The translations under genes were made by a program, and so were the position numbers. Of a stretch of DNA of 59,806 nt, positions 1-59,806 are shown one piece after another. Source of the DNA: a virus (lineage: Duplodnaviria; Caudoviricetes); IMG/VR virus record IMGVR_UViG_3300046171_000176, positions 1-59,806 of that record; one strand, written 5' to 3'. Numbering within the stretch: the first letter of the stretch is position 1; each line of letters opens with the position of its first letter. The notes under the pieces were generated by a model. That model ran no database searches and was not told where the DNA came from. It saw only the letters and a list, made by a program, of their open reading frames with translations.

Positions 1-1
1 T

Positions 2-133
2 ATAAAACAATTAAAAATATTAGATAGAGTATTTCAACATTACTTAGAATATAATGACAACGACGAAGAGGCAAGAGATTTATACCTGCAAATGTTAAAT
101 CCACTTGAATATAATATAATAGAAAAAAAATAA
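2..133 (+). CDS. partial small early hypothetical protein (5' end outside window)
   Basis: Open frame IKQLKILDRVFQHYLEY...IIEKK ending TAA at 131-133; read manually. Confidence 0.5.
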   Translation: MKQLKILDRVFQHYLEYNDNDEEARDLYLQMLNPLEYNIIEKK

Positions 134-137
134 AATT

Positions 138-269
138 ATGATTTGGAAAGATAACTTAGGAAATGATTTAACTTGGGCAATTGGCCTACAAATGGACGGT
201 AAACTAAATAGAATTGAAGTGTTGGGTATAATTGAAACTCACAAACTAAATACGATACTAAATGGATAA
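138..269 (+). CDS. small early hypothetical protein (43 aa)
   Basis: Manual translation MIWKDNLGND...NTILNG*; A-rich upstream sequence, fits the gene packing. Confidence 0.55.
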   Translation: MIWKDNLGNDLTWAIGLQMDGKLNRIEVLGIIETHKLNTILNG

Positions 270-273
270 TATA
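241..273 (+). promoter_or_regulatory. early promoter-like motif, copy 1
   Basis: ACAAACTAAATACGA-tactaaat-GGATAATATA; ATG 6 nt downstream. Confidence 0.75.
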
Positions 274-279
274 ATTGAT

Positions 280-417
280 ATGAAAAATTTTGAAAAACTA
301 ATGGAAGAAATAGGATTCCAAATAACTAAACTAAATGATGGTACAATTGACAAAGACGATTTTACCCAAGCGATTGAAGAAATACACGAATATTTTAATA
401 CTACAATAACTATATGA
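280..417 (+). CDS. small early hypothetical protein (45 aa)
   Basis: Manual translation MKNFEKLMEE...TTITI*; ATGA overlap with next ORF. Confidence 0.6.
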   Translation: MKNFEKLMEEIGFQITKLNDGTIDKDDFTQAIEEIHEYFNTTITI

Positions 418-635
418 AAGTAACTAATATGAAAGACCTACTGAAATATGTAGAAGAAAAGAAAAGAAAGCAAGCTCATGATCACTATGAAATAGCGAAA
501 GTATTCGGTCCTTGTAAAGGAATGGGTAATAGAAAATATAAAATACCTCAAAAATCTACCTTTGCTAAGTTTAAAAAGTACAGTTATACTGGTAGATGGA
601 ACGATTACAGAATAAATACGAACAAACTCGGATAA
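414..635 (+). CDS. early hypothetical protein (basic)
   Basis: ORF track; coupled to upstream ORF. Confidence 0.6.
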   Translation: MKVTNMKDLLKYVEEKKRKQAHDHYEIAKVFGPCKGMGNRKYKIPQKSTFAKFKKYSYTGRWNDYRINTNKLG

Positions 636-639
636 TATA
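607..639 (+). promoter_or_regulatory. early promoter-like motif, copy 2
   Basis: ACAGAATAAATACGA-acaaactc-GGATAATATA. Confidence 0.7.
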
Positions 640-640
640 T

Positions 641-844
641 ATGAATATGAAATTTATAGATTACAAACCTGAACAAATAGCGAAAAAGCTTAAAGATGTA
701 GAAAGATACGAATCTATAATGGGTGTTGATACAAGAAGCAAATCTTGGCGAAAGTGGTGTGAATCGATCGAATATCGCAAACGAGAATGGGAATTCAGAC
801 AAGCAACAGTAAACTTATTTAAACATAATAATAAAATACTATGA
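641..844 (+). CDS. early hypothetical protein
   Basis: ORF track 596..844; start moved to ATG 641 (or 647), downstream of the promoter motif. Confidence 0.6.
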   Translation: MNMKFIDYKPEQIAKKLKDVERYESIMGVDTRSKSWRKWCESIEYRKREWEFRQATVNLFKHNNKIL

Positions 845-1038
845 GTAAAATGAAAAAATTAGATAGAATTGCTGGCGGAATCGCAGAAGTTACAAAAGAA
901 CTAATGTATGATAGTATTGACTGGCAACTGTCAGACTATCCACAAGACGGTGATGATTACAATGCTATACATTCACACGTCATGAAAAGAGCAATTGAAA
1001 TAATGTATCACGAATTACAAACTAAACACGAATCATAA
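841..1038 (+). CDS. early hypothetical protein
   Basis: ORF track; ATGA overlap. Confidence 0.65.
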   Translation: MSKMKKLDRIAGGIAEVTKELMYDSIDWQLSDYPQDGDDYNAIHSHVMKRAIEIMYHELQTKHES

Positions 1039-1049
1039 TGGATAATATT
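1017..1049 (+). promoter_or_regulatory. early promoter-like motif, copy 3
   Basis: ACAAACTAAACACGA-atcataat-GGATAATATT; ATG 5 nt downstream. Confidence 0.75.
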
Positions 1050-1054
1050 ATTGT

Positions 1055-1246
1055 ATGAAAAAATGTAAATGTAATAATATAATACCATTAGGTAGAGTCA
1101 AGCTAGGTTATAATACCTGTGTTAATTGTAGTACAACTCAACAATATAGTTATGTGCCAATTATCGCAAACAAACAAGTGCTTGAAGTACAAATAGTATC
1201 ACAAGAAGTAAGTGCTGCGGTACATAAATCGTGGCGAAGAAAATAG
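1055..1246 (+). CDS. DksA/TraR-type C4 zinc-finger small protein
   Basis: CKC..IP..R..LGYNTCVNC resembles the TraR/DksA zinc-finger pattern. Confidence 0.55.
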   Translation: MKKCKCNNIIPLGRVKLGYNTCVNCSTTQQYSYVPIIANKQVLEVQIVSQEVSAAVHKSWRRK

Positions 1247-1420
1247 GGCGTGAAATGGTAAGACAAGAAATAGGAGACGATAAGATTTGAAGCTAACTAA
1301 AAATGTATGTGATGCCGACTATCGACGGGTATAAGCGAGTGTATTACATTTGTTAGTTATTTGATGTATTTCTTTGAAGTCACACTAACTTGAACGCAGG
1401 TTCGAATCCTGCCACGTCCA
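1246..1420 (+). ncRNA. miniature tmRNA-like RNA (alanyl tRNA-like domain, 175 nt)
   Basis: Acceptor stem GGGCGTG(1246-52)/CACGTCC(1413-19) with G3.U70 and discriminator A; T arm GCAGG-TTCGAAT-CCTGC; stemless D-loop AAATGGTAAGA; helix-2a-like CAAG/CTTG; no anticodon arm. Confidence 0.75.
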
Positions 1421-1422
1421 CT

Positions 1423-1578
1423 ATGGAACATCCAAACGCAAAGAAACATTTTTATGTGTCAATTCTGAAGAGTATAGTAAGAATTGTCGGGTATATGCTA
1501 ATACCTTTCAATATAGTAGCGGCATGTATAACGCTGATAACCAGTGAGTTAATCGGCATTTATGAAGAAATGGTATGA
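1423..1578 (+). CDS. small membrane protein
   Basis: MEHPNAKK..., two hydrophobic stretches; start moved from 1390 to the ATG after the RNA gene. Confidence 0.65.
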   Translation: MEHPNAKKHFYVSILKSIVRIVGYMLIPFNIVAACITLITSELIGIYEEMV

Positions 1579-1763
1579 TAGATAATATGTATATGTGGGT
1601 ACTAGATTTCGAGGAAGGAACAGTACACAAGTATGAAGTCACCGACGTATTTTGGGATGACGATTATACTCAAGAAGATTTTTTAATTGAAAATGACCAT
1701 CACCCTAGTAACTGTGAATGGATGCTAACACCGGCGAGTGATTATAATGGATTTACAAACTAA
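1575..1763 (+). CDS. acidic early hypothetical protein
   Basis: ORF track; ATGA overlap. Confidence 0.65.
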   Translation: MIDNMYMWVLDFEEGTVHKYEVTDVFWDDDYTQEDFLIENDHHPSNCEWMLTPASDYNGFTN

Positions 1764-1787
1764 ATACGAACTAATACGGATAATATA
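1755..1787 (+). promoter_or_regulatory. early promoter-like motif, copy 4
   Basis: ACAAACTAAATACGA-actaatac-GGATAATATA; ATG 6 nt downstream. Confidence 0.75.
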
Positions 1788-1793
1788 AACGAT

Positions 1794-2021
1794 ATGCAAA
1801 ACTTATACAAACAATTAAAACCGGAATTCAGAAAAAAACTGAACGAAAACTGTAAAAAATACGAATCAGTTAATAGAATCAAATACACTCTAATGTCTAA
1901 AACACTATGGCAAGAGTTATCAATTAGTAACATTAAAGACTTAGTATTATGGGCTGACCTCGATACTAGAAAACTAACTATTGATGGCATGTTATACGGT
2001 GATAATATTATTAGTAAATAA
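1794..2021 (+). CDS. early hypothetical protein
   Basis: ORF track. Confidence 0.65.
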   Translation: MQNLYKQLKPEFRKKLNENCKKYESVNRIKYTLMSKTLWQELSISNIKDLVLWADLDTRKLTIDGMLYGDNIISK

Positions 2022-2260
2022 TGAAATACAACGACACAACCAAAGAAGCTGCAGCCATACACATTTGGTCGAAACTAAAATCGATCGATTGGAAAATAGA
2101 TGATTTGCAGTACGAAATCGATATTAAAAAATGGTATCCAATTATTAAACCTGAAATGAATCAAAGTGTTCTTAAGGGTAAATTACAAGAAAAAATAATG
2201 TTACAATACATTGCTTCCTTAATAGAAAAAGATTATAAAATAAAAATAGATTTAATTTAA
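2021..2260 (+). CDS. early hypothetical protein
   Basis: ORF track; TAATG coupling. Confidence 0.65.
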   Translation: MKYNDTTKEAAAIHIWSKLKSIDWKIDDLQYEIDIKKWYPIIKPEMNQSVLKGKLQEKIMLQYIASLIEKDYKIKIDLI

Positions 2261-2262
2261 TT

Positions 2263-2472
2263 ATGGCAAAAAATATGAGCTATTGTGCAGCCGAAAACAC
2301 TCGAGATTGCATGGAACAATTACTTAATTTAATACAAACAGGTGATAAAAATGATGTGTTCAATGAGCAACCACCTCATAATTACGAAGCTAGAGCAATT
2401 GAAGACATTGCTTATTTAGCCGACGAACTAGCTAGGGCATGTACTTATTTAATAGATACTCATGGCAACTAG
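2263..2472 (+). CDS. early hypothetical protein
   Basis: ORF track. Confidence 0.65.
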   Translation: MAKNMSYCAAENTRDCMEQLLNLIQTGDKNDVFNEQPPHNYEARAIEDIAYLADELARACTYLIDTHGN

Positions 2473-2950
2473 AAATTTAACAATGGTAATACCTTACAAA
2501 AGGTATAATAAAGGTTATAGTAACCCTAAAAACTATGAAGACTATAGCTGTGTAAATATGTATTTACATCACGATGGTTATCCTGAATGGCAAGGTGTTC
2601 AATTAGCTAACTGGTTGAAAGTGAATAGGTTTCAAGACGAAACAAGAGCTGCAGCAAAACTAGTGTATGATATGTACTATGACAGTTGCTACCTATATGA
2701 TAAAGCAAGTAGAATTGACCATCAATATACTTATATGGTATTTGTCGGCGAGAATACAAGAGTCGTATGCTATGATAACTATAGTCACACTGAAATATTT
2801 GATATGACACCCGATGAAATACTTGCAAAGTATGCGGATGAAATGGAATATACTAGATTTGACAAAGGACAAACTAGATATACACAGGGCAAAAGTGATG
2901 ATGTTAAATATCACTCAAATAAATTATTAGAACTATTACAAAGTTTTTAA
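2462..2950 (+). CDS. phage protein with YxHxDGYP motif
   Basis: MATR...MYLHHDGYPEWQG..L pattern typical of a widespread phage early-gene family of unknown function. Confidence 0.7.
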   Translation: MATRNLTMVIPYKRYNKGYSNPKNYEDYSCVNMYLHHDGYPEWQGVQLANWLKVNRFQDETRAAAKLVYDMYYDSCYLYDKASRIDHQYTYMVFVGENTRVVCYDNYSHTEIFDMTPDEILAKYADEMEYTRFDKGQTRYTQGKSDDVKYHSNKLLELLQSF

Positions 2951-2952
2951 AT

Positions 2953-3186
2953 ATGAAAAAACCAAAATGGTTCACTGGTGTATGGTATGCAGACGGTGAC
3001 AAAGTAACAAATCCATTTAGCGGCGAAAGCTATGAACTAAATGGCGCAGAATTGAGTATGTATGATTTTATTATAGGTGCTCAAATGTTCGGTAACTTAT
3101 CCGATAAAATGATCAACGACGTGCAAAAAGCATTGAGTTGGTTTAGAAAAAATAACCCTAAAGCCTATATGGTATTACTAGATTAA
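2953..3186 (+). CDS. hypothetical phage protein
   Basis: ORF track; VTNPFSGES...AYMVLLD. Confidence 0.7.
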   Translation: MKKPKWFTGVWYADGDKVTNPFSGESYELNGAELSMYDFIIGAQMFGNLSDKMINDVQKALSWFRKNNPKAYMVLLD

Positions 3187-3188
3187 TT

Positions 3189-3530
3189 ATGACAAATAAA
3201 GAAAAAGTGCTCGGCTATTACGGAGCAGAAATATTTACAGAGTGGACTAACAATGCTACATTTTATATGGAAACTTGCTATACAGCTGACAGTTACGATA
3301 TATACTGGTGCCACTCTGTTGACGATACAACACCTCAGCTAGACTATGACGTATATTATTACGCTGAAAATTGTATTGATGTATTTAAAGATGCTTTAAA
3401 ATCAGGAGAATTAATTTATATTGATGAAACATTGTATGATGATATATATGTTGATGATATTATTAAAGAAATAGCTGAAGCTATGCACCCTGAAGAAGTT
3501 GACGGTGAAATATTAGATACTACAGACTAA
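3189..3530 (+). CDS. acidic hypothetical protein
   Basis: ORF track. Confidence 0.65.
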   Translation: MTNKEKVLGYYGAEIFTEWTNNATFYMETCYTADSYDIYWCHSVDDTTPQLDYDVYYYAENCIDVFKDALKSGELIYIDETLYDDIYVDDIIKEIAEAMHPEEVDGEILDTTD

Positions 3531-3554
3531 ATACGAATACATATGGATAATATA
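3522..3554 (+). promoter_or_regulatory. early promoter-like motif, copy 5
   Basis: ACAGACTAAATACGA-atacatat-GGATAATATA; ATG 3 nt downstream. Confidence 0.75.
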
Positions 3555-3557
3555 AAT

Positions 3558-3836
3558 ATGAGCGAGGAAGAATATAAAGCATTATACAACCGAATCAAAA
3601 TAGATTTATATGATGAGTTTATTAATCCTGAAACCGCTAATTACGGAGCTGATGTCATACGACAAAAGGAAGCTAAGGAAGATATATATTCCGATATAGT
3701 TTCAGAAAAAGAAATTATATTAGACGAAATAAAACAATTAACTTCTGTAATGAAAAAGTATGAAGCGGATGAGGAGTATGAACACGCTGCGTTTATGAAA
3801 AAAAGAATTAATAACCTTAAAAAACGATTAAAATGA
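3558..3836 (+). CDS. protein with C-terminal UVR (UvrB/UvrC) coiled-coil motif
   Basis: MKKYEADEEYEHAAFMKKRINNLK fits the UVR motif; start moved from 3543 to the ATG after the promoter motif. Confidence 0.6.
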   Translation: MSEEEYKALYNRIKIDLYDEFINPETANYGADVIRQKEAKEDIYSDIVSEKEIILDEIKQLTSVMKKYEADEEYEHAAFMKKRINNLKKRLK

Positions 3837-4669
3837 AAAAAGCAATGCTTGCCCACAAATTTGATATAAGCAGAGTTGACTATTCTGAGCCTGTTTATAT
3901 TCAACCAAAGCTTGACGGCGTTAGATGTTTATTCACTGCTAATGGAGCATACTCACGCAACGGTAAAAAGTTTATGAACGTTAGACATATTGAAATGTCA
4001 CTTAAACCTTTATTTGACCATCAACCTAATATTGTACTTGACGGCGAATTATATAATCATAAACTTAAAAATGATTTTGAAAAAATTATATCACTAGTTA
4101 GAAAACAAAAACCTAGTGACGAAGATAGAATTAATGCACAACACTTAGTTCAATTTCATGTTTACGATTTCTTTGATGAATTACAATATGACTATTATGA
4201 AACTAGAATGCATAAGTTAAATGTATCTGATATATATGGACCTTGTGTTAAATATGTACCAACATACAGAGTGCATAAACACGAAGAAGCTTTGAACATG
4301 CACCATGACGCATTTCTTGCTAATGGTTACGAAGGCTCAATACTTAGACTAAATAGTTTATACAAACACGGTCGATCGTATGACTTAATGAAATTCAAAG
4401 ACTTCTCAGACTCTGAAGCTACCATTGTTAATTACGAAGAAGGTAAGGGCAAGCGATTTGGCACACTTGGTAAGTTTATAATGCAAGACGACGACGGCAA
4501 CATATTTGGTTGCCCTCCCGGTAAAGGTTATAATCATACCGACTTGAAACATATGTTGAAAAATATACATCAATATATGGGTCAGCGTGCTACATTTACG
4601 TACTTTCAACGAACTAACGCTGGTAGCTACAGACATCCATTATTTAAAGCATTAAGAAATTATGAGTAA
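3833..4669 (+). CDS. ATP-dependent DNA ligase
   Basis: Motif I QPKLDGVRC, LDGELY, GYEGSILR, LMKFK, YRHP. Confidence 0.92.
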   Translation: MKKAMLAHKFDISRVDYSEPVYIQPKLDGVRCLFTANGAYSRNGKKFMNVRHIEMSLKPLFDHQPNIVLDGELYNHKLKNDFEKIISLVRKQKPSDEDRINAQHLVQFHVYDFFDELQYDYYETRMHKLNVSDIYGPCVKYVPTYRVHKHEEALNMHHDAFLANGYEGSILRLNSLYKHGRSYDLMKFKDFSDSEATIVNYEEGKGKRFGTLGKFIMQDDDGNIFGCPPGKGYNHTDLKHMLKNIHQYMGQRATFTYFQRTNAGSYRHPLFKALRNYE

Positions 4670-4772
4670 ACTAATATGGAAACTATATAATGATAATATG
4701 ATTAGCGAAGAAGTTGCTCACATATTATTAGATAAACACTACAATAGATTAAACAATAAACGATATGACTAG
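4662..4772 (+). CDS. small hypothetical protein (36 aa)
   Basis: Manual translation MSKLIWKLYNDNMISEEVAH...; fills the gap and overlaps both neighbours. Confidence 0.5.
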   Translation: MSKLIWKLYNDNMISEEVAHILLDKHYNRLNNKRYD

Positions 4773-4959
4773 AGATATTATTATTCAACAAGTAATTGAA
4801 AAAATTAAATCACGTTCAGACGTCGGCTTTAAAAAGTACGGAGTTACACTAAAAGATGACGATCAACCTCTTGATATATGGCTAACACATATACAAGAAG
4901 AATTAATGGACGCGGTTAATTATATTGAAAAAGCAAAAGACGTATTAAACAATGGATAG
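4765..4959 (+). CDS. small all-alpha NTP-pyrophosphohydrolase-like phage protein
   Basis: RSDVGFKKYGVTL...WLTHIQEELMDAVNY (EExxD metal-binding-like pattern). Confidence 0.55.
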   Translation: MTRDIIIQQVIEKIKSRSDVGFKKYGVTLKDDDQPLDIWLTHIQEELMDAVNYIEKAKDVLNNG

Positions 4960-5025
4960 TATTTTAATTATATTAGCAATAGTTGCTATATTCTCAATAA
5001 GAGCACTATACAACGATTTATTTAA

Positions 5026-5583
5026 ATGAATATATTTTACTTACACGAAGACCCTCGGTTGGCGGCATCATATGTGTACGACAAGCATAAAGTGAAAATG
5101 ATTCTTGAATCAGCGCAGATGTTATGCACGGCACACCACGTGTTTGGTAATGGTAATAATGTTCCATACAAGCAAGCACACTTGAACCATCCGTCAACTA
5201 TCTGGGTCCGAGAAAATACTCATCATTATTATTGGTTATATGAACATATGTTAGCCTTAGGTGAAGAGTATACTAAACGATATGGCAAACGACATTTAAC
5301 AATTACTAAATGTGCAGAACCTTTGATTTATGCACCAATTGACATGCCGACATTGCCATATAAACATCCACCTCAGTGTATGCCTGACGAATATAAACGA
5401 CCACATGCTATACACGGTTACTGGAATTACTATATAAATGATAAATTTAAAATTTGTAATAAAAATGAAATACCATATAAAACGCCTCCTGTCCGTGTTA
5501 TGGACGATTACTTTAATGGCAACGGTAGCTCTAATATCATCTTTAGCCACTATGATATGGGCAGTAGACTTGCCACCGGATGA
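5026..5583 (+). CDS. pyrimidine-dimer DNA glycosylase family (DenV-like)
   Basis: MNIFYL...DKHKVKMILESAQMLCTAH, HLNHPSTIWVR, EYTKRYGKRH, PPQCMPDEYK. Confidence 0.8.
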   Translation: MNIFYLHEDPRLAASYVYDKHKVKMILESAQMLCTAHHVFGNGNNVPYKQAHLNHPSTIWVRENTHHYYWLYEHMLALGEEYTKRYGKRHLTITKCAEPLIYAPIDMPTLPYKHPPQCMPDEYKRPHAIHGYWNYYINDKFKICNKNEIPYKTPPVRVMDDYFNGNGSSNIIFSHYDMGSRLATG

Positions 5584-5758
5584 TTATACTTTGCTGAATA
5601 CCAGGTGGTTAAACTGGCCAGTACAAGAATATTATTCAAGAGAGAATATAGAACTATTAATTGAAGGACCAAAACAAATAACACTTAAAGATTATGAGCA
5701 AAACGAGACAACATATATTGCATCAATACAAAGTAAACTTATTCGGGTTAGCCGATAA
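5465..5758 (+). CDS. putative membrane protein
   Basis: N-terminal hydrophobic helix; overlaps the glycosylase 3' end; start uncertain. Confidence 0.45.
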   Translation: MKYHIKRLLSVLWTITLMATVALISSLATMIWAVDLPPDDYTLLNTRWLNWPVQEYYSRENIELLIEGPKQITLKDYEQNETTYIASIQSKLIRVSR

Positions 5759-5792
5759 AATTAAAAAGTTTAGAAAACCATATAAAAGAAAG

Positions 5793-5837
5793 GCGACGAA
5801 AGCTAATAAATAATAATTAGTAGGCAGCTAATGTCAC
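5793..5837. promoter_or_regulatory. 45-bp inverted-repeat site A (over HTH gene start)
   Basis: GCGACGAAAG-N25-CTAATGTCAC; same geometry as sites at 58751 and 59615. Confidence 0.55.
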
Positions 5838-6448
5838 AAAGAAACTTTAAATACTTGCATGATAAAAGAATTATATACGGGAGAACCCCAATCACGGATG
5901 TTCCTACCGAATCAACTGATATATATGATTATTATGAAAACGGCACCTATCAATGTTACGCTTTATTTAGAAGCAAAGCTAAAATTACTACATATAAAAG
6001 TTTAAAGTGGCATTTCTTAGTTATACAACATTTAAATGGTGATTTAAATATGAAAGAACTTAAAAGAGTGTTTGAATATATAGCCAATATTAAAAATAAC
6101 TTTGTTACATTTTCAATGTCACATGGTGCATTTGATAAATTGGTTAATGAAGTTTTTATAACTGACGCTGAACGTCCGCCCAAAAACAGAATTAGAAAAG
6201 TAATATTTAAGCCTAACAAAATACTCACACTATCTGAAAAGCTTAGTATTGTAGGCCAATTAATTGGTCGTAGCAAGAAAATAGTTGAAGAGGATATATA
6301 CCAGTGCATGTTAGATTTAAATGATAACAAACAAAAAATAACCATAATTAAGCTTGCTCAGCTTTTAAAATGTTCAACAAGAACAATATACAGAAACATG
6401 GGTAACCAACTTAAAATTGAAAAAGAATTACTAAATAAAGAAATATGA
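5831..6448 (+). CDS. DNA-binding protein with C-terminal HTH
   Basis: ITIIKLAQLLKCSTRTIYRNM helix-turn-helix. Confidence 0.75.
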   Translation: MSQRNFKYLHDKRIIYGRTPITDVPTESTDIYDYYENGTYQCYALFRSKAKITTYKSLKWHFLVIQHLNGDLNMKELKRVFEYIANIKNNFVTFSMSHGAFDKLVNEVFITDAERPPKNRIRKVIFKPNKILTLSEKLSIVGQLIGRSKKIVEEDIYQCMLDLNDNKQKITIIKLAQLLKCSTRTIYRNMGNQLKIEKELLNKEI

Positions 6449-7209
6449 GAAAATATAATATTCAAAATTATATTAGGTATAAAAACGACGTAGAAAAACA
6501 ATTACAAAGAGTTAAGAAGCCAGTTGACGGTGATTATACAGGATTAACAGATGAAGAAATTAAAATTAATTTTCTTCCGTTAGTTGTTACTCTTGCACAT
6601 AAACAATCTACGTCGGACCAAGCGTCAGGTGTACTGAGTATACTTGATTTGTTTCAAGAAGGCAATGCGGGTTTGTGCTCTGCTGTTAATAAATTGGATA
6701 GAACTATTTTAGCTGAGTCTGAAGATCAAGAAAAGACTTTGAAGTCATTCTTATCGAAAAGAATTAAAGGCGCGATACGGAGGTCTGTAGATATGCACAG
6801 AGGCGAGATTAGAATACCAGAACATAAACTAAATGAAATTAGACGCAATCCAAAAGATGAGAAAATGGTTGCTATGTTTTTTAATAGTGTATTTTCTAGC
6901 ATCGATGATAAACCTAATGATGATGATAACATGGCTTATCAAGTTGTAGATAAGTCTGAGCCATATAATATAGCTTTACTCAATACATATTTATTGTCAC
7001 TGATGAGAACACATTTAACACCAGCACAATATGATGTATTAAGAATGAGCTATGGACTAGACTGCGATAAACATTCTGCGAATGAAATTGCAGCTAAACT
7101 AGGAATCAATGTTGCGACTGCTCATGTACGTATTTCACAGATAAAACGGGATGCTATACATTGCCTTATCGAAAACGTAGATAGCTCGCAAGTGCTTGAT
7201 TACCTGTAA
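6445..7209 (+). CDS. sigma70-family RNA polymerase sigma factor
   Basis: Region 2: FLPLVVTLAHK...DLFQEGNAGL...SKRIKGAIRR; region 4 HTH: LTPAQYDVLRMSYGL...NEIAAKLGI. Confidence 0.88.
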   Translation: MRKYNIQNYIRYKNDVEKQLQRVKKPVDGDYTGLTDEEIKINFLPLVVTLAHKQSTSDQASGVLSILDLFQEGNAGLCSAVNKLDRTILAESEDQEKTLKSFLSKRIKGAIRRSVDMHRGEIRIPEHKLNEIRRNPKDEKMVAMFFNSVFSSIDDKPNDDDNMAYQVVDKSEPYNIALLNTYLLSLMRTHLTPAQYDVLRMSYGLDCDKHSANEIAAKLGINVATAHVRISQIKRDAIHCLIENVDSSQVLDYL

Positions 7210-7229
7210 GTTACGGTGCAACACACCGC

Positions 7230-7257
7230 TTAAGTTTAATTTTTAATATGTAATTAT
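7230..7257 (+). promoter_or_regulatory. middle/late promoter-like motif
   Basis: TTAA-N16-GTAATTAT, 6 nt before ATG 7264. Confidence 0.65.
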
Positions 7258-7263
7258 ATTAGT

Positions 7264-7809
7264 ATGACCATAAACCAAAAACTTGCAACCCTGCAAACAA
7301 AATTTAAATCGAAAAAAAGTAGATTTAATTCATTCGGCAAATATTACTTTAGGTCGGCCGAAGACATTCTCGAAAGCATAAAACCCTATTTATTAGAATT
7401 AGGAGTCGCAGTTACGATTAATGAAGAATTAATTGAAACTAATCCTATGCCTATAATTAAAACAACTGCAAAGTTGATTGATGAAAAAGGTATGACGTTA
7501 AAAGCCGTCGCAATAGTTGGTGTGGATCTCAACCAAAAAGGTATGCAGACTCCACAACAATTTGGTAGCGCATCGAGTTACGCAAAGAAATATGCGTTAG
7601 GTAATTTATTATTAATTGATGATACACAAGACAGTGATGCAACAAACGATCACGGCAAAAAAAGTTCAACTTTCAAAGCAAAGCCTAAACAAGCTTTAGC
7701 TGATGTACAAAAAGCAATAGACTATATAAAAGCCGGTGGAAAGATTGATGCAATCAAAGCTAAGTATCAATTAACTTCAGAACAAGAAAAGAAGTTAACA
7801 ACACTTTAG
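7264..7809 (+). CDS. ERF-family ssDNA annealing protein
   Basis: FNSFGKYYFRSAEDILE...QQFGSASSYAKKYALGNLLLIDDTQDSDA. Confidence 0.88.
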   Translation: MTINQKLATLQTKFKSKKSRFNSFGKYYFRSAEDILESIKPYLLELGVAVTINEELIETNPMPIIKTTAKLIDEKGMTLKAVAIVGVDLNQKGMQTPQQFGSASSYAKKYALGNLLLIDDTQDSDATNDHGKKSSTFKAKPKQALADVQKAIDYIKAGGKIDAIKAKYQLTSEQEKKLTTL

Positions 7810-7810
7810 T

Positions 7811-8542
7811 ATGAACAAACAAAAGGTATTAGAAAAATTAAAGTTAGATGAAAACTATTATGGAGACTTTGGTAAACAATTTCTTAGCAATAGTGATATT
7901 AAAACTTTATTAACTAATCCCTTGGCCCTTGGCATACAATCCAAACCAAGCCCAGCATTTCTTGTAGGTGGATATTTCCATACTGCGATACTTGAACCTG
8001 ACAAGCTTAAAAAATATAAGGTTATCGAAAGTAGTACAAGAAATACAAAAGCATACAAAGAAATGTCTGGTGGTGAACTTTGTTTATTACAAAAAGAAGT
8101 TGACCAAATAGAATTGATGACACAAAAAATATTAGAAAACGACGTATGTCGTGGACTAATCAAAGGCATTGATGTTGAGTATGAGAAGCCTGGCTTAGCA
8201 GAACTTGAAGGCGCTTTATGGAAGGGTAAAGCTGATATTGTAAACCATGACGAAAAGCTTATAATTGATTTGAAAACAACCAAAGATATAAATGCTTTCA
8301 AGTGGTCTGCTAACCGTTTTAATTACGATTCTCAAGCATATATCTATAGTAAACTATTTGGATATGAATTTGTGTTTATAGTTATTGATAAGGAAACGCA
8401 TCAAATAGCTGTTATGGATTGTTCACCTGATTTTTATTCATCAGGTGCTGACAAGGTAGAGAGAGCAGTAGAAGCTTACGATTTATTCTACAAAACCGAT
8501 GGGTTTGACCCATCACAATTTTTTATTAATTTAACACTTTAA
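7811..8542 (+). CDS. PD-(D/E)XK exonuclease (RecE/DUF3799-like)
   Basis: LSNSDIK, FHTAILEP, KGKADIV, IIDLKTT, YDSQAYIY. Confidence 0.85.
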   Translation: MNKQKVLEKLKLDENYYGDFGKQFLSNSDIKTLLTNPLALGIQSKPSPAFLVGGYFHTAILEPDKLKKYKVIESSTRNTKAYKEMSGGELCLLQKEVDQIELMTQKILENDVCRGLIKGIDVEYEKPGLAELEGALWKGKADIVNHDEKLIIDLKTTKDINAFKWSANRFNYDSQAYIYSKLFGYEFVFIVIDKETHQIAVMDCSPDFYSSGADKVERAVEAYDLFYKTDGFDPSQFFINLTL

Positions 8543-8549
8543 TTTTATT

Positions 8550-8768
8550 ATGGCAAGAAGAAAGAAAGCAACAACAAAATTATGTGCAATGACTGGAATG
8601 ACATTTCCAACGTCAGAATTTTACGCTAACAAAACTTCAGCAGATGGATTGCATGCGTATAGCAAAAAAGCTGATAACTTCAGAAGAAGATTACAAGCTA
8701 CAGGAGCTACAGTAGGAACTACTGAGCTAAGAACTATGTTCAATAATTTATTTCAAACAGCAGTATAA
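8550..8768 (+). CDS. hypothetical protein (degenerate zinc-ribbon-like N-terminus)
   Basis: KLCAMTG..FPTSEFY...ADGLHAYSK. Confidence 0.6.
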   Translation: MARRKKATTKLCAMTGMTFPTSEFYANKTSADGLHAYSKKADNFRRRLQATGATVGTTELRTMFNNLFQTAV

Positions 8769-8769
8769 T

Positions 8770-9084
8770 ATGGCAAGTATAATAGCAACAAGTATCGACT
8801 TAACAAAAATACCGAAAGATAAAATTATTGACGGTAAGAAAGGAAAATACTTACCTATTACAATTACTATTAACGATGAAACAGATCAGTTTGGTAATCA
8901 GGGTCCAGTGATTGTTCAACAATCAAAAGACGAAAGAGATGCTAAAATTGAAAAAGTTTATCTTGGTAATGTAAAGGTAGTATGGACCAATGGTGATAAT
9001 GTTGATGTAGCTCCCAGAGATGATCAACCCGCTCAAGCAGCTATGCCTACAAAACCACAACCAGTAGATGATTTACCATTTTAA
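8770..9084 (+). CDS. putative single-stranded DNA-binding protein
   Basis: Acidic C-terminal DDLPF tail; located between recombinase and primase. Confidence 0.65.
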   Translation: MASIIATSIDLTKIPKDKIIDGKKGKYLPITITINDETDQFGNQGPVIVQQSKDERDAKIEKVYLGNVKVVWTNGDNVDVAPRDDQPAQAAMPTKPQPVDDLPF

Positions 9085-9095
9085 ATAATTAATTA

Positions 9096-10817
9096 ATGCA
9101 AGTAAACAACACGGAGATTAACGGATTTTTAATCGACCAGTTTAACCAGCATGATTTAAAGGTTGGTGCAACGCAGGGGATTTGTCCCCTGTGTTCGCAT
9201 ACACGTAAACCTGAAAATCGTAAACAACAATGTGCTAGTTATGATTGGGAACGTGGATTAGGAACTTGTCATAACTGTGATTCAACATTTCAGCTACATA
9301 CATATCAACGTAAAGGTGAGCCATCAAAAGTTTATGAAAAACCTGATGCTACGCACGTCGTTGAAAATAAAGAGCTAAGTGAAAATGTTTATAAATGGTT
9401 TAAAGATCGTGGTATATCATATGAAACCTTAAATGATTTAAATATTACTGAAGGTAAAGAATATATGCCACAGACCGGACAAGTTGAGAATACTATCCAG
9501 TTCAATTATGTTATGGGTGATGAGCTCATTAATATTAAATATAGAGACGGACGAAAGAACTTTAAATTATATAAAGGTGCTGAGAAAGTCTTTTATAATA
9601 TAAATAGTATCGTAAACGACAATACATGTGTTATTGTTGAAGGTGAAATGGATGTGTTAGCATTTCATGAGGCTGGTATTAAAAACGTAGTATCAGTACC
9701 TAATGGTGCTACACTGAATCATAACAATTTAGATTATCTTGATAACTGTATAGATTATTTTACAGACAAAGAAAAAATAATATTAGCAGTTGATCAAGAC
9801 GACGCTGGCGCTGCACTACAAGCAGAATTGATTAGAAGATTAGGTGCTGAAGTATGTTACTTAGTAAACTTTGTAGATTGTAAAGATGCAAATGATTATT
9901 TACTTAAGTATGGTAAAGAAGACTTAGCTGAAACAATTAAAGAATGTAGACCAGTACCACTTGAAAATGTTACAACATTTAAAGATATAGAACATGAAGT
10001 TACAGACTTTGTTAAACACGGTTTCAAAAAAGGCTTTCAAGTTGGTCTTAATAACTTTGACAATATATTTAGTACTTACACTGGTCAATTTATTACGGTT
10101 ACTGGTATTCCTTCATCAGGTAAATCAGATTTTGTAGACCAAATGTGTGTTGGCTATAACAATAATTATGGCTGGCGAACTGCATTTGCATCTCCTGAGA
10201 ATGCACCAACATACTTACATGCCCATAAGTTAATGAGAAAAGTATGGCAAGATATGCCAAGATCATCAGATATTGGTACAAATAAATGGAAACAAGTAGC
10301 TGAACATGTTAACGATAATTTCTTTTTCATTGATATGGAAAGATATACACTTGAATCTGTATTACGTAAAGGTGCAGAGCTTGTAAAGCGTAAAGGTATT
10401 AAATGTTTAGTCATAGACCCGTTTAATAAAATACGTGATGTTGATGCAAAGACTGAGGATGTAAACAGATATACAATGGAATACTTAACAAAGATTGAAA
10501 CATTTGCAAAAAAGTTTGATGTATTAGTTTTTATTGTAGCGCATCCAACTAAAATGTATAAAACACAGGATGGTAAAATTGAAGAACCAACTATGTATAA
10601 CATCAAAGGCGGAGGTGAATGGTACGATGCATCTTATCATGGCATATTAGTACACAGAAATTACGAAGAAAAAACTGTTAAAGCAAAAGTTTTAAAAGTT
10701 AAGTTTCAGAATCTTGGTGAGAATGGAGCTGAGGCTCATTTTAAATGGGAACCAAGATCAGGTTGTTTTATACCTCACGAAGTATTAGAACCTGAAGAAG
10801 TAATGCCTTGGGAATAA
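9096..10817 (+). CDS. primase-helicase (T7 gp4/Twinkle-like)
   Basis: Zn-binding CPLC...CHNC; Toprim IVEGEMD, DQDDAG, KDAND; Walker A GIPSSGKS; VIDP, VAHP. Confidence 0.93.
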   Translation: MQVNNTEINGFLIDQFNQHDLKVGATQGICPLCSHTRKPENRKQQCASYDWERGLGTCHNCDSTFQLHTYQRKGEPSKVYEKPDATHVVENKELSENVYKWFKDRGISYETLNDLNITEGKEYMPQTGQVENTIQFNYVMGDELINIKYRDGRKNFKLYKGAEKVFYNINSIVNDNTCVIVEGEMDVLAFHEAGIKNVVSVPNGATLNHNNLDYLDNCIDYFTDKEKIILAVDQDDAGAALQAELIRRLGAEVCYLVNFVDCKDANDYLLKYGKEDLAETIKECRPVPLENVTTFKDIEHEVTDFVKHGFKKGFQVGLNNFDNIFSTYTGQFITVTGIPSSGKSDFVDQMCVGYNNNYGWRTAFASPENAPTYLHAHKLMRKVWQDMPRSSDIGTNKWKQVAEHVNDNFFFIDMERYTLESVLRKGAELVKRKGIKCLVIDPFNKIRDVDAKTEDVNRYTMEYLTKIETFAKKFDVLVFIVAHPTKMYKTQDGKIEEPTMYNIKGGGEWYDASYHGILVHRNYEEKTVKAKVLKVKFQNLGENGAEAHFKWEPRSGCFIPHEVLEPEEVMPWE

Positions 10818-11090
10818 ATGAAAAGTTTATACAAAAGAAGAAAGAAAAACTATTTACCGTCATATATGCCAACGCATGAAGAGCAGGAATGGAAATTATT
10901 TTGTACAAAAAACAATATAAGGATATCTCCATGGGGTACGCCACAAGACGGACAATGGAAAATTTGTATAAACATAGGCCCATATAAGCGAGGAGAAAAA
11001 TGTAACTTTGCTCCACATATATATAACAAACATACTTTATGGCCAGAGTATTATAAATTCTGTAAATATTATTATGATAAATATAAATGA
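10818..11090 (+). CDS. hypothetical protein
   Basis: ORF track. Confidence 0.6.
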   Translation: MKSLYKRRKKNYLPSYMPTHEEQEWKLFCTKNNIRISPWGTPQDGQWKICINIGPYKRGEKCNFAPHIYNKHTLWPEYYKFCKYYYDKYK

Positions 11091-11910
11091 ACAATATAGG
11101 ATATTAGTATCTGAAATACTTAATAGCGGTAAAAACAAGAACGATAGAACCGGAGTCGGTACACTATCAAAGTTTGGCTATACTATTAGACACGATATGG
11201 CATTAGGTTTTCCTTTGCTATACACAAAAAAAGTTTCTTTCAAAGCTGCTAAAGTCGAGCTTATGTGGATATTGCAAGGCAGAACTGATTTAAAATATTT
11301 GGAAGATAATGGTGTTAAATACTGGAGAGCAGATTATGAAAGGTCTGGTAGAACTGATGAAACATTAGGCCCAGTATATGGTAAGCAATGGCGTGACTTT
11401 AATGGTATTGATCAAATGTATGATTTATCTTTACAGTTGCACAATAATCCTAATTCAAGAAGAATGGTTGTATCAGCGTGGAATCCTGCTGATATGAAAG
11501 ATATGGCTTTACCGCCGTGTCATTATGGCTTTCAATGTTATGTAAACAATGGCAAGCTTGACTTAATGTGGCAACAAAGGTCTGTTGATGTATTCTTAGG
11601 TTTGCCTTATGATATAGCTATGTATGGTTTATTATTAGAACTATTAGCTAAAGGTCATGGTTTAAAACCTGGTAAATTAATTGGTCAGCTTGGTGATTGT
11701 CATATTTATAATAATCATATTGACCAAGCAACTACATTAATGTATAGAGACCCTGATACATATCATTGTCCAGTATTACAATTAGATACTATTGGTGTTG
11801 GTATTAATTCACAAAATGAAATTAATATTCCATCACTGGATAGTATGATATTACACGGGTATGAACACATGGGCGAAATAAAAGCTCCTTTAAACGTTGG
11901 AAAAAAATGA
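11074..11910 (+). CDS. thyA: thymidylate synthase homologue with Asn-to-Asp specificity residue (possible dCMP methyl/hydroxymethyltransferase)
   Basis: DRTGVGT, ELMWILQG, GPVYGKQWR, NSRR, MALPPCH, QRSVDVFLGLPYDIAMY, DCHIY; start set at ATG 11074. Confidence 0.9.
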   Translation: MININEQYRILVSEILNSGKNKNDRTGVGTLSKFGYTIRHDMALGFPLLYTKKVSFKAAKVELMWILQGRTDLKYLEDNGVKYWRADYERSGRTDETLGPVYGKQWRDFNGIDQMYDLSLQLHNNPNSRRMVVSAWNPADMKDMALPPCHYGFQCYVNNGKLDLMWQQRSVDVFLGLPYDIAMYGLLLELLAKGHGLKPGKLIGQLGDCHIYNNHIDQATTLMYRDPDTYHCPVLQLDTIGVGINSQNEINIPSLDSMILHGYEHMGEIKAPLNVGKK

Positions 11911-12701
11911 CAGAAACTTATTATTTATATCACATTCCTGGTAAAAAAATCGGCGTTACACGTGATCTTAATAGAAGGGTTACGCTAACGCAGGGTTATA
12001 AGCCTGGAGAATATGAGGTTCTAGAATCTTCTTCAGATATCAATTACATATCTGATAGAGAAATAGAACTTCAAAAGTCTTATGGCTATAGAAAAGATCA
12101 CAAACTTTATAAAAATTTATTTAAAATGAAAATAAACGTAACCGAACAAACCACAACATTCCCTGTACCTCTAACAAAATTAAAAGGTAGATTGCACGAT
12201 CAGGTTGGTTTAAACTGGCAAACTGAATTTGGTAAAATTCATTTATCTCCAGATTTAGCTAGCTGGATTGCAAACAATGCACACGTATCAATGTACAATA
12301 GCGATAGGAGTTATGTGTACAATAAAGCTTTATGGGAAGCATTTAACGATATGAATAGCTTTGAAAGCTTAGTTGATCAAGTTGAAACTAGAACGTGGAC
12401 GTTTGATAATATAAGAACATGGGCAAAAGAAAGAGGCTTGTACAAGAAAGGCAACAGTACTACACAATATGTTAAGCTTCAAGAAGAAGCTGGCGAGTTA
12501 GCTAAAGCGTTATTAAAAAATGATAAAGCTGAAATAAAAGATGCTATTGGAGATATTGTTGTAGTATTAACTAATTTAGCGCATTTAGAAAAGCTAACAA
12601 TAGAAGATTGTATTGATGCTGCCTATAAAGAAATATCAAATAGAACCGGAAAGATGGTTAATGGAACATTTGTAAAAGATGAAAAAAAGAAGGACTTATA
12701 A
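11907..12701 (+). CDS. GIY-YIG-like N-terminal domain fused to MazG-like nucleotide pyrophosphohydrolase
   Basis: N-terminal YYLYHI..KIGVTRDLNRR...REIELQ; C-terminal KLQEEAGELAKA...DAIGDIVVVL. Confidence 0.75.
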   Translation: MTETYYLYHIPGKKIGVTRDLNRRVTLTQGYKPGEYEVLESSSDINYISDREIELQKSYGYRKDHKLYKNLFKMKINVTEQTTTFPVPLTKLKGRLHDQVGLNWQTEFGKIHLSPDLASWIANNAHVSMYNSDRSYVYNKALWEAFNDMNSFESLVDQVETRTWTFDNIRTWAKERGLYKKGNSTTQYVKLQEEAGELAKALLKNDKAEIKDAIGDIVVVLTNLAHLEKLTIEDCIDAAYKEISNRTGKMVNGTFVKDEKKKDL

Positions 12702-13134
12702 AAGAAAAAGAGGTCCAGTAGTTTCTAAAAAAGTAACACACGACGGAATAACCTTTGCGTCTGGCTTAGAAAAATATATGTATTGTGCTTTGAAAAAAGC
12801 AGGCATAAAAGCTACATACGAAGGTGAAACATTCGTGTTATTAAATGGTTTTCACTTTGAAAATGAATGTTGGGAACGACAATCAAACAGCAAAGGATTA
12901 TTTAAAAATAGAGGTGAGAAAAGAATCTTACCCATAAAGTATACACCAGATTTTATTGGTAAAAGCTTTATAATAGAAACTAAAGGAAGACCCAACGAAT
13001 CGTTTCCAATGAGATGGAAACTATTTAAAAAATTAGTGATGCAACAATTTCCTAATTATACTTTATTTAAACCACAAAATCAAAAAGAATGCGATCGCGT
13101 AATAGAAATACTACAGAGTCAGCCAAACATTTAG
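12679..13134 (+). CDS. T7 endonuclease I-like Holliday junction resolvase
   Basis: FASGLE, YE, YTPDF, IETKG. Confidence 0.8.
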   Translation: MKKRRTYKRKRGPVVSKKVTHDGITFASGLEKYMYCALKKAGIKATYEGETFVLLNGFHFENECWERQSNSKGLFKNRGEKRILPIKYTPDFIGKSFIIETKGRPNESFPMRWKLFKKLVMQQFPNYTLFKPQNQKECDRVIEILQSQPNI

Positions 13135-13262
13135 CTAGACGAAAGTATAAAGAAAGAAAAATAGATACGTTTATTAAATGGTCGTTAGCTACACGTGGTT
13201 ATTTAAGGTGGCAAGACTTAGAGTTTATACATAATAAATATAATGTAAAATGCTATGGCTAA
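13089..13262 (+). CDS. small hypothetical protein (57 aa)
   Basis: Manual translation MRSRNRN...VKCYG*. Confidence 0.45.
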   Translation: MRSRNRNTTESAKHLARRKYKERKIDTFIKWSLATRGYLRWQDLEFIHNKYNVKCYG

Positions 13263-13392
13263 AAAAACAAATTTATTTCAATATAGAAAAAAACATAAAA
13301 TAAGACGTAAAGGAATTCATGCGAAATCTAAATCGTCAAATTTAAAAACAAGTAAAAATTATGTCAAACAATACAGAGGACAAGGCAGATAA
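13255..13392 (+). CDS. small basic protein ending YRGQGR
   Basis: Manual translation MAKKTNLF...KQYRGQGR*; this C-terminal motif is common in aquatic phages. Confidence 0.65.
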   Translation: MAKKTNLFQYRKKHKIRRKGIHAKSKSSNLKTSKNYVKQYRGQGR

Positions 13393-13522
13393 AAATTGGT
13401 CAATGGCATTAGGATTATATCCAGGTATATTATTTGGAGTAAGAACTTATCATGGACCAACACATTCACAAACTGTTATTTATCTACCATTTGTAGACCT
13501 CGCAATAGAATGGGAAAATTAA
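13361..13522 (+). CDS. small hypothetical protein (53 aa)
   Basis: Manual translation ...GLYPGILFGVRTY...YLPFVDLAIEWEN*. Confidence 0.55.
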   Translation: MSNNTEDKADKNWSMALGLYPGILFGVRTYHGPTHSQTVIYLPFVDLAIEWEN

Positions 13523-13523
13523 T

Positions 13524-14510
13524 ATGAATGTACCTTTATTTACAGAAAGAATACCTTACAAGCCTTTTGAATACCCTGAGTATTATACTGAAGGCTGGTT
13601 AAAACAAGCTCAAGCGTTTTGGTTACATACTGAAATACCAATGAGCGGTGACGTTAAAGATTGGAAAGAAAAACTAAATGACAAAGAGAAGAACCTGGTC
13701 GGAAACATATTACTCGGTTTCGCCCAAACAGAATGTGCAGTATCTGATTACTGGACGCAAAAAGTTGTATCGTGGTTTCCTAAGCACGAGATACAACAGA
13801 TGGCAATGATGTTTGGTAGTCAAGAGACTATCCATGCAGTTGCATATAGTTATTTGAATGAAACTTTAGGTCTTGAAGACTATGAAGCTTTCTTACATGA
13901 ACCTGCTACAGCAAAAAGATTTGAAAACTTAGTTGCTTATGAAGGTAATGATCCTGTAGGGATTGGTAAAAGTCTTGCAACATTTTCTGCATTTGCTGAA
14001 GGTGTATCTTTATATTCTGCATTTGCAGTATTATATTCTTTTCAAATGAGGAATTTACTTAAAGGTATTGGTCAGCAAATGAAATGGTCCGTAAGAGATG
14101 AATCGCTACATAGTAAAATGGGATGTCAACTATTTAGGCATATGTGTTCACAAATTCCTGGATTAAAAGAAGAATGTGAACCACATATATTTGAGGCTGC
14201 GTTAGAAATGCATAATGCTGAAATGACTTATATTAATAAGATATTTGAAATGGGTGATATAGAAAACTTAAAAAAATATGACTTGGTACACTTCATCAAA
14301 AAAAGAGTTGGAGACAAACTTGCAGAGCTTGGCTACAAAGATAAAAAGTATAAACAATGGGACTTCACAGGGTACGATCAAAAAGCAGTTGATAACATGG
14401 CTTGGTTTGATCATCTTACCGGGGGCCATACTCATACTGACTTTTTTGCTGTTAGACCAACTGATTACTCGAAAGCAAACGAAGGTGAAGACTTCGAAGA
14501 TATATGGTAG
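13524..14510 (+). CDS. nrdB: ribonucleotide reductase class Ia beta subunit
   Basis: FW..EI, QETIHAVAYS (radical Tyr), EGVSLYSAF, RDESLH, TDFF. Confidence 0.93.
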   Translation: MNVPLFTERIPYKPFEYPEYYTEGWLKQAQAFWLHTEIPMSGDVKDWKEKLNDKEKNLVGNILLGFAQTECAVSDYWTQKVVSWFPKHEIQQMAMMFGSQETIHAVAYSYLNETLGLEDYEAFLHEPATAKRFENLVAYEGNDPVGIGKSLATFSAFAEGVSLYSAFAVLYSFQMRNLLKGIGQQMKWSVRDESLHSKMGCQLFRHMCSQIPGLKEECEPHIFEAALEMHNAEMTYINKIFEMGDIENLKKYDLVHFIKKRVGDKLAELGYKDKKYKQWDFTGYDQKAVDNMAWFDHLTGGHTHTDFFAVRPTDYSKANEGEDFEDIW

Positions 14511-14755
14511 TGAAAAGAAAAATTCTAAAACTAATAGCAACAACTAAAAGACTGACGCCACTTGAAAAAATGTCTACTCGTATTGGGTATATGGGTGCAG
14601 GTTTTCTTGTGGCTGCGCAGTGGACAATTGAGCCAATGTTATATATTGTAGGTTTCATTTGTGTAATGGTGCAAACTGCTGCGCGTAAACAATGGAACTT
14701 AGTAGCATTAAACATAAATGGTTTAGTTGCTTGGATATCACATTTAATTAAATAA
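14504..14755 (+). CDS. small membrane protein
   Basis: 2-3 hydrophobic helices; inserted between nrdB and nrdA. Confidence 0.6.
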   Translation: MVVKRKILKLIATTKRLTPLEKMSTRIGYMGAGFLVAAQWTIEPMLYIVGFICVMVQTAARKQWNLVALNINGLVAWISHLIK

Positions 14756-14756
14756 T

Positions 14757-14981
14757 ATGGGAGTACAAAAAAATATTAAAAAACTGCAAGAGCAAAATGA
14801 AATATTAGGCGGCGCTTTAACTAGGGCATTAAAAGAATTAGATGCTTTAAAAGCATTAGCTCAAGGAACACTCACCGCCTTTCAATTACATATTGGAGAA
14901 GATGAGTGGAGTAAATTAGTAGAAGAACTTAAAAATTTAGAAAAAAGAGATGTGGAACAACAATTGGAAAAAGGGAATTGA
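14757..14981 (+). CDS. coiled-coil hypothetical protein
   Basis: ORF track. Confidence 0.6.
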   Translation: MGVQKNIKKLQEQNEILGGALTRALKELDALKALAQGTLTAFQLHIGEDEWSKLVEELKNLEKRDVEQQLEKGN

Positions 14982-16674
14982 TTATCCTAACTGGGGCGAT
15001 ACAGACGTATATAAGAAAACAATATCTGGTGGCTATTTAGTTAATGGTGAAACACCAAAAGATGCTTATATGCGTGTTTGTACAGCTGTATCAAAGCGTT
15101 TAAATCGCCCAGAACTAACTGAAACTTTCTTTGAATATATATGGAAGGGTTGGCTATGTTTAGCGTCTCCTGTGCTGTCTAATACAGGTACAGATCGAGG
15201 TCTACCTATATCATGCTTTGGTATAGATGTTGGCGATTCGATATATGAGATTGGTATGAAAAATCTCGAGATGATGCTACTTGCAAAACACGGCGGCGGA
15301 GTTGGTATCGGAGTAAATATGATTAGACCCGCCGGAGCTAATATAACTGGAAATGGAACATCTGATGGAACTGTGCCGTTTTGTAAAATTTACGATAGCA
15401 CTATACTTGCCACGAATCAAGGATCTGTCCGAAGAGGAGCTGCAAGCGTTAACATTAATATTGACCACCCCGACTTTGAAGAGTGGTTGGAAATACGTGA
15501 ACCTAAAGGAGACATTAATCGTCAGTCGCTCAACCTACACCAGTGTGCTGTGGTCGGCGATAAATTCATGCGAAAACTTGATACAGGTGATAAGAATGCA
15601 AGAAGATTATGGGGAAAGCTATTACAAAAGCGAAAAGCAACTGGAGAGCCTTATATTTTATTTAAGGGAAATACAAACAAAAATAATCCAGATGCATACA
15701 GAAAGCATGGGTTAAAAGTTCACATGACAAACATATGTAGTGAGATAACATTACACACTGATGAATCTCATTCATTTGTTTGCTGTCTATCATCATTAAA
15801 TTTAGCCAAATATGATGAATGGAAAAACACTAATCTAATATATGATAGTATATGGTTTTTAGATGGCGTGTTAGAAGAGTTTATACAAAAATCAAAAGGT
15901 AAAGTTGGCTTTCATAATTCTGTAAGATCTGCTGAAAAAGGTAGAGCATTAGGATTAGGAGTTCTTGGATGGCATACATATTTACAAGAACAAGGATTAC
16001 CGTTTGAAGGATTATTATCACAATATGAAACAAGAAGGATATTTTCACAAATTAAAATCGAATCTGAGAGAGCTTCCATGGCGCTTGCTGAGACTTTTGG
16101 CGAGCCTCTTTGGTGTCGTGGGTCTGGGTATCGTAACACTCATCTTCGTGCTATCGCACCTACTGTCAGTAATAGCAAGTTGTCTGGAAACGTTTCTCCC
16201 GGAATTGAGCCGTGGGCTGCTAACGTATTCACAGAGCAGTCTGCAAAAGGTACATTTATTCGCAAGAACCCTACGCTTAAAAAGGTACTCAGACGACATA
16301 AAATCGACACGGAAAAAGTCTGGAACAAAATCTTAAAAGATGGTGGTTCAGTACAAGGATTAAAAGAATTAGATAATATAACGCTAGGTAAATATAATGA
16401 TATACCAGCTAAAGATGTATTTAAAACTTTTAAAGAAATAAATCAATTAGAGTTAGTTAATCAAGCAGGTATACGTCAACAATATATTGACCAATCTGTT
16501 TCATTAAACTTAGCTTTTCCTGCTGTAGCTACACCAAAATGGATTAATAAAGTCCATATGGAAGCTTGGAAGAAAGGTATTAAAACTTTATATTATATGC
16601 GAACAGAATCTGTTCTGAGAGGAGATATTGCCGATTCAGCAATGGATGAAAATTGTTTAGCGTGTGACGGATAA
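14950..16674 (+). CDS. nrdA: ribonucleotide reductase class Ia alpha subunit
   Basis: ASPVLSN, PISCF, GGGVG, RRGA, TNICSEI, VCCLSS, APTVS, DQSVS, KTLYY, C-terminal CLAC. Confidence 0.95.
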   Translation: MWNNNWKKGIDYPNWGDTDVYKKTISGGYLVNGETPKDAYMRVCTAVSKRLNRPELTETFFEYIWKGWLCLASPVLSNTGTDRGLPISCFGIDVGDSIYEIGMKNLEMMLLAKHGGGVGIGVNMIRPAGANITGNGTSDGTVPFCKIYDSTILATNQGSVRRGAASVNINIDHPDFEEWLEIREPKGDINRQSLNLHQCAVVGDKFMRKLDTGDKNARRLWGKLLQKRKATGEPYILFKGNTNKNNPDAYRKHGLKVHMTNICSEITLHTDESHSFVCCLSSLNLAKYDEWKNTNLIYDSIWFLDGVLEEFIQKSKGKVGFHNSVRSAEKGRALGLGVLGWHTYLQEQGLPFEGLLSQYETRRIFSQIKIESERASMALAETFGEPLWCRGSGYRNTHLRAIAPTVSNSKLSGNVSPGIEPWAANVFTEQSAKGTFIRKNPTLKKVLRRHKIDTEKVWNKILKDGGSVQGLKELDNITLGKYNDIPAKDVFKTFKEINQLELVNQAGIRQQYIDQSVSLNLAFPAVATPKWINKVHMEAWKKGIKTLYYMRTESVLRGDIADSAMDENCLACDG

Positions 16675-16679
16675 TAATT

Positions 16680-16709
16680 AAGGGGCTTTTTTTAAGGCCC
16701 CTTTTTTTT
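16680..16709. terminator. bidirectional intrinsic terminator between convergent arms
   Basis: AAGGGGC...GCCCCTT stem followed by a T run, at the strand-switch point. Confidence 0.8.
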
Positions 16710-16766
16710 ATTTCTATTTGTTATTTACAAATGCAAAAGGGACAATTACAATTTTTCATAGTTTCA

Positions 16767-17231
16767 TTATATTACTTTATAAGCTGTTTTATTATTTTCG
16801 TCTTTATATGCTAATAAGCATTTATTTCTATTAGCTTCTTCATTTACATAACTTACATGAATCCAATCTGGGTTGTCAGAATTTCCAAATTCCCATATCA
16901 TCTGATCGAACGATAAATTATTCTTTATATATTCATACATATCAGCATTACTCATATAACCATACACATCATCAATATCAATTGCTTGGCCTTTACAATG
17001 TTGTGAATTAGAACTCCCACCGATTGCTTTATTTAATTCAGGTCCGCGATAGAATGAATTTATTTTTATTGGTCCGCCTACATGCTTTCTTAATGGTTCA
17101 AAAATCTTTTCAGCTAATAATTCCATATTAGTTAAATGAGTTTTTGTTGGATCATTATTTAAACCTAATCTCAAAGCAGTAATGCTATACACACCCTCTT
17201 TATATGAGATATGCTCGCTTATGTTTTTCAT
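16767..17231 (-). CDS. endolysin, peptidase M15A family
   Basis: INSFYR...NKAIGGSSNSQHCKGQAIDI...WIHVSY. Confidence 0.88.
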   Translation of the reverse strand: MKNISEHISYKEGVYSITALRLGLNNDPTKTHLTNMELLAEKIFEPLRKHVGGPIKINSFYRGPELNKAIGGSSNSQHCKGQAIDIDDVYGYMSNADMYEYIKNNLSFDQMIWEFGNSDNPDWIHVSYVNEEANRNKCLLAYKDENNKTAYKVI

Positions 17232-17237
17232 TTAATT

Positions 17238-17552
17238 TTATTTTTTTGCGTTGTCTATTTCTAACTTCTTAACAACTTCTTTTAATGTTTCAACATCTTC
17301 TTGCAAATACATTATTCTTAAATCTTGTTTAGCATCATCTGGTAAAGCACCCATTTCTCCTCTTGGCCATTTAATTCTAAATTCTTCATTAAGTGCTACA
17401 GCATCTTGCATTCTAATTACATCTAATTGTAATTGTGCTATTTCAGCTGTTAGTGTAAACCAAACACCAGCAATTGATACAATACCAAATACTGCCCCAA
17501 TTACTGCTTTGATATCTAACGATACTTTTGATTTTTCTGTGAGTTCTGACAT
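17238..17552 (-). CDS. single-TM lysis-cassette protein (holin/spanin-like)
   Basis: N-terminal TM plus coiled coil; adjacent to endolysin; paralogous to 17901..18182. Confidence 0.55.
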   Translation of the reverse strand: MSELTEKSKVSLDIKAVIGAVFGIVSIAGVWFTLTAEIAQLQLDVIRMQDAVALNEEFRIKWPRGEMGALPDDAKQDLRIMYLQEDVETLKEVVKKLEIDNAKK

Positions 17553-17553
17553 A

Positions 17554-17898
17554 TTAATTTGTTGATACTCTTCTTAATCTAGGAACAACTACACCATCAA
17601 TTACATTTTGTACATCTTCATAGCGTACTTTTAATTGCATAGATAAATCCGCTTGCCATGTAGCAACAGGTCTACCATTTTTTAATATTATAATTGCCGG
17701 TACTGATCTAATTGCTTTTCTTATACTTACTGGTTGATCTTCAAAATTTACTTTTAAAATTGTTGCTCTTTTTAATTTATCTACATCTTGATAATGATTT
17801 CTAGAATTCCATGATGAATTCATATATAATACTGTCATTTCTTGTGAAAATGAAATTGATGTAAATAATAATAAAATTAAAGTAATTAAATTTTTCAT
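17554..17898 (-). CDS. secreted thioredoxin-fold-like protein lacking CxxC
   Basis: Signal peptide; YMNSSWN in place of WCxxC; IRSVPAIIILKNG. Confidence 0.55.
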   Translation of the reverse strand: MKNLITLILLLFTSISFSQEMTVLYMNSSWNSRNHYQDVDKLKRATILKVNFEDQPVSIRKAIRSVPAIIILKNGRPVATWQADLSMQLKVRYEDVQNVIDGVVVPRLRRVSTN

Positions 17899-17900
17899 AT

Positions 17901-18182
17901 TTATTTTTTTGTTAGCTCATAAAGCTTTTCATCTATTTTGTCAAGCTTTTCTGCATTTTTGTCTACCTTTTCGTCTATATCAATTATTGTAGAACGAATT
18001 AATTCATCTTTTAAATCAAATTCAGTTCTTGATACTTGAGGCTCAGGTAATTGTTTAGCGAGTTCTATATCAGCTTGTAATGCAAAATAAGTTGCAGCTA
18101 ATGCAATTGCTCCTCCAACAATCATTCCGATAGTTTTAAGGTCAAGTTGTACTTCTGTGTCTTCCGATAATTTTTTTGCCAT
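17901..18182 (-). CDS. single-TM lysis-cassette protein, copy 1
   Basis: TM plus coiled coil; identical to 18608..18889. Confidence 0.7.
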   Translation of the reverse strand: MAKKLSEDTEVQLDLKTIGMIVGGAIALAATYFALQADIELAKQLPEPQVSRTEFDLKDELIRSTIIDIDEKVDKNAEKLDKIDEKLYELTKK

Positions 18183-18205
18183 GATGTTAAGTTTGTATAA
18201 TATAT

Positions 18206-18233
18206 GTAATTACCTATTTTTTACGTCTTTTAA
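18206..18233 (-). promoter_or_regulatory. late promoter-like motif (lysis cassette); duplicated at 18913-18940
   Basis: TTAA-N16-GTAATTAC on the minus strand. Confidence 0.55.
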
Positions 18234-18269
18234 GATTTTTTACTCTTCTAGGCTTACCAGCTGGTTGGC

Positions 18270-18605
18270 CTAATCTTTTCTTTTCTGCAATCTTTTTTCT
18301 TTTTTCAGATGCTGACATTTCACCTGATGTTTTTGGAGTTTTAGATGATATTCTTTTACTTGCCATGTAGCAACAGGTCTACCATTTTTTAATATTATAA
18401 TTGCCGGTACTGATCTAATTGCTTTTCTTATACTTACTGGTTGATCTTCAAAATTTACTTTTAAAATTGTTGCTCTTTTTAATTTATCTACATCTTGATA
18501 ATGATTTCTAGAATTCCATGATGAATTCATATATAATACTGTCATTTCTTGTGAAAATGAAATTGATGTAAATAATAATAAAATTAAAGTAATTAAATTT
18601 TTCAT
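18270..18605 (-). pseudogene. chimeric copy of the thioredoxin-like gene created by the duplication junction
   Basis: Identical to 17554..17898 up to ATWQ, then an out-of-frame tail. Confidence 0.7.
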
Positions 18606-18607
18606 AT

Positions 18608-18889
18608 TTATTTTTTTGTTAGCTCATAAAGCTTTTCATCTATTTTGTCAAGCTTTTCTGCATTTTTGTCTACCTTTTCGTCTATATCAATTATTGTAGA
18701 ACGAATTAATTCATCTTTTAAATCAAATTCAGTTCTTGATACTTGAGGCTCAGGTAATTGTTTAGCGAGTTCTATATCAGCTTGTAATGCAAAATAAGTT
18801 GCAGCTAATGCAATTGCTCCTCCAACAATCATTCCGATAGTTTTAAGGTCAAGTTGTACTTCTGTGTCTTCCGATAATTTTTTTGCCAT
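18608..18889 (-). CDS. single-TM lysis-cassette protein, copy 2
   Basis: Duplicate of 17901..18182. Confidence 0.65.
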   Translation of the reverse strand: MAKKLSEDTEVQLDLKTIGMIVGGAIALAATYFALQADIELAKQLPEPQVSRTEFDLKDELIRSTIIDIDEKVDKNAEKLDKIDEKLYELTKK

Positions 18890-18920
18890 GATGTTAAGTT
18901 TGTATAATATATGTAATTAC

Positions 18921-19199
18921 CTATTTTTTACGTCTTTTAAGATTTTTTACTCTTCTAGGCTTACCAGCTGGTTGGCCTAATCTTTTCTTTTCTGCAATCT
19001 TTTTTCTTTTTTCAGATGCTGACATTTCACCTGATGTTTTTGGAGTTTTAGATGATATTCTTTTACTTGGTCTACAATATGGTGTGCCACGCTTTTCACC
19101 TGCACGTCTACCGCAAGGCTTACCAGTTCTGACATCTATCCACTTTTCTTTAAACCAACGTTTAAGTGAAGCGCCTTTTTTAGTTTTTCTTACTGCCAT
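18921..19199 (-). CDS. small basic virion-associated protein
   Basis: LKRWFKEKWIDV..GKPCGR...PYCRP, a K/R-rich aquatic-phage family. Confidence 0.7.
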   Translation of the reverse strand: MAVRKTKKGASLKRWFKEKWIDVRTGKPCGRRAGEKRGTPYCRPSKRISSKTPKTSGEMSASEKRKKIAEKKRLGQPAGKPRRVKNLKRRKK

Positions 19200-19428
19200 T
19201 TATTAACTTTTTAGCTTTATTTCTAGCACATACCATTTTCTTAGCATAGCTAGGGTTCTTTTTTCTATTAAAAACATATTGTTGATTCAAACTACCAACA
19301 ATCTTTTGTATATTACCTTTTCTAGATTTTACCATCCATTTAGCTAATGCTCCGCAAGATAAACTTTTAAATTTACCTTCAGCATCAGGAGCATCAGAGT
19401 CTTTCCAAGTTGGTCTATTTTTTGCCAT
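19180..19428 (-). CDS. small basic protein
   Basis: ORF track. Confidence 0.65.
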   Translation of the reverse strand: MAKNRPTWKDSDAPDAEGKFKSLSCGALAKWMVKSRKGNIQKIVGSLNQQYVFNRKKNPSYAKKMVCARNKAKKLINGSKKN

Positions 19429-19696
19429 GTTTTTTTCTTACTTTATTTTTACAAGCCGTAGCTATTTTAGATTGCTTTGGTTTTTTACCATATCTAGCTC
19501 TTTGTTCCATTACAGTTAATATCTGTATTTTTCTAGCAAAAGACTTACTAGATCCCATAACCTTTCTGCATGTAGCATTAGCGTCAGCTACACTAGCATA
19601 TTTAATACTAACTGTATCTTTCGGATTTTCGTCTGTATATAAGCGTCTACTACTGCCTTTAGGTTTTTTACCTGTACCTTTTTTAGGTTCAGCCAT
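19415..19696 (-). CDS. small basic protein
   Basis: GTGKKPKGS.RRLYTDENPKDTV. Confidence 0.7.
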   Translation of the reverse strand: MAEPKKGTGKKPKGSSRRLYTDENPKDTVSIKYASVADANATCRKVMGSSKSFARKIQILTVMEQRARYGKKPKQSKIATACKNKVRKKHGKK

Positions 19697-19881
19697 TATT
19701 TTAATAGTTTAGCCTGTTTATATGCTTTCATTAAAGATTTTTTAGGTAATTCATTTATATGGTAAACATATACACTTCTTTTAGTGTGTGTTTTACCAGA
19801 CATTAATTTACCTTTAGCATCTTTGTGTGTGGCACCGTGAAATATAGTACCGTCTTTTTTAAAATGTGGAACACCTTTCAT
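19696..19881 (-). CDS. small basic His-rich protein
   Basis: MKGVPHFKKDGT..HGATHK..LMSGKTHT; start moved to ATG 19881. Confidence 0.65.
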   Translation of the reverse strand: MKGVPHFKKDGTIFHGATHKDAKGKLMSGKTHTKRSVYVYHINELPKKSLMKAYKQAKLLK

Positions 19882-19885
19882 AATA

Positions 19886-20017
19886 TTATTTTTTAGATTT
19901 GTTACCCCAATTTTTAGCGCCAACTTTTCTACACTTTGCAATAGCGCCACTAGCATATGCTGATGGAAATACTTTATACCTTGCTTTTACTTTTTTATAA
20001 CATGCATCTTTTGCCAT
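19886..20017 (-). CDS. small basic protein (43 aa)
   Basis: Manual translation MAKDACYKKVKARYKVFPSAYASGAIAKCRKVGAKNWGNKSKK*. Confidence 0.75.
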   Translation of the reverse strand: MAKDACYKKVKARYKVFPSAYASGAIAKCRKVGAKNWGNKSKK

Positions 20018-20019
20018 AA

Positions 20020-23000
20020 TTATTTTATTTTTCTTTTTACTATTGTTCTGCCTTTTCTTCTTTTTACTTGTTTTTCTTTTTTATCTTTTTCATTTTCTAT
20101 TCCTAATTCCCATGATCCCCATCCCATCAATAATGCCGTGCTTTGCCACCATTCTGCTTCATCACTCATTGCAGCTTCTATATTTTGTGCTTTTCTTAAT
20201 GCTCTATCTAATGGAAAATTAAATGTTGCTGATGCAGTTTGTGCTGCTGCTGACAATGCTGGATTATCTAATTTAGGTTCAAATACATTTTTGGGTGTAA
20301 CATATTTCATAGAATAACCTGCTCCTCTTAATCTTGTAAGTTTACCATACAATGGTGGAGATACTGTTAATGTTTTCCAAGCTGCTTGTTGGAAATCAGG
20401 GTTAGGTTTTTTAGATTGTTTAGCTATTTCCATTGCTACATTTTTTGCAGCTACAATAGCATTACCTGTCAAACCTGAACCTCTTAATAGTGAATCCGCC
20501 ATACCATTACCTATATCACTAGCTTTTGAAACTATTTTTTCGTCATCGTCATCATCGGCAAATGCTAATGCAAATACGGCTTTTTGCATAGCGTTAAATA
20601 TTAAGTTTTGTATTGTACTGTAATAAAGTATTTTACTTAATTTTTCTTTAGGATCGCCTCTACCATCAATAAGATCTTGGGCGTTTCTTTTTATAATTCT
20701 ATTATACTGCATTGGTGTATTAGCAAATGCTAACATAAATCTTCCTAAATTACCAGCTTGTTGTTCAGATATTCTATCTGGTCTACTAGATTGCTGTGTT
20801 TCTTCGGTTATAGCTTTAAAATCTAAAAATGCTTGTTTTTTAGCATCTGCTTCAGACATACCGTCTTTTATATATGTTTTAATCCTATTTCTATACATCG
20901 TTGCACCACCAGAAGCAATTGCAAAACTATCAGCCATTTTAGTAAGTATAAAACCTTTATTTAATAAATAACTAATTGTACCCTGCACACCACCTTTTTC
21001 TGCAGCTAATGCTAATTCGCTTTCATTAATATTTATTTTATTACCACCTCTTCTTTCCTGTAAGTAATCTGAATTAAATATTTCAACAAAATCAGCCCAA
21101 TACTGTGGTTGATTTGCAAACGCCTGTGCAGCTCTTAATGGATTATTGTCTTTATAGTTTATATAGTTTACATTTGAAATCATCTGTAATGCGGCAGATC
21201 TAGTATTTAAGAACATAATTGTTCCTACAGATCCGTTAACCCAATCATTCCAGGCTTGTAAATTTTTATCACCACCCCATTTTTTATTAGAGCCGTTTTT
21301 CATTCTTTGCAATGTAGCTTTTACATTCTTAACCCAGTTCTTACCGTATGCAGCCTCTAATTTAAACATGTTTTCTTTACTAAATAATATATCAACATTA
21401 TTTTGCCAAGCTTCTAAATGTTTACTTCTTTTATCTCCGTTTAATAATGACATTAAATCTATAGCAACATTACCACCCATCCAGCTTTCTTGTGGTTTTG
21501 GATAACCGTCGCCTTTAGTTATATTAATTAGCTCTGTAGCAAAAGCTAATAATTCTTTATCATTTTTAACTTCATTAACTAATTCTCTTACATCTTTTTT
21601 AGATAGCCCAGGTATTTCCATGCTTTGCCTTGTCCATGCATAAACTCTTACAGCTTGATCGTTCGTATAATCTCCACCTTTAGTAAACTTTTTTAATCTT
21701 TTAGGCACATTACTAAATTGCTTTTTTAATGCCATGAAGTCATTCATCATTGCTGACTTTTCTCTTGTTATACTTTCCATAGCTGCATTGTATGGATCAT
21801 ATAAATACTTTTTATAAAACTCTAATTGTTTTTCTCCCTTTTTGCCTTTAGCTAATGTTTTATGCATTAATCCACCAAAGTCTTCAGCTCCAGGTGGTAT
21901 AAAATAATCACCAAAAGATTTTCTAACTTTTGATCCTCTTGCTTCTGCCTTAGCTTGATTAAATACTTTTTCAGCACCTATACCTGTTGCACTTTCAAGA
22001 TATTGATTAAATTCTTTATTTATATCAACTTCAGCTGTTCTTGCTTTGCTAGCTTCTATGTTTGCTTTGTCTATCTTTTCAAGATTTTCTATAACTTCTT
22101 TATTACTTGGCTTTTTCTTTTTAGAAAAACTTAATTGTTCTTTTTTAGGTGCTAATTTATTTGCATTTAATGTGGCTTTACTAATATCAGGGTATCTTTC
22201 TTTTATATAAGTATCAATTGCATTTTTTGCCTGAACTGGCGTAATTTCATCTTTTATTTGTTCAAATATTAAATCAGATTGTTTTTCATATACATTTGCA
22301 TCAAATGATAATTTTGAAGGAACAACAACATTATATTTTTCAGCATGAGTTATACCTTCTTGCTTTATAGCATTAGGGTTTAATTTAACAACTTCATTAT
22401 ATAATCTTATATTAGAACTTGGTACTTCTTTCCAAGATATTTTTCCGTTAATAGCTTCTTGTATTTTTTGTTCTAAAAGCGGGTGTAGCTCTGATTTAGA
22501 TTTGTACTTTTTACCATTTAAATCATACGTTAAATCAACTTTATAATGACTATCTGTTCTGTTTTTTCCTTCACCACTTTTTAATGCAATTTGTATATAG
22601 TTATCAGCTAACCAATTTGCCATTGCTGTTTTAGTATCAGCATCTTTAATTTTAGAATATACACCAACTAATTTTGCAAATTGACCATGTTGCAATATGT
22701 GTTCTTCTAATATTTTTATTGCACCTTGTTCTAACCCAATTAGCTGAGCCATATTTCTTGTTGTAGCACCATTAGCATTTTGATTATAAACAACTAATCC
22801 AGTAGCTTTAGGATCAATAGCGTACATATCTGATAAAATATCTAATGCACCTTTAAAATTACTTTTAAAATTTTCCCTAATATTTAAATTCTTATTTAAA
22901 TTTTTTGTTTTTTGGCTTTTAATTACCATTGTCCAAGGAAATGCTTCTTCAACTTTTTTACCCTTAGTGGTTAAAGGTAATCCCAATTCTTCTTTTATTT

Positions 23001-26000
23001 TTTGTAAAGCAATTACTTCTAATAATTCGCCTTTATCTCTTGCTTGAATTGTTGCATTATCTAATGCCTGACTTACAAAAATACCATCTCGCATTCTTCT
23101 TATACTATTCCCGCCGGGGGCTAAATTACTTGGGGTCATAAAAAATGCAGAATTAGGTACTTGATCAATCATTTTTACATAGCTTCTGAAAATTTTACCT
23201 ATTTCTTGTACATTATCTTTATTTATTTTTCCTCCAAATTCATTTGCAACTTGTTCATTTATTTTAAGCTTTTTAACTTTACTAAACATTACATCAGCTT
23301 TACCCGCTGCTAAATCTTGTTTAGCTTCTAATGATAAATCACTTTCACTTCTTACAATTTCATTGGTAATTAATTTACCCGTAAGATTCATTATACCTTT
23401 TATTCTTTGTGCTTCAGGCGATCTTGGCGATAAACCTTCTCTTAGTTTTCCATCAACTATACCTAAACCTTCTAAAAACTGCTGCCTATTAATTGAATTA
23501 AGCTTATACGGACTCAAACCGGCCCCTCTGGTTAATCTTTCTTGCTTTGTATAAAAAACATCTAGCAATGATTTTGGAACTCCTGTGGATGTACCTAATA
23601 ATCTTTCGCTTGCAGCTTCAACAACAGCACCTTTAGGTAATAATCTTAATAATTTATCTACATTTTTATTTATATTTCTTGCAGCATTGTTTAAATCACC
23701 TTTATTTAAGTTGGCTTTTGGATCTGTAACTTTTTTAGCTGGTACTTCAAATATTTCAGCCGTAGTTTCTGGTGATAAATCTTTTAGCCTTTTAAATGTT
23801 AAATCTTTTTTAGGAACATTTTTAAGGCCTTTCATTATTTTAGATTTTGCAGCTTCAATATCTTTTAATAATGAACTTGGTTTTATTTTTTTACTTACTG
23901 GTTTTTCAGTAACAGTTTCAGTTTCTTGCGCTGTAACTCCTTTTGCTTCAGTTACATCAACTGTAAATTCTTCACCTAATATTTTATTAGACGCTTCAAT
24001 CATTCTTGAAGGTAAAAATTTATTTACATATGCAGCTAATGGGACACCAGAATCAGGATTATAGCTTCTTATTAAACCAAGTATACCTCTATCAGAATAT
24101 TTTATTTCACTTGTTAAATCTTCTTTATTAAAATTAGGTGCTTCTCTTCTTTTATCTACTAGCTTATTAATTATAGGATTAAATGCTTCAATAATATCAA
24201 ATGATCCGTCAACACCTTTTTCATTGTAGATATTTTGTACATTGTCTGATGCTTGTTTTGAAAGTGCTACTTCAGCTAGGCCAACTTTACCAATACCTTT
24301 AGCTAAACCTTTTGATAATCGACCTTTGTTTATACTATTTGTATATTGACGTGAGAAATTAAATACATCTTGGGCATTATTAAATTCAATCTTTTTATAA
24401 GGCGTAAACCTTCTTATCATTTCAGTTAACCAATCTTTTAACTTAGTTGCCCAATCTTGTTTGTATTTTATACTACCGTCCTGACTCAAATCAGAAAATA
24501 CACTAAAAAATTCTTTAGCATGCTCAGAAGGATCATATCTTTTATTTAACGCGTCTTGCAATAATTGTTTTTCAGTAGTTGGCAATAATTCTAAAAAATT
24601 ATTTTGTAATTGTTGTAATTGCTCAGGATTAAGTGTTTTTAATTTTTCAGCTATAACGCCATGCATTACTTCATGACCACCAACGTTTAAATTACTTGTT
24701 TCAGCAGCAACTTGTTCGTTAATATATATTTTATTACCTGATATAAAACCTCCAACTTCACCTAATTCAGATTTTTGTTCATCATTTAATTTAATGCCAT
24801 CTGCTTCAATACCTGCTTTAAAATCTTGTGTGTTTTGAAATGCTAAAGTTTCTAATCCTATGCTCTCTGCAGATTTTGCAAATTCAGTTGATTTTTTAAC
24901 ATCGCCTTCTTTATTTATTTGTACAAGCCTATTATTTATTTCTTCTAGCCTACTGGTATCTGCCTCTAAAAAATTTTCATCAAGATTTTTTATATTATTT
25001 AATATTTTTTGTTTTTCAACAATCAAATCAACAGCTTCAATTCTGCTTTCGTTTTTAATATACGTAGGTATTTTCAAGTTAGCATCCTCAATATTATTAA
25101 TAGCTTGAATAGTTTCATCAGCTTCTTCTCTAGTTATTTCGTTGTTTTTAACCTTTATTTCTAATTCTTTTTTAGTATTTGATAATATAGGTGTTATACG
25201 TTTAGGGTCAAATTTTGAACTTATTTCTTTAACAGTTTGAACAGTTTCTCTAGCTGTTGCTCTTGTTACATTACCAGCAAATGGCAAAACAGCACCAACA
25301 AAACCACCGTCCTGAGCGCTCTTTATAACGTTATTTAAATCAATATATTTAAATATATCATCCTGAGCCGCGCCTGCACCTAATTGTGAAACTATTGTTT
25401 GAAAACCTTCTGTTAAATATTCAGTAAAACCACCTTTTAATATACCTTTCCCCCCTTCTTTAAGTCCTCCCGATTTTATATATTTTTTTAATCCATCTTT
25501 TACAATACTTCTAACAATATCTTTGCCTCCTGCAGAACCAAGAACACCTTTAACTATTTGTGATGCTCCATAGGACTCTAGCAAACTTGATATGACTGCT
25601 TGTGTTGTTGCTAATCCTCTTTCTCCATTTCCTGCCTCAACAGCTTTTAAAATATTTTCAGCAGTTGCAGGTTTATCACCTAAACTATTATAAACGTTTT
25701 CAAAGTAAGCACTACCAAATTCCTGCATATATACTCCCAAACCACCCGTAAAAGCCGCAAAACCTAATTGAGGTATTTGTTTAGCTATTAAACCTAAGCC
25801 ATCTTTTGAAAAATAATCTACATCTTTAGGTAATTGTTTATAAAAAGATAAATCTATTTCTCTTTGCTCTATTCCTTTTAAATTAGCTAAAAATTTAGAT
25901 TTAGCATCTGTTATTTCTTGATCATAATATCCAAGCGCTTCTTCTTTTGAACCTTTTTTTGTGCCAATTTTAAAACCTTCTTTTTGTGAAAAAGTTCCAC

Positions 26001-26880
26001 CGTAGCTTACCTCTGCGTTGTCTCTTGAATTTTCTATAGATTCTCTTTCTTTTTTTAATCTAATAATATTTTCTCCAATATTTGCAGTAGCACCTTTTTT
26101 GATTGCTAAAGTTATATCTTTAAATCCAGATTTTAAAAATTCTCCAAAATATGTTTTTTCATCTAACCCTAATCTTTCTCTATTATACTTTACATTTCTT
26201 TCTTCTAATTCTGCATCTAAAGCATTTTGAAATTTATTTATACGGTCTTCAAATGTTTTATTACTAGATATTTTATTAGATAAAAAAGCATTTATTCTTT
26301 TTACATATTCTTCGTTAGCATTTTTTACACCTTCTTCAGTAGTTAAATCAAATTCTTTTTTAACATCATTTAAAATTTTATCTGTAAAAGCTTTATTAAA
26401 TTTTAATATATCAGAAGATAAATCATTTAAATAACTGTCTGAGTTTATTGCTTTTTGTATTATTGAACTATATTTTTCTTGATCAATATTTATTTCTCTA
26501 CCAGGTTGAAAATCATCATCTAATATTGAAGATTTTATTTTTGATCTTGCAATTTTGCTTGTTAATGCTGGTGCATAAGGGTCTACTTTTGAATTTAATA
26601 AAAAATCAATTCTTGTTTTTGAATTTCTATTTTCTTCATATGATTTATACGATTCACCATAATTTATTTTATCTTCTTGTGGCACCAAAGAACCAGGATC
26701 CGAAGTGGAATCCATATCGGGTGCTGCAGTTTCCTCCACAGTCGCACCCTGAACTGCGGGAGTTTGCTTTCCCGGATCTCCATTTTTCATAATTTGAGCA
26801 CCGGGAGAAATAGAAACAAATTTATCTACTTCATTTTCAGGAACATCGTATTCCTTATTATTATATAAAACTTTAATCAT
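20020..26880 (-). CDS. giant internal virion/ejection polyprotein with HExxH zincin and embedded sigma region-2-like domain
   Basis: Follows tail and small ejection genes; HEVMH at aa 736-740; sigma-r2-like segment at aa ~893-968; hydrophobic Gly/Ala-rich segments. Confidence 0.75.
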   Translation of the reverse strand: MIKVLYNNKEYDVPENEVDKFVSISPGAQIMKNGDPGKQTPAVQGATVEETAAPDMDSTSDPGSLVPQEDKINYGESYKSYEENRNSKTRIDFLLNSKVDPYAPALTSKIARSKIKSSILDDDFQPGREINIDQEKYSSIIQKAINSDSYLNDLSSDILKFNKAFTDKILNDVKKEFDLTTEEGVKNANEEYVKRINAFLSNKISSNKTFEDRINKFQNALDAELEERNVKYNRERLGLDEKTYFGEFLKSGFKDITLAIKKGATANIGENIIRLKKERESIENSRDNAEVSYGGTFSQKEGFKIGTKKGSKEEALGYYDQEITDAKSKFLANLKGIEQREIDLSFYKQLPKDVDYFSKDGLGLIAKQIPQLGFAAFTGGLGVYMQEFGSAYFENVYNSLGDKPATAENILKAVEAGNGERGLATTQAVISSLLESYGASQIVKGVLGSAGGKDIVRSIVKDGLKKYIKSGGLKEGGKGILKGGFTEYLTEGFQTIVSQLGAGAAQDDIFKYIDLNNVIKSAQDGGFVGAVLPFAGNVTRATARETVQTVKEISSKFDPKRITPILSNTKKELEIKVKNNEITREEADETIQAINNIEDANLKIPTYIKNESRIEAVDLIVEKQKILNNIKNLDENFLEADTSRLEEINNRLVQINKEGDVKKSTEFAKSAESIGLETLAFQNTQDFKAGIEADGIKLNDEQKSELGEVGGFISGNKIYINEQVAAETSNLNVGGHEVMHGVIAEKLKTLNPEQLQQLQNNFLELLPTTEKQLLQDALNKRYDPSEHAKEFFSVFSDLSQDGSIKYKQDWATKLKDWLTEMIRRFTPYKKIEFNNAQDVFNFSRQYTNSINKGRLSKGLAKGIGKVGLAEVALSKQASDNVQNIYNEKGVDGSFDIIEAFNPIINKLVDKRREAPNFNKEDLTSEIKYSDRGILGLIRSYNPDSGVPLAAYVNKFLPSRMIEASNKILGEEFTVDVTEAKGVTAQETETVTEKPVSKKIKPSSLLKDIEAAKSKIMKGLKNVPKKDLTFKRLKDLSPETTAEIFEVPAKKVTDPKANLNKGDLNNAARNINKNVDKLLRLLPKGAVVEAASERLLGTSTGVPKSLLDVFYTKQERLTRGAGLSPYKLNSINRQQFLEGLGIVDGKLREGLSPRSPEAQRIKGIMNLTGKLITNEIVRSESDLSLEAKQDLAAGKADVMFSKVKKLKINEQVANEFGGKINKDNVQEIGKIFRSYVKMIDQVPNSAFFMTPSNLAPGGNSIRRMRDGIFVSQALDNATIQARDKGELLEVIALQKIKEELGLPLTTKGKKVEEAFPWTMVIKSQKTKNLNKNLNIRENFKSNFKGALDILSDMYAIDPKATGLVVYNQNANGATTRNMAQLIGLEQGAIKILEEHILQHGQFAKLVGVYSKIKDADTKTAMANWLADNYIQIALKSGEGKNRTDSHYKVDLTYDLNGKKYKSKSELHPLLEQKIQEAINGKISWKEVPSSNIRLYNEVVKLNPNAIKQEGITHAEKYNVVVPSKLSFDANVYEKQSDLIFEQIKDEITPVQAKNAIDTYIKERYPDISKATLNANKLAPKKEQLSFSKKKKPSNKEVIENLEKIDKANIEASKARTAEVDINKEFNQYLESATGIGAEKVFNQAKAEARGSKVRKSFGDYFIPPGAEDFGGLMHKTLAKGKKGEKQLEFYKKYLYDPYNAAMESITREKSAMMNDFMALKKQFSNVPKRLKKFTKGGDYTNDQAVRVYAWTRQSMEIPGLSKKDVRELVNEVKNDKELLAFATELINITKGDGYPKPQESWMGGNVAIDLMSLLNGDKRSKHLEAWQNNVDILFSKENMFKLEAAYGKNWVKNVKATLQRMKNGSNKKWGGDKNLQAWNDWVNGSVGTIMFLNTRSAALQMISNVNYINYKDNNPLRAAQAFANQPQYWADFVEIFNSDYLQERRGGNKININESELALAAEKGGVQGTISYLLNKGFILTKMADSFAIASGGATMYRNRIKTYIKDGMSEADAKKQAFLDFKAITEETQQSSRPDRISEQQAGNLGRFMLAFANTPMQYNRIIKRNAQDLIDGRGDPKEKLSKILYYSTIQNLIFNAMQKAVFALAFADDDDDEKIVSKASDIGNGMADSLLRGSGLTGNAIVAAKNVAMEIAKQSKKPNPDFQQAAWKTLTVSPPLYGKLTRLRGAGYSMKYVTPKNVFEPKLDNPALSAAAQTASATFNFPLDRALRKAQNIEAAMSDEAEWWQSTALLMGWGSWELGIENEKDKKEKQVKRRKGRTIVKRKIK

Positions 26881-26882
26881 AA

Positions 26883-28294
26883 TTAATTTTCTATTAGAAA
26901 TTGATTTCTATAATTATCTTGAAATTTAGCATATGCTTCATCTATATTTTTCTTACTTTGCAATTTTGTTTTTTGTGCAGAAGAATATTTTGTAGCATCT
27001 ATTATTTCAGTAAAAAATTGTCCAAATTTTTCTCTATTGGTTAAATCTATTGATTGATCTTTTTCTTCTGGTAATTTAAGAACTATTTTTGATATATCAT
27101 CTGGCTCTCCGGGTCTTAGCGGTCCAAAAGGAATTGGCCTATCATATCTAGCTCCAAAACCTTCTTCAGTAACGCTTTTTATTACTATATCACTATACAT
27201 ACCCGCTGGATCCTTCAAAAATTCTTCAGTAAATTCATTAATATCTTTTTCTTCTGTATCTTCTTTACTTTCAGTACTTGATATTTTATCACCAACTCGT
27301 GGAACTTTTTCTAATATTTTATCAGTAAAAGCTTCTTTTACTTTGTTTATCTGTTCAGGCGTACCTTCCCAAGAGCCATAGCCATATCTTTCTCCATTTT
27401 CATCAACTAGAATATCTTCATAAATTTGTTTACCTCTTGTATTAATTATATCCTGTGCTAAAATCTTTAGTTAATGTTTGTTTCCAAGTGTTAATATTAT
27501 TATCTGTTAAATATCTATAACCATTTTTTGCACCAGTAGCAAACGCTTTTCCATCTTTAGTTAAATTTGCAGCATATTTATCTATTGATCCTTGATCTTG
27601 TTCCCAGGAATATTTTGTTTGGGGTTGATATAAATTTTTATCATCAAATATATCAGACATTTTCATGCTTACTTTATTCATAGGTATGTCATCAATATTT
27701 TTATAAGAACCATTCATGTATTTATCAAAATCAACTTCGTAATATTCTATATATGGCTGTAAATCTTCATCATAAGAAACATTAAAATTACTATTAACTA
27801 ATGCTTTATCTCTTGACCATAGTTTGAAATCTTTATCGCTTTCTCTAATTTGTGTTATACTAGGCATTTCACCCTCAGCTTTTTCTTTTATCCAATTAGC
27901 AGCGCTTTCTGAAATTAATAAAGCATTGTTTAGTTTATTTTTCATCGCAGAATGACCATCAAAATTTAAAACGCCAGTTTTAAAATCTACTTCGTTTTGG
28001 TACCACATGTTTGCCAATTCATTGTATGATTGCTGTGTTTGCTCTCCTGGATTGGGATTAGCTTTATATAAAGCATTTTTATATTTTAATTGGCTATCTA
28101 AAGCATCTGCTTTTATTTTATTTAATTTAGCAGCATCCTGTTGTTTTTTTAATTTATTAGCTTGCGCAACTTGTGCGACCGCTGTTGCTCGCACCAGCTA
28201 ACGCTTCTCCAAACCCGCCCTTATATCTTATAGGTGTAGGATTTGCATATGCCCCGTAGTTATATGATCCGGGTGTTACTCTTGGTAATGCCAT
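26883..28294 (-). CDS. internal virion/ejection protein (~469 aa) split by two +1 frameshifts
   Basis: MALPRVTPGSYNYG start at 28294; extra base near 28190 and in the A run at 27460-63; the three frames join into one ORF. Confidence 0.65.
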
Positions 28295-28322
28295 AGTTAT
28301 ATTTGTTTAATTTTTAATTTTA

Positions 28323-28916
28323 TTATCCGCCAAAAGCAGTGGCTGCGGCTTGAGCTGCGCTCACTGTATTAGCTCCCATTGCGCCTAAAGCATCAGCTCT
28401 TTGTTGCCCAAATTGTTGTACTAAATTAGCTTGCCTAGACAAATCAGCAACATTTCTTTGTTCTCGAGCTTGAAATTGGAATGTTTTACCTAATATATCA
28501 GCTTCTTGTATTCTTTCAGCTTGAGCTATTCTTTGTTGTTGAGCAAACTGTTCTCCTTGTGCTCTTAATCTAGCATTTTGTGCTTCTTGTTGTTCTATTG
28601 TAGAACTAACACTCATTTTACCTCTTAGCGCTGCTTGCGCTAATGCTGTTGCTCCACTTGCCCCAGCGCCTGTAGCTCTTAATGTATCTAATGTATTTGC
28701 TAAAGATATATCAGTTTCTTCAGCTTGCATTTCAGCTGCTTTAGTTGCAACTTGTAAATTAGCAAATGGATTACTTACCATGTTGCTTAAATCAGTTACA
28801 TTTTCATAAGGGTTTATTATAGGCTGCCTATCTTTAACAAGTTTATTTAATGCATCCTGAGCTTTGCCCTGTTGCTTTCTTGCTTTGCCCGCAGCTATTG
28901 CACTGAATATTGCCAT
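28323..28916 (-). CDS. small ejection/internal virion protein
   Basis: Ala/Gln-rich helical protein in the canonical podovirus position. Confidence 0.65.
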   Translation of the reverse strand: MAIFSAIAAGKARKQQGKAQDALNKLVKDRQPIINPYENVTDLSNMVSNPFANLQVATKAAEMQAEETDISLANTLDTLRATGAGASGATALAQAALRGKMSVSSTIEQQEAQNARLRAQGEQFAQQQRIAQAERIQEADILGKTFQFQAREQRNVADLSRQANLVQQFGQQRADALGAMGANTVSAAQAAATAFGG

Positions 28917-28919
28917 TTG

Positions 28920-29318
28920 TTATAAATTTTTTATTATTTCGTACGATGGTTTTTCGTCAACTAACCATCCTAATTTTTTGTGTAAGTTTATTAAACTTTT
29001 GTGACGACCTATTGTAAATACGTGTTTTATACCTTGATCAGTTAAAACACGCTCTACGGCTTGAATTAAAAGCGTTATCGCGTCTTTTCTGTCGCTTTCT
29101 CTGTATTCTGGATTAGATACTATCCATTCAAGTAAAGCAGCCTTAGAGTTAGTCATATATACATAACCTGCTACTATACCAATATTGTTTTTTTCAACTA
29201 TAAAACCAGTGTCTGGTAAAAAAGTTTTAGGAGGTGCTTGCCATTTTGGCCATGCATCCCACCATTTTACTAATGTGCTGTAGTCCTCATCATTGAGTCT
29301 ACGAATATTTAATTTCAT
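28920..29318 (-). CDS. GNAT-fold acetyltransferase-like protein
   Basis: NIRRL..EDY, GFIVE..IVAGYVY, LEWIVSNPEYR; lies between tail and ejection genes. Confidence 0.65.
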   Translation of the reverse strand: MKLNIRRLNDEDYSTLVKWWDAWPKWQAPPKTFLPDTGFIVEKNNIGIVAGYVYMTNSKAALLEWIVSNPEYRESDRKDAITLLIQAVERVLTDQGIKHVFTIGRHKSLINLHKKLGWLVDEKPSYEIIKNL

Positions 29319-30575
29319 TTAACTTGATTTTGTTATGTTATGCGATACAGTAAATAATTCAACACCTGTAGTGGCTCTATTTTCCATTTTTACTGTTGTA
29401 AAAAATCCTTTTAAACCCGATGTACTAAACTGTAATCCGCCGTCTCCTGTAATCTGCCCGTCGCCATCACTTGTATCTTTGTTCATTAATTGAGAATAAT
29501 ATTTATTTTCTTTTTTAACAAATTGTGGTATTATATCTCCAGATAAAGTTGTATCATCTGAACCAGATATTTTATAAGATTGTATATTTAAATCTGTAAT
29601 GGATGATTCCATAGACCAATTACTATCACCCTCGTAATTTATACTATTAAAGTTTTTAACAAAAGAAGGTTCTGCATTAGCTAAAAAAGTTATATGAGAA
29701 GGTGTAAATGTATTATTATTTAAATAAAAATTATTATAATCAACATCATCACTATAATGTTTCCATAAATTATTGCTATTTAAACTATAAAAATCTTTAT
29801 TTAAACTAAAAACAAAATCTGGTTTATATGTATAAAAACTTACCCAGCCCCTAACACTTTCATCAAAAACTAAAGTATCATAACCATCTGTAATTTCATC
29901 TGTAGGGCCTTGCAATGAAACAACATACTCTTCAGAATGATCATCATAACCACCAACTATCTTAGTTACGTTTTTAAGGTTATCTCTAAAATAATCCCTC
30001 ATACCATTTGCTGATATTTCAGTAATACCATCTCTTGATAATCTAAGTATTGCTCCTCTATTTTTATCAGCAAAATATTTTCTACCACCTTTAAAAGCAA
30101 AGCTTTCTGGATTTTTACTAATACCATATTTTCCTAAATAAGGTATTACTTGACCAATAACAGCTGCACCTGACGCTGTTAGCTGCCCTCCTTCTGCTGT
30201 AAATAATGCGTCTTTATCAATTAACGCGTAGCTTACTTTATCCTCTTGTAATATATTTAAATTAGTGTCTTCAGCATGCAGTCTTTGTATACTCCCATTT
30301 GCTGGATCTACCGCTCTTGTTATAGGTTCGCCTGCACTAAATACATTTGTCCTATTTATATCTGTTCTAGAATTATAAATGCCAGAATATATTAAAGCAT
30401 TTTCTCTTGTTGTTTCAGCATATGTATCATCTACTAAATGCGCTTTAGGCCCAATACTTACAAATGGTTCATTATAACCACCTTTTATTCTTGCTTCTTC
30501 TACATACAAAGTATCTGTAGTTTCTGATCTTAAAATAAATGTATTAAAGAATTGAACTTCAATTGTATAAGCCAT
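29319..30575 (-). CDS. tail nozzle/stabilisation protein, C-terminal part
   Basis: YGISKNPESFA, YFADKNRGAILRLS, GWVSFY, FVKKENKYY. Confidence 0.75.
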   Translation of the reverse strand: MAYTIEVQFFNTFILRSETTDTLYVEEARIKGGYNEPFVSIGPKAHLVDDTYAETTRENALIYSGIYNSRTDINRTNVFSAGEPITRAVDPANGSIQRLHAEDTNLNILQEDKVSYALIDKDALFTAEGGQLTASGAAVIGQVIPYLGKYGISKNPESFAFKGGRKYFADKNRGAILRLSRDGITEISANGMRDYFRDNLKNVTKIVGGYDDHSEEYVVSLQGPTDEITDGYDTLVFDESVRGWVSFYTYKPDFVFSLNKDFYSLNSNNLWKHYSDDVDYNNFYLNNNTFTPSHITFLANAEPSFVKNFNSINYEGDSNWSMESSITDLNIQSYKISGSDDTTLSGDIIPQFVKKENKYYSQLMNKDTSDGDGQITGDGGLQFSTSGLKGFFTTVKMENRATTGVELFTVSHNITKSS

Positions 30576-30582
30576 ATTATAA

Positions 30583-30610
30583 ATTATTACATTTTTTATT
30601 GTTATTTTAA
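30583..30610 (-). promoter_or_regulatory. late promoter-like motif
   Basis: TTAA-N16-GTAATAAT, 7 nt before ATG 30575. Confidence 0.65.
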
Positions 30611-33600
30611 CCTGTTTGTTTTGCTACAACAACACCACTATTGGTTGTTTTAAATACAAATAATGCTTCTTCCTGTTGGCAGTATGAAGGTCCACACATG
30701 GAATGCCAATATCCACCTGTTCCATTTGTAGCGGCACCGCTATCAAATTTACCTATTCCTGTTGCTGAATCGTATACAGTATCTCCTATTTCAGGTAAAT
30801 TACCAGCAGGATTACCACTTGTATTTTCAAAATAAACTTGCACAAGAGTTGGTGCGTCTACCGCGGTAGACGCAAATGTGTAACCGCTATTGCTTCTCCA
30901 AAAAGCTGTTCTTGATGCAGAGCCAATAGTTATACTTAAAGTATCTGACGCTGTAGCATTCCCAACATCTGATACTTGAATTGTTAACGTATAAGAATCA
31001 CCTGATGTTACACTAGAAGCTGTACTTAGTACTCCTGTAGAAGCATTTATACTAAATTTACCAGCACTATTACCATTTGTAATAGAAAATGTTAAATTAT
31101 TTGTATTTGCACTTGTTTTAGCACTTCCGTTTGTACCTGTTATTGTTCTAATTGCTGTTCCAGATATTGTAGACGCTGGTATAGTTAAAGCAATACCTAC
31201 ATTTATTGTTGGATTACTATTTGTAACGGATATAGATTTATCTTGCGTTAAAGTATTTCCACTGTTGTCTGTAACTTTTATTCTTATAGTATAATCATCT
31301 GTATTTGTATTTGTAAATTCAAATGCTTCGCCGGTTAATAAATTACTTCCGCTTATTGTAAACGCGCCTGATCTATTTGTTCCATTTGCATCTGTTATAG
31401 ATATAATACTATAAGTTGGTGTATTTACAGGATTACTATTTGTATCTGTTGATGTTATTGCAGCTACAGTATTACCGCTTGCTGTTGCTTCTGCAAAAGA
31501 CGAAGCTGATAAAGTTATACTTGCAGGTACAACACCTAATGTTTCTGTTATAGCAGCATTTAAATGTGAAACCAAACCAGCTGTTGAAGTTTCATAATAA
31601 ATATCTAAAGCAGATTTAAAAGGATCGGTTTCTAATACAACTAAATTATTAAAAGTAGTATTAGGAATATTGTTTCTTCCGTATCCATCTGGTAATTCAG
31701 CTAACAATGGTCCTTTTTCATTTAAATAAAAATCATCAATACTATTTGAACCAAACCCCTGTTCTTCTTTATTTCCAATTGAAATAACATCAACAAATGA
31801 ATTTCCTGATTGTTGTGTTTGTGTACCGTTTAAATCTAATATTTTAGGCAATAGTCTAGTCTGTGAACCTTGAGTACCTGTTTCGGTATTAACGTCAGTA
31901 ACATCTCTAGGCACTTTATTTACATTGTCTCCATGTAACACTAGCCATGATCTTACATTTCCTGAAGGTATATTATCAACTATTGTTGGAGCATATACAT
32001 TATAATATTCTTGCTCTGATTGCTTAATTACAACTTTATAGGAATACCAACCTAATGGATTTGTATCTACTTGATAAGGATCACCTATTGTATTATTAAA
32101 AGTAACTTTTAGTGCGGAATGCGTCCAAGAACTTGCTCCATTTGTAACAGTTCCTGTTTTAGGATCTACAAATGTAGTACTAGTTGTTGGCAAAAATACT
32201 GTTGATTGTCTTCCATATCTATCAGATAAAACTAAGCCAACAGAATATTCTCTATTTGATTTTACTGAAGATAATAAATATTGATCATTAAATTTTGTTT
32301 GATCACCATTTGTTATTAAAAATGAACTTTTATTAACAGCGGTATCTAATGATCTATTTTGTTTAAAATTACCATAAATAACTCTATTCCCACTTACTTC
32401 TTGCGCATGAGCTTTTACAGGTATAACATCTGAAACTCTAATTAATTCAGATTCTGGTAAAGTTTGTATAGGTTTTATTGAATTATATATATATTTATAA
32501 CCATATATTAATTTACCAATATTGTTAGATATAGGCTCAACTCTATGTGTTATATCACTTTTAATTTCATTAAAATTTAAAGTTTCTACAACTTTTAAAG
32601 CAGCGCTATCTGATTCAGAATATAATATTTGTATTTTTTTAATTTGCATTTTATCATCATAATCAGCTACATTATTAAAAAAATATAATCTTGTATCGTT
32701 AATAATTGATGGTGAAACACTAGTACTTGTAGTTAATGTTGTTGTTTTATTTCCACCATTTACAATATATTCATCACCTTTAGCAGTTAATAAAATATCA
32801 CCATCAGATATTGAGCCATTAGGATTAGGATTATCTATATTGTGACTAGTACCAGTTAGTATTCCATTTGCATCACACGCGCCAACATTTGATTTATCAA
32901 TATTACAAGGTAAATCAATAAATAAAGCAATTCTATTAGCTAGATTCTGCATTGACTCTACTATTGTTTCTTTTACAGCATTACTTTCATCTGCAGATGA
33001 TAACATGCCTGCGTCGTCCGCAACAAAAGTTGCATTATTAAAATTTTTACCTTTACCAGGATGAAAACAAGTTTGTGTAAATGGAGACATTAACGAATAT
33101 TCGTTATTTTCATATTGAAACCTATATGCAAATTTTACAAATTTATCTCTTATATGTAAACTATCTACATCAGAGCTACTTTCGGCGCTCATAGTAACTT
33201 TAGGTGCTGATGGGGGAGAATATTGTGCAACACTAATTTTATCTTCTAAATAATTATCATCAATATAAAAAGTGCCAATAGCCTGTCCTGTTGCTTGTCT
33301 TAAATTTATTCTTCTTGGCTGATTATAATTATCTGTCCAAAATAATAGATTATCAATTAAATTAACATGTAGTATGGGATGATTTTTTGAAAAATTCAAT
33401 CTAAAGCTATTGATTATAGCTTGCGGAGGAGTATTTGGTTGATTTGCATTCCAATAATATATAGCACAAACAGTATCAATACCATTTATGCTTTCTGTGG
33501 CGTATAACATATCCTTAGAACTTACAGTATCATTACCTGTAAAATTTGTTACAAACCAAAATATTTCACCAGTTAAAGAAACTTTATAATAGCCGATTGT

Positions 33601-33804
33601 TTCAACACCAGAAGCTAAGTTAAGAGGAGTAGCATTATACGCATAATTATTTCCTTTAATATTCTGAACAGCACCTACATCAGAATTTTCAGATTTAGAT
33701 ATTTGTATATTTTGTGCATCTCTATACTGGCCGTTAGGTAATAATCTATCATCAAGGTCTTTATTCATTTTACCTTGAAGAAAATTGTTTTTAATTTCTG
33801 GCAT
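30607..33804 (-). CDS. tail nozzle/stabilisation protein, N-terminal part, with C-terminal cadherin/Ig-like repeats
   Basis: GKMNKDLDDRLLPNGQYRDAQNI, LLFWTDNYNQPRRIN; cadherin-like LTFSITNGNSAGKFSINASTGVL...YTLTIQVSD. Confidence 0.75.
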   Translation of the reverse strand: MPEIKNNFLQGKMNKDLDDRLLPNGQYRDAQNIQISKSENSDVGAVQNIKGNNYAYNATPLNLASGVETIGYYKVSLTGEIFWFVTNFTGNDTVSSKDMLYATESINGIDTVCAIYYWNANQPNTPPQAIINSFRLNFSKNHPILHVNLIDNLLFWTDNYNQPRRINLRQATGQAIGTFYIDDNYLEDKISVAQYSPPSAPKVTMSAESSSDVDSLHIRDKFVKFAYRFQYENNEYSLMSPFTQTCFHPGKGKNFNNATFVADDAGMLSSADESNAVKETIVESMQNLANRIALFIDLPCNIDKSNVGACDANGILTGTSHNIDNPNPNGSISDGDILLTAKGDEYIVNGGNKTTTLTTSTSVSPSIINDTRLYFFNNVADYDDKMQIKKIQILYSESDSAALKVVETLNFNEIKSDITHRVEPISNNIGKLIYGYKYIYNSIKPIQTLPESELIRVSDVIPVKAHAQEVSGNRVIYGNFKQNRSLDTAVNKSSFLITNGDQTKFNDQYLLSSVKSNREYSVGLVLSDRYGRQSTVFLPTTSTTFVDPKTGTVTNGASSWTHSALKVTFNNTIGDPYQVDTNPLGWYSYKVVIKQSEQEYYNVYAPTIVDNIPSGNVRSWLVLHGDNVNKVPRDVTDVNTETGTQGSQTRLLPKILDLNGTQTQQSGNSFVDVISIGNKEEQGFGSNSIDDFYLNEKGPLLAELPDGYGRNNIPNTTFNNLVVLETDPFKSALDIYYETSTAGLVSHLNAAITETLGVVPASITLSASSFAEATASGNTVAAITSTDTNSNPVNTPTYSIISITDANGTNRSGAFTISGSNLLTGEAFEFTNTNTDDYTIRIKVTDNSGNTLTQDKSISVTNSNPTINVGIALTIPASTISGTAIRTITGTNGSAKTSANTNNLTFSITNGNSAGKFSINASTGVLSTASSVTSGDSYTLTIQVSDVGNATASDTLSITIGSASRTAFWRSNSGYTFASTAVDAPTLVQVYFENTSGNPAGNLPEIGDTVYDSATGIGKFDSGAATNGTGGYWHSMCGPSYCQQEEALFVFKTTNSGVVVAKQTG

Positions 33805-33810
33805 GTATTA

Positions 33811-34911
33811 TTATTTAATTGTTTTAGCTTTTCCTCTCATAACTTGTGTAAGCTCACCTATTTTTAAACTAGATAATCTTAACTTCGCGTTTCGCATTGC
33901 TGCTCTTCTTTCTCTTCTAAATCTATTTATTATATATTCTGGAAAGTTTGCTTTTGCGCTTGCAATACCATAAGTTATATATTTATATATTGCATCCTCA
34001 GCAAATTTATGCACTTTCATTTCAGCATCAGTTCCCATGCCATCAGATACATATTTTATTGTAATTACTTTTTCAGCTAAATCAGAACTAAAACCGATAC
34101 TTCCATTTGCTTCATCAATAATAAATACACCATTTTTTTGCGCAATTTCTGGTTCTAATCCAAATCTTTTACCAAACTCTATAATTCTTTCGCTGTTTCT
34201 ATCTGCATCATAACTAACATCTTCATTTGAAACTGCACCGTTTATATTTTTAACATCAAATGCTTGAAATCTTGTATCTGTAACGGGCGTGCCTGTTAGT
34301 AAACTATCATCATTATCGTATAAATAATTATAATCACTATCTTGTAATATTGATTGTGATGGTTTAGATGTATATCTAGCAGGATATATTATATGTTCAA
34401 TACCAGCTTCATCAACATGCGATATTCTAACATAATGCACATAGTCCTGTGGCATCGGCACTGATAAACTTGTGCCAACTTCTATTTCTTGTATTTTTTC
34501 AATTCTTGAAATATCATAGCTAAATTCTTGTATACCTCTTTTAGCATGAAATAATACATCACTTCTTTTTGTTGCATTTATTAATTTACCATCTCCAACA
34601 TATGCAATTATATAATTATTTATAATATCAGCCAATGGTATATATCTATAACTACCTAATTTTTGTTCCTTAAGTTTTACTATTACAATATCGCCTACTG
34701 TTCTTCCTGAACTAAATGTAATTACACCTGTGCTATTATTATATGAATATAGATCGTCATCAATTTCTGAACTATTAATAAATATTAAAAATTTACTTTT
34801 AGCTGTTGGTAACGGATCAAACGTTAATGTAAAATTTGTTTGATTAGCTGTTGCTGTAAACTTTTGACTAGTATTATAATACTGATATGCTGTTTCCGTT
34901 ATAAATGCCAT
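33811..34911 (-). CDS. tail ring/adaptor protein
   Basis: DVLFHAKRGIQEFSYD, MPQDYVHYVRIS; position after the head genes. Confidence 0.65.
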   Translation of the reverse strand: MAFITETAYQYYNTSQKFTATANQTNFTLTFDPLPTAKSKFLIFINSSEIDDDLYSYNNSTGVITFSSGRTVGDIVIVKLKEQKLGSYRYIPLADIINNYIIAYVGDGKLINATKRSDVLFHAKRGIQEFSYDISRIEKIQEIEVGTSLSVPMPQDYVHYVRISHVDEAGIEHIIYPARYTSKPSQSILQDSDYNYLYDNDDSLLTGTPVTDTRFQAFDVKNINGAVSNEDVSYDADRNSERIIEFGKRFGLEPEIAQKNGVFIIDEANGSIGFSSDLAEKVITIKYVSDGMGTDAEMKVHKFAEDAIYKYITYGIASAKANFPEYIINRFRRERRAAMRNAKLRLSSLKIGELTQVMRGKAKTIK

Positions 34912-34914
34912 TTA

Positions 34915-35661
34915 TTATGAATTTTCTAGTTGTATTGTCTTATTTTCTTCTTGAGCCGCAGCTTGCACTATTGTAGTATCAGCTATTATTAATCCAGCAT
35001 ATTTTAATATACCTAATATTAATTGGACTTTATCTGAATCATGTAAGGTAAAATCTACTTTACCACTTGTAGGTATTACATTTCCGCCTGTACTTGTTGA
35101 AAATGTTAATGCACCCGTAATAGCATTTTTTTCGTATGCCCACACTGGATCAGCAGGTGTTTTTATATATTCAATAAGTAAATTACCTAATGTCCAACTA
35201 CCATCTGATAATGCCGGTTCTACTATAATATCTGTAGCTCTCTGATAATATACAGGAAATGATGTTGTAGGTTTTGTTAAAGGAGAAGATAATAAATAAG
35301 ATAAACTTTTTTTATTTACTTTTTCTAATTGAATAGTTTTATTAGTTATACTAATATTTATAGTTTTATATAAATCAGTAGGTAAAGTACCAATACCGTT
35401 TGTTAAAGTAATATCAGATTGTGCAAAAAAGGGATCTATTTTTTGTTCAATTTTTTCTGGTATATCTCCATAATCTTCTACAGCTCTTCCAGCATTGTGC
35501 TTTATAACTGCTCGATTATAATCGTAAAAATGTTGGTCTAGTATATCAAGTTGAACTTGAGAACCTATTTTATTAAATTCTTCAGGTGTTAAAAAACCTC
35601 TCGATTCTTTATTTAATATTGATAATACTGTTTTGTATACTGTATCAACTGATATTGCCAT
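34915..35661 (-). CDS. head-tail ring/adaptor protein
   Basis: VYKTVLSILNKESRGFLTPEEFN; position. Confidence 0.65.
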   Translation of the reverse strand: MAISVDTVYKTVLSILNKESRGFLTPEEFNKIGSQVQLDILDQHFYDYNRAVIKHNAGRAVEDYGDIPEKIEQKIDPFFAQSDITLTNGIGTLPTDLYKTINISITNKTIQLEKVNKKSLSYLLSSPLTKPTTSFPVYYQRATDIIVEPALSDGSWTLGNLLIEYIKTPADPVWAYEKNAITGALTFSTSTGGNVIPTSGKVDFTLHDSDKVQLILGILKYAGLIIADTTIVQAAAQEENKTIQLENS

Positions 35662-35684
35662 AATTTTAATTTATATAATGATTA

Positions 35685-35700
35685 AGCCGCCGTAGCGGCT
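35685..35700 (-). terminator. cUACGg tetraloop hairpin (terminator or processing site)
   Basis: AGCCGC-TACG-GCGGCT, intergenic; weak U tail. Confidence 0.45.
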
Positions 35701-35714
35701 CAACCACTACTGAC

Positions 35715-36518
35715 TTATTTTAGTCTTTTTTCAATTGTTTGATAAATTTCAATACCTTCATCAGTTTTAAACCATGCAGCTAATGCTGAATACGGGTTTT
35801 CATCAAATGGTACTGTAAATAACTTTCTATCGCTACTTGCCCACTTAAATGTTCTTTGATCTTGCGAAAGTATAATTAATCCATTTTCAACTGCTTTGAT
35901 TCCTAAATTTCTAACATTGATGTTATCATCATTCGCTAGTTCTAAAAATAAAGCTGGATTTTGTTTAGCCATAATAAGCAAGTCTCTTTTTAACTCTTTA
36001 GATGTCATTTTTGAAACTTTACTGCCAACTTCAGTTCTTACGATTGCTTCAGCGTGTTCAATATCCATTTCCATTGCTGCTGTTAATGCTTCAAATTCTA
36101 AACTTATTATATCCAAATCATCTGCTGCAACAGCTTCTGTGTCAAGCTCTGCATATGAATGATTTTTTTCTGGATGATAATTTGAAAGAATTTGTTGTAA
36201 AACTGTTTTTTCTTTTGGTACATTTAAAACGCCGTCTCTAAATACAATATGGTCAAGTCTTACTTCACCTTTAAATTCGTCTACAAATGGTGTTTTTTGA
36301 TTTAGTGTATATTTGATTTCTCTTTCATACCCTTTTTCTTCGTCGTACCACATTATTCCTTTTGACTTTAATATATATACAATAGGTTGTTTATCACCTA
36401 ATAAATAATATTGTCTGTCTTTTCTTTCCCAAGTATTTTTAACTACTTGTTCTTTTTTTGGTGGAGCAACCATTATAGGTTCTTCAGCAGCCACCACTGC
36501 TTTTTGTTTTTTTGCCAT
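35715..36518 (-). CDS. conserved virion-associated protein downstream of MCP
   Basis: ORF track; position. Confidence 0.7.
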   Translation of the reverse strand: MAKKQKAVVAAEEPIMVAPPKKEQVVKNTWERKDRQYYLLGDKQPIVYILKSKGIMWYDEEKGYEREIKYTLNQKTPFVDEFKGEVRLDHIVFRDGVLNVPKEKTVLQQILSNYHPEKNHSYAELDTEAVAADDLDIISLEFEALTAAMEMDIEHAEAIVRTEVGSKVSKMTSKELKRDLLIMAKQNPALFLELANDDNINVRNLGIKAVENGLIILSQDQRTFKWASSDRKLFTVPFDENPYSALAAWFKTDEGIEIYQTIEKRLK

Positions 36519-36545
36519 GATATAATAAAATAAAAATGTTAAAAT

Positions 36546-36577
36546 AAAGGGCTGGACGCCGAAGCGCCCAATCCTTT
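36546..36577 (-). terminator. intrinsic terminator after major capsid gene
   Basis: Minus strand AAAGGATTGGGCGC-TTCG-GCGTCCAGCCCTTT followed by U-rich sequence. Confidence 0.7.
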
Positions 36578-36585
36578 AATAAATA

Positions 36586-38007
36586 TTACTTGAACAATAC
36601 AAAGTTGTTAGCAGCTTGAGTAACTAAACATCTTTCTGATAAATAATGAACATTCATTAAGTCATCACCTGATGTAGATGCTCCGCCTACTGAACCAGTA
36701 ATCCAAGATTTCATTTTTCTGTCATCTGCTTCAGAAGCTCTATATCTTACGTGTAAGAAAGGTCTTCTAATGTTAGATCCTAATACTTGATCGTAAACAG
36801 ATGAAGTTCCAGCTGGTACTAAAACACCTTTAATGTCTGCAAATAATCCTCTTGTAGACTTGTTGTTTAAGTATTTCCAGTCAGTTTTATAAAAGTCATA
36901 AGATCCTCTTCTAAATCCAGAAAAACCTAAATTTAAAGCCATATCTTGTGAATTTTCAAATACACCAAAAGATGTACCTCCACTAAAGTTTGCATTTACT
37001 GCACCAAGACCGTCATCTAAAATTAGATTTGAGCTTCTATCTAAGAATAACATATTTTCTTCAATAGACCCTTGTTTGTCTAATTCTTTTAAGATTAAAT
37101 CAAAGTCAGCAATTACATCACTAGCCGCATCGAAAGCGTTAGTAGCTACGATACCTCTATTTTCTAATGCAGAGAATAAACCTTCAGTTCCTGAGTTAGC
37201 TCCTAGGATTGAATCAACACCACCAGCTGAAGTAGATTTTTCTGCTTCAATCATTGATGTTTCTAAATAATCTTCGAATCTTACTCTTGTATCACCTTCA
37301 GCTTTTAAATACCATAAGTATCCATTTTGTCCGCCTTCACCAGAAACTTCAACCCAACCGATTTGAGCAGCATCAGAACCAGAGATTTGAAATTTATCTT
37401 TTAAAATAATTGGTTTATTAGTAAAAGACTCAAATTCTGGAGTAACTGAACCGTCCATAGCAGGTTGACCTTTCTTAAATTCAGAACCATAAACAAAGAA
37501 TGAACATGTATTTGATCCATTGTCGTCTGCTGTATCAAATCCTGAGACAGCACCCACTGTAGCAGCTCCTGTATAAGGAATTACTGTTAAAGTAGTGTTG
37601 TCACCAGCGATAGCTGATACATAACATTTGATAATAGTTGGAGCAGTTTGATTATCAGATAATACAATTGTTTGACCAACTCTTACAGCGTGAGTACCAC
37701 TACTTGCGATAGTAATAACACCTGCATTTGTAATAGACGCACCTTCATAAGCTAAGTGTAGTCTTCCTTGCTCAGACCAAATAACTTGATCAGAAGCCAT
37801 AGGCATTTCTGCCCCGACCATTCTTAAAAATGAAGATACAGATCTATTTCCATATTTTTCCACTTCTTCAGCATATAGCTCTGGTAAATATTGTTGTGAC
37901 CAGTTGCTACCACTTGCTCCGTGGAAATTTAAATAGTTTGATGCCAATACTGATTTACTCGCGTAAGGAGTAAGATCAGTAGGCAATGAAAATGTTGCTG
38001 TTGCCAT
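36586..38007 (-). CDS. major capsid protein
   Basis: QQYLPELY, SDQVIWSEQGRLH, GYLWYLK, LGFSGFRRGSYDFYKTDWKYLN; follows the scaffold gene and is followed by a terminator. Confidence 0.85.
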   Translation of the reverse strand: MATATFSLPTDLTPYASKSVLASNYLNFHGASGSNWSQQYLPELYAEEVEKYGNRSVSSFLRMVGAEMPMASDQVIWSEQGRLHLAYEGASITNAGVITIASSGTHAVRVGQTIVLSDNQTAPTIIKCYVSAIAGDNTTLTVIPYTGAATVGAVSGFDTADDNGSNTCSFFVYGSEFKKGQPAMDGSVTPEFESFTNKPIILKDKFQISGSDAAQIGWVEVSGEGGQNGYLWYLKAEGDTRVRFEDYLETSMIEAEKSTSAGGVDSILGANSGTEGLFSALENRGIVATNAFDAASDVIADFDLILKELDKQGSIEENMLFLDRSSNLILDDGLGAVNANFSGGTSFGVFENSQDMALNLGFSGFRRGSYDFYKTDWKYLNNKSTRGLFADIKGVLVPAGTSSVYDQVLGSNIRRPFLHVRYRASEADDRKMKSWITGSVGGASTSGDDLMNVHYLSERCLVTQAANNFVLFK

Positions 38008-38027
38008 TTTAAATTAATTTTTTAGTT

Positions 38028-39284
38028 TTAATAATTTTTCAGTTTTAATTTTAGCTTTGAATTACTATCACCACTTATCGTTCTAACTTTAACTCCGCCT
38101 GCTTCAATATAACCGTCTGCAGTTTTTCTAGGATCCATATTAATGTTCTTAGCTTCTGCAGTCATTTGTTTTATTGCGTCGGCTTTGCCTTGCTCATAAA
38201 AATGATTTGCTAGTGCATCAGGGTTAGAAGCAGCAAATAAAGATTTATGAAATCCTTGTGCGTTAGTGAGCATTTTATCTTCATTAACATATTTATTAAA
38301 AACATTTAATAAATCACTTTGGGTTTCTTTTACTTTATTAGCATCACTTACATTGAATCTAAATTTTTTGTCTCCAACTTTGAAATTAAAACCTTTAAAA
38401 TCATTATTAAAAACTTTATTAGTTTCATTTTGAAAATGTGATGTCTGCTTCTGAAGTAACTCTTCAGCTTGTTTTTGCTCATTATTATAACGATTGAAAA
38501 AATCTATTGCTTTTTGCTGCTCAGGAGCTAACTTGGAACCCAACTTGACTTCTTTGTAATATTGATCCTTGAGCCCTGTCAAAAAGTCTTTAGCATTTGC
38601 AACCGCTTCTTTATGAGCTAATTTTTTTCTTTTTATTGTTCTTTCCTCATCTATTTCTTCGTCAAATGAAAATTCATCTTCCATAAGAAATTGTATTTCA
38701 TCATAACTTAAATGAGGTTTTGTTTGCTTATAATATTCTGTTAACAATGTGTTATCATCAACATTTGAATAGTCTGCGTTTAATCGAGTATAGTCCTCTA
38801 AACTACCGCCCGTTTCTTCCATAAACTTAATTAAGTCCTGGATATTTTCTGGTAGATTTAATTCTTCTTTAACTTCTTTTTCTTCAATTTGTTCAACCGG
38901 CTCTTCTTTTTGTTCTGCAACCACTGCAGCCTCGTCATTACTGGTTTCTTGCTCATCCGTTATTTCTTCTAATATCGGCGTTTCTTTATCCCGCACATTC
39001 TCATTGCTGATTTCTTCTCCGGTAGATTCTTCAGTTTTTTCTTCGACGTCTTGTTTTTGAACTTTTCCGCTAGTTTCGGATTCGTTGCGTACAAGAACCT
39101 CATCTGTGCTTTGCTCTGAAACGGCATCTTTTTCTTGTTTTTGTTCGTTAATTTTGTTTAAATCTAATTTGTACATTCCATCTTCTTTAGTGGATATACC
39201 GGCATTTTCTAATACCGTTTCTTCTTTTTCGGCCATAGACTTTGGTTGTTCGTCTACAGCTGAAACTTTAATGTCTTCTGCCAT
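38028..39284 (-). CDS. capsid scaffolding protein
   Basis: Very acidic N-terminal half, HFYEQGKADA; between portal and MCP. Confidence 0.75.
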   Translation of the reverse strand: MAEDIKVSAVDEQPKSMAEKEETVLENAGISTKEDGMYKLDLNKINEQKQEKDAVSEQSTDEVLVRNESETSGKVQKQDVEEKTEESTGEEISNENVRDKETPILEEITDEQETSNDEAAVVAEQKEEPVEQIEEKEVKEELNLPENIQDLIKFMEETGGSLEDYTRLNADYSNVDDNTLLTEYYKQTKPHLSYDEIQFLMEDEFSFDEEIDEERTIKRKKLAHKEAVANAKDFLTGLKDQYYKEVKLGSKLAPEQQKAIDFFNRYNNEQKQAEELLQKQTSHFQNETNKVFNNDFKGFNFKVGDKKFRFNVSDANKVKETQSDLLNVFNKYVNEDKMLTNAQGFHKSLFAASNPDALANHFYEQGKADAIKQMTAEAKNINMDPRKTADGYIEAGGVKVRTISGDSNSKLKLKLKNY

Positions 39285-39313
39285 AATAAAATATTATATA
39301 ATTGTTTAAAAAT

Positions 39314-41731
39314 TTATCTTGGTTCAAATTGTTCTAAACCAAATCCACCTAATGTATCAAACCCTGCAGATTCAAAGTTTTTTGGTGGCTTACCAGATTT
39401 TCTCTGGTCTATTAATTCACTTTGTTGTGAAGCTTGTATTTTTGTTCTTTCGTCTTTACGATCTTCTTTATACTTCTCTTTATTTTTAATTACATCTGCT
39501 TCAGCTGTTTTAAGCTGCATATTCAATTCAAATTCAAATTGCATTAATTCTTTTTTAATTTGAGCTTCTCTTTCTAATTTTGCAATATCAAATTGATTTT
39601 GTGCTTGTGCAATTTGTACTTTACTTTCTGCAATACCTTGTTGTTTTTGTATATCAGCTGCCGCTGCTGCTTGAGATGCTTGTGCGTTAGATTGTGATTG
39701 AGCTTGAATATTTTCCATTTGCATTTGTCTATCGTTACTAAACTTTTGCTTTCTTCTTAATTTCAATAATTGATTAGCTAATTTAAGATTTTTAATTTCT
39801 CTTATATCAATAGCGTCTTCTAAATTTATTTGTTGTTGTTGAAGAGCCATTTGAATATTATTTTCAAGTAATTGTTTTTCTTCTTCGTCTGGTGCTAATT
39901 CTAAAAATATACCAAAATCATGTAAATGAAGATCATATAATTCTTCAAGCGTACCTATATTAAATTTACCTAAAGACTGTATAAATGATTTTTTAGTATT
40001 ACTATATTCTAAAACATCAGATATTCTTAAAGAAACTGCTTCAGCTGTTTTTAATGTTAAATATAAACTAGCTTGTAATATATGCCTTGTAGCTGTGTTA
40101 CTATTAGCCGCTGCTAATTTTTGTAAACCAACTAGTGCATTTTTATCCGGTGTACTCCCATCTCTTGCTTCATTCAATCCTGTTACATCTCTCATCATTT
40201 GTAAATAATAATTGTAACTATTAATTAAACTTGCAATTTTCGCATTACCTCCACCTGCTCTTAATTCTTGAATAGGTACTCTTCCATTATTAAATTCACC
40301 GTCTTGTGTCATTGATCTACCAATAACAGAACCTGTTTGGAAATACATATTCAACGCTTCTTGTGGATTATAATTTGTTCCATTACCTAAATCCACTTCA
40401 GCAATACCATCCGCATCTAAGAATACTCCGTCGGGAACCATTCTTGAGAGTACTTGTTGTAATTTAAGATGCGTTATTTGAATCATGTCTGCGAACGACG
40501 TCATTCTTCCGACTAATGATTCAGGCTTACCTTTATATATTCTTGGTGCTACAATATTATAACTCATTGCAACTTTAGTTATATCAGATTTTGGACGTGT
40601 CATATTAATACATTTTTTCCATTCTAATATATTTTCATGTCCAATAATTTTAGCACCTTGATACAATACTTCAATTGATCTATTTACTTTTTCAAATCTT
40701 GATCTTGCGTCTTTTGGCGGGTTAAATTGATCTGTTTTTTCAATTGCTTTTTCCGCTCCTGATGCTGTTTGCTTTATTTTATAAACTTGATTTTCAAAAG
40801 TTTTATATTCAAAATATAATACATATACATAATTTTTATCTTCAGCGTCTGAAGTTGTATATGATTTATTATATAATTTTAAATTACCGCCTTTACCTTC
40901 TATTTCTTTTATATCTTCTTCTGTAAGTTCAGGATAACGTTTTTTAAGTTCAATTAAACTTACTCTTCTCACTTCACCTACATAATATATATCATCAAAA
41001 TATGGTGATTCAGTATATGAATAAACTAAATCCGAAGGATCTACATATTCTAATTTAATACCTTCAGCAGTATTAAAACTATTTTTAATAGCTGCAATAC
41101 CTAAAACAGTTATATCATAATCTAATCTTTTCTTTAATAAATGATATTTATTTAAATCAAATACGTTAGTTAAAGCTTGTTCTTGTGCAATTTCAGTTGA
41201 TTGTTTGTAACTTAATTGCATGTGCAATGACAATTCTTGATCGTTTTCTGGTAAATTTTTAGGATCAGTTTTAAAAGTATTTACACCAACTGCTTGTTGT
41301 ATTCTAGCTTTAAAATCTCTAGCATACATATCGCTCATCATATTTTCTACATATTTAGTTCTTTTTTGTGTAGAAATATCATCAACTGAATATGCTTTTA
41401 TATCATATGTTCTTTCGCCAATACCATTCACAACTATATCTACAAACTTAGGTATAATGGGTACTGGCTTCCAATCTAAATTTAAATATGATAAATCACC
41501 ATTAATAGACAACTCATCCTTATACTTTTGTATACTTTGTTCACCTCTTGCATATAGTCTTAATCTGTGAAAATTATCTCTATTTGCAAAGTAACGCGTA
41601 CTTCCAGAGTCTTTCTTGAACCATTCAGATTCAATAGCTTTTGCAACCTGCATTCCATATTCGTAAGATGACTTCTCTACGTCTGGTACAGCTTGACTCG
41701 GAAAAATACCTTTTGTTATTACTTTCGCCAT
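39314..41731 (-). CDS. portal protein
   Basis: LRLYARGEQ, LNLDWKPVPIIPKFVDIVVNG, TGLNEARDGS; after terminase; Gln-rich C-terminus. Confidence 0.88.
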   Translation of the reverse strand: MAKVITKGIFPSQAVPDVEKSSYEYGMQVAKAIESEWFKKDSGSTRYFANRDNFHRLRLYARGEQSIQKYKDELSINGDLSYLNLDWKPVPIIPKFVDIVVNGIGERTYDIKAYSVDDISTQKRTKYVENMMSDMYARDFKARIQQAVGVNTFKTDPKNLPENDQELSLHMQLSYKQSTEIAQEQALTNVFDLNKYHLLKKRLDYDITVLGIAAIKNSFNTAEGIKLEYVDPSDLVYSYTESPYFDDIYYVGEVRRVSLIELKKRYPELTEEDIKEIEGKGGNLKLYNKSYTTSDAEDKNYVYVLYFEYKTFENQVYKIKQTASGAEKAIEKTDQFNPPKDARSRFEKVNRSIEVLYQGAKIIGHENILEWKKCINMTRPKSDITKVAMSYNIVAPRIYKGKPESLVGRMTSFADMIQITHLKLQQVLSRMVPDGVFLDADGIAEVDLGNGTNYNPQEALNMYFQTGSVIGRSMTQDGEFNNGRVPIQELRAGGGNAKIASLINSYNYYLQMMRDVTGLNEARDGSTPDKNALVGLQKLAAANSNTATRHILQASLYLTLKTAEAVSLRISDVLEYSNTKKSFIQSLGKFNIGTLEELYDLHLHDFGIFLELAPDEEEKQLLENNIQMALQQQQINLEDAIDIREIKNLKLANQLLKLRRKQKFSNDRQMQMENIQAQSQSNAQASQAAAAADIQKQQGIAESKVQIAQAQNQFDIAKLEREAQIKKELMQFEFELNMQLKTAEADVIKNKEKYKEDRKDERTKIQASQQSELIDQRKSGKPPKNFESAGFDTLGGFGLEQFEPR

Positions 41732-43945
41732 TTATTGTATTATTTTTGAAAAATTGCCTTTATTATTGTATTTAGCAAAACTAAAGTTTACTTTATTTTT
41801 TAATTGTATATTAGGTTTGGGTGTATATAAATTTTTATTACATGCCATAATAGCTAACCCAGAACTTATTGCCGCATCAAATTTTGTTCTTTTGTTTATA
41901 TCAAACTTAGCCCAATCATTTAATGTTTCATTAAAATATAAATCACCGTGGTCGCCATCAGGTTTTATACCTACGTAAGAATTTATATAACTTTCAATTG
42001 CAGCCGCATGCGCTTGTCTTATATCTTCACTAGAGTTTGGTATACCACCTATTTCTTTTTCAGCAGCTGATAATTTATTCCAAACTTTATCAGGTCTATT
42101 CATTGAATAACCTCTATATCCTCTTCTTTTTAAATAGTATAATAATCTTGGTTTATTATTTTCTGCAAGTATTGGCATACCATAAAAATGTAATGCCATA
42201 AGTATATCCTCAAAAAACATTTCTGCTGTTTGCGGTCTAGCTATATACTCCAGAAAAAACCTATTTGCTGGCACCTCTTCCATACTGAACTTAGTAAGAC
42301 CATGTAATGACCCTTTAGAACCTTTGCCATCTGTAGTTCCGGATATATCATAACTATCGCAACCAAATGCACCAATATGTTCGTTTCCTGGATACTTGCT
42401 ACCATTTTTTATTATTACTCTATTTTGTAAATTTTTAGTTGGAACCCAGCTTATATTAAATCTACCATTTAAATTTGGTACAAATTCTACTTTTGAATCT
42501 TTGATCCCGTTTTCCCACTGAAAACTGCCACGAGTAACAAGAGCAGAGTATCTAGCTTCTTCATTAAAATCAATCTGTTCGTAAATCTTAGCAAGATTAA
42601 ATATGCTATTTTTAGTTTCATCTCTGAAAGCATGTTCTTCAGTCCTTGGAAATTGTCTATAAAATTCATTTAAACCGTCTTGATCTCCTTTTAATCCTTC
42701 AACTTCATTTTCCCAGTGTTCAATAACCCCGATGTCAATGTATTGGCCATAGTTATCTTCGACTGGTTTTTCTGGCGTATTGAATACAGGTAGTCCAAAA
42801 GAATCAATGAATCCCTCGAAGTTCCATTCCATAGGTATGAACAAACTATATAATCCTGAGCGAGTCTGTCCATTGCGGTTTCTTTTTGTAACATCTGAAT
42901 CATTATATAGTTTTTTAAAGTTTTCACCACCTTTGTCTAATGAGTTACTTGTTGAACCCATCATACATTTACCAATAACTCTACTTCCTAATCTTAACGT
43001 GGTTTTCGTGACACGCCAGTTGTTGAGTATGTTCTCGGGTCTCTCCCATTTACCTGCTTCATCGTGGATAAGTAAGGAAAGTTTTTCACCGTCGTATGAG
43101 TTGTTCCCTGTATTTTTCCAGTCGATTGTAGTATCCAACCCTGAGAGCTCCTCGGTCCTTTGGTTTGTGAGTATGCTCTTTTTTGTAAATTTACTTGCGG
43201 GTACACGATAAGCCAATTCAGTCTTAGGTCTATCCATTCCATCCTGTATGGGTTTAAAAAAGAATGGGTAATTAACGGATATTGGAACGACCTTATCTGT
43301 AAACATTTTTTTTGCGTCAGCACCAGATTTGGATAATATCCCAAACCTAGAGTCTGAAGAGATGGTAGCTTGGTTAACAGTCTCTGCTGATGCCATGAAT
43401 GAAAAGCCACTCCGTCTATTTTTGAGGTAGCACATTCCGTAGCATCTTGTATCTGCTTTGCAAGCTTCCCAGAATATAAAGAATAATCTATTTGCTTCTC
43501 TGAAGTCTGGAGCACCCACGTCGATTTTAGTCCACTGCAAGTACATATAATGAGACCCAGTAATATAAGTAGGAATATCTTTGTTATAGAACCAATAACC
43601 TTCATCACGTTTGGTAAATTCTGTATCAATATATGCATTCCACTTATTTTTAAATTCACTTGGTAAATCTTTCCAATCAAATATCGTTTTTAACTTTGAA
43701 AGTTCTTTTGGATATTCTATTTTACTCCATTTATTATTTTCTTTATTTAAGCTTTTCGGTGTAGGGGGTAATGCTATTTTTAAATTTTGTATATCATATA
43801 TCTCACCAATTTGCCCAGTATGACTAATAACAACCACGTCATGGTCTTTATCGTATCCATATTTCCACTTTTTTGCTTTATTAAGCCTTTTAATCGTATT
43901 AATTTTTATAGGCTCTATAATGCGATATAATGATTGCTCGTACAT
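41732..43945 (-). CDS. terL: terminase large subunit
   Basis: LKNRRSGFS (Walker A variant), LLIHDEAGKW (Walker B), FGCDSYD nuclease, FDAAISSG. Confidence 0.9.
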   Translation of the reverse strand: MYEQSLYRIIEPIKINTIKRLNKAKKWKYGYDKDHDVVVISHTGQIGEIYDIQNLKIALPPTPKSLNKENNKWSKIEYPKELSKLKTIFDWKDLPSEFKNKWNAYIDTEFTKRDEGYWFYNKDIPTYITGSHYMYLQWTKIDVGAPDFREANRLFFIFWEACKADTRCYGMCYLKNRRSGFSFMASAETVNQATISSDSRFGILSKSGADAKKMFTDKVVPISVNYPFFFKPIQDGMDRPKTELAYRVPASKFTKKSILTNQRTEELSGLDTTIDWKNTGNNSYDGEKLSLLIHDEAGKWERPENILNNWRVTKTTLRLGSRVIGKCMMGSTSNSLDKGGENFKKLYNDSDVTKRNRNGQTRSGLYSLFIPMEWNFEGFIDSFGLPVFNTPEKPVEDNYGQYIDIGVIEHWENEVEGLKGDQDGLNEFYRQFPRTEEHAFRDETKNSIFNLAKIYEQIDFNEEARYSALVTRGSFQWENGIKDSKVEFVPNLNGRFNISWVPTKNLQNRVIIKNGSKYPGNEHIGAFGCDSYDISGTTDGKGSKGSLHGLTKFSMEEVPANRFFLEYIARPQTAEMFFEDILMALHFYGMPILAENNKPRLLYYLKRRGYRGYSMNRPDKVWNKLSAAEKEIGGIPNSSEDIRQAHAAAIESYINSYVGIKPDGDHGDLYFNETLNDWAKFDINKRTKFDAAISSGLAIMACNKNLYTPKPNIQLKNKVNFSFAKYNNKGNFSKIIQ

Positions 43946-44217
43946 TACTTAGATCTTCTTTCAGCAAAGCCTTTAAACGACCTTGGTTTTTCTTCTATGT
44001 TTTTACCCTCAAGTAATGCGTTTTCAACTTCTATTCTATTTAAAATCTCGAATGCATCGAATATTGCAAGCTTTTTAGTGGCTGCAGCGTTCTTGAGTCT
44101 ATCGGCTGAAACATCATCATCAGTTTCAACAATCGGTTCTTTTGCAACTTTAACAAGTTCTTTGACTGCCTCATAACCAGCTCGGATTATATTCTGTTTC
44201 TGTTCCTTGACGTTCAT
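43945..44217 (-). CDS. putative terminase small subunit
   Basis: ADRLKNAAATKKLAIFDAFEIL; directly upstream of terL; start moved to ATG 44217. Confidence 0.6.
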   Translation of the reverse strand: MNVKEQKQNIIRAGYEAVKELVKVAKEPIVETDDDVSADRLKNAAATKKLAIFDAFEILNRIEVENALLEGKNIEEKPRSFKGFAERRSK

Positions 44218-44761
44218 ACTTAATAGATATTGAATTTGTTGGCACTCTGTACATTCTTTCACCATCAACAATAAATTCATATTCACTGCTTGGTGTAAAA
44301 CCAATTAAATCTTCTTTATTAATATCTTTAAGTTCTTTATCAACATATTTTATAATTCCACGTAGTGGAACTTCATTTTCATTTAATAATATATTATTAG
44401 ATACAATTGGTTTAATAAAACAAAAACCTTTTGGCGCTTGCCAATTCATGTTTCGTTTGTATAAAAATATTTGATCTGATGTTACAAAGTATTCGTCTTC
44501 TTTATAATAGCTTCTGCTATTTTTTTCTTCTCCTCTAATATCATACCATCTTCTAAAAACATTGTGATGTACAATAACTTCATCACCAACTTGTATTTCA
44601 GTTTTTTCTGATTTAGGTATTGCTGTCACTATTCCAATACGACTAACATATCGGTAATCAGAAATTTCTGTATTTAACAAAAGTTCCTTGCCATCAATAT
44701 ATTTTTTATTATCGTATCTTTCGTTTTTAGGTTTAACTATGAAGTTAAATAAACTTTGCAT
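44171..44761 (-). CDS. GroES-like-fold phage protein
   Basis: GIVTAIP...IQVGDEVIVHHN, and a second similar repeat. Confidence 0.55.
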   Translation of the reverse strand: MQSLFNFIVKPKNERYDNKKYIDGKELLLNTEISDYRYVSRIGIVTAIPKSEKTEIQVGDEVIVHHNVFRRWYDIRGEEKNSRSYYKEDEYFVTSDQIFLYKRNMNWQAPKGFCFIKPIVSNNILLNENEVPLRGIIKYVDKELKDINKEDLIGFTPSSEYEFIVDGERMYRVPTNSISIKYERQGTETEYNPSWL

Positions 44762-44980
44762 TAATATTCTAAGTTATATTCAACGGCTATAGCCATATTC
44801 TTATTAAAATCTTTCCACGGTAATACTTCGTTATTTTTTTTAATATAAATAGAAAACTTTATCTGATTCTTCTATAATATCGCATATTGTATGGCCGCCA
44901 TAAACTTCTTGGCCAACAGCATAATGCATAGCGTCATTTTTATAGTCTCTACCTATACTAATTTTTCTTACCAGTGACAT
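44761..44980 (-). CDS. conserved small phage protein, broken by a +1 homopolymer insertion
   Basis: MSLVRKISIGRDYKNDAMHYAVGQEVYGGH...; removing one base at 44858-60 restores a 72-aa ORF ending VEYNLEY*. Confidence 0.65.
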
Positions 44981-44984
44981 AATT

Positions 44985-45248
44985 TTATTTTACTACTTCG
45001 GGTTCTACAACTTCTTCTTCTTCGATTGGTTTATAGGTTCCGTCTTGGATATTAATAGAAACTTTTCCATATTTTTCTTCAAGTTTAGTTTGGAATTTGT
45101 TTAAATCAGATTGAACCTCAGCAGCAACATGATTAATCTGATGCTTTTGTAATTCAAGGTTTCCAATTTGTGTTGCAGCGTTATTTAGTTTTCCTACATA
45201 ACCCTGCAATTCTTCTAATTGTTCTTGGGTAATTTTGTTTTCACTCAT
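44985..45248 (-). CDS. coiled-coil hypothetical protein
   Basis: ORF track; LEEKYGKVSINIQDG. Confidence 0.7.
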   Translation of the reverse strand: MSENKITQEQLEELQGYVGKLNNAATQIGNLELQKHQINHVAAEVQSDLNKFQTKLEEKYGKVSINIQDGTYKPIEEEEVVEPEVVK

Positions 45249-45291
45249 GGTTTTTAAAATTAAATTATTAAATTATATTTACTTATTTATT

Positions 45292-45319
45292 ATTATTACT
45301 TATTTTACTGGTTTTCTAA
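45292..45319 (-). promoter_or_regulatory. late promoter-like motif (packaging/head operon)
   Basis: TTAG-N16-GTAATAAT. Confidence 0.55.
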
Positions 45320-45320
45320 C

Positions 45321-45680
45321 TTATTCTGTTTCTTCAACCACTGGTTGTTCAATAACCGGTGCAAAAGGGGTATGATAAGTTGTTTCTGTTGGAGTGATTA
45401 ATTTTTCAATTTGAGAATCTAATCCTGCTTTCATTGATTCAACATCCAATCCGCCTTCTAACCAGCCAATTACCATTTCTTCTGTAAGATCTTCGTAAGC
45501 GGTGAAGCTATCCGCATCGTATTCTACTCCGTGAGTTCCAATAGAACTTGCTGAGTGTTCTCCAGTTTCATCAGTAGCGCTATAGCCCCAATGCACTGTG
45601 TAGACAACGTTTTCGTTGCCATCTTCTACTGCGACCTTTGCATCTAATGCATTAATGGTCCATTTGTAAGTGTTTGCCAT
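45321..45680 (-). CDS. tail-fibre-associated protein
   Basis: YKWTI..LD...VVYTVHW...FTAYEDLTEEMVIGW; directly after the fibre gene. Confidence 0.65.
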   Translation of the reverse strand: MANTYKWTINALDAKVAVEDGNENVVYTVHWGYSATDETGEHSASSIGTHGVEYDADSFTAYEDLTEEMVIGWLEGGLDVESMKAGLDSQIEKLITPTETTYHTPFAPVIEQPVVEETE

Positions 45681-45681
45681 T

Positions 45682-48600
45682 TTAATTATTTATTTGTGAT
45701 TTTAAATTTTCTATTTCTGCTTTTAATTCTTGTATCGCACCAACTAATAATGGCACTATTTGTGAGTTATCTACTCCTTGATATTTTGCTGTACCATCAT
45801 CATTTACTTCATCTTTCTCTCCTGTAACTGCTTGAGGCACTATTTCTTGTAATTCGTGTGCAAAGAATCCATCAACTTCTGTATCTGGTTGTGATATAAA
45901 ATTAAATCTTTTTGGTTTAAGATTATTAACTCTATCTAATGCACCAGTCATTTCTACTGCATTTTCTTTTAATCTGTAGTCGGAATATGATTGATATAAT
46001 ACATTTGAACCATTTGTAACTATAGCACCAACTAAACTACTGCTTAAATAGAAATCAATAAACGAAGGACTTGTATTTTGTAATTGACAAGCTATTGCAC
46101 CATAACTTCCATTTGTTCCTGTATAATCTGCTGCTATTGAATATTGTGAACCACTTTCAGTAACGTATAATTTATGTGAAGGCGATGTAGTTCCAATTCC
46201 TACGTTACCAGCTGTAACATAAAGATTATCATCAACAGTAGTTGCGCCGTTTACATAAAGGGTTTCATTTATATAACCAGTTCCATTTACTTGAAGTTTA
46301 TATGTAGGTGCAGTTGTGCCGATGCCTACGTTCCCAGATCTTTTCATTGTTACTTTGGCATCTGATAAACTTACTTCATCAGTAATAGTAGTTGAATTAT
46401 TAAAACAAAAATGTAAATCAGCCATATTATAACCATAGCCTCCACCAGAACCTACAATAGCTGTTTTATTAGCATAAGCACTAGAATTATTTTCTGGTCT
46501 AAAAGCTACACCAACTCCATAGTCTGCTTGATATCTTGCACCTGAAATAGCAACTGGAAAAAACGTTCCAGCTGTAGTTGTTGTTTCTACAATATTTAAT
46601 TTTTCTAAAGGCGAAGTCGTACCAATTCCTACGTTTCCTCCTGCTGCAACAGTTATGAGTGTACCTGCGTTTTTTTGAATTTTAAAAGTATCGGTAGGAT
46701 TATCGTGTATTAATCTAAAATAATTATTAGTAGCAACCCCAATATCAATATAAGGATAACCTCCACTAAACAACCTTAAATTACCTTGAACGTGTAATTT
46801 TTCCGCAGGCGAAGCCGTTCCGATTCCTACATTTCCTCCATTGAAATATGAATTACCATTTGTGTTTATCAATACTCTTGCACCAGCTCCAATTTGATAC
46901 ATTGCTAGAAAAGGATAACCACCATCATTTTCTATATATGTTGCTAAACCACCTGAAGTTCGTGTCATAAACAAAGCGCTAGTACCTTGAACATCTAATG
47001 GAGCTGCAGGTGAAGTTGTCCCGATTCCAACGTTTCCTGAACTATCGATACGCATTTTTTCTGAACCATTAGTTGAAAAAAGCATATAATCCCCATTGTG
47101 TTTGTATGATATAGCTCCTACATAAGAACCAGCATTGGTTGCATCGTTTGAATCTGCAAAGCTTAAATCACTCGAACTTGTTGAACCTGCTGTTATAGCT
47201 AATCTTGTATTTCCACCATTTGTTCCTACTTGTAAAATATTACTGTATGCGCCACTAAAAGGGTTTGGTATTGTTGAAGTTCCAATTCCTACGTTTCCAG
47301 AAGCACCATCAACAACTAATCTTGAATTTGTATTATGTGTTAAATGAAATACAGCACCTCTATTTTCTAATCCAATAGGAGTATCTCTTGAATCGTTTAA
47401 TATTACTCCAACAGAGCCCCCGTTTTCAATTTCTAAAACTTTAGATAATGAGTTTGGATTATCAACATTTGTATTTCCAATTATTACGTTTCCTGCATCA
47501 CTCATTACCATAATATTAGAACTACCAAAGCCGCCCTCGTCAGATGTAATTACAAAATTGCCTGAACTAACATCATATCCAGTATAAAATCTAACAGTTC
47601 CACCATTATCTGTGAAATCAATTCTAGGGTCATTGGAACCCGTAGGCGTTATTCTAATTGCTGAATCACCACCAGAAATATGAAGTTTTGTACTTGGCGA
47701 AGTCGTTCCGACACCTACGTTTCCTGTACTACCATCAATATACATCATTGCTGATGGTGAATTAAATTGAATATCTTTTACTACACTACCAGAAACAGAT
47801 GAACCAATAGTCAAAACCGAATTATCATTTGTTATAAATGCTTGAGCATTTGTAGTTGTTGATGTACCTTTAATTTCAATAGCACCAGCACTTGTAATAC
47901 GCATTCTTTCTGTTCCACTAGTTTGAAAAGATAAACCATAGTTTGATGTATTTGTTCCAAAATAAACATAAGAATTACCAGCATCTACTCCCCAGTAACC
48001 TAGATTTGAACCTGTATAAACTCTCGCCTCACCAACAACGTGTAATTTTGACGAAGGCGAAGTCGTTCCAATTCCTACATTTCCTGCACTAGATATACGC
48101 ATTCTTTCTGTTGCTGAAGTAAACATTACCATTGAATCAGATGAATGTTCATATCTGAATATTCCTCTATATGTTTGGTTTCCTGTTGTTCCGTCAGCAA
48201 AAAATATTTGACTATCTCCTGCACTTGAGCCATAAATGGTCATACCTCTACTTGTACTTCCATCTCCAATAACTAATTGTGAAGCATTAGAGAAAAAAGA
48301 ACTGGGAGAAGTCTGATTGATTCCTACATTTCCAGAACTATCTATACGCATTCTTTCTGTTGGTGCTGATGCAACACCTGAACTAACATTAAATGTCATA
48401 TAAGGATTAAAAGAACCACCATCTCTAACTACAGATATTTCTCCTCCATTACCACTTGTGTTAGCAACTTCAAAAATCATTTTTACACCATCTGTAGTAC
48501 TTCCATTAGCATTTGATAGTTTTAATAAAGGTTCTGTTGTAGATGCAGTATTCTTTTGTATTCTAACTAATCCTGAACTGTCAATACGCATTCTTTCTGT

Positions 48601-51123
48601 TTTCACAAAACCTCCATTAGTTGCAAGTGTGTTAAAAGTTATTCCACCATCATTTACATTTGCACTTGTTCCTATTACGCCTATTGATGCTTTATAAAAT
48701 CCTTGCATAGCAAGGGCAATAACACTTCCTTCGTTGTTTGTTCCTCGCCTATCAAGGTACTCTACAAATGTAGAATCACCAGTTTCATCTATTGAAGCAA
48801 GAATAGAACCTGCTTGATTAAATCTAATACCTGTATTACTACCTCCTATATCTGCACCTGTTGCTCCAATTAAAATATTTCCAGAACTATCAATACGCAT
48901 TCTTTCTGTAGTACCGCCTGAACCAAAAATTAAATTTGAAGTTGCTGTTAATGCTAAATCGGAAGTAGAACCTCCTGTTATAATTTGATTTGCAATTCCT
49001 AAATAACCTCTTGTTGAATTATTATGTCTTAAATCAAGATATACTCCATCACTTTTATTTAAAGTAACTGCTCCATTTTGTAAAGTTAAGTTTCCAGAAC
49101 TGTTAATAACCATTTTAGTACTCGTACCTGCACCATTTCTAAAATTATGCGTATCACTATCGTAAAAATTAACAGATGTTGAATTGTAACCTATTCTTAA
49201 ACCTGCTAAAACAGTTCCACTTGGATTTAATTCTACTTTTAATTTAGAATCAGCATCAACACTTCCAATTCCTACGTTATTTCCCTTAATAAACATTTTT
49301 GTTGAACCACCAATCTGAAATGCGTGTGAACCATAGTTTTCTCCATCTTGAGCATTGTATATTACTGCTGCTCCATTTTGACCTTCTGAAGAATTTGCTG
49401 TAGAAATTTTTAAACCTCTATTTGTAACACTTGTAAAAGAGGCGTGGTCAAAACTACCACCACCTGTTCCACCTCTAACATCTAATTTAGTTGAAGGCGA
49501 TGTAGTTCCTATTCCTACGTTTCCGTCTCCGTCTATTCTCATTAATTCATTTCTTGTGGTTGTACCACTACCTGCAAAAAATACGTGGCTATCTCCTAAA
49601 TCAGCAACACTATATACTAAAGTATTACTTTCTATACCAAGACCATAAAATTGATAATTATTATTTGCTACCTCATATAAACTAATTTTTCTTGTCTGGG
49701 CAACATTTGTAAATTTCAATATTCCATCAGAACTAATACGCATTCTTTCTGTGCCTAATGCACCAGTATACATAACAATATCAGAATTGTTTTGATTATA
49801 AATTATAGCATTCCCTGTACTATCTCCTGATATTCCAATATATAAATTACTATTGTAATCATTTTTAAACCTAATGTTAGTACCTTGATTTGTTCCTGTT
49901 TTCTTTAAATCTAAAATTGTATTAGTACCACTTAAAGAGGTTTCTCCAATACCTACATTAGTTCCGTTATCATAAATAATACTATCCGTAAGTGTATTTG
50001 GGTCTTGCCATTTAGATACATAATTTGTAGTACCACTTCCATCTACAACACCTCCATCTGTTTCTATTATATTACCACTTGAATCTACAGATAAATTATA
50101 TGCTGCTGTTCCTGTTTTATTACCAGAGCCATAAGCATTTAATTTAATCCCGCCACCACCAATAACTGTAAAATAATCTGCGACTAAACTTTCAGAATGT
50201 ATTACAAACTGATTTGCACTATCACTAATATTTATTCTCCAGTTTCCATAATTTCCTAACCAAGATATTTTACTGCTTGCACCTTCCCCTAATGCAACTT
50301 GACCTGTAACACTAACTCCTGTGCTTGTTGTTTCAAACTTTTTAGAATTATCATAATATAAGTTTACAGCACCATCTGTGATAAATCTAGCCATATATTC
50401 AGAAGTGCCTTTATTTATTTGTACTTCTGTTCCATTACTTTGTATTGCTAAAACACCAGTTCCATCTTCATTAATATAACTATTATTACCATCGTGATAT
50501 ATTTGAAAATCAGGTGTTGTTGAATCTCCAAAAGTTAATTTAGAATTATCAGTAAAGTTTACATTTCTATCAATTTGATTAGGTACATCATTTGACCTAC
50601 CAGCACCAAATACTTCAATTAAACCGTTTGTAGAATGTGATTTTATTACAATTGCAATTTTTTGTATAAGATTACTTGTACCTGTAGGTTTCGTATTAAT
50701 AAATTCACCTGGTGTATCTGATACATATAATTCATCACCTACATTAAATGAATTTGTTGCAATACCTGAAACACTTCCAAGCATTACACATTCGCCTTCT
50801 GCATCAACTGCTAAAGTCTCGTTTAATACGCCAATAGCAGGCATTTTACTACTATCGTTATTATCGGCTCTAATTACTTCGATTATATTCCCAGAAGGAG
50901 GATTTGCGCTGGGAGACGCATGCACTACAGTACCTTTAGATAATGATATACTGTCTTTATTTTTTACGTTAAATATAATTTTTCTAGCTTCATTAGACGC
51001 AAAATCAGCAAAGCTTAAATTACCGGAACCATCGGTTTGAATTATCTGACCAGATGTGCCATCTGCTGAAGGCAAAGTATACTGATCGTTTACATTAATA
51101 TTGCTAAGAAATCGTTTAGCCAT
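45682..51123 (-). CDS. long repetitive tail fibre with C-terminal S74 intramolecular chaperone
   Basis: Many ERMRIDSSGNVGIGTTSP repeats; SDYRLKEN...GFFAHELQEIVPQAV...LVGAIQEL. Confidence 0.9.
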   Translation of the reverse strand: MAKRFLSNINVNDQYTLPSADGTSGQIIQTDGSGNLSFADFASNEARKIIFNVKNKDSISLSKGTVVHASPSANPPSGNIIEVIRADNNDSSKMPAIGVLNETLAVDAEGECVMLGSVSGIATNSFNVGDELYVSDTPGEFINTKPTGTSNLIQKIAIVIKSHSTNGLIEVFGAGRSNDVPNQIDRNVNFTDNSKLTFGDSTTPDFQIYHDGNNSYINEDGTGVLAIQSNGTEVQINKGTSEYMARFITDGAVNLYYDNSKKFETTSTGVSVTGQVALGEGASSKISWLGNYGNWRINISDSANQFVIHSESLVADYFTVIGGGGIKLNAYGSGNKTGTAAYNLSVDSSGNIIETDGGVVDGSGTTNYVSKWQDPNTLTDSIIYDNGTNVGIGETSLSGTNTILDLKKTGTNQGTNIRFKNDYNSNLYIGISGDSTGNAIIYNQNNSDIVMYTGALGTERMRISSDGILKFTNVAQTRKISLYEVANNNYQFYGLGIESNTLVYSVADLGDSHVFFAGSGTTTRNELMRIDGDGNVGIGTTSPSTKLDVRGGTGGGSFDHASFTSVTNRGLKISTANSSEGQNGAAVIYNAQDGENYGSHAFQIGGSTKMFIKGNNVGIGSVDADSKLKVELNPSGTVLAGLRIGYNSTSVNFYDSDTHNFRNGAGTSTKMVINSSGNLTLQNGAVTLNKSDGVYLDLRHNNSTRGYLGIANQIITGGSTSDLALTATSNLIFGSGGTTERMRIDSSGNILIGATGADIGGSNTGIRFNQAGSILASIDETGDSTFVEYLDRRGTNNEGSVIALAMQGFYKASIGVIGTSANVNDGGITFNTLATNGGFVKTERMRIDSSGLVRIQKNTASTTEPLLKLSNANGSTTDGVKMIFEVANTSGNGGEISVVRDGGSFNPYMTFNVSSGVASAPTERMRIDSSGNVGINQTSPSSFFSNASQLVIGDGSTSRGMTIYGSSAGDSQIFFADGTTGNQTYRGIFRYEHSSDSMVMFTSATERMRISSAGNVGIGTTSPSSKLHVVGEARVYTGSNLGYWGVDAGNSYVYFGTNTSNYGLSFQTSGTERMRITSAGAIEIKGTSTTTNAQAFITNDNSVLTIGSSVSGSVVKDIQFNSPSAMMYIDGSTGNVGVGTTSPSTKLHISGGDSAIRITPTGSNDPRIDFTDNGGTVRFYTGYDVSSGNFVITSDEGGFGSSNIMVMSDAGNVIIGNTNVDNPNSLSKVLEIENGGSVGVILNDSRDTPIGLENRGAVFHLTHNTNSRLVVDGASGNVGIGTSTIPNPFSGAYSNILQVGTNGGNTRLAITAGSTSSSDLSFADSNDATNAGSYVGAISYKHNGDYMLFSTNGSEKMRIDSSGNVGIGTTSPAAPLDVQGTSALFMTRTSGGLATYIENDGGYPFLAMYQIGAGARVLINTNGNSYFNGGNVGIGTASPAEKLHVQGNLRLFSGGYPYIDIGVATNNYFRLIHDNPTDTFKIQKNAGTLITVAAGGNVGIGTTSPLEKLNIVETTTTAGTFFPVAISGARYQADYGVGVAFRPENNSSAYANKTAIVGSGGGYGYNMADLHFCFNNSTTITDEVSLSDAKVTMKRSGNVGIGTTAPTYKLQVNGTGYINETLYVNGATTVDDNLYVTAGNVGIGTTSPSHKLYVTESGSQYSIAADYTGTNGSYGAIACQLQNTSPSFIDFYLSSSLVGAIVTNGSNVLYQSYSDYRLKENAVEMTGALDRVNNLKPKRFNFISQPDTEVDGFFAHELQEIVPQAVTGEKDEVNDDGTAKYQGVDNSQIVPLLVGAIQELKAEIENLKSQINN

Positions 51124-51133
51124 AAATTAAATT

Positions 51134-52477
51134 TTATCCTATTTTAGTTACAAGAACTCTAATGTCGTTTGATGCAGGTATTGAATTACTGCTAAAAGAT
51201 ATTGTCAATGTATTAGTGTCTGTTCTTACCACATCCGCATACACTGTATCATAAGTACTATTATCATACAATTGAACTGTTACATCTCTACTGCCTAAAT
51301 TATGTGTTACTGTATATGATGTATTTGATCCATCACCAATAGATGTAGCATATGTTGTTGGAATTTTATAAGTTACTAAAGCAGGCGTTCCTGCGTGATT
51401 GTATGCTTGGTATTCCCAGTCATCATCTGCTTCATTCCATCTTAACTGAACATTTGGTTGGTTACCTCTTTCAATTTCAACACCGGCATTTTCACTTGGA
51501 GTTCCAGTTACATCACTGTTTAATGTAATAATATTATCAGCGATATTTAATTCCGTATGATTAATCTCAGTAGTCGTACCCTCAACAGTTAAATTACCTC
51601 TAATTGTTAAATTTGTATCATTATCTGAATCACCAATAAATACCGTATCTGTTGAATCATACGATGCTAATAAAGTTGCTAATTCTGCTTTTGTTAATTG
51701 ATCTGGAAACTCAACTGTTTTAGTATTAACACCAGTAACGTGACCTGTTGCTGATGTTGTAACTGAATCAATAACCGTAAAGCTATCACCATCGTTATTA
51801 CTTAAATCATTACTTGTTGTATTTGTTCTAGTAACAGCGGAGTGATCTACGGTTAATGTATTTGTTAATGCTGTTGTTTGTAAATCTGTGCCGCCTGCAA
51901 TTGTAAATGTTTCAGAATCTAAATCAATAGCGCCTACGCCAGAATCACCAGCATAGTCTAAATCTTCTGCTGTAATTTGTGTATCTACATAATCTTTTAC
52001 CGCTGCAGATGTTGGTATAGTAGTATCATTATCATTTGAACCAATACCTTCACTTTCTATAATTACTAAACTACTGTTTAATTTTGCAAATGTAACACCA
52101 GCATCTTTTATTCTTACAGCGCCATTTCCATCTGTATTTGATAATTCAATTGTACTATTATCAACAGTAACTTCTATTTCATCTGCATTTGCTGTAATAC
52201 CATCACCACCTACAACGTTAATTGTTTGTGTATGTACTCCATTTGTTGTATTAACAGTACCTGTTAAACCATTACCGGCTGTAATATTAATACCTGTAAT
52301 ATCACCACCTAAATCTACCCAGCCCGCTGAGGTATATAAATAAATTGTATCATCTGTAGTATGATAATATATTTGACCCTCTGCTGGATTACTTGGATTA
52401 GCAGATAATTTATGAATTACGGGTAATTGTAATTCATTTTTATTTAAATTAATATGTGTTAAGTATTGTAAAGCCAT
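51134..52477 (-). CDS. tail fibre/structural protein
   Basis: Thr/Asp/Gly-rich; PTSAAVKDYVD, AGVEIERG, VTHNLG. Confidence 0.75.
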   Translation of the reverse strand: MALQYLTHINLNKNELQLPVIHKLSANPSNPAEGQIYYHTTDDTIYLYTSAGWVDLGGDITGINITAGNGLTGTVNTTNGVHTQTINVVGGDGITANADEIEVTVDNSTIELSNTDGNGAVRIKDAGVTFAKLNSSLVIIESEGIGSNDNDTTIPTSAAVKDYVDTQITAEDLDYAGDSGVGAIDLDSETFTIAGGTDLQTTALTNTLTVDHSAVTRTNTTSNDLSNNDGDSFTVIDSVTTSATGHVTGVNTKTVEFPDQLTKAELATLLASYDSTDTVFIGDSDNDTNLTIRGNLTVEGTTTEINHTELNIADNIITLNSDVTGTPSENAGVEIERGNQPNVQLRWNEADDDWEYQAYNHAGTPALVTYKIPTTYATSIGDGSNTSYTVTHNLGSRDVTVQLYDNSTYDTVYADVVRTDTNTLTISFSSNSIPASNDIRVLVTKIG

Positions 52478-52483
52478 TTTTTA

Positions 52484-53179
52484 TTAATTTGCGAATATTT
52501 TACCAGTAAAACTTGATGTTGTTGTTACTGTTATTTGTGTTGTTGAGTTATGTTGTATGTCTGCTACAACTTCTGTTCCTGCTGAGTCTACAAGAATTAC
52601 TGTAGGGTTTTTTCCTAAATTATGGTTTACTGTTTTTCCTACATTAGCTGTAAAGGTAATGTCATTTGAAACAAAGTTTTTATCAGCGCCTGTTTTAGGG
52701 GACGTAGAAAGATTATAATAACTATCTGCTAATAACCCGCCATTTCCTTCTTTAAAACTTAAAGTAAATGTTGAATATTCTTCGCCTTCACCACCGGCTG
52801 TTAAATTAGTTACAGCAAATATTCCATAATTACCAGGATTATCTGCTTGAGCAATCATTATATCATTGCCGTTTAAAGAATTTAAAAATGATTGTACTGA
52901 CTGTGCATTTCTGTTTATATATGAAAAGATAGCAGAAGTTATTACGTTAAAATTATTAACTCCGCCACCAGATAAAGTAAACTCGCCAGCGCCAGGTGTT
53001 CCCTGATTTTTAAATTGATAAACTAATTGTCCGTTTACATTTATAAGACTTGATGTATTTAAAAAACCGGCTATATCTTCTAACTTATAATTTCTAGTTT
53101 CTCCACCAGAATCTGAACCAATAACCTTATCGTTTTTGGTAACGTTATTGTCCTGAGAATAAGTATTTATTCTAGCCAT
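52484..53179 (-). CDS. virion structural protein (fibre-associated)
   Basis: MARINTY...DKVIGSD...; C-terminal VNHNLGKNPTV. Confidence 0.7.
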   Translation of the reverse strand: MARINTYSQDNNVTKNDKVIGSDSGGETRNYKLEDIAGFLNTSSLINVNGQLVYQFKNQGTPGAGEFTLSGGGVNNFNVITSAIFSYINRNAQSVQSFLNSLNGNDIMIAQADNPGNYGIFAVTNLTAGGEGEEYSTFTLSFKEGNGGLLADSYYNLSTSPKTGADKNFVSNDITFTANVGKTVNHNLGKNPTVILVDSAGTEVVADIQHNSTTQITVTTTSSFTGKIFAN

Positions 53180-53184
53180 TTAAT

Positions 53185-53643
53185 TTATTTTTTTATAACA
53201 TTAATAGACTTTTCAACCCCACGCGAACCGAAGTAAGAAATAACAACCGCCATCATAACCTTTTCAAAAGTATCATTCCATAATGCGTTTATTTGAAAGT
53301 CTACTGAATTTACAGAATCTAATATACCAGCAAAAGAAAAAACAACAATACACCATATTAAAACCATAGGTCTTACGTTTGCTGCAAGCCAAGATCCAGA
53401 AGTAGCATCTGCTTTCCATCTTAAACTTATTTCTTCCATTTCTTTATTCTGCTGATCGTATATTAATTGCTGTAATTTAATTTTATCGTCTGTAGATATT
53501 TTTGCTTTACCTATTTCTGCAATTGCATCTTTAGGTGAAGTTACACCATTTAATACTGCGCCAAGTTGCGGTGAAACAACTGAAGCAGCACCAAATAATA
53601 ATTTACCTACCGTCGTATCTTTGAATTTCTTTTTATCAGACAT
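53185..53643 (-). CDS. putative holin (3TM/GTA-type)
   Basis: RWKAD..SGSWLAANVRP, TM helices, YFGSRGVEK. Confidence 0.7.
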   Translation of the reverse strand: MSDKKKFKDTTVGKLLFGAASVVSPQLGAVLNGVTSPKDAIAEIGKAKISTDDKIKLQQLIYDQQNKEMEEISLRWKADATSGSWLAANVRPMVLIWCIVVFSFAGILDSVNSVDFQINALWNDTFEKVMMAVVISYFGSRGVEKSINVIKK

Positions 53644-54596
53644 TATTTTTTCTTTCTATTAAAATAGTTCATTGCTTTAGGCGAAAGATTCATAGGCTTC
53701 ATAAATTTTATAGATGATATATTTTTTATAGCGTCTTTCATTTTATCTGCATCCGCCTTAGTTATTTGTTCTGAATACATTTTAGTATCTCTGCCTGTAG
53801 TTCCAGCTACTGAAGGCGTAAATTTTTGAATTGATTTTTTACCGCCACCAATCAAACCTTGCTCTTCTTGTAATTGTGTTTGTCTGTTTATTTCGCCTAT
53901 TCTAGCTTTTTTATTTTTTGCCGCATCTAATTTTGCTTGTAATTTTTTTGCTCTTGTAGAACCCGGCTTCGCTTTACTTAATCTATTTTCTAAACCAGTA
54001 ACTTTTATATTTGCTCTTTTTTCTTTTCTTTCACCTTGAATAACACCTCTTATTTGTTGTCTTCTATCAAAGTTACTCCCAGTATCATATGTTCTTGTTA
54101 AATCGCCTAAATCAATTTCTTTAGTTCCAGGAGTAGTTGTTTTCTTTTCTTCAACAGTAGTTGTTGGTTTACCAATTTTATAAAAATTTCTATATGCTTG
54201 AACACCTCCTAATCTTTCTATTTCCTTATCTCTCCATGCTGCCTGCTCTTCATTTAGTTTCATTTGTTTACCACCATAATTAGTAGTTTCAATTTTTTCA
54301 ATTGATTCAGTTGGTTCAGTTTCGCTAATACCTGTTATTTTTTTTAATACATCATCCTGAGCTTGCACGTCGCCTACCTCAGGATCTTGAGAATAAACAC
54401 TGCCCATATACATGGTTTTCATATTAGCAGCAGTTTTGCTTTTAAAAGAATGTGATGAGTCCATCATATAACCCATTTTGTTTCTTACATCTGTAGGTAG
54501 TTTTCCTAATGATTTTTGTTTGTCTGCCGGCACCGGCTTTAAATTATACGCTGGTTTTGACTCTAAGCCACCACCTTTTTTTGATTTTCCTGGCAT
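53643..54596 (-). CDS. basic low-complexity virion protein
   Basis: ORF track; K-rich. Confidence 0.65.
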   Translation of the reverse strand: MPGKSKKGGGLESKPAYNLKPVPADKQKSLGKLPTDVRNKMGYMMDSSHSFKSKTAANMKTMYMGSVYSQDPEVGDVQAQDDVLKKITGISETEPTESIEKIETTNYGGKQMKLNEEQAAWRDKEIERLGGVQAYRNFYKIGKPTTTVEEKKTTTPGTKEIDLGDLTRTYDTGSNFDRRQQIRGVIQGERKEKRANIKVTGLENRLSKAKPGSTRAKKLQAKLDAAKNKKARIGEINRQTQLQEEQGLIGGGKKSIQKFTPSVAGTTGRDTKMYSEQITKADADKMKDAIKNISSIKFMKPMNLSPKAMNYFNRKKK

Positions 54597-54601
54597 GATT
54601 T

Positions 54602-54763
54602 TTATTTTTTATATTTATGTGGGAATAGGGCGTTCATAGCCTGACGTCTGCCTTCACAGCCGCATGGTATATTAAGCCCGTTTGATACTTTATCTACGAA
54701 TCCTTTGATTCCTGTTTTTGTTGTAAAATTATGTATGTCGTCTCCTAAGCCTCTACTTTTCAT
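54602..54763 (-). CDS. small protein with CGC motif (53 aa)
   Basis: Manual translation MKSRGLGDDIHNFTTKTGIK...PCGCEGRRQAMNALFP. Confidence 0.7.
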   Translation of the reverse strand: MKSRGLGDDIHNFTTKTGIKGFVDKVSNGLNIPCGCEGRRQAMNALFPHKYKK

Positions 54764-54764
54764 A

Positions 54765-55052
54765 TTAACAATTCCATTTTCTTCTAGCCGCTAATCCTCT
54801 TTCAGATTTCCATCCTTTAGATCTAGCGCAAAATGATTTTCTTCTTTTATAAGCCTTACTACCTTTCTTTAATTTGGAAGGCGGTGTTGTAACAGCAGTT
54901 TTAAGTTTACTACCAGGGTTATCTTTTCTATATTTAGCTACACCTTTTTTAGTCATTCCTCCACCTGCTTTAGTACCTTTACCTCTACCTTTTTTTACTT
55001 TAGCGTAATATCCTTTTGATTTTTTCCTTGACGGAGCATTTTTACTTGGCAT
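54765..55052 (-). CDS. small basic protein
   Basis: GGMTKKGVAKYR..NPGSKLKTAVT...RRKSFCARS...RRKWNC. Confidence 0.75.
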   Translation of the reverse strand: MPSKNAPSRKKSKGYYAKVKKGRGKGTKAGGGMTKKGVAKYRKDNPGSKLKTAVTTPPSKLKKGSKAYKRRKSFCARSKGWKSERGLAARRKWNC

Positions 55053-55053
55053 A

Positions 55054-55455
55054 TTATTTTATTTTTGTTGGATATACTTTTGTTTTATTGTAAACTTCTT
55101 TTTCTATAGGATTATCAGGATGACCAACATCCATTGCATTACCCTTTACAATCATTTTATCACCTACTCTTTTATAAACCTGCACAGGCTCATCTTTATT
55201 AGGTTTAAAATAGACATTGTTTTGATCATACCAAGATCTTCCAGATCTCATTTGATTAACATGCTCTTTTTCGTGCTCAACTGCATCTGCTTTTTGCTGC
55301 TCATTTAATTTTTTATTTATAGTGATGGTCCTATCCATTTCAGCAAATCCCCATGCGCCACCTAAATCTTTTTCAAAAACTGGTGTATCAGGTGTCGAAT
55401 GTTTTTCATTTATACCCAATAAACCGGGTATACTGTTTTTCATTTTATAGCCCAT
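55054..55455 (-). CDS. HExxH metallopeptidase-like protein
   Basis: GFAEMDRTITIN...AVEHEKEHVNQM...PIEKEVY. Confidence 0.6.
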   Translation of the reverse strand: MGYKMKNSIPGLLGINEKHSTPDTPVFEKDLGGAWGFAEMDRTITINKKLNEQQKADAVEHEKEHVNQMRSGRSWYDQNNVYFKPNKDEPVQVYKRVGDKMIVKGNAMDVGHPDNPIEKEVYNKTKVYPTKIK

Positions 55456-55895
55456 TATCTATCTTTATCTTTAATCATATCATCTATAGCTTTGTTATAA
55501 ACTTTGTCTGTATATGATTTATTATTATAAAACTTGCTTCTTTCACTTGTAGGTAAATCTTCTTCTGCAAGCATTATACGATATATTCGCATAATTAATT
55601 GTTTACATTTAAAAGAAGTTTTATATATACTGTATTTTATAGTTGTCCTATTACGATGTCTCCATACATCTATCCATCCATCTCTTCTAAGTCTTTCCCA
55701 TCTATCTTTATCCCAACTATATGTGTAGGTGCCATCAATAAAATCATTACGCGTAAATCGCTCTTTGCAATCTAAATAAATAAGTAATTCTAAATCGGCA
55801 TCTTTTAGCCCATATGTTTTACAGGCCCATTTTCGGATGAGCCTGTAATATTTTAGTAAATTTAAATTTTTTATGTCACTAGCACTCAACCTCAT
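55455..55895 (-). CDS. conserved hypothetical protein (possible winged helix)
   Basis: GLKDADLELLIYL; ORF track. Confidence 0.7.
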   Translation of the reverse strand: MRLSASDIKNLNLLKYYRLIRKWACKTYGLKDADLELLIYLDCKERFTRNDFIDGTYTYSWDKDRWERLRRDGWIDVWRHRNRTTIKYSIYKTSFKCKQLIMRIYRIMLAEEDLPTSERSKFYNNKSYTDKVYNKAIDDMIKDKDR

Positions 55896-56149
55896 TCGAC
55901 TAGTACTATATCACCAAGTTTTAAAACATAATATAGTTTATCTTTCCATTCAATCCCATGTCCAGCATGTTTATCGTAATGTACTATATCATCTTTGTTA
56001 AGTATATCTGCCAAATGACCAGCAGAAATTACTTTGCCTTTTAAATATCTAACGTCTTTATTTTGATCTTCTGTTAGTTCAAGACCACCAACTTTTTTTG
56101 GCGCTTCTTTTATTTTTTCTATTACAACGTAGTAATTAATTGCTTTCAT
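55892..56149 (-). CDS. groES: co-chaperonin GroES
   Basis: VVIEKI...GGLEL...GKVISAG...DIV; adjacent to groEL. Confidence 0.8.
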   Translation of the reverse strand: MKAINYYVVIEKIKEAPKKVGGLELTEDQNKDVRYLKGKVISAGHLADILNKDDIVHYDKHAGHGIEWKDKLYYVLKLGDIVLVE

Positions 56150-57698
56150 AGTCCCTTACATTATTAATTACACAATCTGCTGAAAATATGGTGTTTGCAA
56201 CGCTAACTGCATTTTTTAATGCCGTTTTAGTAACAAGCACTGGATCTATAATGCCAGCCTCAACCATATTAATTTTTTTATTTTTTACAACATCAATACC
56301 TATACCAGCTTTACTATATTCTTTATATTCTAATGCTGCATTATCTAATATTGCCGCGTATGGTGCTTTTATAGCTTGTAATAAAATAGCTTCACCATCA
56401 TTCTCAGGTGCTATAGAAAATGATGCATCTAATAATGCAACACCACCACCTGAAACAATACCTTCCTGTAAAGCTGCTTTAGTAGCATATATAGCGTCTT
56501 CAACTCTATCTTTCTTTTCCTTCATTTCAACTTTAGAGTTTGCACCAACCTTAATCATTGCTACTTGTCCATTTAGCATTGCTAATCTTTCTTGTAGCTT
56601 CTTTTTGAAGAATGGATTTTTTTCTTCTTTGATTTTATTTTCAACCACTTCGATTCTCTCGTTGAGAGCAACGCCTTGGTCAATTGTTTGTAACACTGTA
56701 TGTTTATCATCCGTAACTGACTGAATAGCCTGTCCTAAAACATCGGGTTGTATTAAATCAAGATCATCACCTAATTCTTCATTTATGACTTTAGCTCCGG
56801 TAAGTATCGCAAGGTCTTCAATTGTATCTTGTTTTGTTGGACCGAATCCAGGCAAATCCACAACATTTACTTTTATATTACCTTTAACTTTATTAGCAAG
56901 TAATGCTGCCAAAGGTTGTTGTTCTACGCCCGCAACGATTAACAAACTTCTTTTCGATTTTATAACAAACTCCAATACGCTTTGTATTTTACGGATATTA
57001 GGTATTGGCGAAGATACTATCAGTACGTACGGATTATCTAGTACTGCCTTACCTTTATCCTTGTCTGTGATAAAATGTGGCGATTTGAGTCCGCAATTTA
57101 TTCTAGTGCCCTCAACAAATTTAACGTGAGTGTCATGGGTCTCGGACTCTTCCATAAGGACGACACCATCCTTTCCTACTTTTGAATAGGCTTGCGATAT
57201 GATCTTCCCGAGAGCTTTATCATTATTACAACTAATTTCAGCTACGCTTTCGAGCATATCGTCTTTTACTTGAACTGCATTGTCATCAAGATATTGAATT
57301 ACTTTATTCATACCTGATATTATACCTTCTTTAATAGGTCTTACAGTTTGTGCATATTTTTTATCATTTGCTAAATGCAATAATGAATGAGCAAGGACGG
57401 TAGCCGTTGTGGTACCATCACCTGCTTCTTTCACTGTATTTTTAGCTGCTTCTTTAATTAGTGTTGCACCAATGTTTTCGACCGGGTCGATTAAGACTAC
57501 GCTTTCCGCCACGGTTACACCATCTTTTGTGATCACCGGTCTTCCGAGTGCGTCTTCATATATAACGCATTTACCTGATGCACCTAATGTAGATTTAACT
57601 GCACTTGTTAATTTATCTACACCAGCCATTATTTTTTCTCTAGCACCTTTCCCGAAGGAAAGATTCTTAACTATCTCACTTGGGTTATTATATTCCAT
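56136..57698 (-). CDS. groEL: chaperonin GroEL
   Basis: ITKDGVTVA, AGDGTTTATVLA, KLQERLA, EKKDRVEDA, GIIDP. Confidence 0.95.
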   Translation of the reverse strand: MEYNNPSEIVKNLSFGKGAREKIMAGVDKLTSAVKSTLGASGKCVIYEDALGRPVITKDGVTVAESVVLIDPVENIGATLIKEAAKNTVKEAGDGTTTATVLAHSLLHLANDKKYAQTVRPIKEGIISGMNKVIQYLDDNAVQVKDDMLESVAEISCNNDKALGKIISQAYSKVGKDGVVLMEESETHDTHVKFVEGTRINCGLKSPHFITDKDKGKAVLDNPYVLIVSSPIPNIRKIQSVLEFVIKSKRSLLIVAGVEQQPLAALLANKVKGNIKVNVVDLPGFGPTKQDTIEDLAILTGAKVINEELGDDLDLIQPDVLGQAIQSVTDDKHTVLQTIDQGVALNERIEVVENKIKEEKNPFFKKKLQERLAMLNGQVAMIKVGANSKVEMKEKKDRVEDAIYATKAALQEGIVSGGGVALLDASFSIAPENDGEAILLQAIKAPYAAILDNAALEYKEYSKAGIGIDVVKNKKINMVEAGIIDPVLVTKTALKNAVSVANTIFSADCVINNVRDYESN

Positions 57699-57723
57699 TA
57701 AATTAAATTTTGTTTATAAGTGG

Positions 57724-58032
57724 TTATTTAAAGGTTTTTACAACTTTAGGTCCTTTTGCGAACTCTAGTCTTTTGTTGTAATGTTCAATACTTCCATCAA
57801 TTGCAGCTTCTGCTGATTCAATGGTTTCTCTTCTTGTTACGTCTGTCCAATTATCAGATGGTGTACCGTCTGCGTTTAAGCTTAAGCATTCGGTTTGATA
57901 AAATCCATTTGGTAATTGAACAATTCTCCAATTTTTTTTGTCTGCGAAAAATTCCCATGTCTTCTTGGTTTCTTCGGATATTCCTTGGCTACTATTGTTC
58001 GCCCAGGAATAGGTTTTGTAATAAAATGTCAT
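57724..58032 (-). CDS. conserved hypothetical protein
   Basis: NWRIVQLPNGFYQTE...DVTRRETIESAEAAIDGS. Confidence 0.75.
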   Translation of the reverse strand: MTFYYKTYSWANNSSQGISEETKKTWEFFADKKNWRIVQLPNGFYQTECLSLNADGTPSDNWTDVTRRETIESAEAAIDGSIEHYNKRLEFAKGPKVVKTFK

Positions 58033-58052
58033 TGGTTTTGGTTTATAATACT

Positions 58053-58080
58053 ATAATCACGTGGTTGTTAAATTCTTTAA
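58053..58080 (-). promoter_or_regulatory. late promoter-like motif (chaperonin operon)
   Basis: TTAA-N16-GTGATTAT. Confidence 0.6.
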
Positions 58081-58110
58081 AAACAGATGTTGTCGTTACT
58101 TACAACACCA

Positions 58111-58503
58111 TTACCGACCTCCATTTAAGTATGTGCCTGCTGTAACCTCTGTAATATCACCTATAGGTACATTTATTGAGCCTCCAAGCACAACAGCAGT
58201 GCCATTTATGGTAATACTTGAATTTACTAGGTCAGAATTAGCTAATTGACCCGTTATATTTGTGTGTGATAGGTTAACAGCAAGTAAATTAGTATCATTT
58301 ACTGTTTCATAGACTAATCCACCGTTAGTTTTTAGTGAAAGCAGTGATGGATCTGTGATAATTTACCCTGCAAGGTCTTTTAATGTAAAATTTGTAGTTG
58401 TATACTGATCTACGGTATTAATAGTAGATATATAATTGGATCCTACTACTTTATCCTTACTAAATAAGCTTACATCTCTGTCATATGTTGAAATTCTAGC
58501 CAT
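58111..58503 (-). pseudogene. truncated tail-fibre-like gene with in-frame TAA
   Basis: MARISTYDRD...DKVVGS...TLKDLAG*IITDP...GDITEVTAGTYLNGG; N-terminus paralogous to 52484..53179; stop at 58363-65. Confidence 0.6.
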
Positions 58504-58505
58504 AT

Positions 58506-58736
58506 TTATTCGTTTTTGGTACCCTCCCCTCTATTTCCTCTGTTATCCGCCACTGAAGTGAAGCTTTTAGTTTTGTGATCGTAGTCTTTTCCTTGTAAAT
58601 TTACACCTCTTTTCTTTGCAGCACGCCTTAATCGCTGATTTTCAGCTTTCATCTTCCTTCTTCTAGGTGTCATTGCATATCTTTTGTCTCTTGCAGCCTT
58701 ATTTCTACGTGCAGTGGGTGATAATCTTTGTGCCAT
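58506..58736 (-). CDS. small basic protein with HNH-like remnant (DYDH...NRG)
   Basis: Start moved to ATG 58736, downstream of the late promoter motif. Confidence 0.65.
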   Translation of the reverse strand: MAQRLSPTARRNKAARDKRYAMTPRRRKMKAENQRLRRAAKKRGVNLQGKDYDHKTKSFTSVADNRGNRGEGTKNE

Positions 58737-58742
58737 ATGTAT

Positions 58743-58771
58743 ATTATTACGTGACAGTAGGTTGTTATTAA
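58743..58771 (-). promoter_or_regulatory. first late promoter-like motif
   Basis: TTAA-N17-GTAATAAT, 6 nt before ATG 58736. Confidence 0.55.
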
Positions 58772-58795
58772 GTAACTTAAAATAGCTAATGTCGT
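58751..58795. promoter_or_regulatory. 45-bp inverted-repeat site B
   Basis: GTGACAGTAG-N25-CTAATGTCGT; overlaps the first late promoter motif. Confidence 0.55.
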
Positions 58796-58954
58796 ATATA
58801 GAGGGTATGGGTTGCATTACCGTATTTACCCCGTATACTTTATATAAAAGTAATTTTTATTTTACCACCCCCCTATTGTTTTTTAATTTTATATTTAAGT
58901 TTTTACCTTTTGCTATACATTACTAACATATACGATATACTAATTTTTAATTTT

Positions 58955-58987
58955 ACAAACTAAATACGGAGTTTCCAGGATAATATA
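58955..58987 (+). promoter_or_regulatory. early promoter-like motif, copy 6
   Basis: ACAAACTAAATACGG-agtttcca-GGATAATATA(AGTGTAA). Confidence 0.75.
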
Positions 58988-59024
58988 AGTGTAAATAATA
59001 ATTAATAATAATAAATAAATAAAT

Positions 59025-59339
59025 ATGAATAAGTCAAAACTAAACTCAGCAATCTCTAAACTATCTAAATCTGAATTAGCAGATATCTTCCCACCTATTA
59101 CTAGAAACAACTTTGTTGTTAGAGAGAATTGGTTCGGTAGAAATCAAATCATTACCTTTGTAAACAATAAAGGTCAACAAGTAACTTACAACCACGATGA
59201 GGTTCTTAAAGTAATGTTACCTAAGCTTAAGCTAATGCCTTGCTGGATTAAAAGAAAGTATTGGTCTCAGTCAACTGACATGCCATCGAATGTTAGAGAT
59301 AAAGTAATTGAAAGAATCGACTTAACTGAATCTAAATAA
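59025..59339 (+). CDS. first early hypothetical protein
   Basis: ORF track; downstream of promoter motif copy 6. Confidence 0.75.
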   Translation: MNKSKLNSAISKLSKSELADIFPPITRNNFVVRENWFGRNQIITFVNNKGQQVTYNHDEVLKVMLPKLKLMPCWIKRKYWSQSTDMPSNVRDKVIERIDLTESK

Positions 59340-59482
59340 TGAGAAGGTTTACACACTATGCATTGCTCACTTGGGCGTTTACCTTAGGAGCAATGTCCTT
59401 CATCGGAATAGGATACATGATATTCTTACTGGTGACAGGTCAAGTAACAGAGTTCAATATCGCTTGCGGTATATGTAACTAA
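59339..59482 (+). CDS. small membrane protein (47 aa)
   Basis: Manual translation MRRFTHYALLTWAFTLGAMSFIGIGYMIFLLVTG...CGICN*; TAATG coupling. Confidence 0.6.
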   Translation: MRRFTHYALLTWAFTLGAMSFIGIGYMIFLLVTGQVTEFNIACGICN

Positions 59483-59614
59483 TATTTCAACTCGGCGTTG
59501 AGATGTGTTCTCTCGAGTATAAACAAAGTTGAACAGAAATACCAGAACCTTACGGGAATGGTGTATAGCATATGTATAGCATTACTATAAATACTAAAAA
59601 AATAGGTAAATAAT

Positions 59615-59659
59615 GTGACAATAGCTATTTACTATATATATTTAATAACCTTATGTCAC
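59615..59659. promoter_or_regulatory. 45-bp inverted-repeat site C
   Basis: GTGACAATAG-N25-CTTATGTCAC (TGTGACA...TGTCACA). Confidence 0.6.
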
Positions 59660-59747
59660 ACTTTTTGTTTATTTACTACACTCTTAGAGTAAGTGTTACA
59701 CTTGTAAACTATTTTACATCTGTAAACATTTCACCTACTTTTAAACT

Positions 59748-59780
59748 ACAAACTAAATACGAAGTACTTTGGATAATATA
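59748..59780 (+). promoter_or_regulatory. early promoter-like motif, copy 7
   Basis: ACAAACTAAATACGA-agtacttt-GGATAATATA(AGTGTAA). Confidence 0.75.
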
Positions 59781-59806
59781 AGTGTAATTAAAAAATAATA
59801 ATATGA

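Follow-up and report, generated by a model that had tools for sequence, protein, structure and literature searches.

A thymidylate synthase homologue with Asp177, predicted to act as a dCMP 5-methyltransferase, paired with a MazG-like protein in uncultured, probably flavobacterial marine podophages

The DNA analysed here (the window, i.e., the entire stretch of 59,806 nucleotides of a virus assigned to the Caudoviricetes) contains on its + strand, at 11074..11910, a gene of the ThyA family whose product is predicted to be a dCMP C5-methyltransferase (5-methyl-dCMP synthase), based on PF00303, TIGR03284, phrog_160 and a published residue code. The ATG at 11074 opens a frame of 278 amino acids, which ends with the TGA at 11908-11910 and includes RSVDVFLGLPYDIAMYGLL as well as MALPPCHYG. 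The start listed for this open reading frame is an upstream TTG (11008); the N-termini of relatives (MININ.../MTNIE...) agree with the ATG at 11074. The protein matches PF00303 (E 3.4e-84), with its residues 6-274 covering positions 1-265 of the 266 in the profile, and phrog_160 (E 2.5e-100); its closest solved structure is 6auj (E 2.8e-68), and the alignment with E. coli ThyA gives 44% identity. It scores 263.7 bits with TIGR03284 (cut-off 108.35) and 286.9 with the stricter model NF002497, which is under the cut-off of 327. Since the TIGR03284 score exceeds its cut-off, pipelines would label the protein thymidylate synthase; relatives bear this name in the databases, and NCBIfam and PHROGs class it likewise, such that a specialised enzyme would indeed be missed by standard annotation, as a preliminary description of this DNA had anticipated.

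Concerning the active site (E. coli numbering), the protein reads R21, E58, W80, Y94, A142, L143, C146, H147, Q165, R166, S167, V168, D169, G173, D177, H207 and Y209. The whole-domain profile match together with Cys146, the phosphate-binding arginines (R21, R126/R127, R166), S167, Y94 and E58 places it in the ThyA superfamily, and the catalytic set (R21, E58, W80, Y94, R126/R127, C146, H147, R166, S167, D169, H207, Y209) is intact. The profiles and the alignment with E. coli ThyA thus bear out that a ThyA homologue lies at this position and that PPCH and the other catalytic motifs are intact, both of which had been claimed before. Trp83 is not kept, one alignment placing Tyr there and another Asp. 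The active-site stretch DMALPPCH (11497..11520, + strand) carries, as aligned, Leu at position 143, the catalytic Cys (146) and His (147). Among 80 IMG/VR loci kept from 390 confirmed relatives, L143 and H147 are read by motif scan in 79, the one odd row probably being a mis-hit of the pattern.

The GAT codon for Asp180 of the protein is situated at 11611..11613 (+ strand), as read from the window letters 11600-11619. In the alignment with E. coli K-12 ThyA (from NC_000913), the phage XP12 enzyme and T4 gp42, Asp180 is aligned with E. coli Asn177, a position at which XP12 and T4 gp42 also have Asp. The preliminary description had reported this GAT in place of the E. coli Asn, had quoted RSCDVFLGLPFNIASYALL for E. 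coli ThyA and had ascribed Asp at this position to the T4 dCMP hydroxymethylase; the sequence and the alignment confirm the first, NC_000913 agrees with the second, and the gp42 alignment is in accordance with the third. The motif GLPYDI is present in all 121 proteins compared (the query and its 120 best database relatives, 64-98% identical) and Asp177 in all 80 loci, the residue being invariant in a clade that diverges down to 58% identity. Contigs assembled from four seawater runs cover the codon (in run X18, bins 11738-11871 are uncovered), and the 40 differences listed, of 150, all lie outside 11611-11613. The Asp codon, for which a check in reads and homologues had been proposed, is not a sequencing error; this rests on the homologues, the seawater contigs being supportive only. 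Of the 164 aligned rows with either Asn or Asp, 135 have the former, namely E. coli ThyA and 134 of the 149 nearest cluster representatives, i.e., Asn177 is the norm among aligned ThyA rows and Asp177 the exception. The Asn177 of a canonical dTMP synthase (EC 2.1.1.45) is absent from the window, from all 121 proteins and from all 80 loci, and purifying selection of this kind on Asp177 would hardly be expected in an ordinary dTMP synthase.

The stop codon of the ThyA gene overlaps (ATGA) the start ATG of a second gene (11907..12701, + strand), which encodes a three-part protein with GIY-YIG-like and MazG-like portions, recognised by PF03819 (E 6.2e-07; 30 bits, cut-off 22), PF01503 (E 1.5e-06), phrog_1992 (E 1.1e-35) and an AlphaFold model (pLDDT 88.8). 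Residues ~4-66 are GIY-YIG-like, residues ~75-155 have no match, and residues ~157-264 constitute a MazG-like NTP pyrophosphohydrolase with the motifs EEAGE...DxxGD. The model resembles the MazG structure 1vmg (Z 9.7, rmsd 2.3, 83 residues aligned), the MazG of cyanophage S-2L (7ody, Z 9.3), which takes away a canonical dNTP, and the mouse dCTP pyrophosphatase RS21-C6 (Z 7.4). Across 30 sequences of the downstream protein, E193, E194, E197 and D212/D216 never vary, and by its profile matches, its fold and its metal-binding motifs (EExxE...D) the C-terminal domain is a MazG-like all-alpha NTP pyrophosphohydrolase. Its proposed role is the conversion of dCTP to dCMP, a specificity suggested by the context only.

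The N-terminal part is most similar to GIY-YIG structures, all with scores below Z 8: I-TevI (1ln0, Z 6.0, rmsd 3.1, 61 residues), UvrC (Z 5.0) and T4 EndoII (Z 4.3), with I-TevI and UvrC among the three best of the 48,161 chains compared. Y5, Y8, R24 and E52 are invariant in this part, the Tyr of the second motif is replaced by Lys14, and the Pfam family T5orf172 matches at only E 0.077. A Foldseek search with the N-terminal 155 residues gave no match at E <= 0.001, and residues 75-155 found no convincing structural match among the 48,161 chains. Between T4 gp56 and the MazG-like protein there were only short local matches (best E 0.002 over 20 residues), too little to serve as evidence of a shared dCTPase ancestry.

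In the window and in 79 of the 80 loci, the pyrophosphatase gene comes directly 3' of the ThyA gene; the remaining locus stops before it. Both genes stand ahead of those for the ribonucleotide reductase small subunit (13524..14510, + strand; PF00268, E 1.4e-53), assigned to deoxynucleotide supply within the ThyA module, and large subunit (14950..16674, + strand; PF02867, E 2e-91), which are syntenic in relatives. According to a virome study, thymidylate synthase genes are accompanied by PRA-PH, in many cases specifically on contigs that are modified (PMC8670742). The ThyA gene is the sole thymidylate synthase-family gene in the record and in all five complete relatives, and a search for ThyX found none. 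Family scans of the record detected no dNMP kinase (Walker-A motifs occur only in the helicase and in one 86-aa ORF) and no glycosyl-, carbamoyl- or other transferase for a hydroxymethyl handle; neither a DNA polymerase A or B nor a deaminase is present in the record or in the five complete relatives. The XP12 deaminase, DHFR-like protein and HAD hydrolase gave no tblastn matches in the 80 loci (at single-sequence sensitivity), and in none of them is an XP12-like deaminase encoded 6 kb or less from the ThyA gene. The missing dNMP kinase and DNA polymerase count against a dCMP-methylase pathway. Published in vivo assays supplied the T4 gp1 kinase (bioRxiv 10.1101/2024.12.05.627091), and related 5-hydroxy enzymes gave mere traces of product without their cognate kinase (PMC13326640).

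Concerning substrate and product, two papers (PMC8670742; PMC13326640) read Asp177 as dCMP rather than dUMP. The former cites that N177D turns the E. coli and L. casei enzymes to dCMP methylation, describes D177 as enriched on cytosine-modified virome contigs, and names position 147 as the second residue linked to modification; in the latter, methyl products are tied to a hydrophobic residue at position 143 and hydroxymethyl products to an acidic residue there, and D169N is a mark of 5-hydroxy-dCMP synthases. The window enzyme combines Asp177 with a non-acidic residue at 143 (Leu, in 79 of the 80 loci) and Asp169 (in all 80), and since D177/L143/D169 in a ThyA-family protein denote a dCMP 5-methyltransferase under this published code, it is predicted to be one. 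Leu143 favours methyl over hydroxymethyl, but only as a correlation, since XP12, a proven methylase, aligns Asn at 143. The Asp or Glu at 143 that marks a T4-type hydroxymethylase (Asp in T4 gp42) is not found here, and a 5-hydroxy-dCMP synthase, which would carry Asn169, is excluded under the code by the Asp169 of the window and of all 80 loci. The dCMP-specific modifying enzyme that had been postulated is therefore supported by Asp177, Leu143 and Asp169, and the choice between methyl and hydroxymethyl, previously left open, would by the same code go to methyl.

In a preprint, 5mdC was formed in E. coli by five of seven virome D177 enzymes and by that of XP12, and the other two of the seven gave none (bioRxiv 10.1101/2024.12.05.627091). 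These two, and the His147 kept in the window enzyme (Pro in XP12, Thr in T4 gp42), are further points against a dCMP-methylase pathway. Both the D177 signature of ThyA and its pairing with a pyrophosphatase are already published from viromes (PMC8670742), and IMG/VR has already been mined for D177 ThyA homologues, which were partly assayed (same preprint).

The organization of the enzyme is similar to that of Xanthomonas phage XP12 in the ThyA fold, the catalytic Cys, Asp177, Asp169 and the predicted product 5-methyl-dCMP, and both genomes also encode a ribonucleotide reductase. In XP12, the thymidylate synthase homologue is a dCMP methyltransferase, and 5mC wholly replaces C. Despite these similarities there are several differences: the identity is ~27% over the tblastn match; XP12 has Asn143/Pro147, whereas the window enzyme has Leu143/His147; the XP12 gene adjoins a dCMP deaminase, a DHFR-like gene and a HAD hydrolase, none of which were found in the window lineage; and XP12 is without the canonical IKAP... 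C-terminus. In the FastTree phylogeny, XP12 is grouped with P0244 (support 96), and the all-Asp clade of 15 rows that holds the window enzyme stands apart (support 99). When all 21 Asp177 rows are forced into one clade, with 34 Asn177 rows outside it, the log-likelihood falls by 101.8 units (AU p 0.018). As judged from these sequences, the two enzymes would work alike but belong to separate lineages, common descent with the XP12 enzyme being unsupported.

With the T4 pair gp42/gp56, the window shares Asp at the substrate-selecting position and the combination of a dCMP-modifying ThyA homologue (here a predicted one) with a dCTP-destroying pyrophosphatase (according to the T4 annotation; here a proposed one), whereas gp42 has Asp143 and Thr147 and is without the ThyA C-terminus. 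Unlike the window phage, T4 has its own kinase, polymerase and glucosyltransferases. The closest mechanistic analogues are the engineered dCMP methylases E. coli N177D and L. casei N229D (as cited in PMC8670742), with the canonical site Leu143, Cys146, His147 and Asp169 and the change of Asn to Asp; the window enzyme differs in being natural, conserved and 44% identical to E. coli ThyA, and, compared with engineered N177D, in C168 changed to Val/Ala, F176 to Tyr, the loss of Trp83 and a C-terminal extension of 2-3 residues. The virome D177 ThyA proteins (MetaGPA, Yang et al. 2021 eLife; 2024 preprint) also combine Asp177 with a PRA-PH/MazG-type pyrophosphatase partner, but the set tested in the preprint was picked for an adjacent dCMP-family deaminase, which the window lineage is without. 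RB69 gp48 and DLP3 gp80, two 5-hydroxy-dCMP synthases, are likewise Asp177 ThyA homologues using dCMP; they are described with D169N, L143E and bound flavin (PMC13326640), whereas the window enzyme has Asp169 and Leu143.

The source lineage is large, uncultured and marine, probably one of flavobacterial podophages, and separate from the XP12 type. Relatives are encoded on at least 390 IMG/VR contigs, and 16 of the 24 seawater runs listed contain half or more of the words sampled from the region; megablast of positions 9000-17000 against the phage collection gave no match, and a close relative in culture is not available. By terminase, the nearest records are a Manatee Spring podovirus (61.5%) and Elemovirus (44%), and Callevirus Calle_1 was reached by a GroEL match. 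None of these three has a ThyA-family gene, and they are therefore uninformative on the DNA composition of the lineage. We found no mention of such a ThyA in the literature on flavobacterial phages; in Bartlau et al. (PMC8776804), the terms 'thymidylate', 'MazG' and 'methylcytosine' are each absent. Concerning short palindromes, CATG is mildly under-represented in the genome (observed/expected 0.61, z -5.3), i.e., there is some avoidance of a C-containing site, with GGCC at 0.65, CGCG at 0.62, GATC at 0.78, CpG at 0.73 and the remaining palindromes near 1; as evidence on cytosine protection this signal was set aside as too weak and, without comparator genomes, as speaking neither for nor against it. 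A substitution spectrum polarised towards 5mC deamination would be no guide either, since AT-biased mutation acts in the same direction.

Beyond the observed family, residue pattern, strict conservation and gene neighbourhood, we infer substrate, product, specificity of the pyrophosphatase and the DNA modification itself. We hold it to be fairly probable that the enzyme is a ThyA-fold, folate-dependent pyrimidine-C5 methyltransferase switched from dUMP to dCMP, in effect a natural 'N177D' thymidylate synthase, which feeds 5mC into the virion DNA. By analogy with ThyA chemistry, Cys146 would attack C6 of dCMP, Asp177, in place of the uracil-reading Asn, would form hydrogen bonds with cytosine at N3 and at its 4-amino group, and methylene-tetrahydrofolate would donate the carbon; with the water-excluding Leu143 and the ThyA folate site kept, hydride transfer would finish the methyl group and yield 5-methyl-dCMP. 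The translationally coupled MazG-like domain would convert dCTP to dCMP, thereby supplying the methylase and barring ordinary dCTP from phage DNA, with deoxynucleotides coming from the phage ribonucleotide reductase. Host kinases or an unrecognised phage kinase would raise 5-methyl-dCMP to the triphosphate, and its incorporation by the host replisome would give virion DNA with 5mC in place of most C, resistant to many restriction enzymes. A more far-reaching and rather doubtful proposal is that, in these widespread ~60-66 kb marine podophages, probably on Flavobacteriia, the ThyA and the three-domain protein alone bring about genome-wide 5mC, by a switch independent of XP12: unmodified host DNA would be the target of the GIY-YIG-like part and dCTP that of the MazG part, and, with no phage polymerase, dNMP kinase or deaminase, the host replisome and kinases would have to handle 5-methyl-dCTP.

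Instead of accumulating in the virion, most of the 5-methyl-dCMP or -dCTP could be deaminated by the host to dTMP/dTTP, leaving little or no 5mC in the virion DNA, such that the enzyme would serve as an alternative thymidylate route or accept both substrates. We regard this as unlikely, although the genome, at 32% G+C (68% A+T), would be AT-rich DNA to feed, and no phage kinase or polymerase is present to favour the modified nucleotide. In XP12-type phages part of the 5mdCTP is deaminated to dTTP and no second thymidylate synthase is needed, and a second one and ThyX are absent here, too; however, the deaminase of the published systems is phage-encoded beside the thymidylate synthase (104 of 149 on modified contigs; both statements from bioRxiv 10.1101/2024.12.05.627091), whereas the record, the five complete relatives and the surroundings of the gene in the 80 loci yielded none, as detailed above. 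Moreover, a plain Asn177 enzyme would provide dTMP more simply, and 5mC genomes persist in known deaminating phages.

That the product is 5-hydroxymethyl-dCMP, as for T4 gp42, appears improbable. Besides the Asp177 common to both enzymes, it is the C-terminus that could point in this direction: 2-3 residues extend past the position of E. coli Ile264 in all 13 sampled clade members, but in none of the 14 other D177 representatives and in 10 of the 135 N177 ones, and such an altered C-terminus might, with Trp83 not kept, admit water to the exocyclic methylene intermediate. Carreras, Climie and Santi reportedly found in 1992 that the C-terminus of thymidylate synthase is required for the hydride-transfer step. 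Hydroxymethylases, however, are described as carrying Asp or Glu where nearly all of our loci have Leu143 (PMC13326640), E. coli ThyA is 44% identical to the window enzyme and 23% to T4 gp42, and the family scans revealed no transferase that would use a hydroxymethyl handle. Similarly improbable is an ordinary dUMP-using thymidylate synthase that tolerates Asp, with unmodified DNA: the remaining ThyA active-site residues are canonical, His147 included, NCBIfam and PHROGs file the protein accordingly, and residue-based prediction is imperfect (17 thymidylate synthase genes on unmodified contigs, 52.9% of them predicted dT-makers, in bioRxiv 10.1101/2024.12.05.627091), but in mutagenesis the N-to-D change moves the preference of two enzymes to dCMP (as cited in PMC8670742), and the Asp is invariant across the clade and exceptional among the aligned rows.

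The principle behind the predicted dCMP methylation is already established, such that the gain lies in breadth rather than in concept, the modest novelty being a marine lineage separate from the XP12 type. As a natural, near-canonical N177D ThyA, the clade may show what else changes when substrate specificity flips, and, having no phage kinase, polymerase or deaminase, it may constitute a minimal case for host tolerance of 5-methyl-dC nucleotides. If the reading is correct, a common group of marine phages would possess DNA with fully 5-methylated cytosine, which would bear on the efficacy of host restriction systems against these phages, on the recovery of their DNA by enzymatic library methods, and on the annotation of an enzyme that pipelines call 'thymidylate synthase'.

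The ThyA-like gene (11074-11910, + strand) encodes a full-length ThyA homologue (PF00303, E 3.4e-84; TIGR03284, 263.7 bits vs. a cut-off of 108.35) with 44% identity to E. coli ThyA. Its codon GAT at 11611-13, situated within RSVDVFLGLPYDIAMYGLL, specifies an Asp that shares a column with E. coli Asn177 when the protein is aligned with E. coli K-12 ThyA, the dCMP methyltransferase of Xanthomonas phage XP12, and the T4 dCMP hydroxymethylase gp42, each taken from its record; the two phage enzymes likewise possess Asp there. The Asn-to-Asp switch of the preliminary description is thus borne out, and the other motifs are intact, as it had stated: R21, E58, W80, Y94, A142, L143, C146, H147, Q165, R166, S167, D169, G173, H207, and Y209 (E. 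coli numbering) are kept, the catalytic residues included. Position 168 is Val instead of Cys, position 176 is Tyr instead of Phe, Trp83 is lost (alignments differ in placing Tyr or Asp there), and the C-terminus is 2-3 residues longer (IKAPLNV-GKK). Within the clade formed by this protein and its close relatives, the extension past the canonical ThyA end follows the pattern IKA[PE]L[SN]VG[KN](K) (11890-11910, + strand in the window) and is found in 13 of 13 sampled members, in none of 14 further Asp177 representatives whose C-terminus is aligned, and in 10 of 135 Asn177 ones; both this extension and the loss of Trp83 are mostly missing from other Asp177 or Asn177 enzymes.

The Asp is neither an error nor a one-off. 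The motif GLPYDI occurs in the query and in every one of the 120 top-ranking relatives, the least similar being 64% identical (121 of 121). A pattern search of IMG/VR gave 392 matches, 390 of which encode a relative; in all 80 loci kept from these, Asp177 and Asp169 are found, and a motif scan found Leu143/His147 in 79. Contigs from four seawater runs cross the codon, and among the differences listed for them none is situated there.

Concerning the place of the clade in the ThyA family, the comparison drew on 150 proteins, the nearest ones among representatives of clusters at 50% identity. A 104-aa fragment was dropped, leaving 149 representatives that are each 200 residues or longer; with 13 sequences sampled from the clade and 3 references, the alignment had 165 rows, among which position 177 is Asn in 135, Asp in 29, and Ser in 1. 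In a FastTree tree built with column 177 removed, the clade and two representatives constitute a 15-row, all-Asp group (support 99), and XP12 is placed elsewhere, together with a cluster representative, P0244 (support 96). On this tree the Asp/Asn label has to change 13 times, and well-supported branches make at least 7 of these changes unavoidable. In a subsample of 55 rows, made up of 34 randomly drawn Asn rows and 21 Asp rows (the clade represented by 6, T4 gp42 excluded), constraining all the Asp rows to be monophyletic lowers the log-likelihood by 101.8 units (AU p 0.018). The switch thus probably arose more than once, and the lineage is separate from that of XP12, the evidence being moderate because deep branches are weakly resolved.

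The closest mechanistic analogues are the engineered N177D/N229D synthases and the XP12 enzyme; compared to the latter, the present lineage is separate by descent and more canonical-looking, keeping His147 and the IKAP C-terminal motif. According to PMC8670742, N177D turns E. coli and L. casei thymidylate synthases into dCMP methylases; among ThyA genes, the residue that best distinguishes those on cytosine-modified virome contigs is Asp177, and PRA-PH pyrophosphatase domains are found together with such genes. In two further studies, a hydrophobic residue at position 143 is assigned to methyl products and Asp or Glu to hydroxymethyl ones, with D169N marking flavin-dependent 5-hydroxy-dCMP synthases (PMC13326640), and 5mdC was made in E. 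coli by 5 of 7 virome D177 enzymes and by the XP12 enzyme (bioRxiv 10.1101/2024.12.05.627091). With its residue code D177/L143/D169, the window enzyme is best read as a predicted dCMP 5-methyltransferase. This code supports the dCMP specificity proposed earlier for the protein, whereas the general idea had already been published.

The gene order common to the 80 loci is primase-helicase, (orf90), ThyA-Asp, MazG protein, DUF1064, and small and large subunits of ribonucleotide reductase (RNR). The MazG gene directly follows ThyA in 79 loci, and the 80th stops 64 bases past ThyA; in the window, its ATG (gene at 11907-12701, + strand) overlaps the ThyA stop. In the predicted model of the 264-aa product (pLDDT 88.8), residues 157-264 are MazG-like (1vmg, Z 9.7; cyanophage S-2L MazG, Z 9.3; mouse RS21-C6, Z 7.4), with acidic motifs invariant among 30 compared sequences. 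Residues 4-66 resemble GIY-YIG nuclease domains with modest scores (I-TevI, Z 6.0; a 5hmC-specific restriction enzyme, Z 5.3; UvrC, Z 5.0; T4 EndoII, Z 4.3), the Tyr of the second motif being replaced by an invariant Lys. For this N-terminal part, Foldseek found no match and Pfam gave T5orf172 alone (E 0.077), and a structure search with residues 75-155 gave none; the N-terminal half (11907-12371, + strand) is conserved across the lineage.

In the proposed pathway, the MazG domain would supply dCMP and take away dCTP, RNR would feed the deoxynucleotide pool, and host enzymes would phosphorylate 5-methyl-dCMP, which a host polymerase would incorporate to give 5mC in virion DNA. We infer every step, i.e., substrate, product, pyrophosphatase specificity, host phosphorylation, and host incorporation, and regard the whole chain as somewhat favoured. 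The modified-genome step is weakened most by the missing kinase and polymerase: no kinase-like P-loop was found in the window beyond the helicase and one 86-aa ORF, family A DNA polymerase was detected neither there nor in any of the five complete relatives (G001-G005), and family B not in these five. A route by which deamination turns most of the methylated nucleotide into thymidylate, or a dual-substrate enzyme, seems rather unlikely; a dCMP-family deaminase was found neither in the window nor in the five relatives. Each of these relatives has one ThyA, and the window contains neither a second ThyA nor ThyX. A hydroxymethylase, as in T4 with the same Asp, is quite improbable given Leu143. 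An ordinary synthase, which the TIGR03284 score would suggest, is about equally improbable given Asp177. Scans of the window found neither a C5 DNA methyltransferase nor a glycosyltransferase.

The whole IMG/VR record (59,806 bp; estimated completeness 93%; G+C around 32%) carries an early and replication module on the + strand (around 400 to 16,700). It comprises an ATP-dependent ligase, a DenV-like pyrimidine-dimer DNA glycosylase domain (5026-5583; PF03013, E 7.1e-06; labelled 'DNA binding protein' in PHROGs), a protein with weak likeness to sigma-70 regions 2 and 4, under Pfam cut-offs (6445-7209), which may be a phage sigma factor, an ERF recombinase with a PD-(D/E)XK exonuclease, the primase-helicase (9096-10817), a 90-aa ORF (orf90) before the ThyA-like gene, the DUF1064 resolvase-like protein after the MazG gene, and, at the 3' end, both RNR subunits. 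Primase-helicase, ligase, ERF/exonuclease pair, and resolvase are thus encoded, yet family A polymerase was found in neither the window nor the relatives, and family B in none of the relatives; the related Calle_1 record has a gene annotated as a pol-B exonuclease. Two small ORFs (14504-14981, + strand) lie between the RNR genes, whose gap varies from 5 bases to around 2 kb in relatives (L039, L041, L044, L048, L053, L068), suggesting inserted elements, homing endonucleases for example. Lysis, virion, and packaging genes are on the - strand, as are a GroEL-like chaperonin (56136-57698; around 40% identical to Flavobacterium, Bacteroides, and Cellulophaga phage GroELs), two GroES-like co-chaperonin matches (55892-56149 and 44171-44761; phrog_3188 and phrog_13932), and, in the virion module, a 2286-aa ORF (20020-26880) without any PHROG or Pfam match, which could be a giant protein with an internal virion or ejection role. 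Over the whole window, CATG is rarer than expected (109 vs. 179.6; z -5.3), and observed/expected ratios are 0.73 for CpG and 1.37 for GpC. The nearest terminase records belong to an uncultured podovirus (61.5%) and Flavobacterium Elemovirus (44%), as well as to Cellulophaga, Tenacibaculum, and Maribacter phages, and among the close ThyA relatives one is catalogued under a Polaribacter MAG, which makes a marine host within the Flavobacteriia probable.

It is already published that Asp177 ThyA homologues in uncultured phages, for which IMG/VR was screened, predict 5mC or 5hmC genomes, that they pair with PRA-PH/MazG pyrophosphatases, and that they are mis-annotated as thymidylate synthase. Our literature search found no paper on this Asp177 ThyA clade in flavobacterial phages. 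To the published picture, the present analysis adds a marine lineage that is large, syntenic, and minimal in its gene set, a C-terminal extension specific to it, and a conserved GIY-YIG-like/MazG fusion.

What the first reader, a model, noticed from the sequence alone, without database searches (positions are those of the whole stretch)
23977..24204. Sigma-factor region-2-like domain hidden inside the giant virion/ejection protein: a candidate injected sigma factor
Seen: aa ~893-968 of the 2286-aa protein read SFDIIEAFNPIINKLVDKRR..FNKEDLTSE..RGILGLIRSYNPDSGVPLAAYVNKFLPSRMIEASNKI. By eye this follows the sigma70 region 2.1-2.4 pattern (LIEANLRLVVSIAKKY..EDLIQEGNIGL..FDP.RG.KFSTYA.WWIR.AI). A possible HTH (LSPETTAEIFEVPAKKV) lies downstream. 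Established: podovirus ejection proteins enter the cell with the DNA; crAss-like phi14:2 uses this route to deliver a virion RNA polymerase. No RNAP DxDxD catalytic motif is visible here. Inference: this phage injects a sigma factor that redirects host core RNAP to its non-host early promoters, and later switches to the stand-alone sigma at 6445.
Basis: partly seen in the sequence, partly recalled or inferred. Interest (0 to 1): 0.93.

Follow-up and report, generated by a model that had tools for sequence, protein, structure and literature searches.

The report
Sigma-like domain inside giant phage protein
A giant protein in the particle-building gene block of an uncultured marine phage carries a real but very divergent copy of the part of bacterial sigma factors that grips RNA polymerase, so the phage may deliver its own transcription starter, though delivery and function are untested.

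Summary
Residues 893-968 of the 2286-aa ORF (window 20020-26880, minus strand) read as quoted. They lie in a conserved ~110-aa helical domain (aa 868-979) that looks like sigma-70 domain 2.

For the sigma-2 reading:
- A template-free AF2 model (pLDDT 87) has sigma factors as its best non-self matches in PDB (44 of 47 printed rows, but best E only 0.12) and in BFVD.
- hhalign aligns it in register with regions 2.1-2.3 (P 2.3e-4; 0 of 32 reversed or shuffled controls come near).
- ESM features point to Sigma70_r2.

Against it: Pfam, PHROGs and PDB sequence searches see nothing.

The proposed downstream HTH/sigma-4 is not supported. Residues 993-1200 fold as a compact domain with no sigma match.

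The protein is a zincin-bearing, polyvalent-type giant protein at the end of the structural operon, with hundreds of metagenomic relatives and none in 50,697 phage records. Packaging and injection are inferred only.

The phage group shares a near-invariant, non-canonical early promoter (7 copies here, 0 expected) and a stand-alone sigma (20 of 20 relatives). The promoter does not co-vary with the sigma-like domain, so which factor reads it stays open.

Other first readers of this scan noted a sigma-like segment in related giant proteins of other genomes.

Verdict: real sigma-2-like domain (~0.85); injected initiation factor plausible (~0.3-0.4).

The parts
20020..26880 (-). Giant ORF, 2286 aa (P0001). 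It is the last large gene of the structural (portal, terminase, tail fibre) operon and has a polyvalent-type architecture.
   Evidence: ORF. Neighbours hit PHROGs portal, terminase, tail fibre and virion structural proteins. The ORF itself has 0 Pfam and 0 PHROG families.
24481..24783 (-). Zincin-like metallopeptidase motif region (aa 700-800): HEVMH at aa 736-740 (window 24661-24675) plus Glu790.
   Evidence: Motif found. H736, E737 and E790 are at least 90% conserved and H740 is invariant in 35 full-length homologues. No Pfam match.
24256..24270 (-). N-terminal junction motif VALSK (aa 871-875) just before the sigma-like domain.
   Evidence: About half of 35 homologues read [FLM]SK[EQT]A here; the others read RSEEA or KSEEA. 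A cleavage role is inferred only.
23944..24279 (-). Sigma-70 domain-2-like helical domain (d1, aa 868-979). It contains the finding's segment, aa 893-968 (window 23977-24204).
   Evidence: AF2 pLDDT mostly above 90. Foldseek PDB and BFVD best non-self hits are sigma factors. hhalign to regions 2.1-2.3 with P 0.0012 and 2.3e-4, with controls. ESM features point to Sigma70_r2.
23905..23964 (-). Acidic, predicted disordered linker (aa 973-992) between d1 and d2.
   Evidence: pLDDT below 50 for fragment residues 124-143.
23281..23904 (-). Compact alpha/beta domain of unknown fold (d2, aa 993-1200).
   Evidence: AF2 pLDDT 90.5, pTM 0.88. No Foldseek PDB match (best E 1.1). ESM nearest 0.80. hhalign to sigma P 0.031 and 0.17.
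23278..23289 (-). C-terminal junction motif MFSK (aa 1198-1201) closing the d1-d2 module.
   Evidence: x-[FLYAE]-S stands at this aligned place in 32 of 35 homologues, and [MLQVK]FS in 27 of 35. A cleavage role is inferred only.
20101..22023 (-). Highly conserved C-terminal domain (aa 1620-2260) of unknown family, the core shared by the whole giant-protein family.
   Evidence: 39-52% identity in 55 of 58 loci hit by tblastn. At least 585 viral contigs carry it. No PDB or PHROG match. No likeness to phi14:2 gp66 or gp65.
6445..7209 (+). Stand-alone phage sigma factor (254 aa, sigma-2 plus sigma-4), at the end of the early region.
   Evidence: phrog_351 sigma factor 3e-19. Pfam Sigma70_r4 and Sigma70_r2 hits just under cut-off. 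Found in 20 of 20 related records at 55-85% identity; split by a TAA in G007, and only residues 1-210 matched in G012.
241..272 (+). Early promoter-like bipartite motif ACARAnTAAAYACG-N9-GGATAATAT, copy 1 of 7. The other copies are at 607-638, 1017-1048, 1755-1786, 3522-3553, 58955-58986 and 59748-59779, all on the plus strand.
   Evidence: 7 matches against 0.00 expected, 0 of 100 shuffles. The same motif occurs in co-oriented arrays upstream of the sigma gene in relatives.

Best explanation
Residues 868-979 are a genuine, very divergent homologue of sigma-70 domain 2, the part of sigma that clamps onto the beta' clamp helices and opens the -10 element. The domain is a cargo module of a giant zincin-bearing polyvalent protein. 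That protein is encoded at the end of the structural operon and is therefore probably packaged in the virion and ejected with the DNA.

Proposed mechanism:
1. The d1-d2 module (aa ~872-1200) is bracketed by conserved xFSK junctions. It either stays in the polyprotein or is released by the protein's own HExxH peptidase.
2. It docks on host core RNAP through the sigma-2-like domain.
3. It acts as a minimal, sigma-2-only initiation factor (like T4 gp55 in principle) at the phage's conserved non-canonical early promoters (ACAAAC..ACG-N9-kGATAATATA).
4. Those promoters drive the small early genes and, last, the stand-alone sigma gene. That sigma then serves the second promoter class (TTAA-N16-GTRATWAY).

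Shown here: the fold, the profile homology, the conservation, the gene order and the promoter classes. Inferred: packaging and ejection, cleavage, RNAP binding, and which factor reads which promoter.
For: Fold:
- The template-free AF2 model of aa 850-1200 has pLDDT 87.
- In Foldseek/PDB, 44 of the 47 printed rows are sigma factors or sigma-containing initiation complexes. One is the SigE N-terminal domain (74 columns, rmsd 2.6, TM 0.65 on the target, prob 0.98) and another a SigA domain-2 entry (prob 0.96).
- In BFVD, after two members of its own family, ranks 3-6 are phage sigma factors (E 0.011-0.098). 16 of 50 rows are named sigma; 18 rows carry no name.

Sequence profile:
- hhalign gives P 0.0012 and P 2.3e-4, score 31.9, against at most 17.6 in 32 controls.
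- In that alignment the family consensus matches RpoD at D403, I405, G408, G411, F419(Y), G424, F427(L), Y430 and W434(F).
- ESM features: 21 of 30 named hits are the Sigma70_r2 set, score 0.94.

Constraint:
- The segment is among the most conserved parts of the protein: 46% mean column identity over 47 sequences, with many invariant residues.
- 446-502 relatives exist, nearly all giant proteins.

Docking: complex prediction of d1 with F. johnsoniae beta' 200-380 gave 'weak support'.
- Median ipSAE 0.51 against a best control of 0.00.
- The runs agree in at least 67% of contacts and the partner pLDDT is at least 68.
- The mark was reached by 58 of 80 solved complexes and 2 of 110 mismatched pairs, but scores of 0.60 or less by only 7 of those 80 and by both mismatches.
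- The pass may reflect likeness to solved sigma-beta' complexes.

Context:
- The gene closes the portal, terminase and tail operon.
- Homologues carry swappable cargo domains: Zeta-toxin/AAA kinase, LysM, and a HAD-like DFDDT motif.
- The conserved HExxH...E matches the polyvalent-protein theme of zincin processing and 'jump-starting transcription' (PMC5512222, passages read).

Need for a factor:
- 7 early-motif copies against 0 expected.
- No TTG-N19-TAnnTTTG promoters (0 against 2.3 expected), and TAnnTTTG is not enriched (100 against 104).
- No phage RNAP was found. The giant protein has no Pfam family at E<=1, and its sigma-like and C-terminal segments show no likeness to phi14:2 gp66/gp65.
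Against: - No sequence-family tool recognises the domain: Pfam 0 families; none of the 25 most-matched of 34 Pfam families among 47 members is a sigma family; PF04542 in six frames finds nothing in this gene at E<=10; PDB phmmer and profile searches find no sigma.
- All Foldseek E-values to sigma are weak (0.12 or more in PDB, 0.011 or more in BFVD). Small helical bundles match easily.
- The hhalign probability is only 19-44%.
- There is no sigma-4 or HTH: d2 has no known fold match.
- No data show the protein in virions. No relative exists in 50,697 phage records, so no proteomics can be borrowed.
- The early promoter is nearly invariant in 15 of 20 related genomes, although their giant proteins carry very different d1 types. 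A3-type d1 is found in only 28 of 75 and d2 in 44 of 75. In G012 (L176) only a 24-column remnant of d1 was found.
- A specificity subunit would be expected to co-vary with its promoter or stay constant with it. The stand-alone sigma (20 of 20 relatives, 55-85% identity) fits that better.
- The promoter geometry (upstream element 5-6 bp further out than a -35) fits no known sigma.
- The host is unknown. The Bacteroidota promoter consensus and the RpoD functional residues are recalled, not tested.
Confidence: 0.38

Rival explanations
1. The domain is sigma-2-like and targets host RNAP, but not as a promoter-specificity factor. It could occupy the beta' clamp helices as a sigma competitor and so shut off the host. 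It could instead tether RNAP to the ejection complex or the incoming DNA end, so that transcription helps pull the genome in. The conserved early promoters would then be read by another factor: host holoenzyme or the stand-alone phage sigma.
For: - The fold and profile evidence is the same as for the best explanation, as is the weak complex score of 0.51 against 0.00.
- There is no sigma-4 or other recognised DNA-binding part.
- The promoter is invariant while d1 types diverge strongly. That pattern fits a protein-binding module tracking host RNAP or evading defence.
- The stand-alone sigma is present in 20 of 20 relatives.
- The downstream element kGATAATAT resembles an extended -10, which a host-type sigma could use. 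This reading is by eye and from recalled consensus.
Against: - If the stand-alone sigma read the early promoters, its own gene, which lies downstream of the last early promoter copy (3522 to 6445), would need another start signal. None was found.
- The Tyr at the RpoD Y430 position and the Phe at W434 are kept in the main type. This hints that the DNA-melting surface is retained.
Confidence: 0.27
2. The giant protein is itself a novel virion RNA polymerase. Its catalytic part would lie in the unexplained 640-aa C-terminal domain or the aa 1200-1620 region, and the sigma-2-like domain would act in cis as its promoter-melting or specificity module.
For: - Precedents exist for injected RNAPs inside giant zincin-bearing proteins: N4-like (PMC5512222, passages) and crAss-like phi14:2 gp66, annotated 'Catalytic RNA polymerase subunit' from MS/MS in its record.
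- The C-terminal domain is extremely conserved, with many invariant D, R, N and Q residues, and no known family matches it.
- The 33-bp early motif is long and invariant, like single-subunit RNAP promoters.
Against: - There is no conserved DxDxD or [DN]xDGD motif.
- No RNAP Pfam family hits P0001 or appears in the precomputed Pfam column of the 120 listed homologues.
- hhalign of the C-terminal domain against phi14:2 gp66 and gp65 gives P 0.17 and 0.088.
- A sigma-2 domain is only known to work with multisubunit core RNAP.
- The phage keeps a stand-alone sigma, so it uses host core RNAP anyway.
Confidence: 0.1
3. The resemblance is convergent or generic. Residues 868-979 would be a helical bundle with another role, such as a structural or chaperone-like part of an internal virion protein, unrelated to transcription.
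For: - All sequence-family searches are negative.
- Foldseek E-values are never below 0.01 for any sigma.
- The ESM 'shared features' count of 144 is below the 170 typical of true family members.
- Helical domains give many false structural matches.
Against: - Three methods of different kinds agree on the same family and the same register.
- 44 of 47 top PDB rows come from one protein family.
- Reversed and shuffled controls fail.
- Sigma hallmark positions (D-x-I-x-x-G-x-x-G, [FY]-x-P, G-x-x-[FL]-x-x-Y) are conserved.
Confidence: 0.13
4. The domain is a working sigma-like factor but is not delivered by the virion. The giant protein would be made late and act inside the producing cell, for example in late transcription or packaging-coupled regulation, or would be processed there.
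For: Packaging is inferred only from gene position and size. No proteomic evidence is available.
Against: - Its place at the end of the structural operon, its size, the zincin and the swappable enzymatic cargo domains are the hallmarks of injected polyvalent proteins.
- A late-made factor for early promoters makes sense only if it is carried into the next cell.
Confidence: 0.08

Closest known systems
Sigma-70 family, domain sigma-2 (regions 1.2-2.4; Pfam Sigma70_r2), including phage-encoded stand-alone sigmas such as this phage's own gene at 6445-7209
   Same: - The predicted helical fold and helix order are the same.
- The profile alignment is in register with regions 2.1-2.3.
- Hallmark Gly, Asp and aromatic positions are conserved.
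   Different: - It falls below every sequence-family threshold.
- It is embedded at aa 868-979 of a 2286-aa structural-module protein rather than being a free 20-70 kDa protein.
- It has no sigma-3 or sigma-4; a domain of unknown fold follows instead.
- It is not especially close to the phage's own sigma (hhalign P 0.13).
T4 gp55 late sigma (a sigma-2-only factor that works with co-factors; recalled from the literature, not fetched or compared here)
   Same: It shows that a phage sigma-2-like domain alone, without sigma-4, can direct core RNAP to a short -10-type element.
   Different: - gp55 is a free, newly made late protein, whereas this domain is part of a probable virion protein and would act at time zero.
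- No sequence or structure comparison with gp55 was run.
Virion-delivered RNA polymerases: N4 gp50 (T7-like) and crAss-like phi14:2 gp66
   Same: - Both are giant proteins encoded with the structural genes and delivered with the DNA to start early transcription from phage-specific promoters.
- The N4-type proteins also carry zincin domains (PMC5512222 passages; phi14:2 record).
   Different: - No polymerase motif or likeness was found.
- The transcription-related part here is a specificity-subunit fold, which implies use of the host's core enzyme.
Polyvalent proteins of phages and conjugative elements (Iyer et al. 2017, PMC5512222)
   Same: - It is a multidomain giant protein with a zincin-like HExxH...E peptidase.
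- Homologues carry variable enzymatic cargo domains.
- Delivery on invasion is predicted, in line with the theme of jump-starting transcription.
   Different: - The word 'sigma' does not occur in that paper's main text (0 occurrences). Its supplementary domain lists could not be seen.
- No Pfam polyvalent-protein (LPD) family hits this protein.
T4 Alt (an injected ADP-ribosyltransferase that retargets host RNAP; as described in PMC5512222)
   Same: It is a virion-carried protein that acts on host RNAP at the moment of infection.
   Different: Alt is an enzyme that modifies RNAP, whereas this would be a stoichiometric subunit mimic.

Membership tests
Sigma-70 family (sigma-2 domain, Pfam PF04542 Sigma70_r2) | Sequence match to the family model above its curated threshold | tested here: not met
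   Pfam finds 0 families at E<=1 for the whole protein and for aa 850-1200. Of the 34 Pfam families matched by any of 47 homologous segments, none of the 25 shown is a sigma family. PF04542 in six frames hits only 6574-6786 at E<=10.
Sigma-70 family (sigma-2 domain, Pfam PF04542 Sigma70_r2) | Sigma-2 helical fold with the order 2.1 helix, loop, 2.2 helix, loop, long 2.3-2.4 helix | tested here: met
Sigma-70 family (sigma-2 domain, Pfam PF04542 Sigma70_r2) | Profile-profile homology in register with regions 2.1-2.3 | tested here: met
   hhalign gives P 0.0012 and prob 19%. The domain alone gives P 2.3e-4, prob 44% and score 31.9. Two reversed and 30 shuffled controls score at most 17.6.
Sigma-70 family (sigma-2 domain, Pfam PF04542 Sigma70_r2) | Binding of region 2.2 to the beta' clamp helices of core RNAP | tested here: inconclusive
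   Complex prediction gave 'weak support': 0.51 against a best control of 0.00. Scores of 0.60 or less were reached by 7 of 80 solved complexes and by both of the 2 of 110 mismatched pairs that passed. The pass may be likeness from memory. The beta' came from a stand-in host, and its range was chosen from recalled E. coli numbering.
Sigma-70 family (sigma-2 domain, Pfam PF04542 Sigma70_r2) | Aromatic and polar residues of regions 2.3-2.4 that melt and read the -10 element | tested here: inconclusive
   In the hhalign register, Tyr stands at RpoD Y430, Phe at W434, Leu at F427, but Lys at W433. The roles of these residues are recalled. Other d1 types differ strongly here.
Sigma-70 family (whole factor) | Sigma-4 helix-turn-helix domain for the -35 element and the beta flap | tested here: not met
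   The d2 model (pLDDT 90.5) has no sigma or HTH match (best E 1.1, prob 0.04). hhalign gives P 0.031 and 0.17. ESM nearest is 0.80.
Sigma-70 family (whole factor) | Promoter-specific initiation with core RNAP | not testable with these tools
   This needs in vitro transcription. Only promoter motifs could be mapped.
Polyvalent proteins (Iyer et al. 2017) | Giant multidomain protein with a zincin-like HExxH...E peptidase and variable cargo domains among homologues | tested here: met
   HEVMH stands at aa 736 with E790, conserved in at least 90% of 35 homologues. Homologues carry PF06414/PF13671 kinase, PF01476 LysM and a HAD-like DFDDT domain. This is at motif level only; there is no Pfam peptidase hit.
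Polyvalent proteins (Iyer et al. 2017) | Packaged in the virion and delivered into the host | not testable with these tools
   Only gene position supports this. No relative exists in cultured-phage records.
Virion RNA polymerases (crAss-like gp66 type, N4 gp50 type) | Catalytic metal-binding motif (DxDGD in a double-psi barrel, or T7-like palm motifs) and likeness to known members | tested here: not met
   There is no conserved DxDxD or [DN]xDGD. hhalign of the C-terminal domain to gp66 and gp65 gives P 0.17 and 0.088, and of the sigma-like module to gp66 P 0.027. Pfam is negative. T7/N4-type sequences were not compared directly, and the C-terminal domain was not folded.

The most novel reading that the evidence does not exclude
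This widespread group of uncultured marine ~60-kb phages carries a sigma-2-only initiation factor inside a self-processing ejection polyprotein. At the moment of DNA entry the factor captures host core RNAP and fires a phage-specific, non-canonical early promoter class, before any phage gene is expressed. This would be a third way to start a phage infection, beside host-sigma promoters and injected RNA polymerases. The fast-diverging sigma-2 types would then reflect adaptation to different hosts' RNAP or to host defences.
Probability: 0.3. Interest if true: 0.9.

Novelty: new variant of a known kind. Interest (0 to 1): 0.72.

Why it matters
Phages are known to start early transcription in two ways. 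Some use host holoenzyme on host-like promoters. Others inject their own RNA polymerase (N4-like, crAss-like, phiKZ-like). A sigma-like subunit delivered in the virion would be a new and cheaper solution: bring only the specificity part and use the host's catalytic core.

In three full-text searches I found no paper that describes this. The polyvalent-protein survey does not mention sigma in its main text.

The case is directly testable with one recombinant fragment, core RNAP and a 33-bp promoter that is conserved across a large phage group abundant in marine metagenomes. It would also add a transcription-hijacking cargo type to polyvalent proteins. It would give a natural series of very divergent sigma-2 domains that may all bind the same RNAP surface.

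Even if the domain proves to be only an RNAP-docking or inhibitory module, it would still be a new kind of injected effector.

Tried and rejected
Searches and tests that gave nothing useful:
- Pfam and PHROGs on the whole protein, on aa 850-1200 and on 47 or 27 homologous segments found nothing relevant.
- PDB sequence searches with the single fragment and with profiles A3 and A7 found no sigma. The full-length profile A1 gave only coiled-coil noise such as eIF3a and Mediator.
- tblastn of the fragment and of the whole protein against 50,697 phage records gave no match.
- For d2, Foldseek PDB, ESM Atlas and hhalign to sigma regions 3-4 gave no support for an HTH or sigma-4.
- hhalign of the sigma-like and C-terminal alignments against phi14:2 gp66 and gp65 gave nothing significant.

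Covariation test:
- I looked for co-variation between the d1/d2 type and the early promoter in 20 related records.
- The promoter hardly varies, so the test cannot assign a reader. It counts, if anything, against a simple specificity role.
- In 5 of the 20 records (G006, G013, G015, G017, G020) fewer than two clear promoter copies were seen.
- In three of these (G006, G013, G020) the stretch fetched rested on my assumption that the linear record wraps round, so absence there means little.

Other attempts:
- Single-sequence hhalign of other d1 types to sigma was not significant (P 0.016 or more). Family-level comparisons linked five variant families to d1 at P 5.5e-5 or better, with L126 at 0.0014 and L113 at 0.008. 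The L128/L119/L151, L158 and L174 types stayed unresolved.
- A search for a stand-alone form of the module found 19 proteins of 183-583 aa, most on contigs of 1-3 kb and so probably fragments. Whether free-standing forms exist is open.
- One RNA-library run held 27% of the sampled words of the early region, but only as short low-depth contigs. They show neither starts nor strand, so nothing is claimed from them.
- My first spacing for the early-motif pattern was wrong and gave 0 hits. It was corrected.
- Hydropathy shows no clear membrane helix (maximum 1.17), so I do not claim a membrane segment.

Papers seen:
- PMC7824862 and PMC5512222: passages by 'find' only.
- All other papers: search listings and abstract starts only.
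- No supplements were seen. The supplementary domain tables of PMC5512222 might list this domain under another name.

Full report
**1. What is there**

The finding lies on the minus strand. The plus strand of 23977-24204 is full of stops. The only long ORF across it is 20020-26880 (minus), 2286 aa.

The window is a nearly complete virus record: 59,806 bases, CheckV completeness 93%. The giant gene is the last large gene of a minus-strand operon. That operon holds a tail-fibre-like protein, terminase, portal and several 'virion structural protein' PHROGs. The plus-strand arm holds replication and nucleotide-metabolism genes and a stand-alone sigma factor at 6445-7209.

By terminase the nearest cultured phages infect Flavobacteriia, mostly at 44% identity (68 of 87 matching records are Flavobacterium phages and 15 Cellulophaga phages). 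Neither the giant protein nor its aa 850-1200 part has any tblastn match in 50,697 phage records.

**2. Is the sigma likeness real?**

Sequence-family tools say nothing:
- Pfam finds 0 families at E<=1 and PHROGs 0.
- The Sigma70_r2 model searched in six frames finds only the stand-alone sigma gene.
- None of the 25 most-matched of 34 Pfam families among 47 homologous segments is a sigma family.
- PDB sequence searches find no sigma.

(a) Structure.
- Residues 850-1200 are strongly conserved: 446 proteins in the all-length representative search and 502 in the word-indexed search, almost all of 1000-3300 aa.
- An AF2 model built from 50 such sequences without templates has pLDDT 87. It shows two well-defined parts separated by a disordered acidic linker.
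- Foldseek against the PDB gives no significant E-value (best 0.12). Yet 44 of the 47 printed rows are sigma factors or sigma-bearing initiation complexes.
- The domain-sized hits are good: SigE N-terminal domain with 74 columns, rmsd 2.6 A, target TM 0.65 and prob 0.98; a SigA domain-2 entry with prob 0.96.
- Against BFVD, the first two hits are pieces of the same giant-protein family. Ranks 3-6 are phage sigma factors (E 0.011-0.098), and 16 of 50 rows are named sigma.

(b) Profile comparison.
- hhalign of a trimmed 47-sequence alignment (A3) was run against an alignment of E. coli RpoD, RpoS, RpoH, FliA and RpoE plus three copies of the phage sigma (A4).
- With the first domain alone, P is 2.3e-4 and the score 31.9. 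Two reversed controls score 11, and 30 column-shuffled controls reach 17.6 at most.
- In this register the family consensus has Asp at RpoD D403, Ile at I405, Gly at G408 and G411, Tyr at F419, Gly at G424, Leu at F427, Tyr at Y430 and Phe at W434. The functional meaning of these RpoD positions is recalled, not tested.

(c) Language-model features. For aa 868-979, 21 of the 30 nearest named clusters are the viral Sigma70_r2 set, top score 0.94. The shared-feature count (144) is low.

I conclude that aa 868-979 is a real, very divergent sigma-2-like domain (about 0.85).

**3. What is not there**

- Modelled alone (47 sequences) this part is a compact alpha/beta domain, pLDDT 90.5 and pTM 0.88.
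- It has no PDB match (best E 1.1, prob 0.04; no sigma among the 23 rows) and no ESM neighbour (0.80).
- Its hhalign scores to sigma regions 3-4 are not significant (P 0.031 and 0.17).

So the module is sigma-2 plus a domain of unknown fold, not a whole sigma.

No polymerase signature was found:
- The only DxDxD string is a variable acidic run at aa 2109.
- No such motif appears among the conserved columns of 35 full-length homologues.
- The conserved C-terminal 640 aa match nothing in PDB or PHROGs.
- hhalign to the crAss-like virion RNAP gp66 and its partner gp65 is at noise level (P 0.17 and 0.088).

A novel polymerase there is not excluded.

**4. Architecture and family**

Three parts are conserved in full-length homologues:
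- a zincin motif (H736, E737, H740, E790);
- the d1-d2 module (aa 878-1200);
- the C-terminal domain (aa 1624-2253), which occurs in at least 585 viral contigs.

Homologues insert other cargo between these parts: Zeta-toxin/AAA kinases, LysM and a HAD-like DFDDT domain. This is the polyvalent-protein pattern of Iyer et al. 2017. Those authors predict zincin self-processing and 'jump-starting transcription'. Their main text never mentions sigma (passages read).

The module ends with a conserved [ML]FS[KR] in 27-32 of 35 sequences. About half begin with [FLM]SK. The same junction idea was noted by first readers on this and other genomes. Cleavage at these sites is only inferred.

d1 and d2 are mosaic. 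Among 75 full-length giants chosen by their C-terminal domain, the main d1 type is HMM-detectable in 28 and d2 in 44. The same position holds other sequence types. Five of those families are remote homologues of d1 by hhalign (P 4e-8 to 5.5e-5), two more score weakly (P 0.0014 and 0.008), and three types stay unresolved.

**5. Promoters and the second sigma**

- The bipartite motif ACARAnTAAAYACG-N9-GGATAATAT occurs 7 times, all on the plus strand, in front of the small early genes. The chance expectation is 0.00.
- The same motif, with k at the first position of the downstream element, forms co-oriented arrays upstream of the stand-alone sigma gene. At least two clear copies occur in 15 of 20 related records.
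- That sigma gene is present in all 20 relatives at 55-85% identity.
- A second motif, TTAA-N16-GTRATWAY, starts right after the sigma gene and precedes late operons. It occurs 5 times against 0.45 expected. In relatives it gives 12 hits on the gene strand in 11 of 80 loci and 0 on the other strand.
- Bacteroidota-type housekeeping promoters (consensus recalled) are absent: 0 against 2.3 expected, and the -7 element is not enriched.

This layout fits a cascade: delivered factor, then early genes and the sigma gene, then middle and late genes.

The same data also cut the other way. The early promoter is almost invariant in genomes whose giant proteins have quite different d1 types, or barely detectable ones (G012/L176). 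There is thus no co-variation to tie d1 to the promoter.

**6. RNAP docking**

One complex prediction paired d1 (with its alignment) with residues 200-380 of Flavobacterium johnsoniae beta'. It gave 'weak support':
- The median score was 0.51 against a best control of 0.00.
- The runs agreed in at least 67% of contacts, and the partner pLDDT was at least 68.
- The mark was reached by 58 of 80 solved complexes and 2 of 110 mismatched pairs. Scores of 0.60 or less were reached by only 7 of those 80 and by both mismatches.

The pass may merely reflect likeness to solved sigma-beta' complexes. The host is a stand-in, and I did not check that the range holds the clamp helices.

**7. Verdict**

- Best reading (0.38): a sigma-2-like cargo domain of a probably ejected, self-processing polyvalent protein. 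It docks on host core RNAP and acts as a minimal initiation factor for the phage-specific early promoters.
- Close rival (0.27): the same docking, but for sigma competition or RNAP tethering, with another reader of the promoters.
- Lesser rivals: a novel vRNAP with an in-cis sigma-like module (0.10); a generic helical bundle (0.13); a factor not delivered by the virion (0.08).

**8. Novelty**

Three full-text searches found no report of a virion-borne sigma. The phrase search returned only reovirus sigma proteins. I class the finding as a new variant of known kinds: the sigma family and polyvalent ejection proteins. Its interest is high if the function holds.

Other first readers of this scan had already noted a sigma-like segment in related giant proteins of other genomes. 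Those notes are unchecked and are not counted as evidence.

Noticed in passing
window 241-272, 607-638, 1017-1048, 1755-1786, 3522-3553, 58955-58986, 59748-59779 (+); also L089-L094 and stretches of G007-G020: The 33-bp early bipartite motif is almost invariant across a large group of ~60-kb marine phages. At least two clear copies occur in 15 of 20 records examined. The upstream element sits 5-6 bp further out than a canonical -35, and the downstream element kGATAATATA resembles an extended -10.
   Followed up: partly
window 7230-7257 (+), 18206-18233, 18913-18940, 30583-30610, 58053-58080 (-): A second promoter-like class, TTAA-N16-GTRATWAY, occurs 5 times against 0.45 expected. It begins right after the stand-alone sigma gene. 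In relatives it is found only on the gene strand (12 hits in 11 of 80 loci, 0 on the other strand).
   Followed up: partly
window 20101-22023 (-): The 640-aa C-terminal domain of the giant protein has very many invariant Asn, Gln, Arg and Asp residues and is present in at least 585 viral contigs. It has no match in Pfam, PHROGs, PDB sequences or phi14:2 gp65/gp66. It is probably the family's core function and was not folded here.
   Followed up: partly
L097-L176 (giant genes of related contigs): The sigma-2-like domain and the following domain are exchanged or diverge independently. Some relatives have d1 without d2, d2 with another d1 type, or neither detectable. Several d1 types are only remote homologues of each other, which looks like fast diversification of one cargo slot.
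   Followed up: partly
window 23278-23289 and 24256-24270 (-); alignment A6: Conserved [ML]FS[KR] and [FLM]SK junction motifs bracket the module downstream of a conserved HExxH...E zincin. They are candidate self-cleavage sites that would release a ~325-aa sigma-sized fragment.
   Followed up: partly
homologues in alignments A2 and A6 (not in this window's protein): Many relatives insert a HAD-phosphatase-like domain (DFDDTLA ... LTARP ... FADDA) and an EH..P motif region between d2 and the C-terminal domain. Some carry Zeta-toxin/AAA kinase or LysM Pfam domains.
   Followed up: no
window 56136-57698 (-): A phage-encoded GroEL-like chaperonin of 520 aa (phrog_5725, E 4e-134).
   Followed up: no
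G007:C1:65743-66500 (related record): The stand-alone sigma gene of one relative is matched in two pieces, with a TAA inside the first match. In another relative (G012) only residues 1-210 are matched.
   Followed up: no
The 120 best listed are at least 84% identical, and several come from Tara-type marine data. This phage group therefore seems very abundant in the sea.
   Followed up: no
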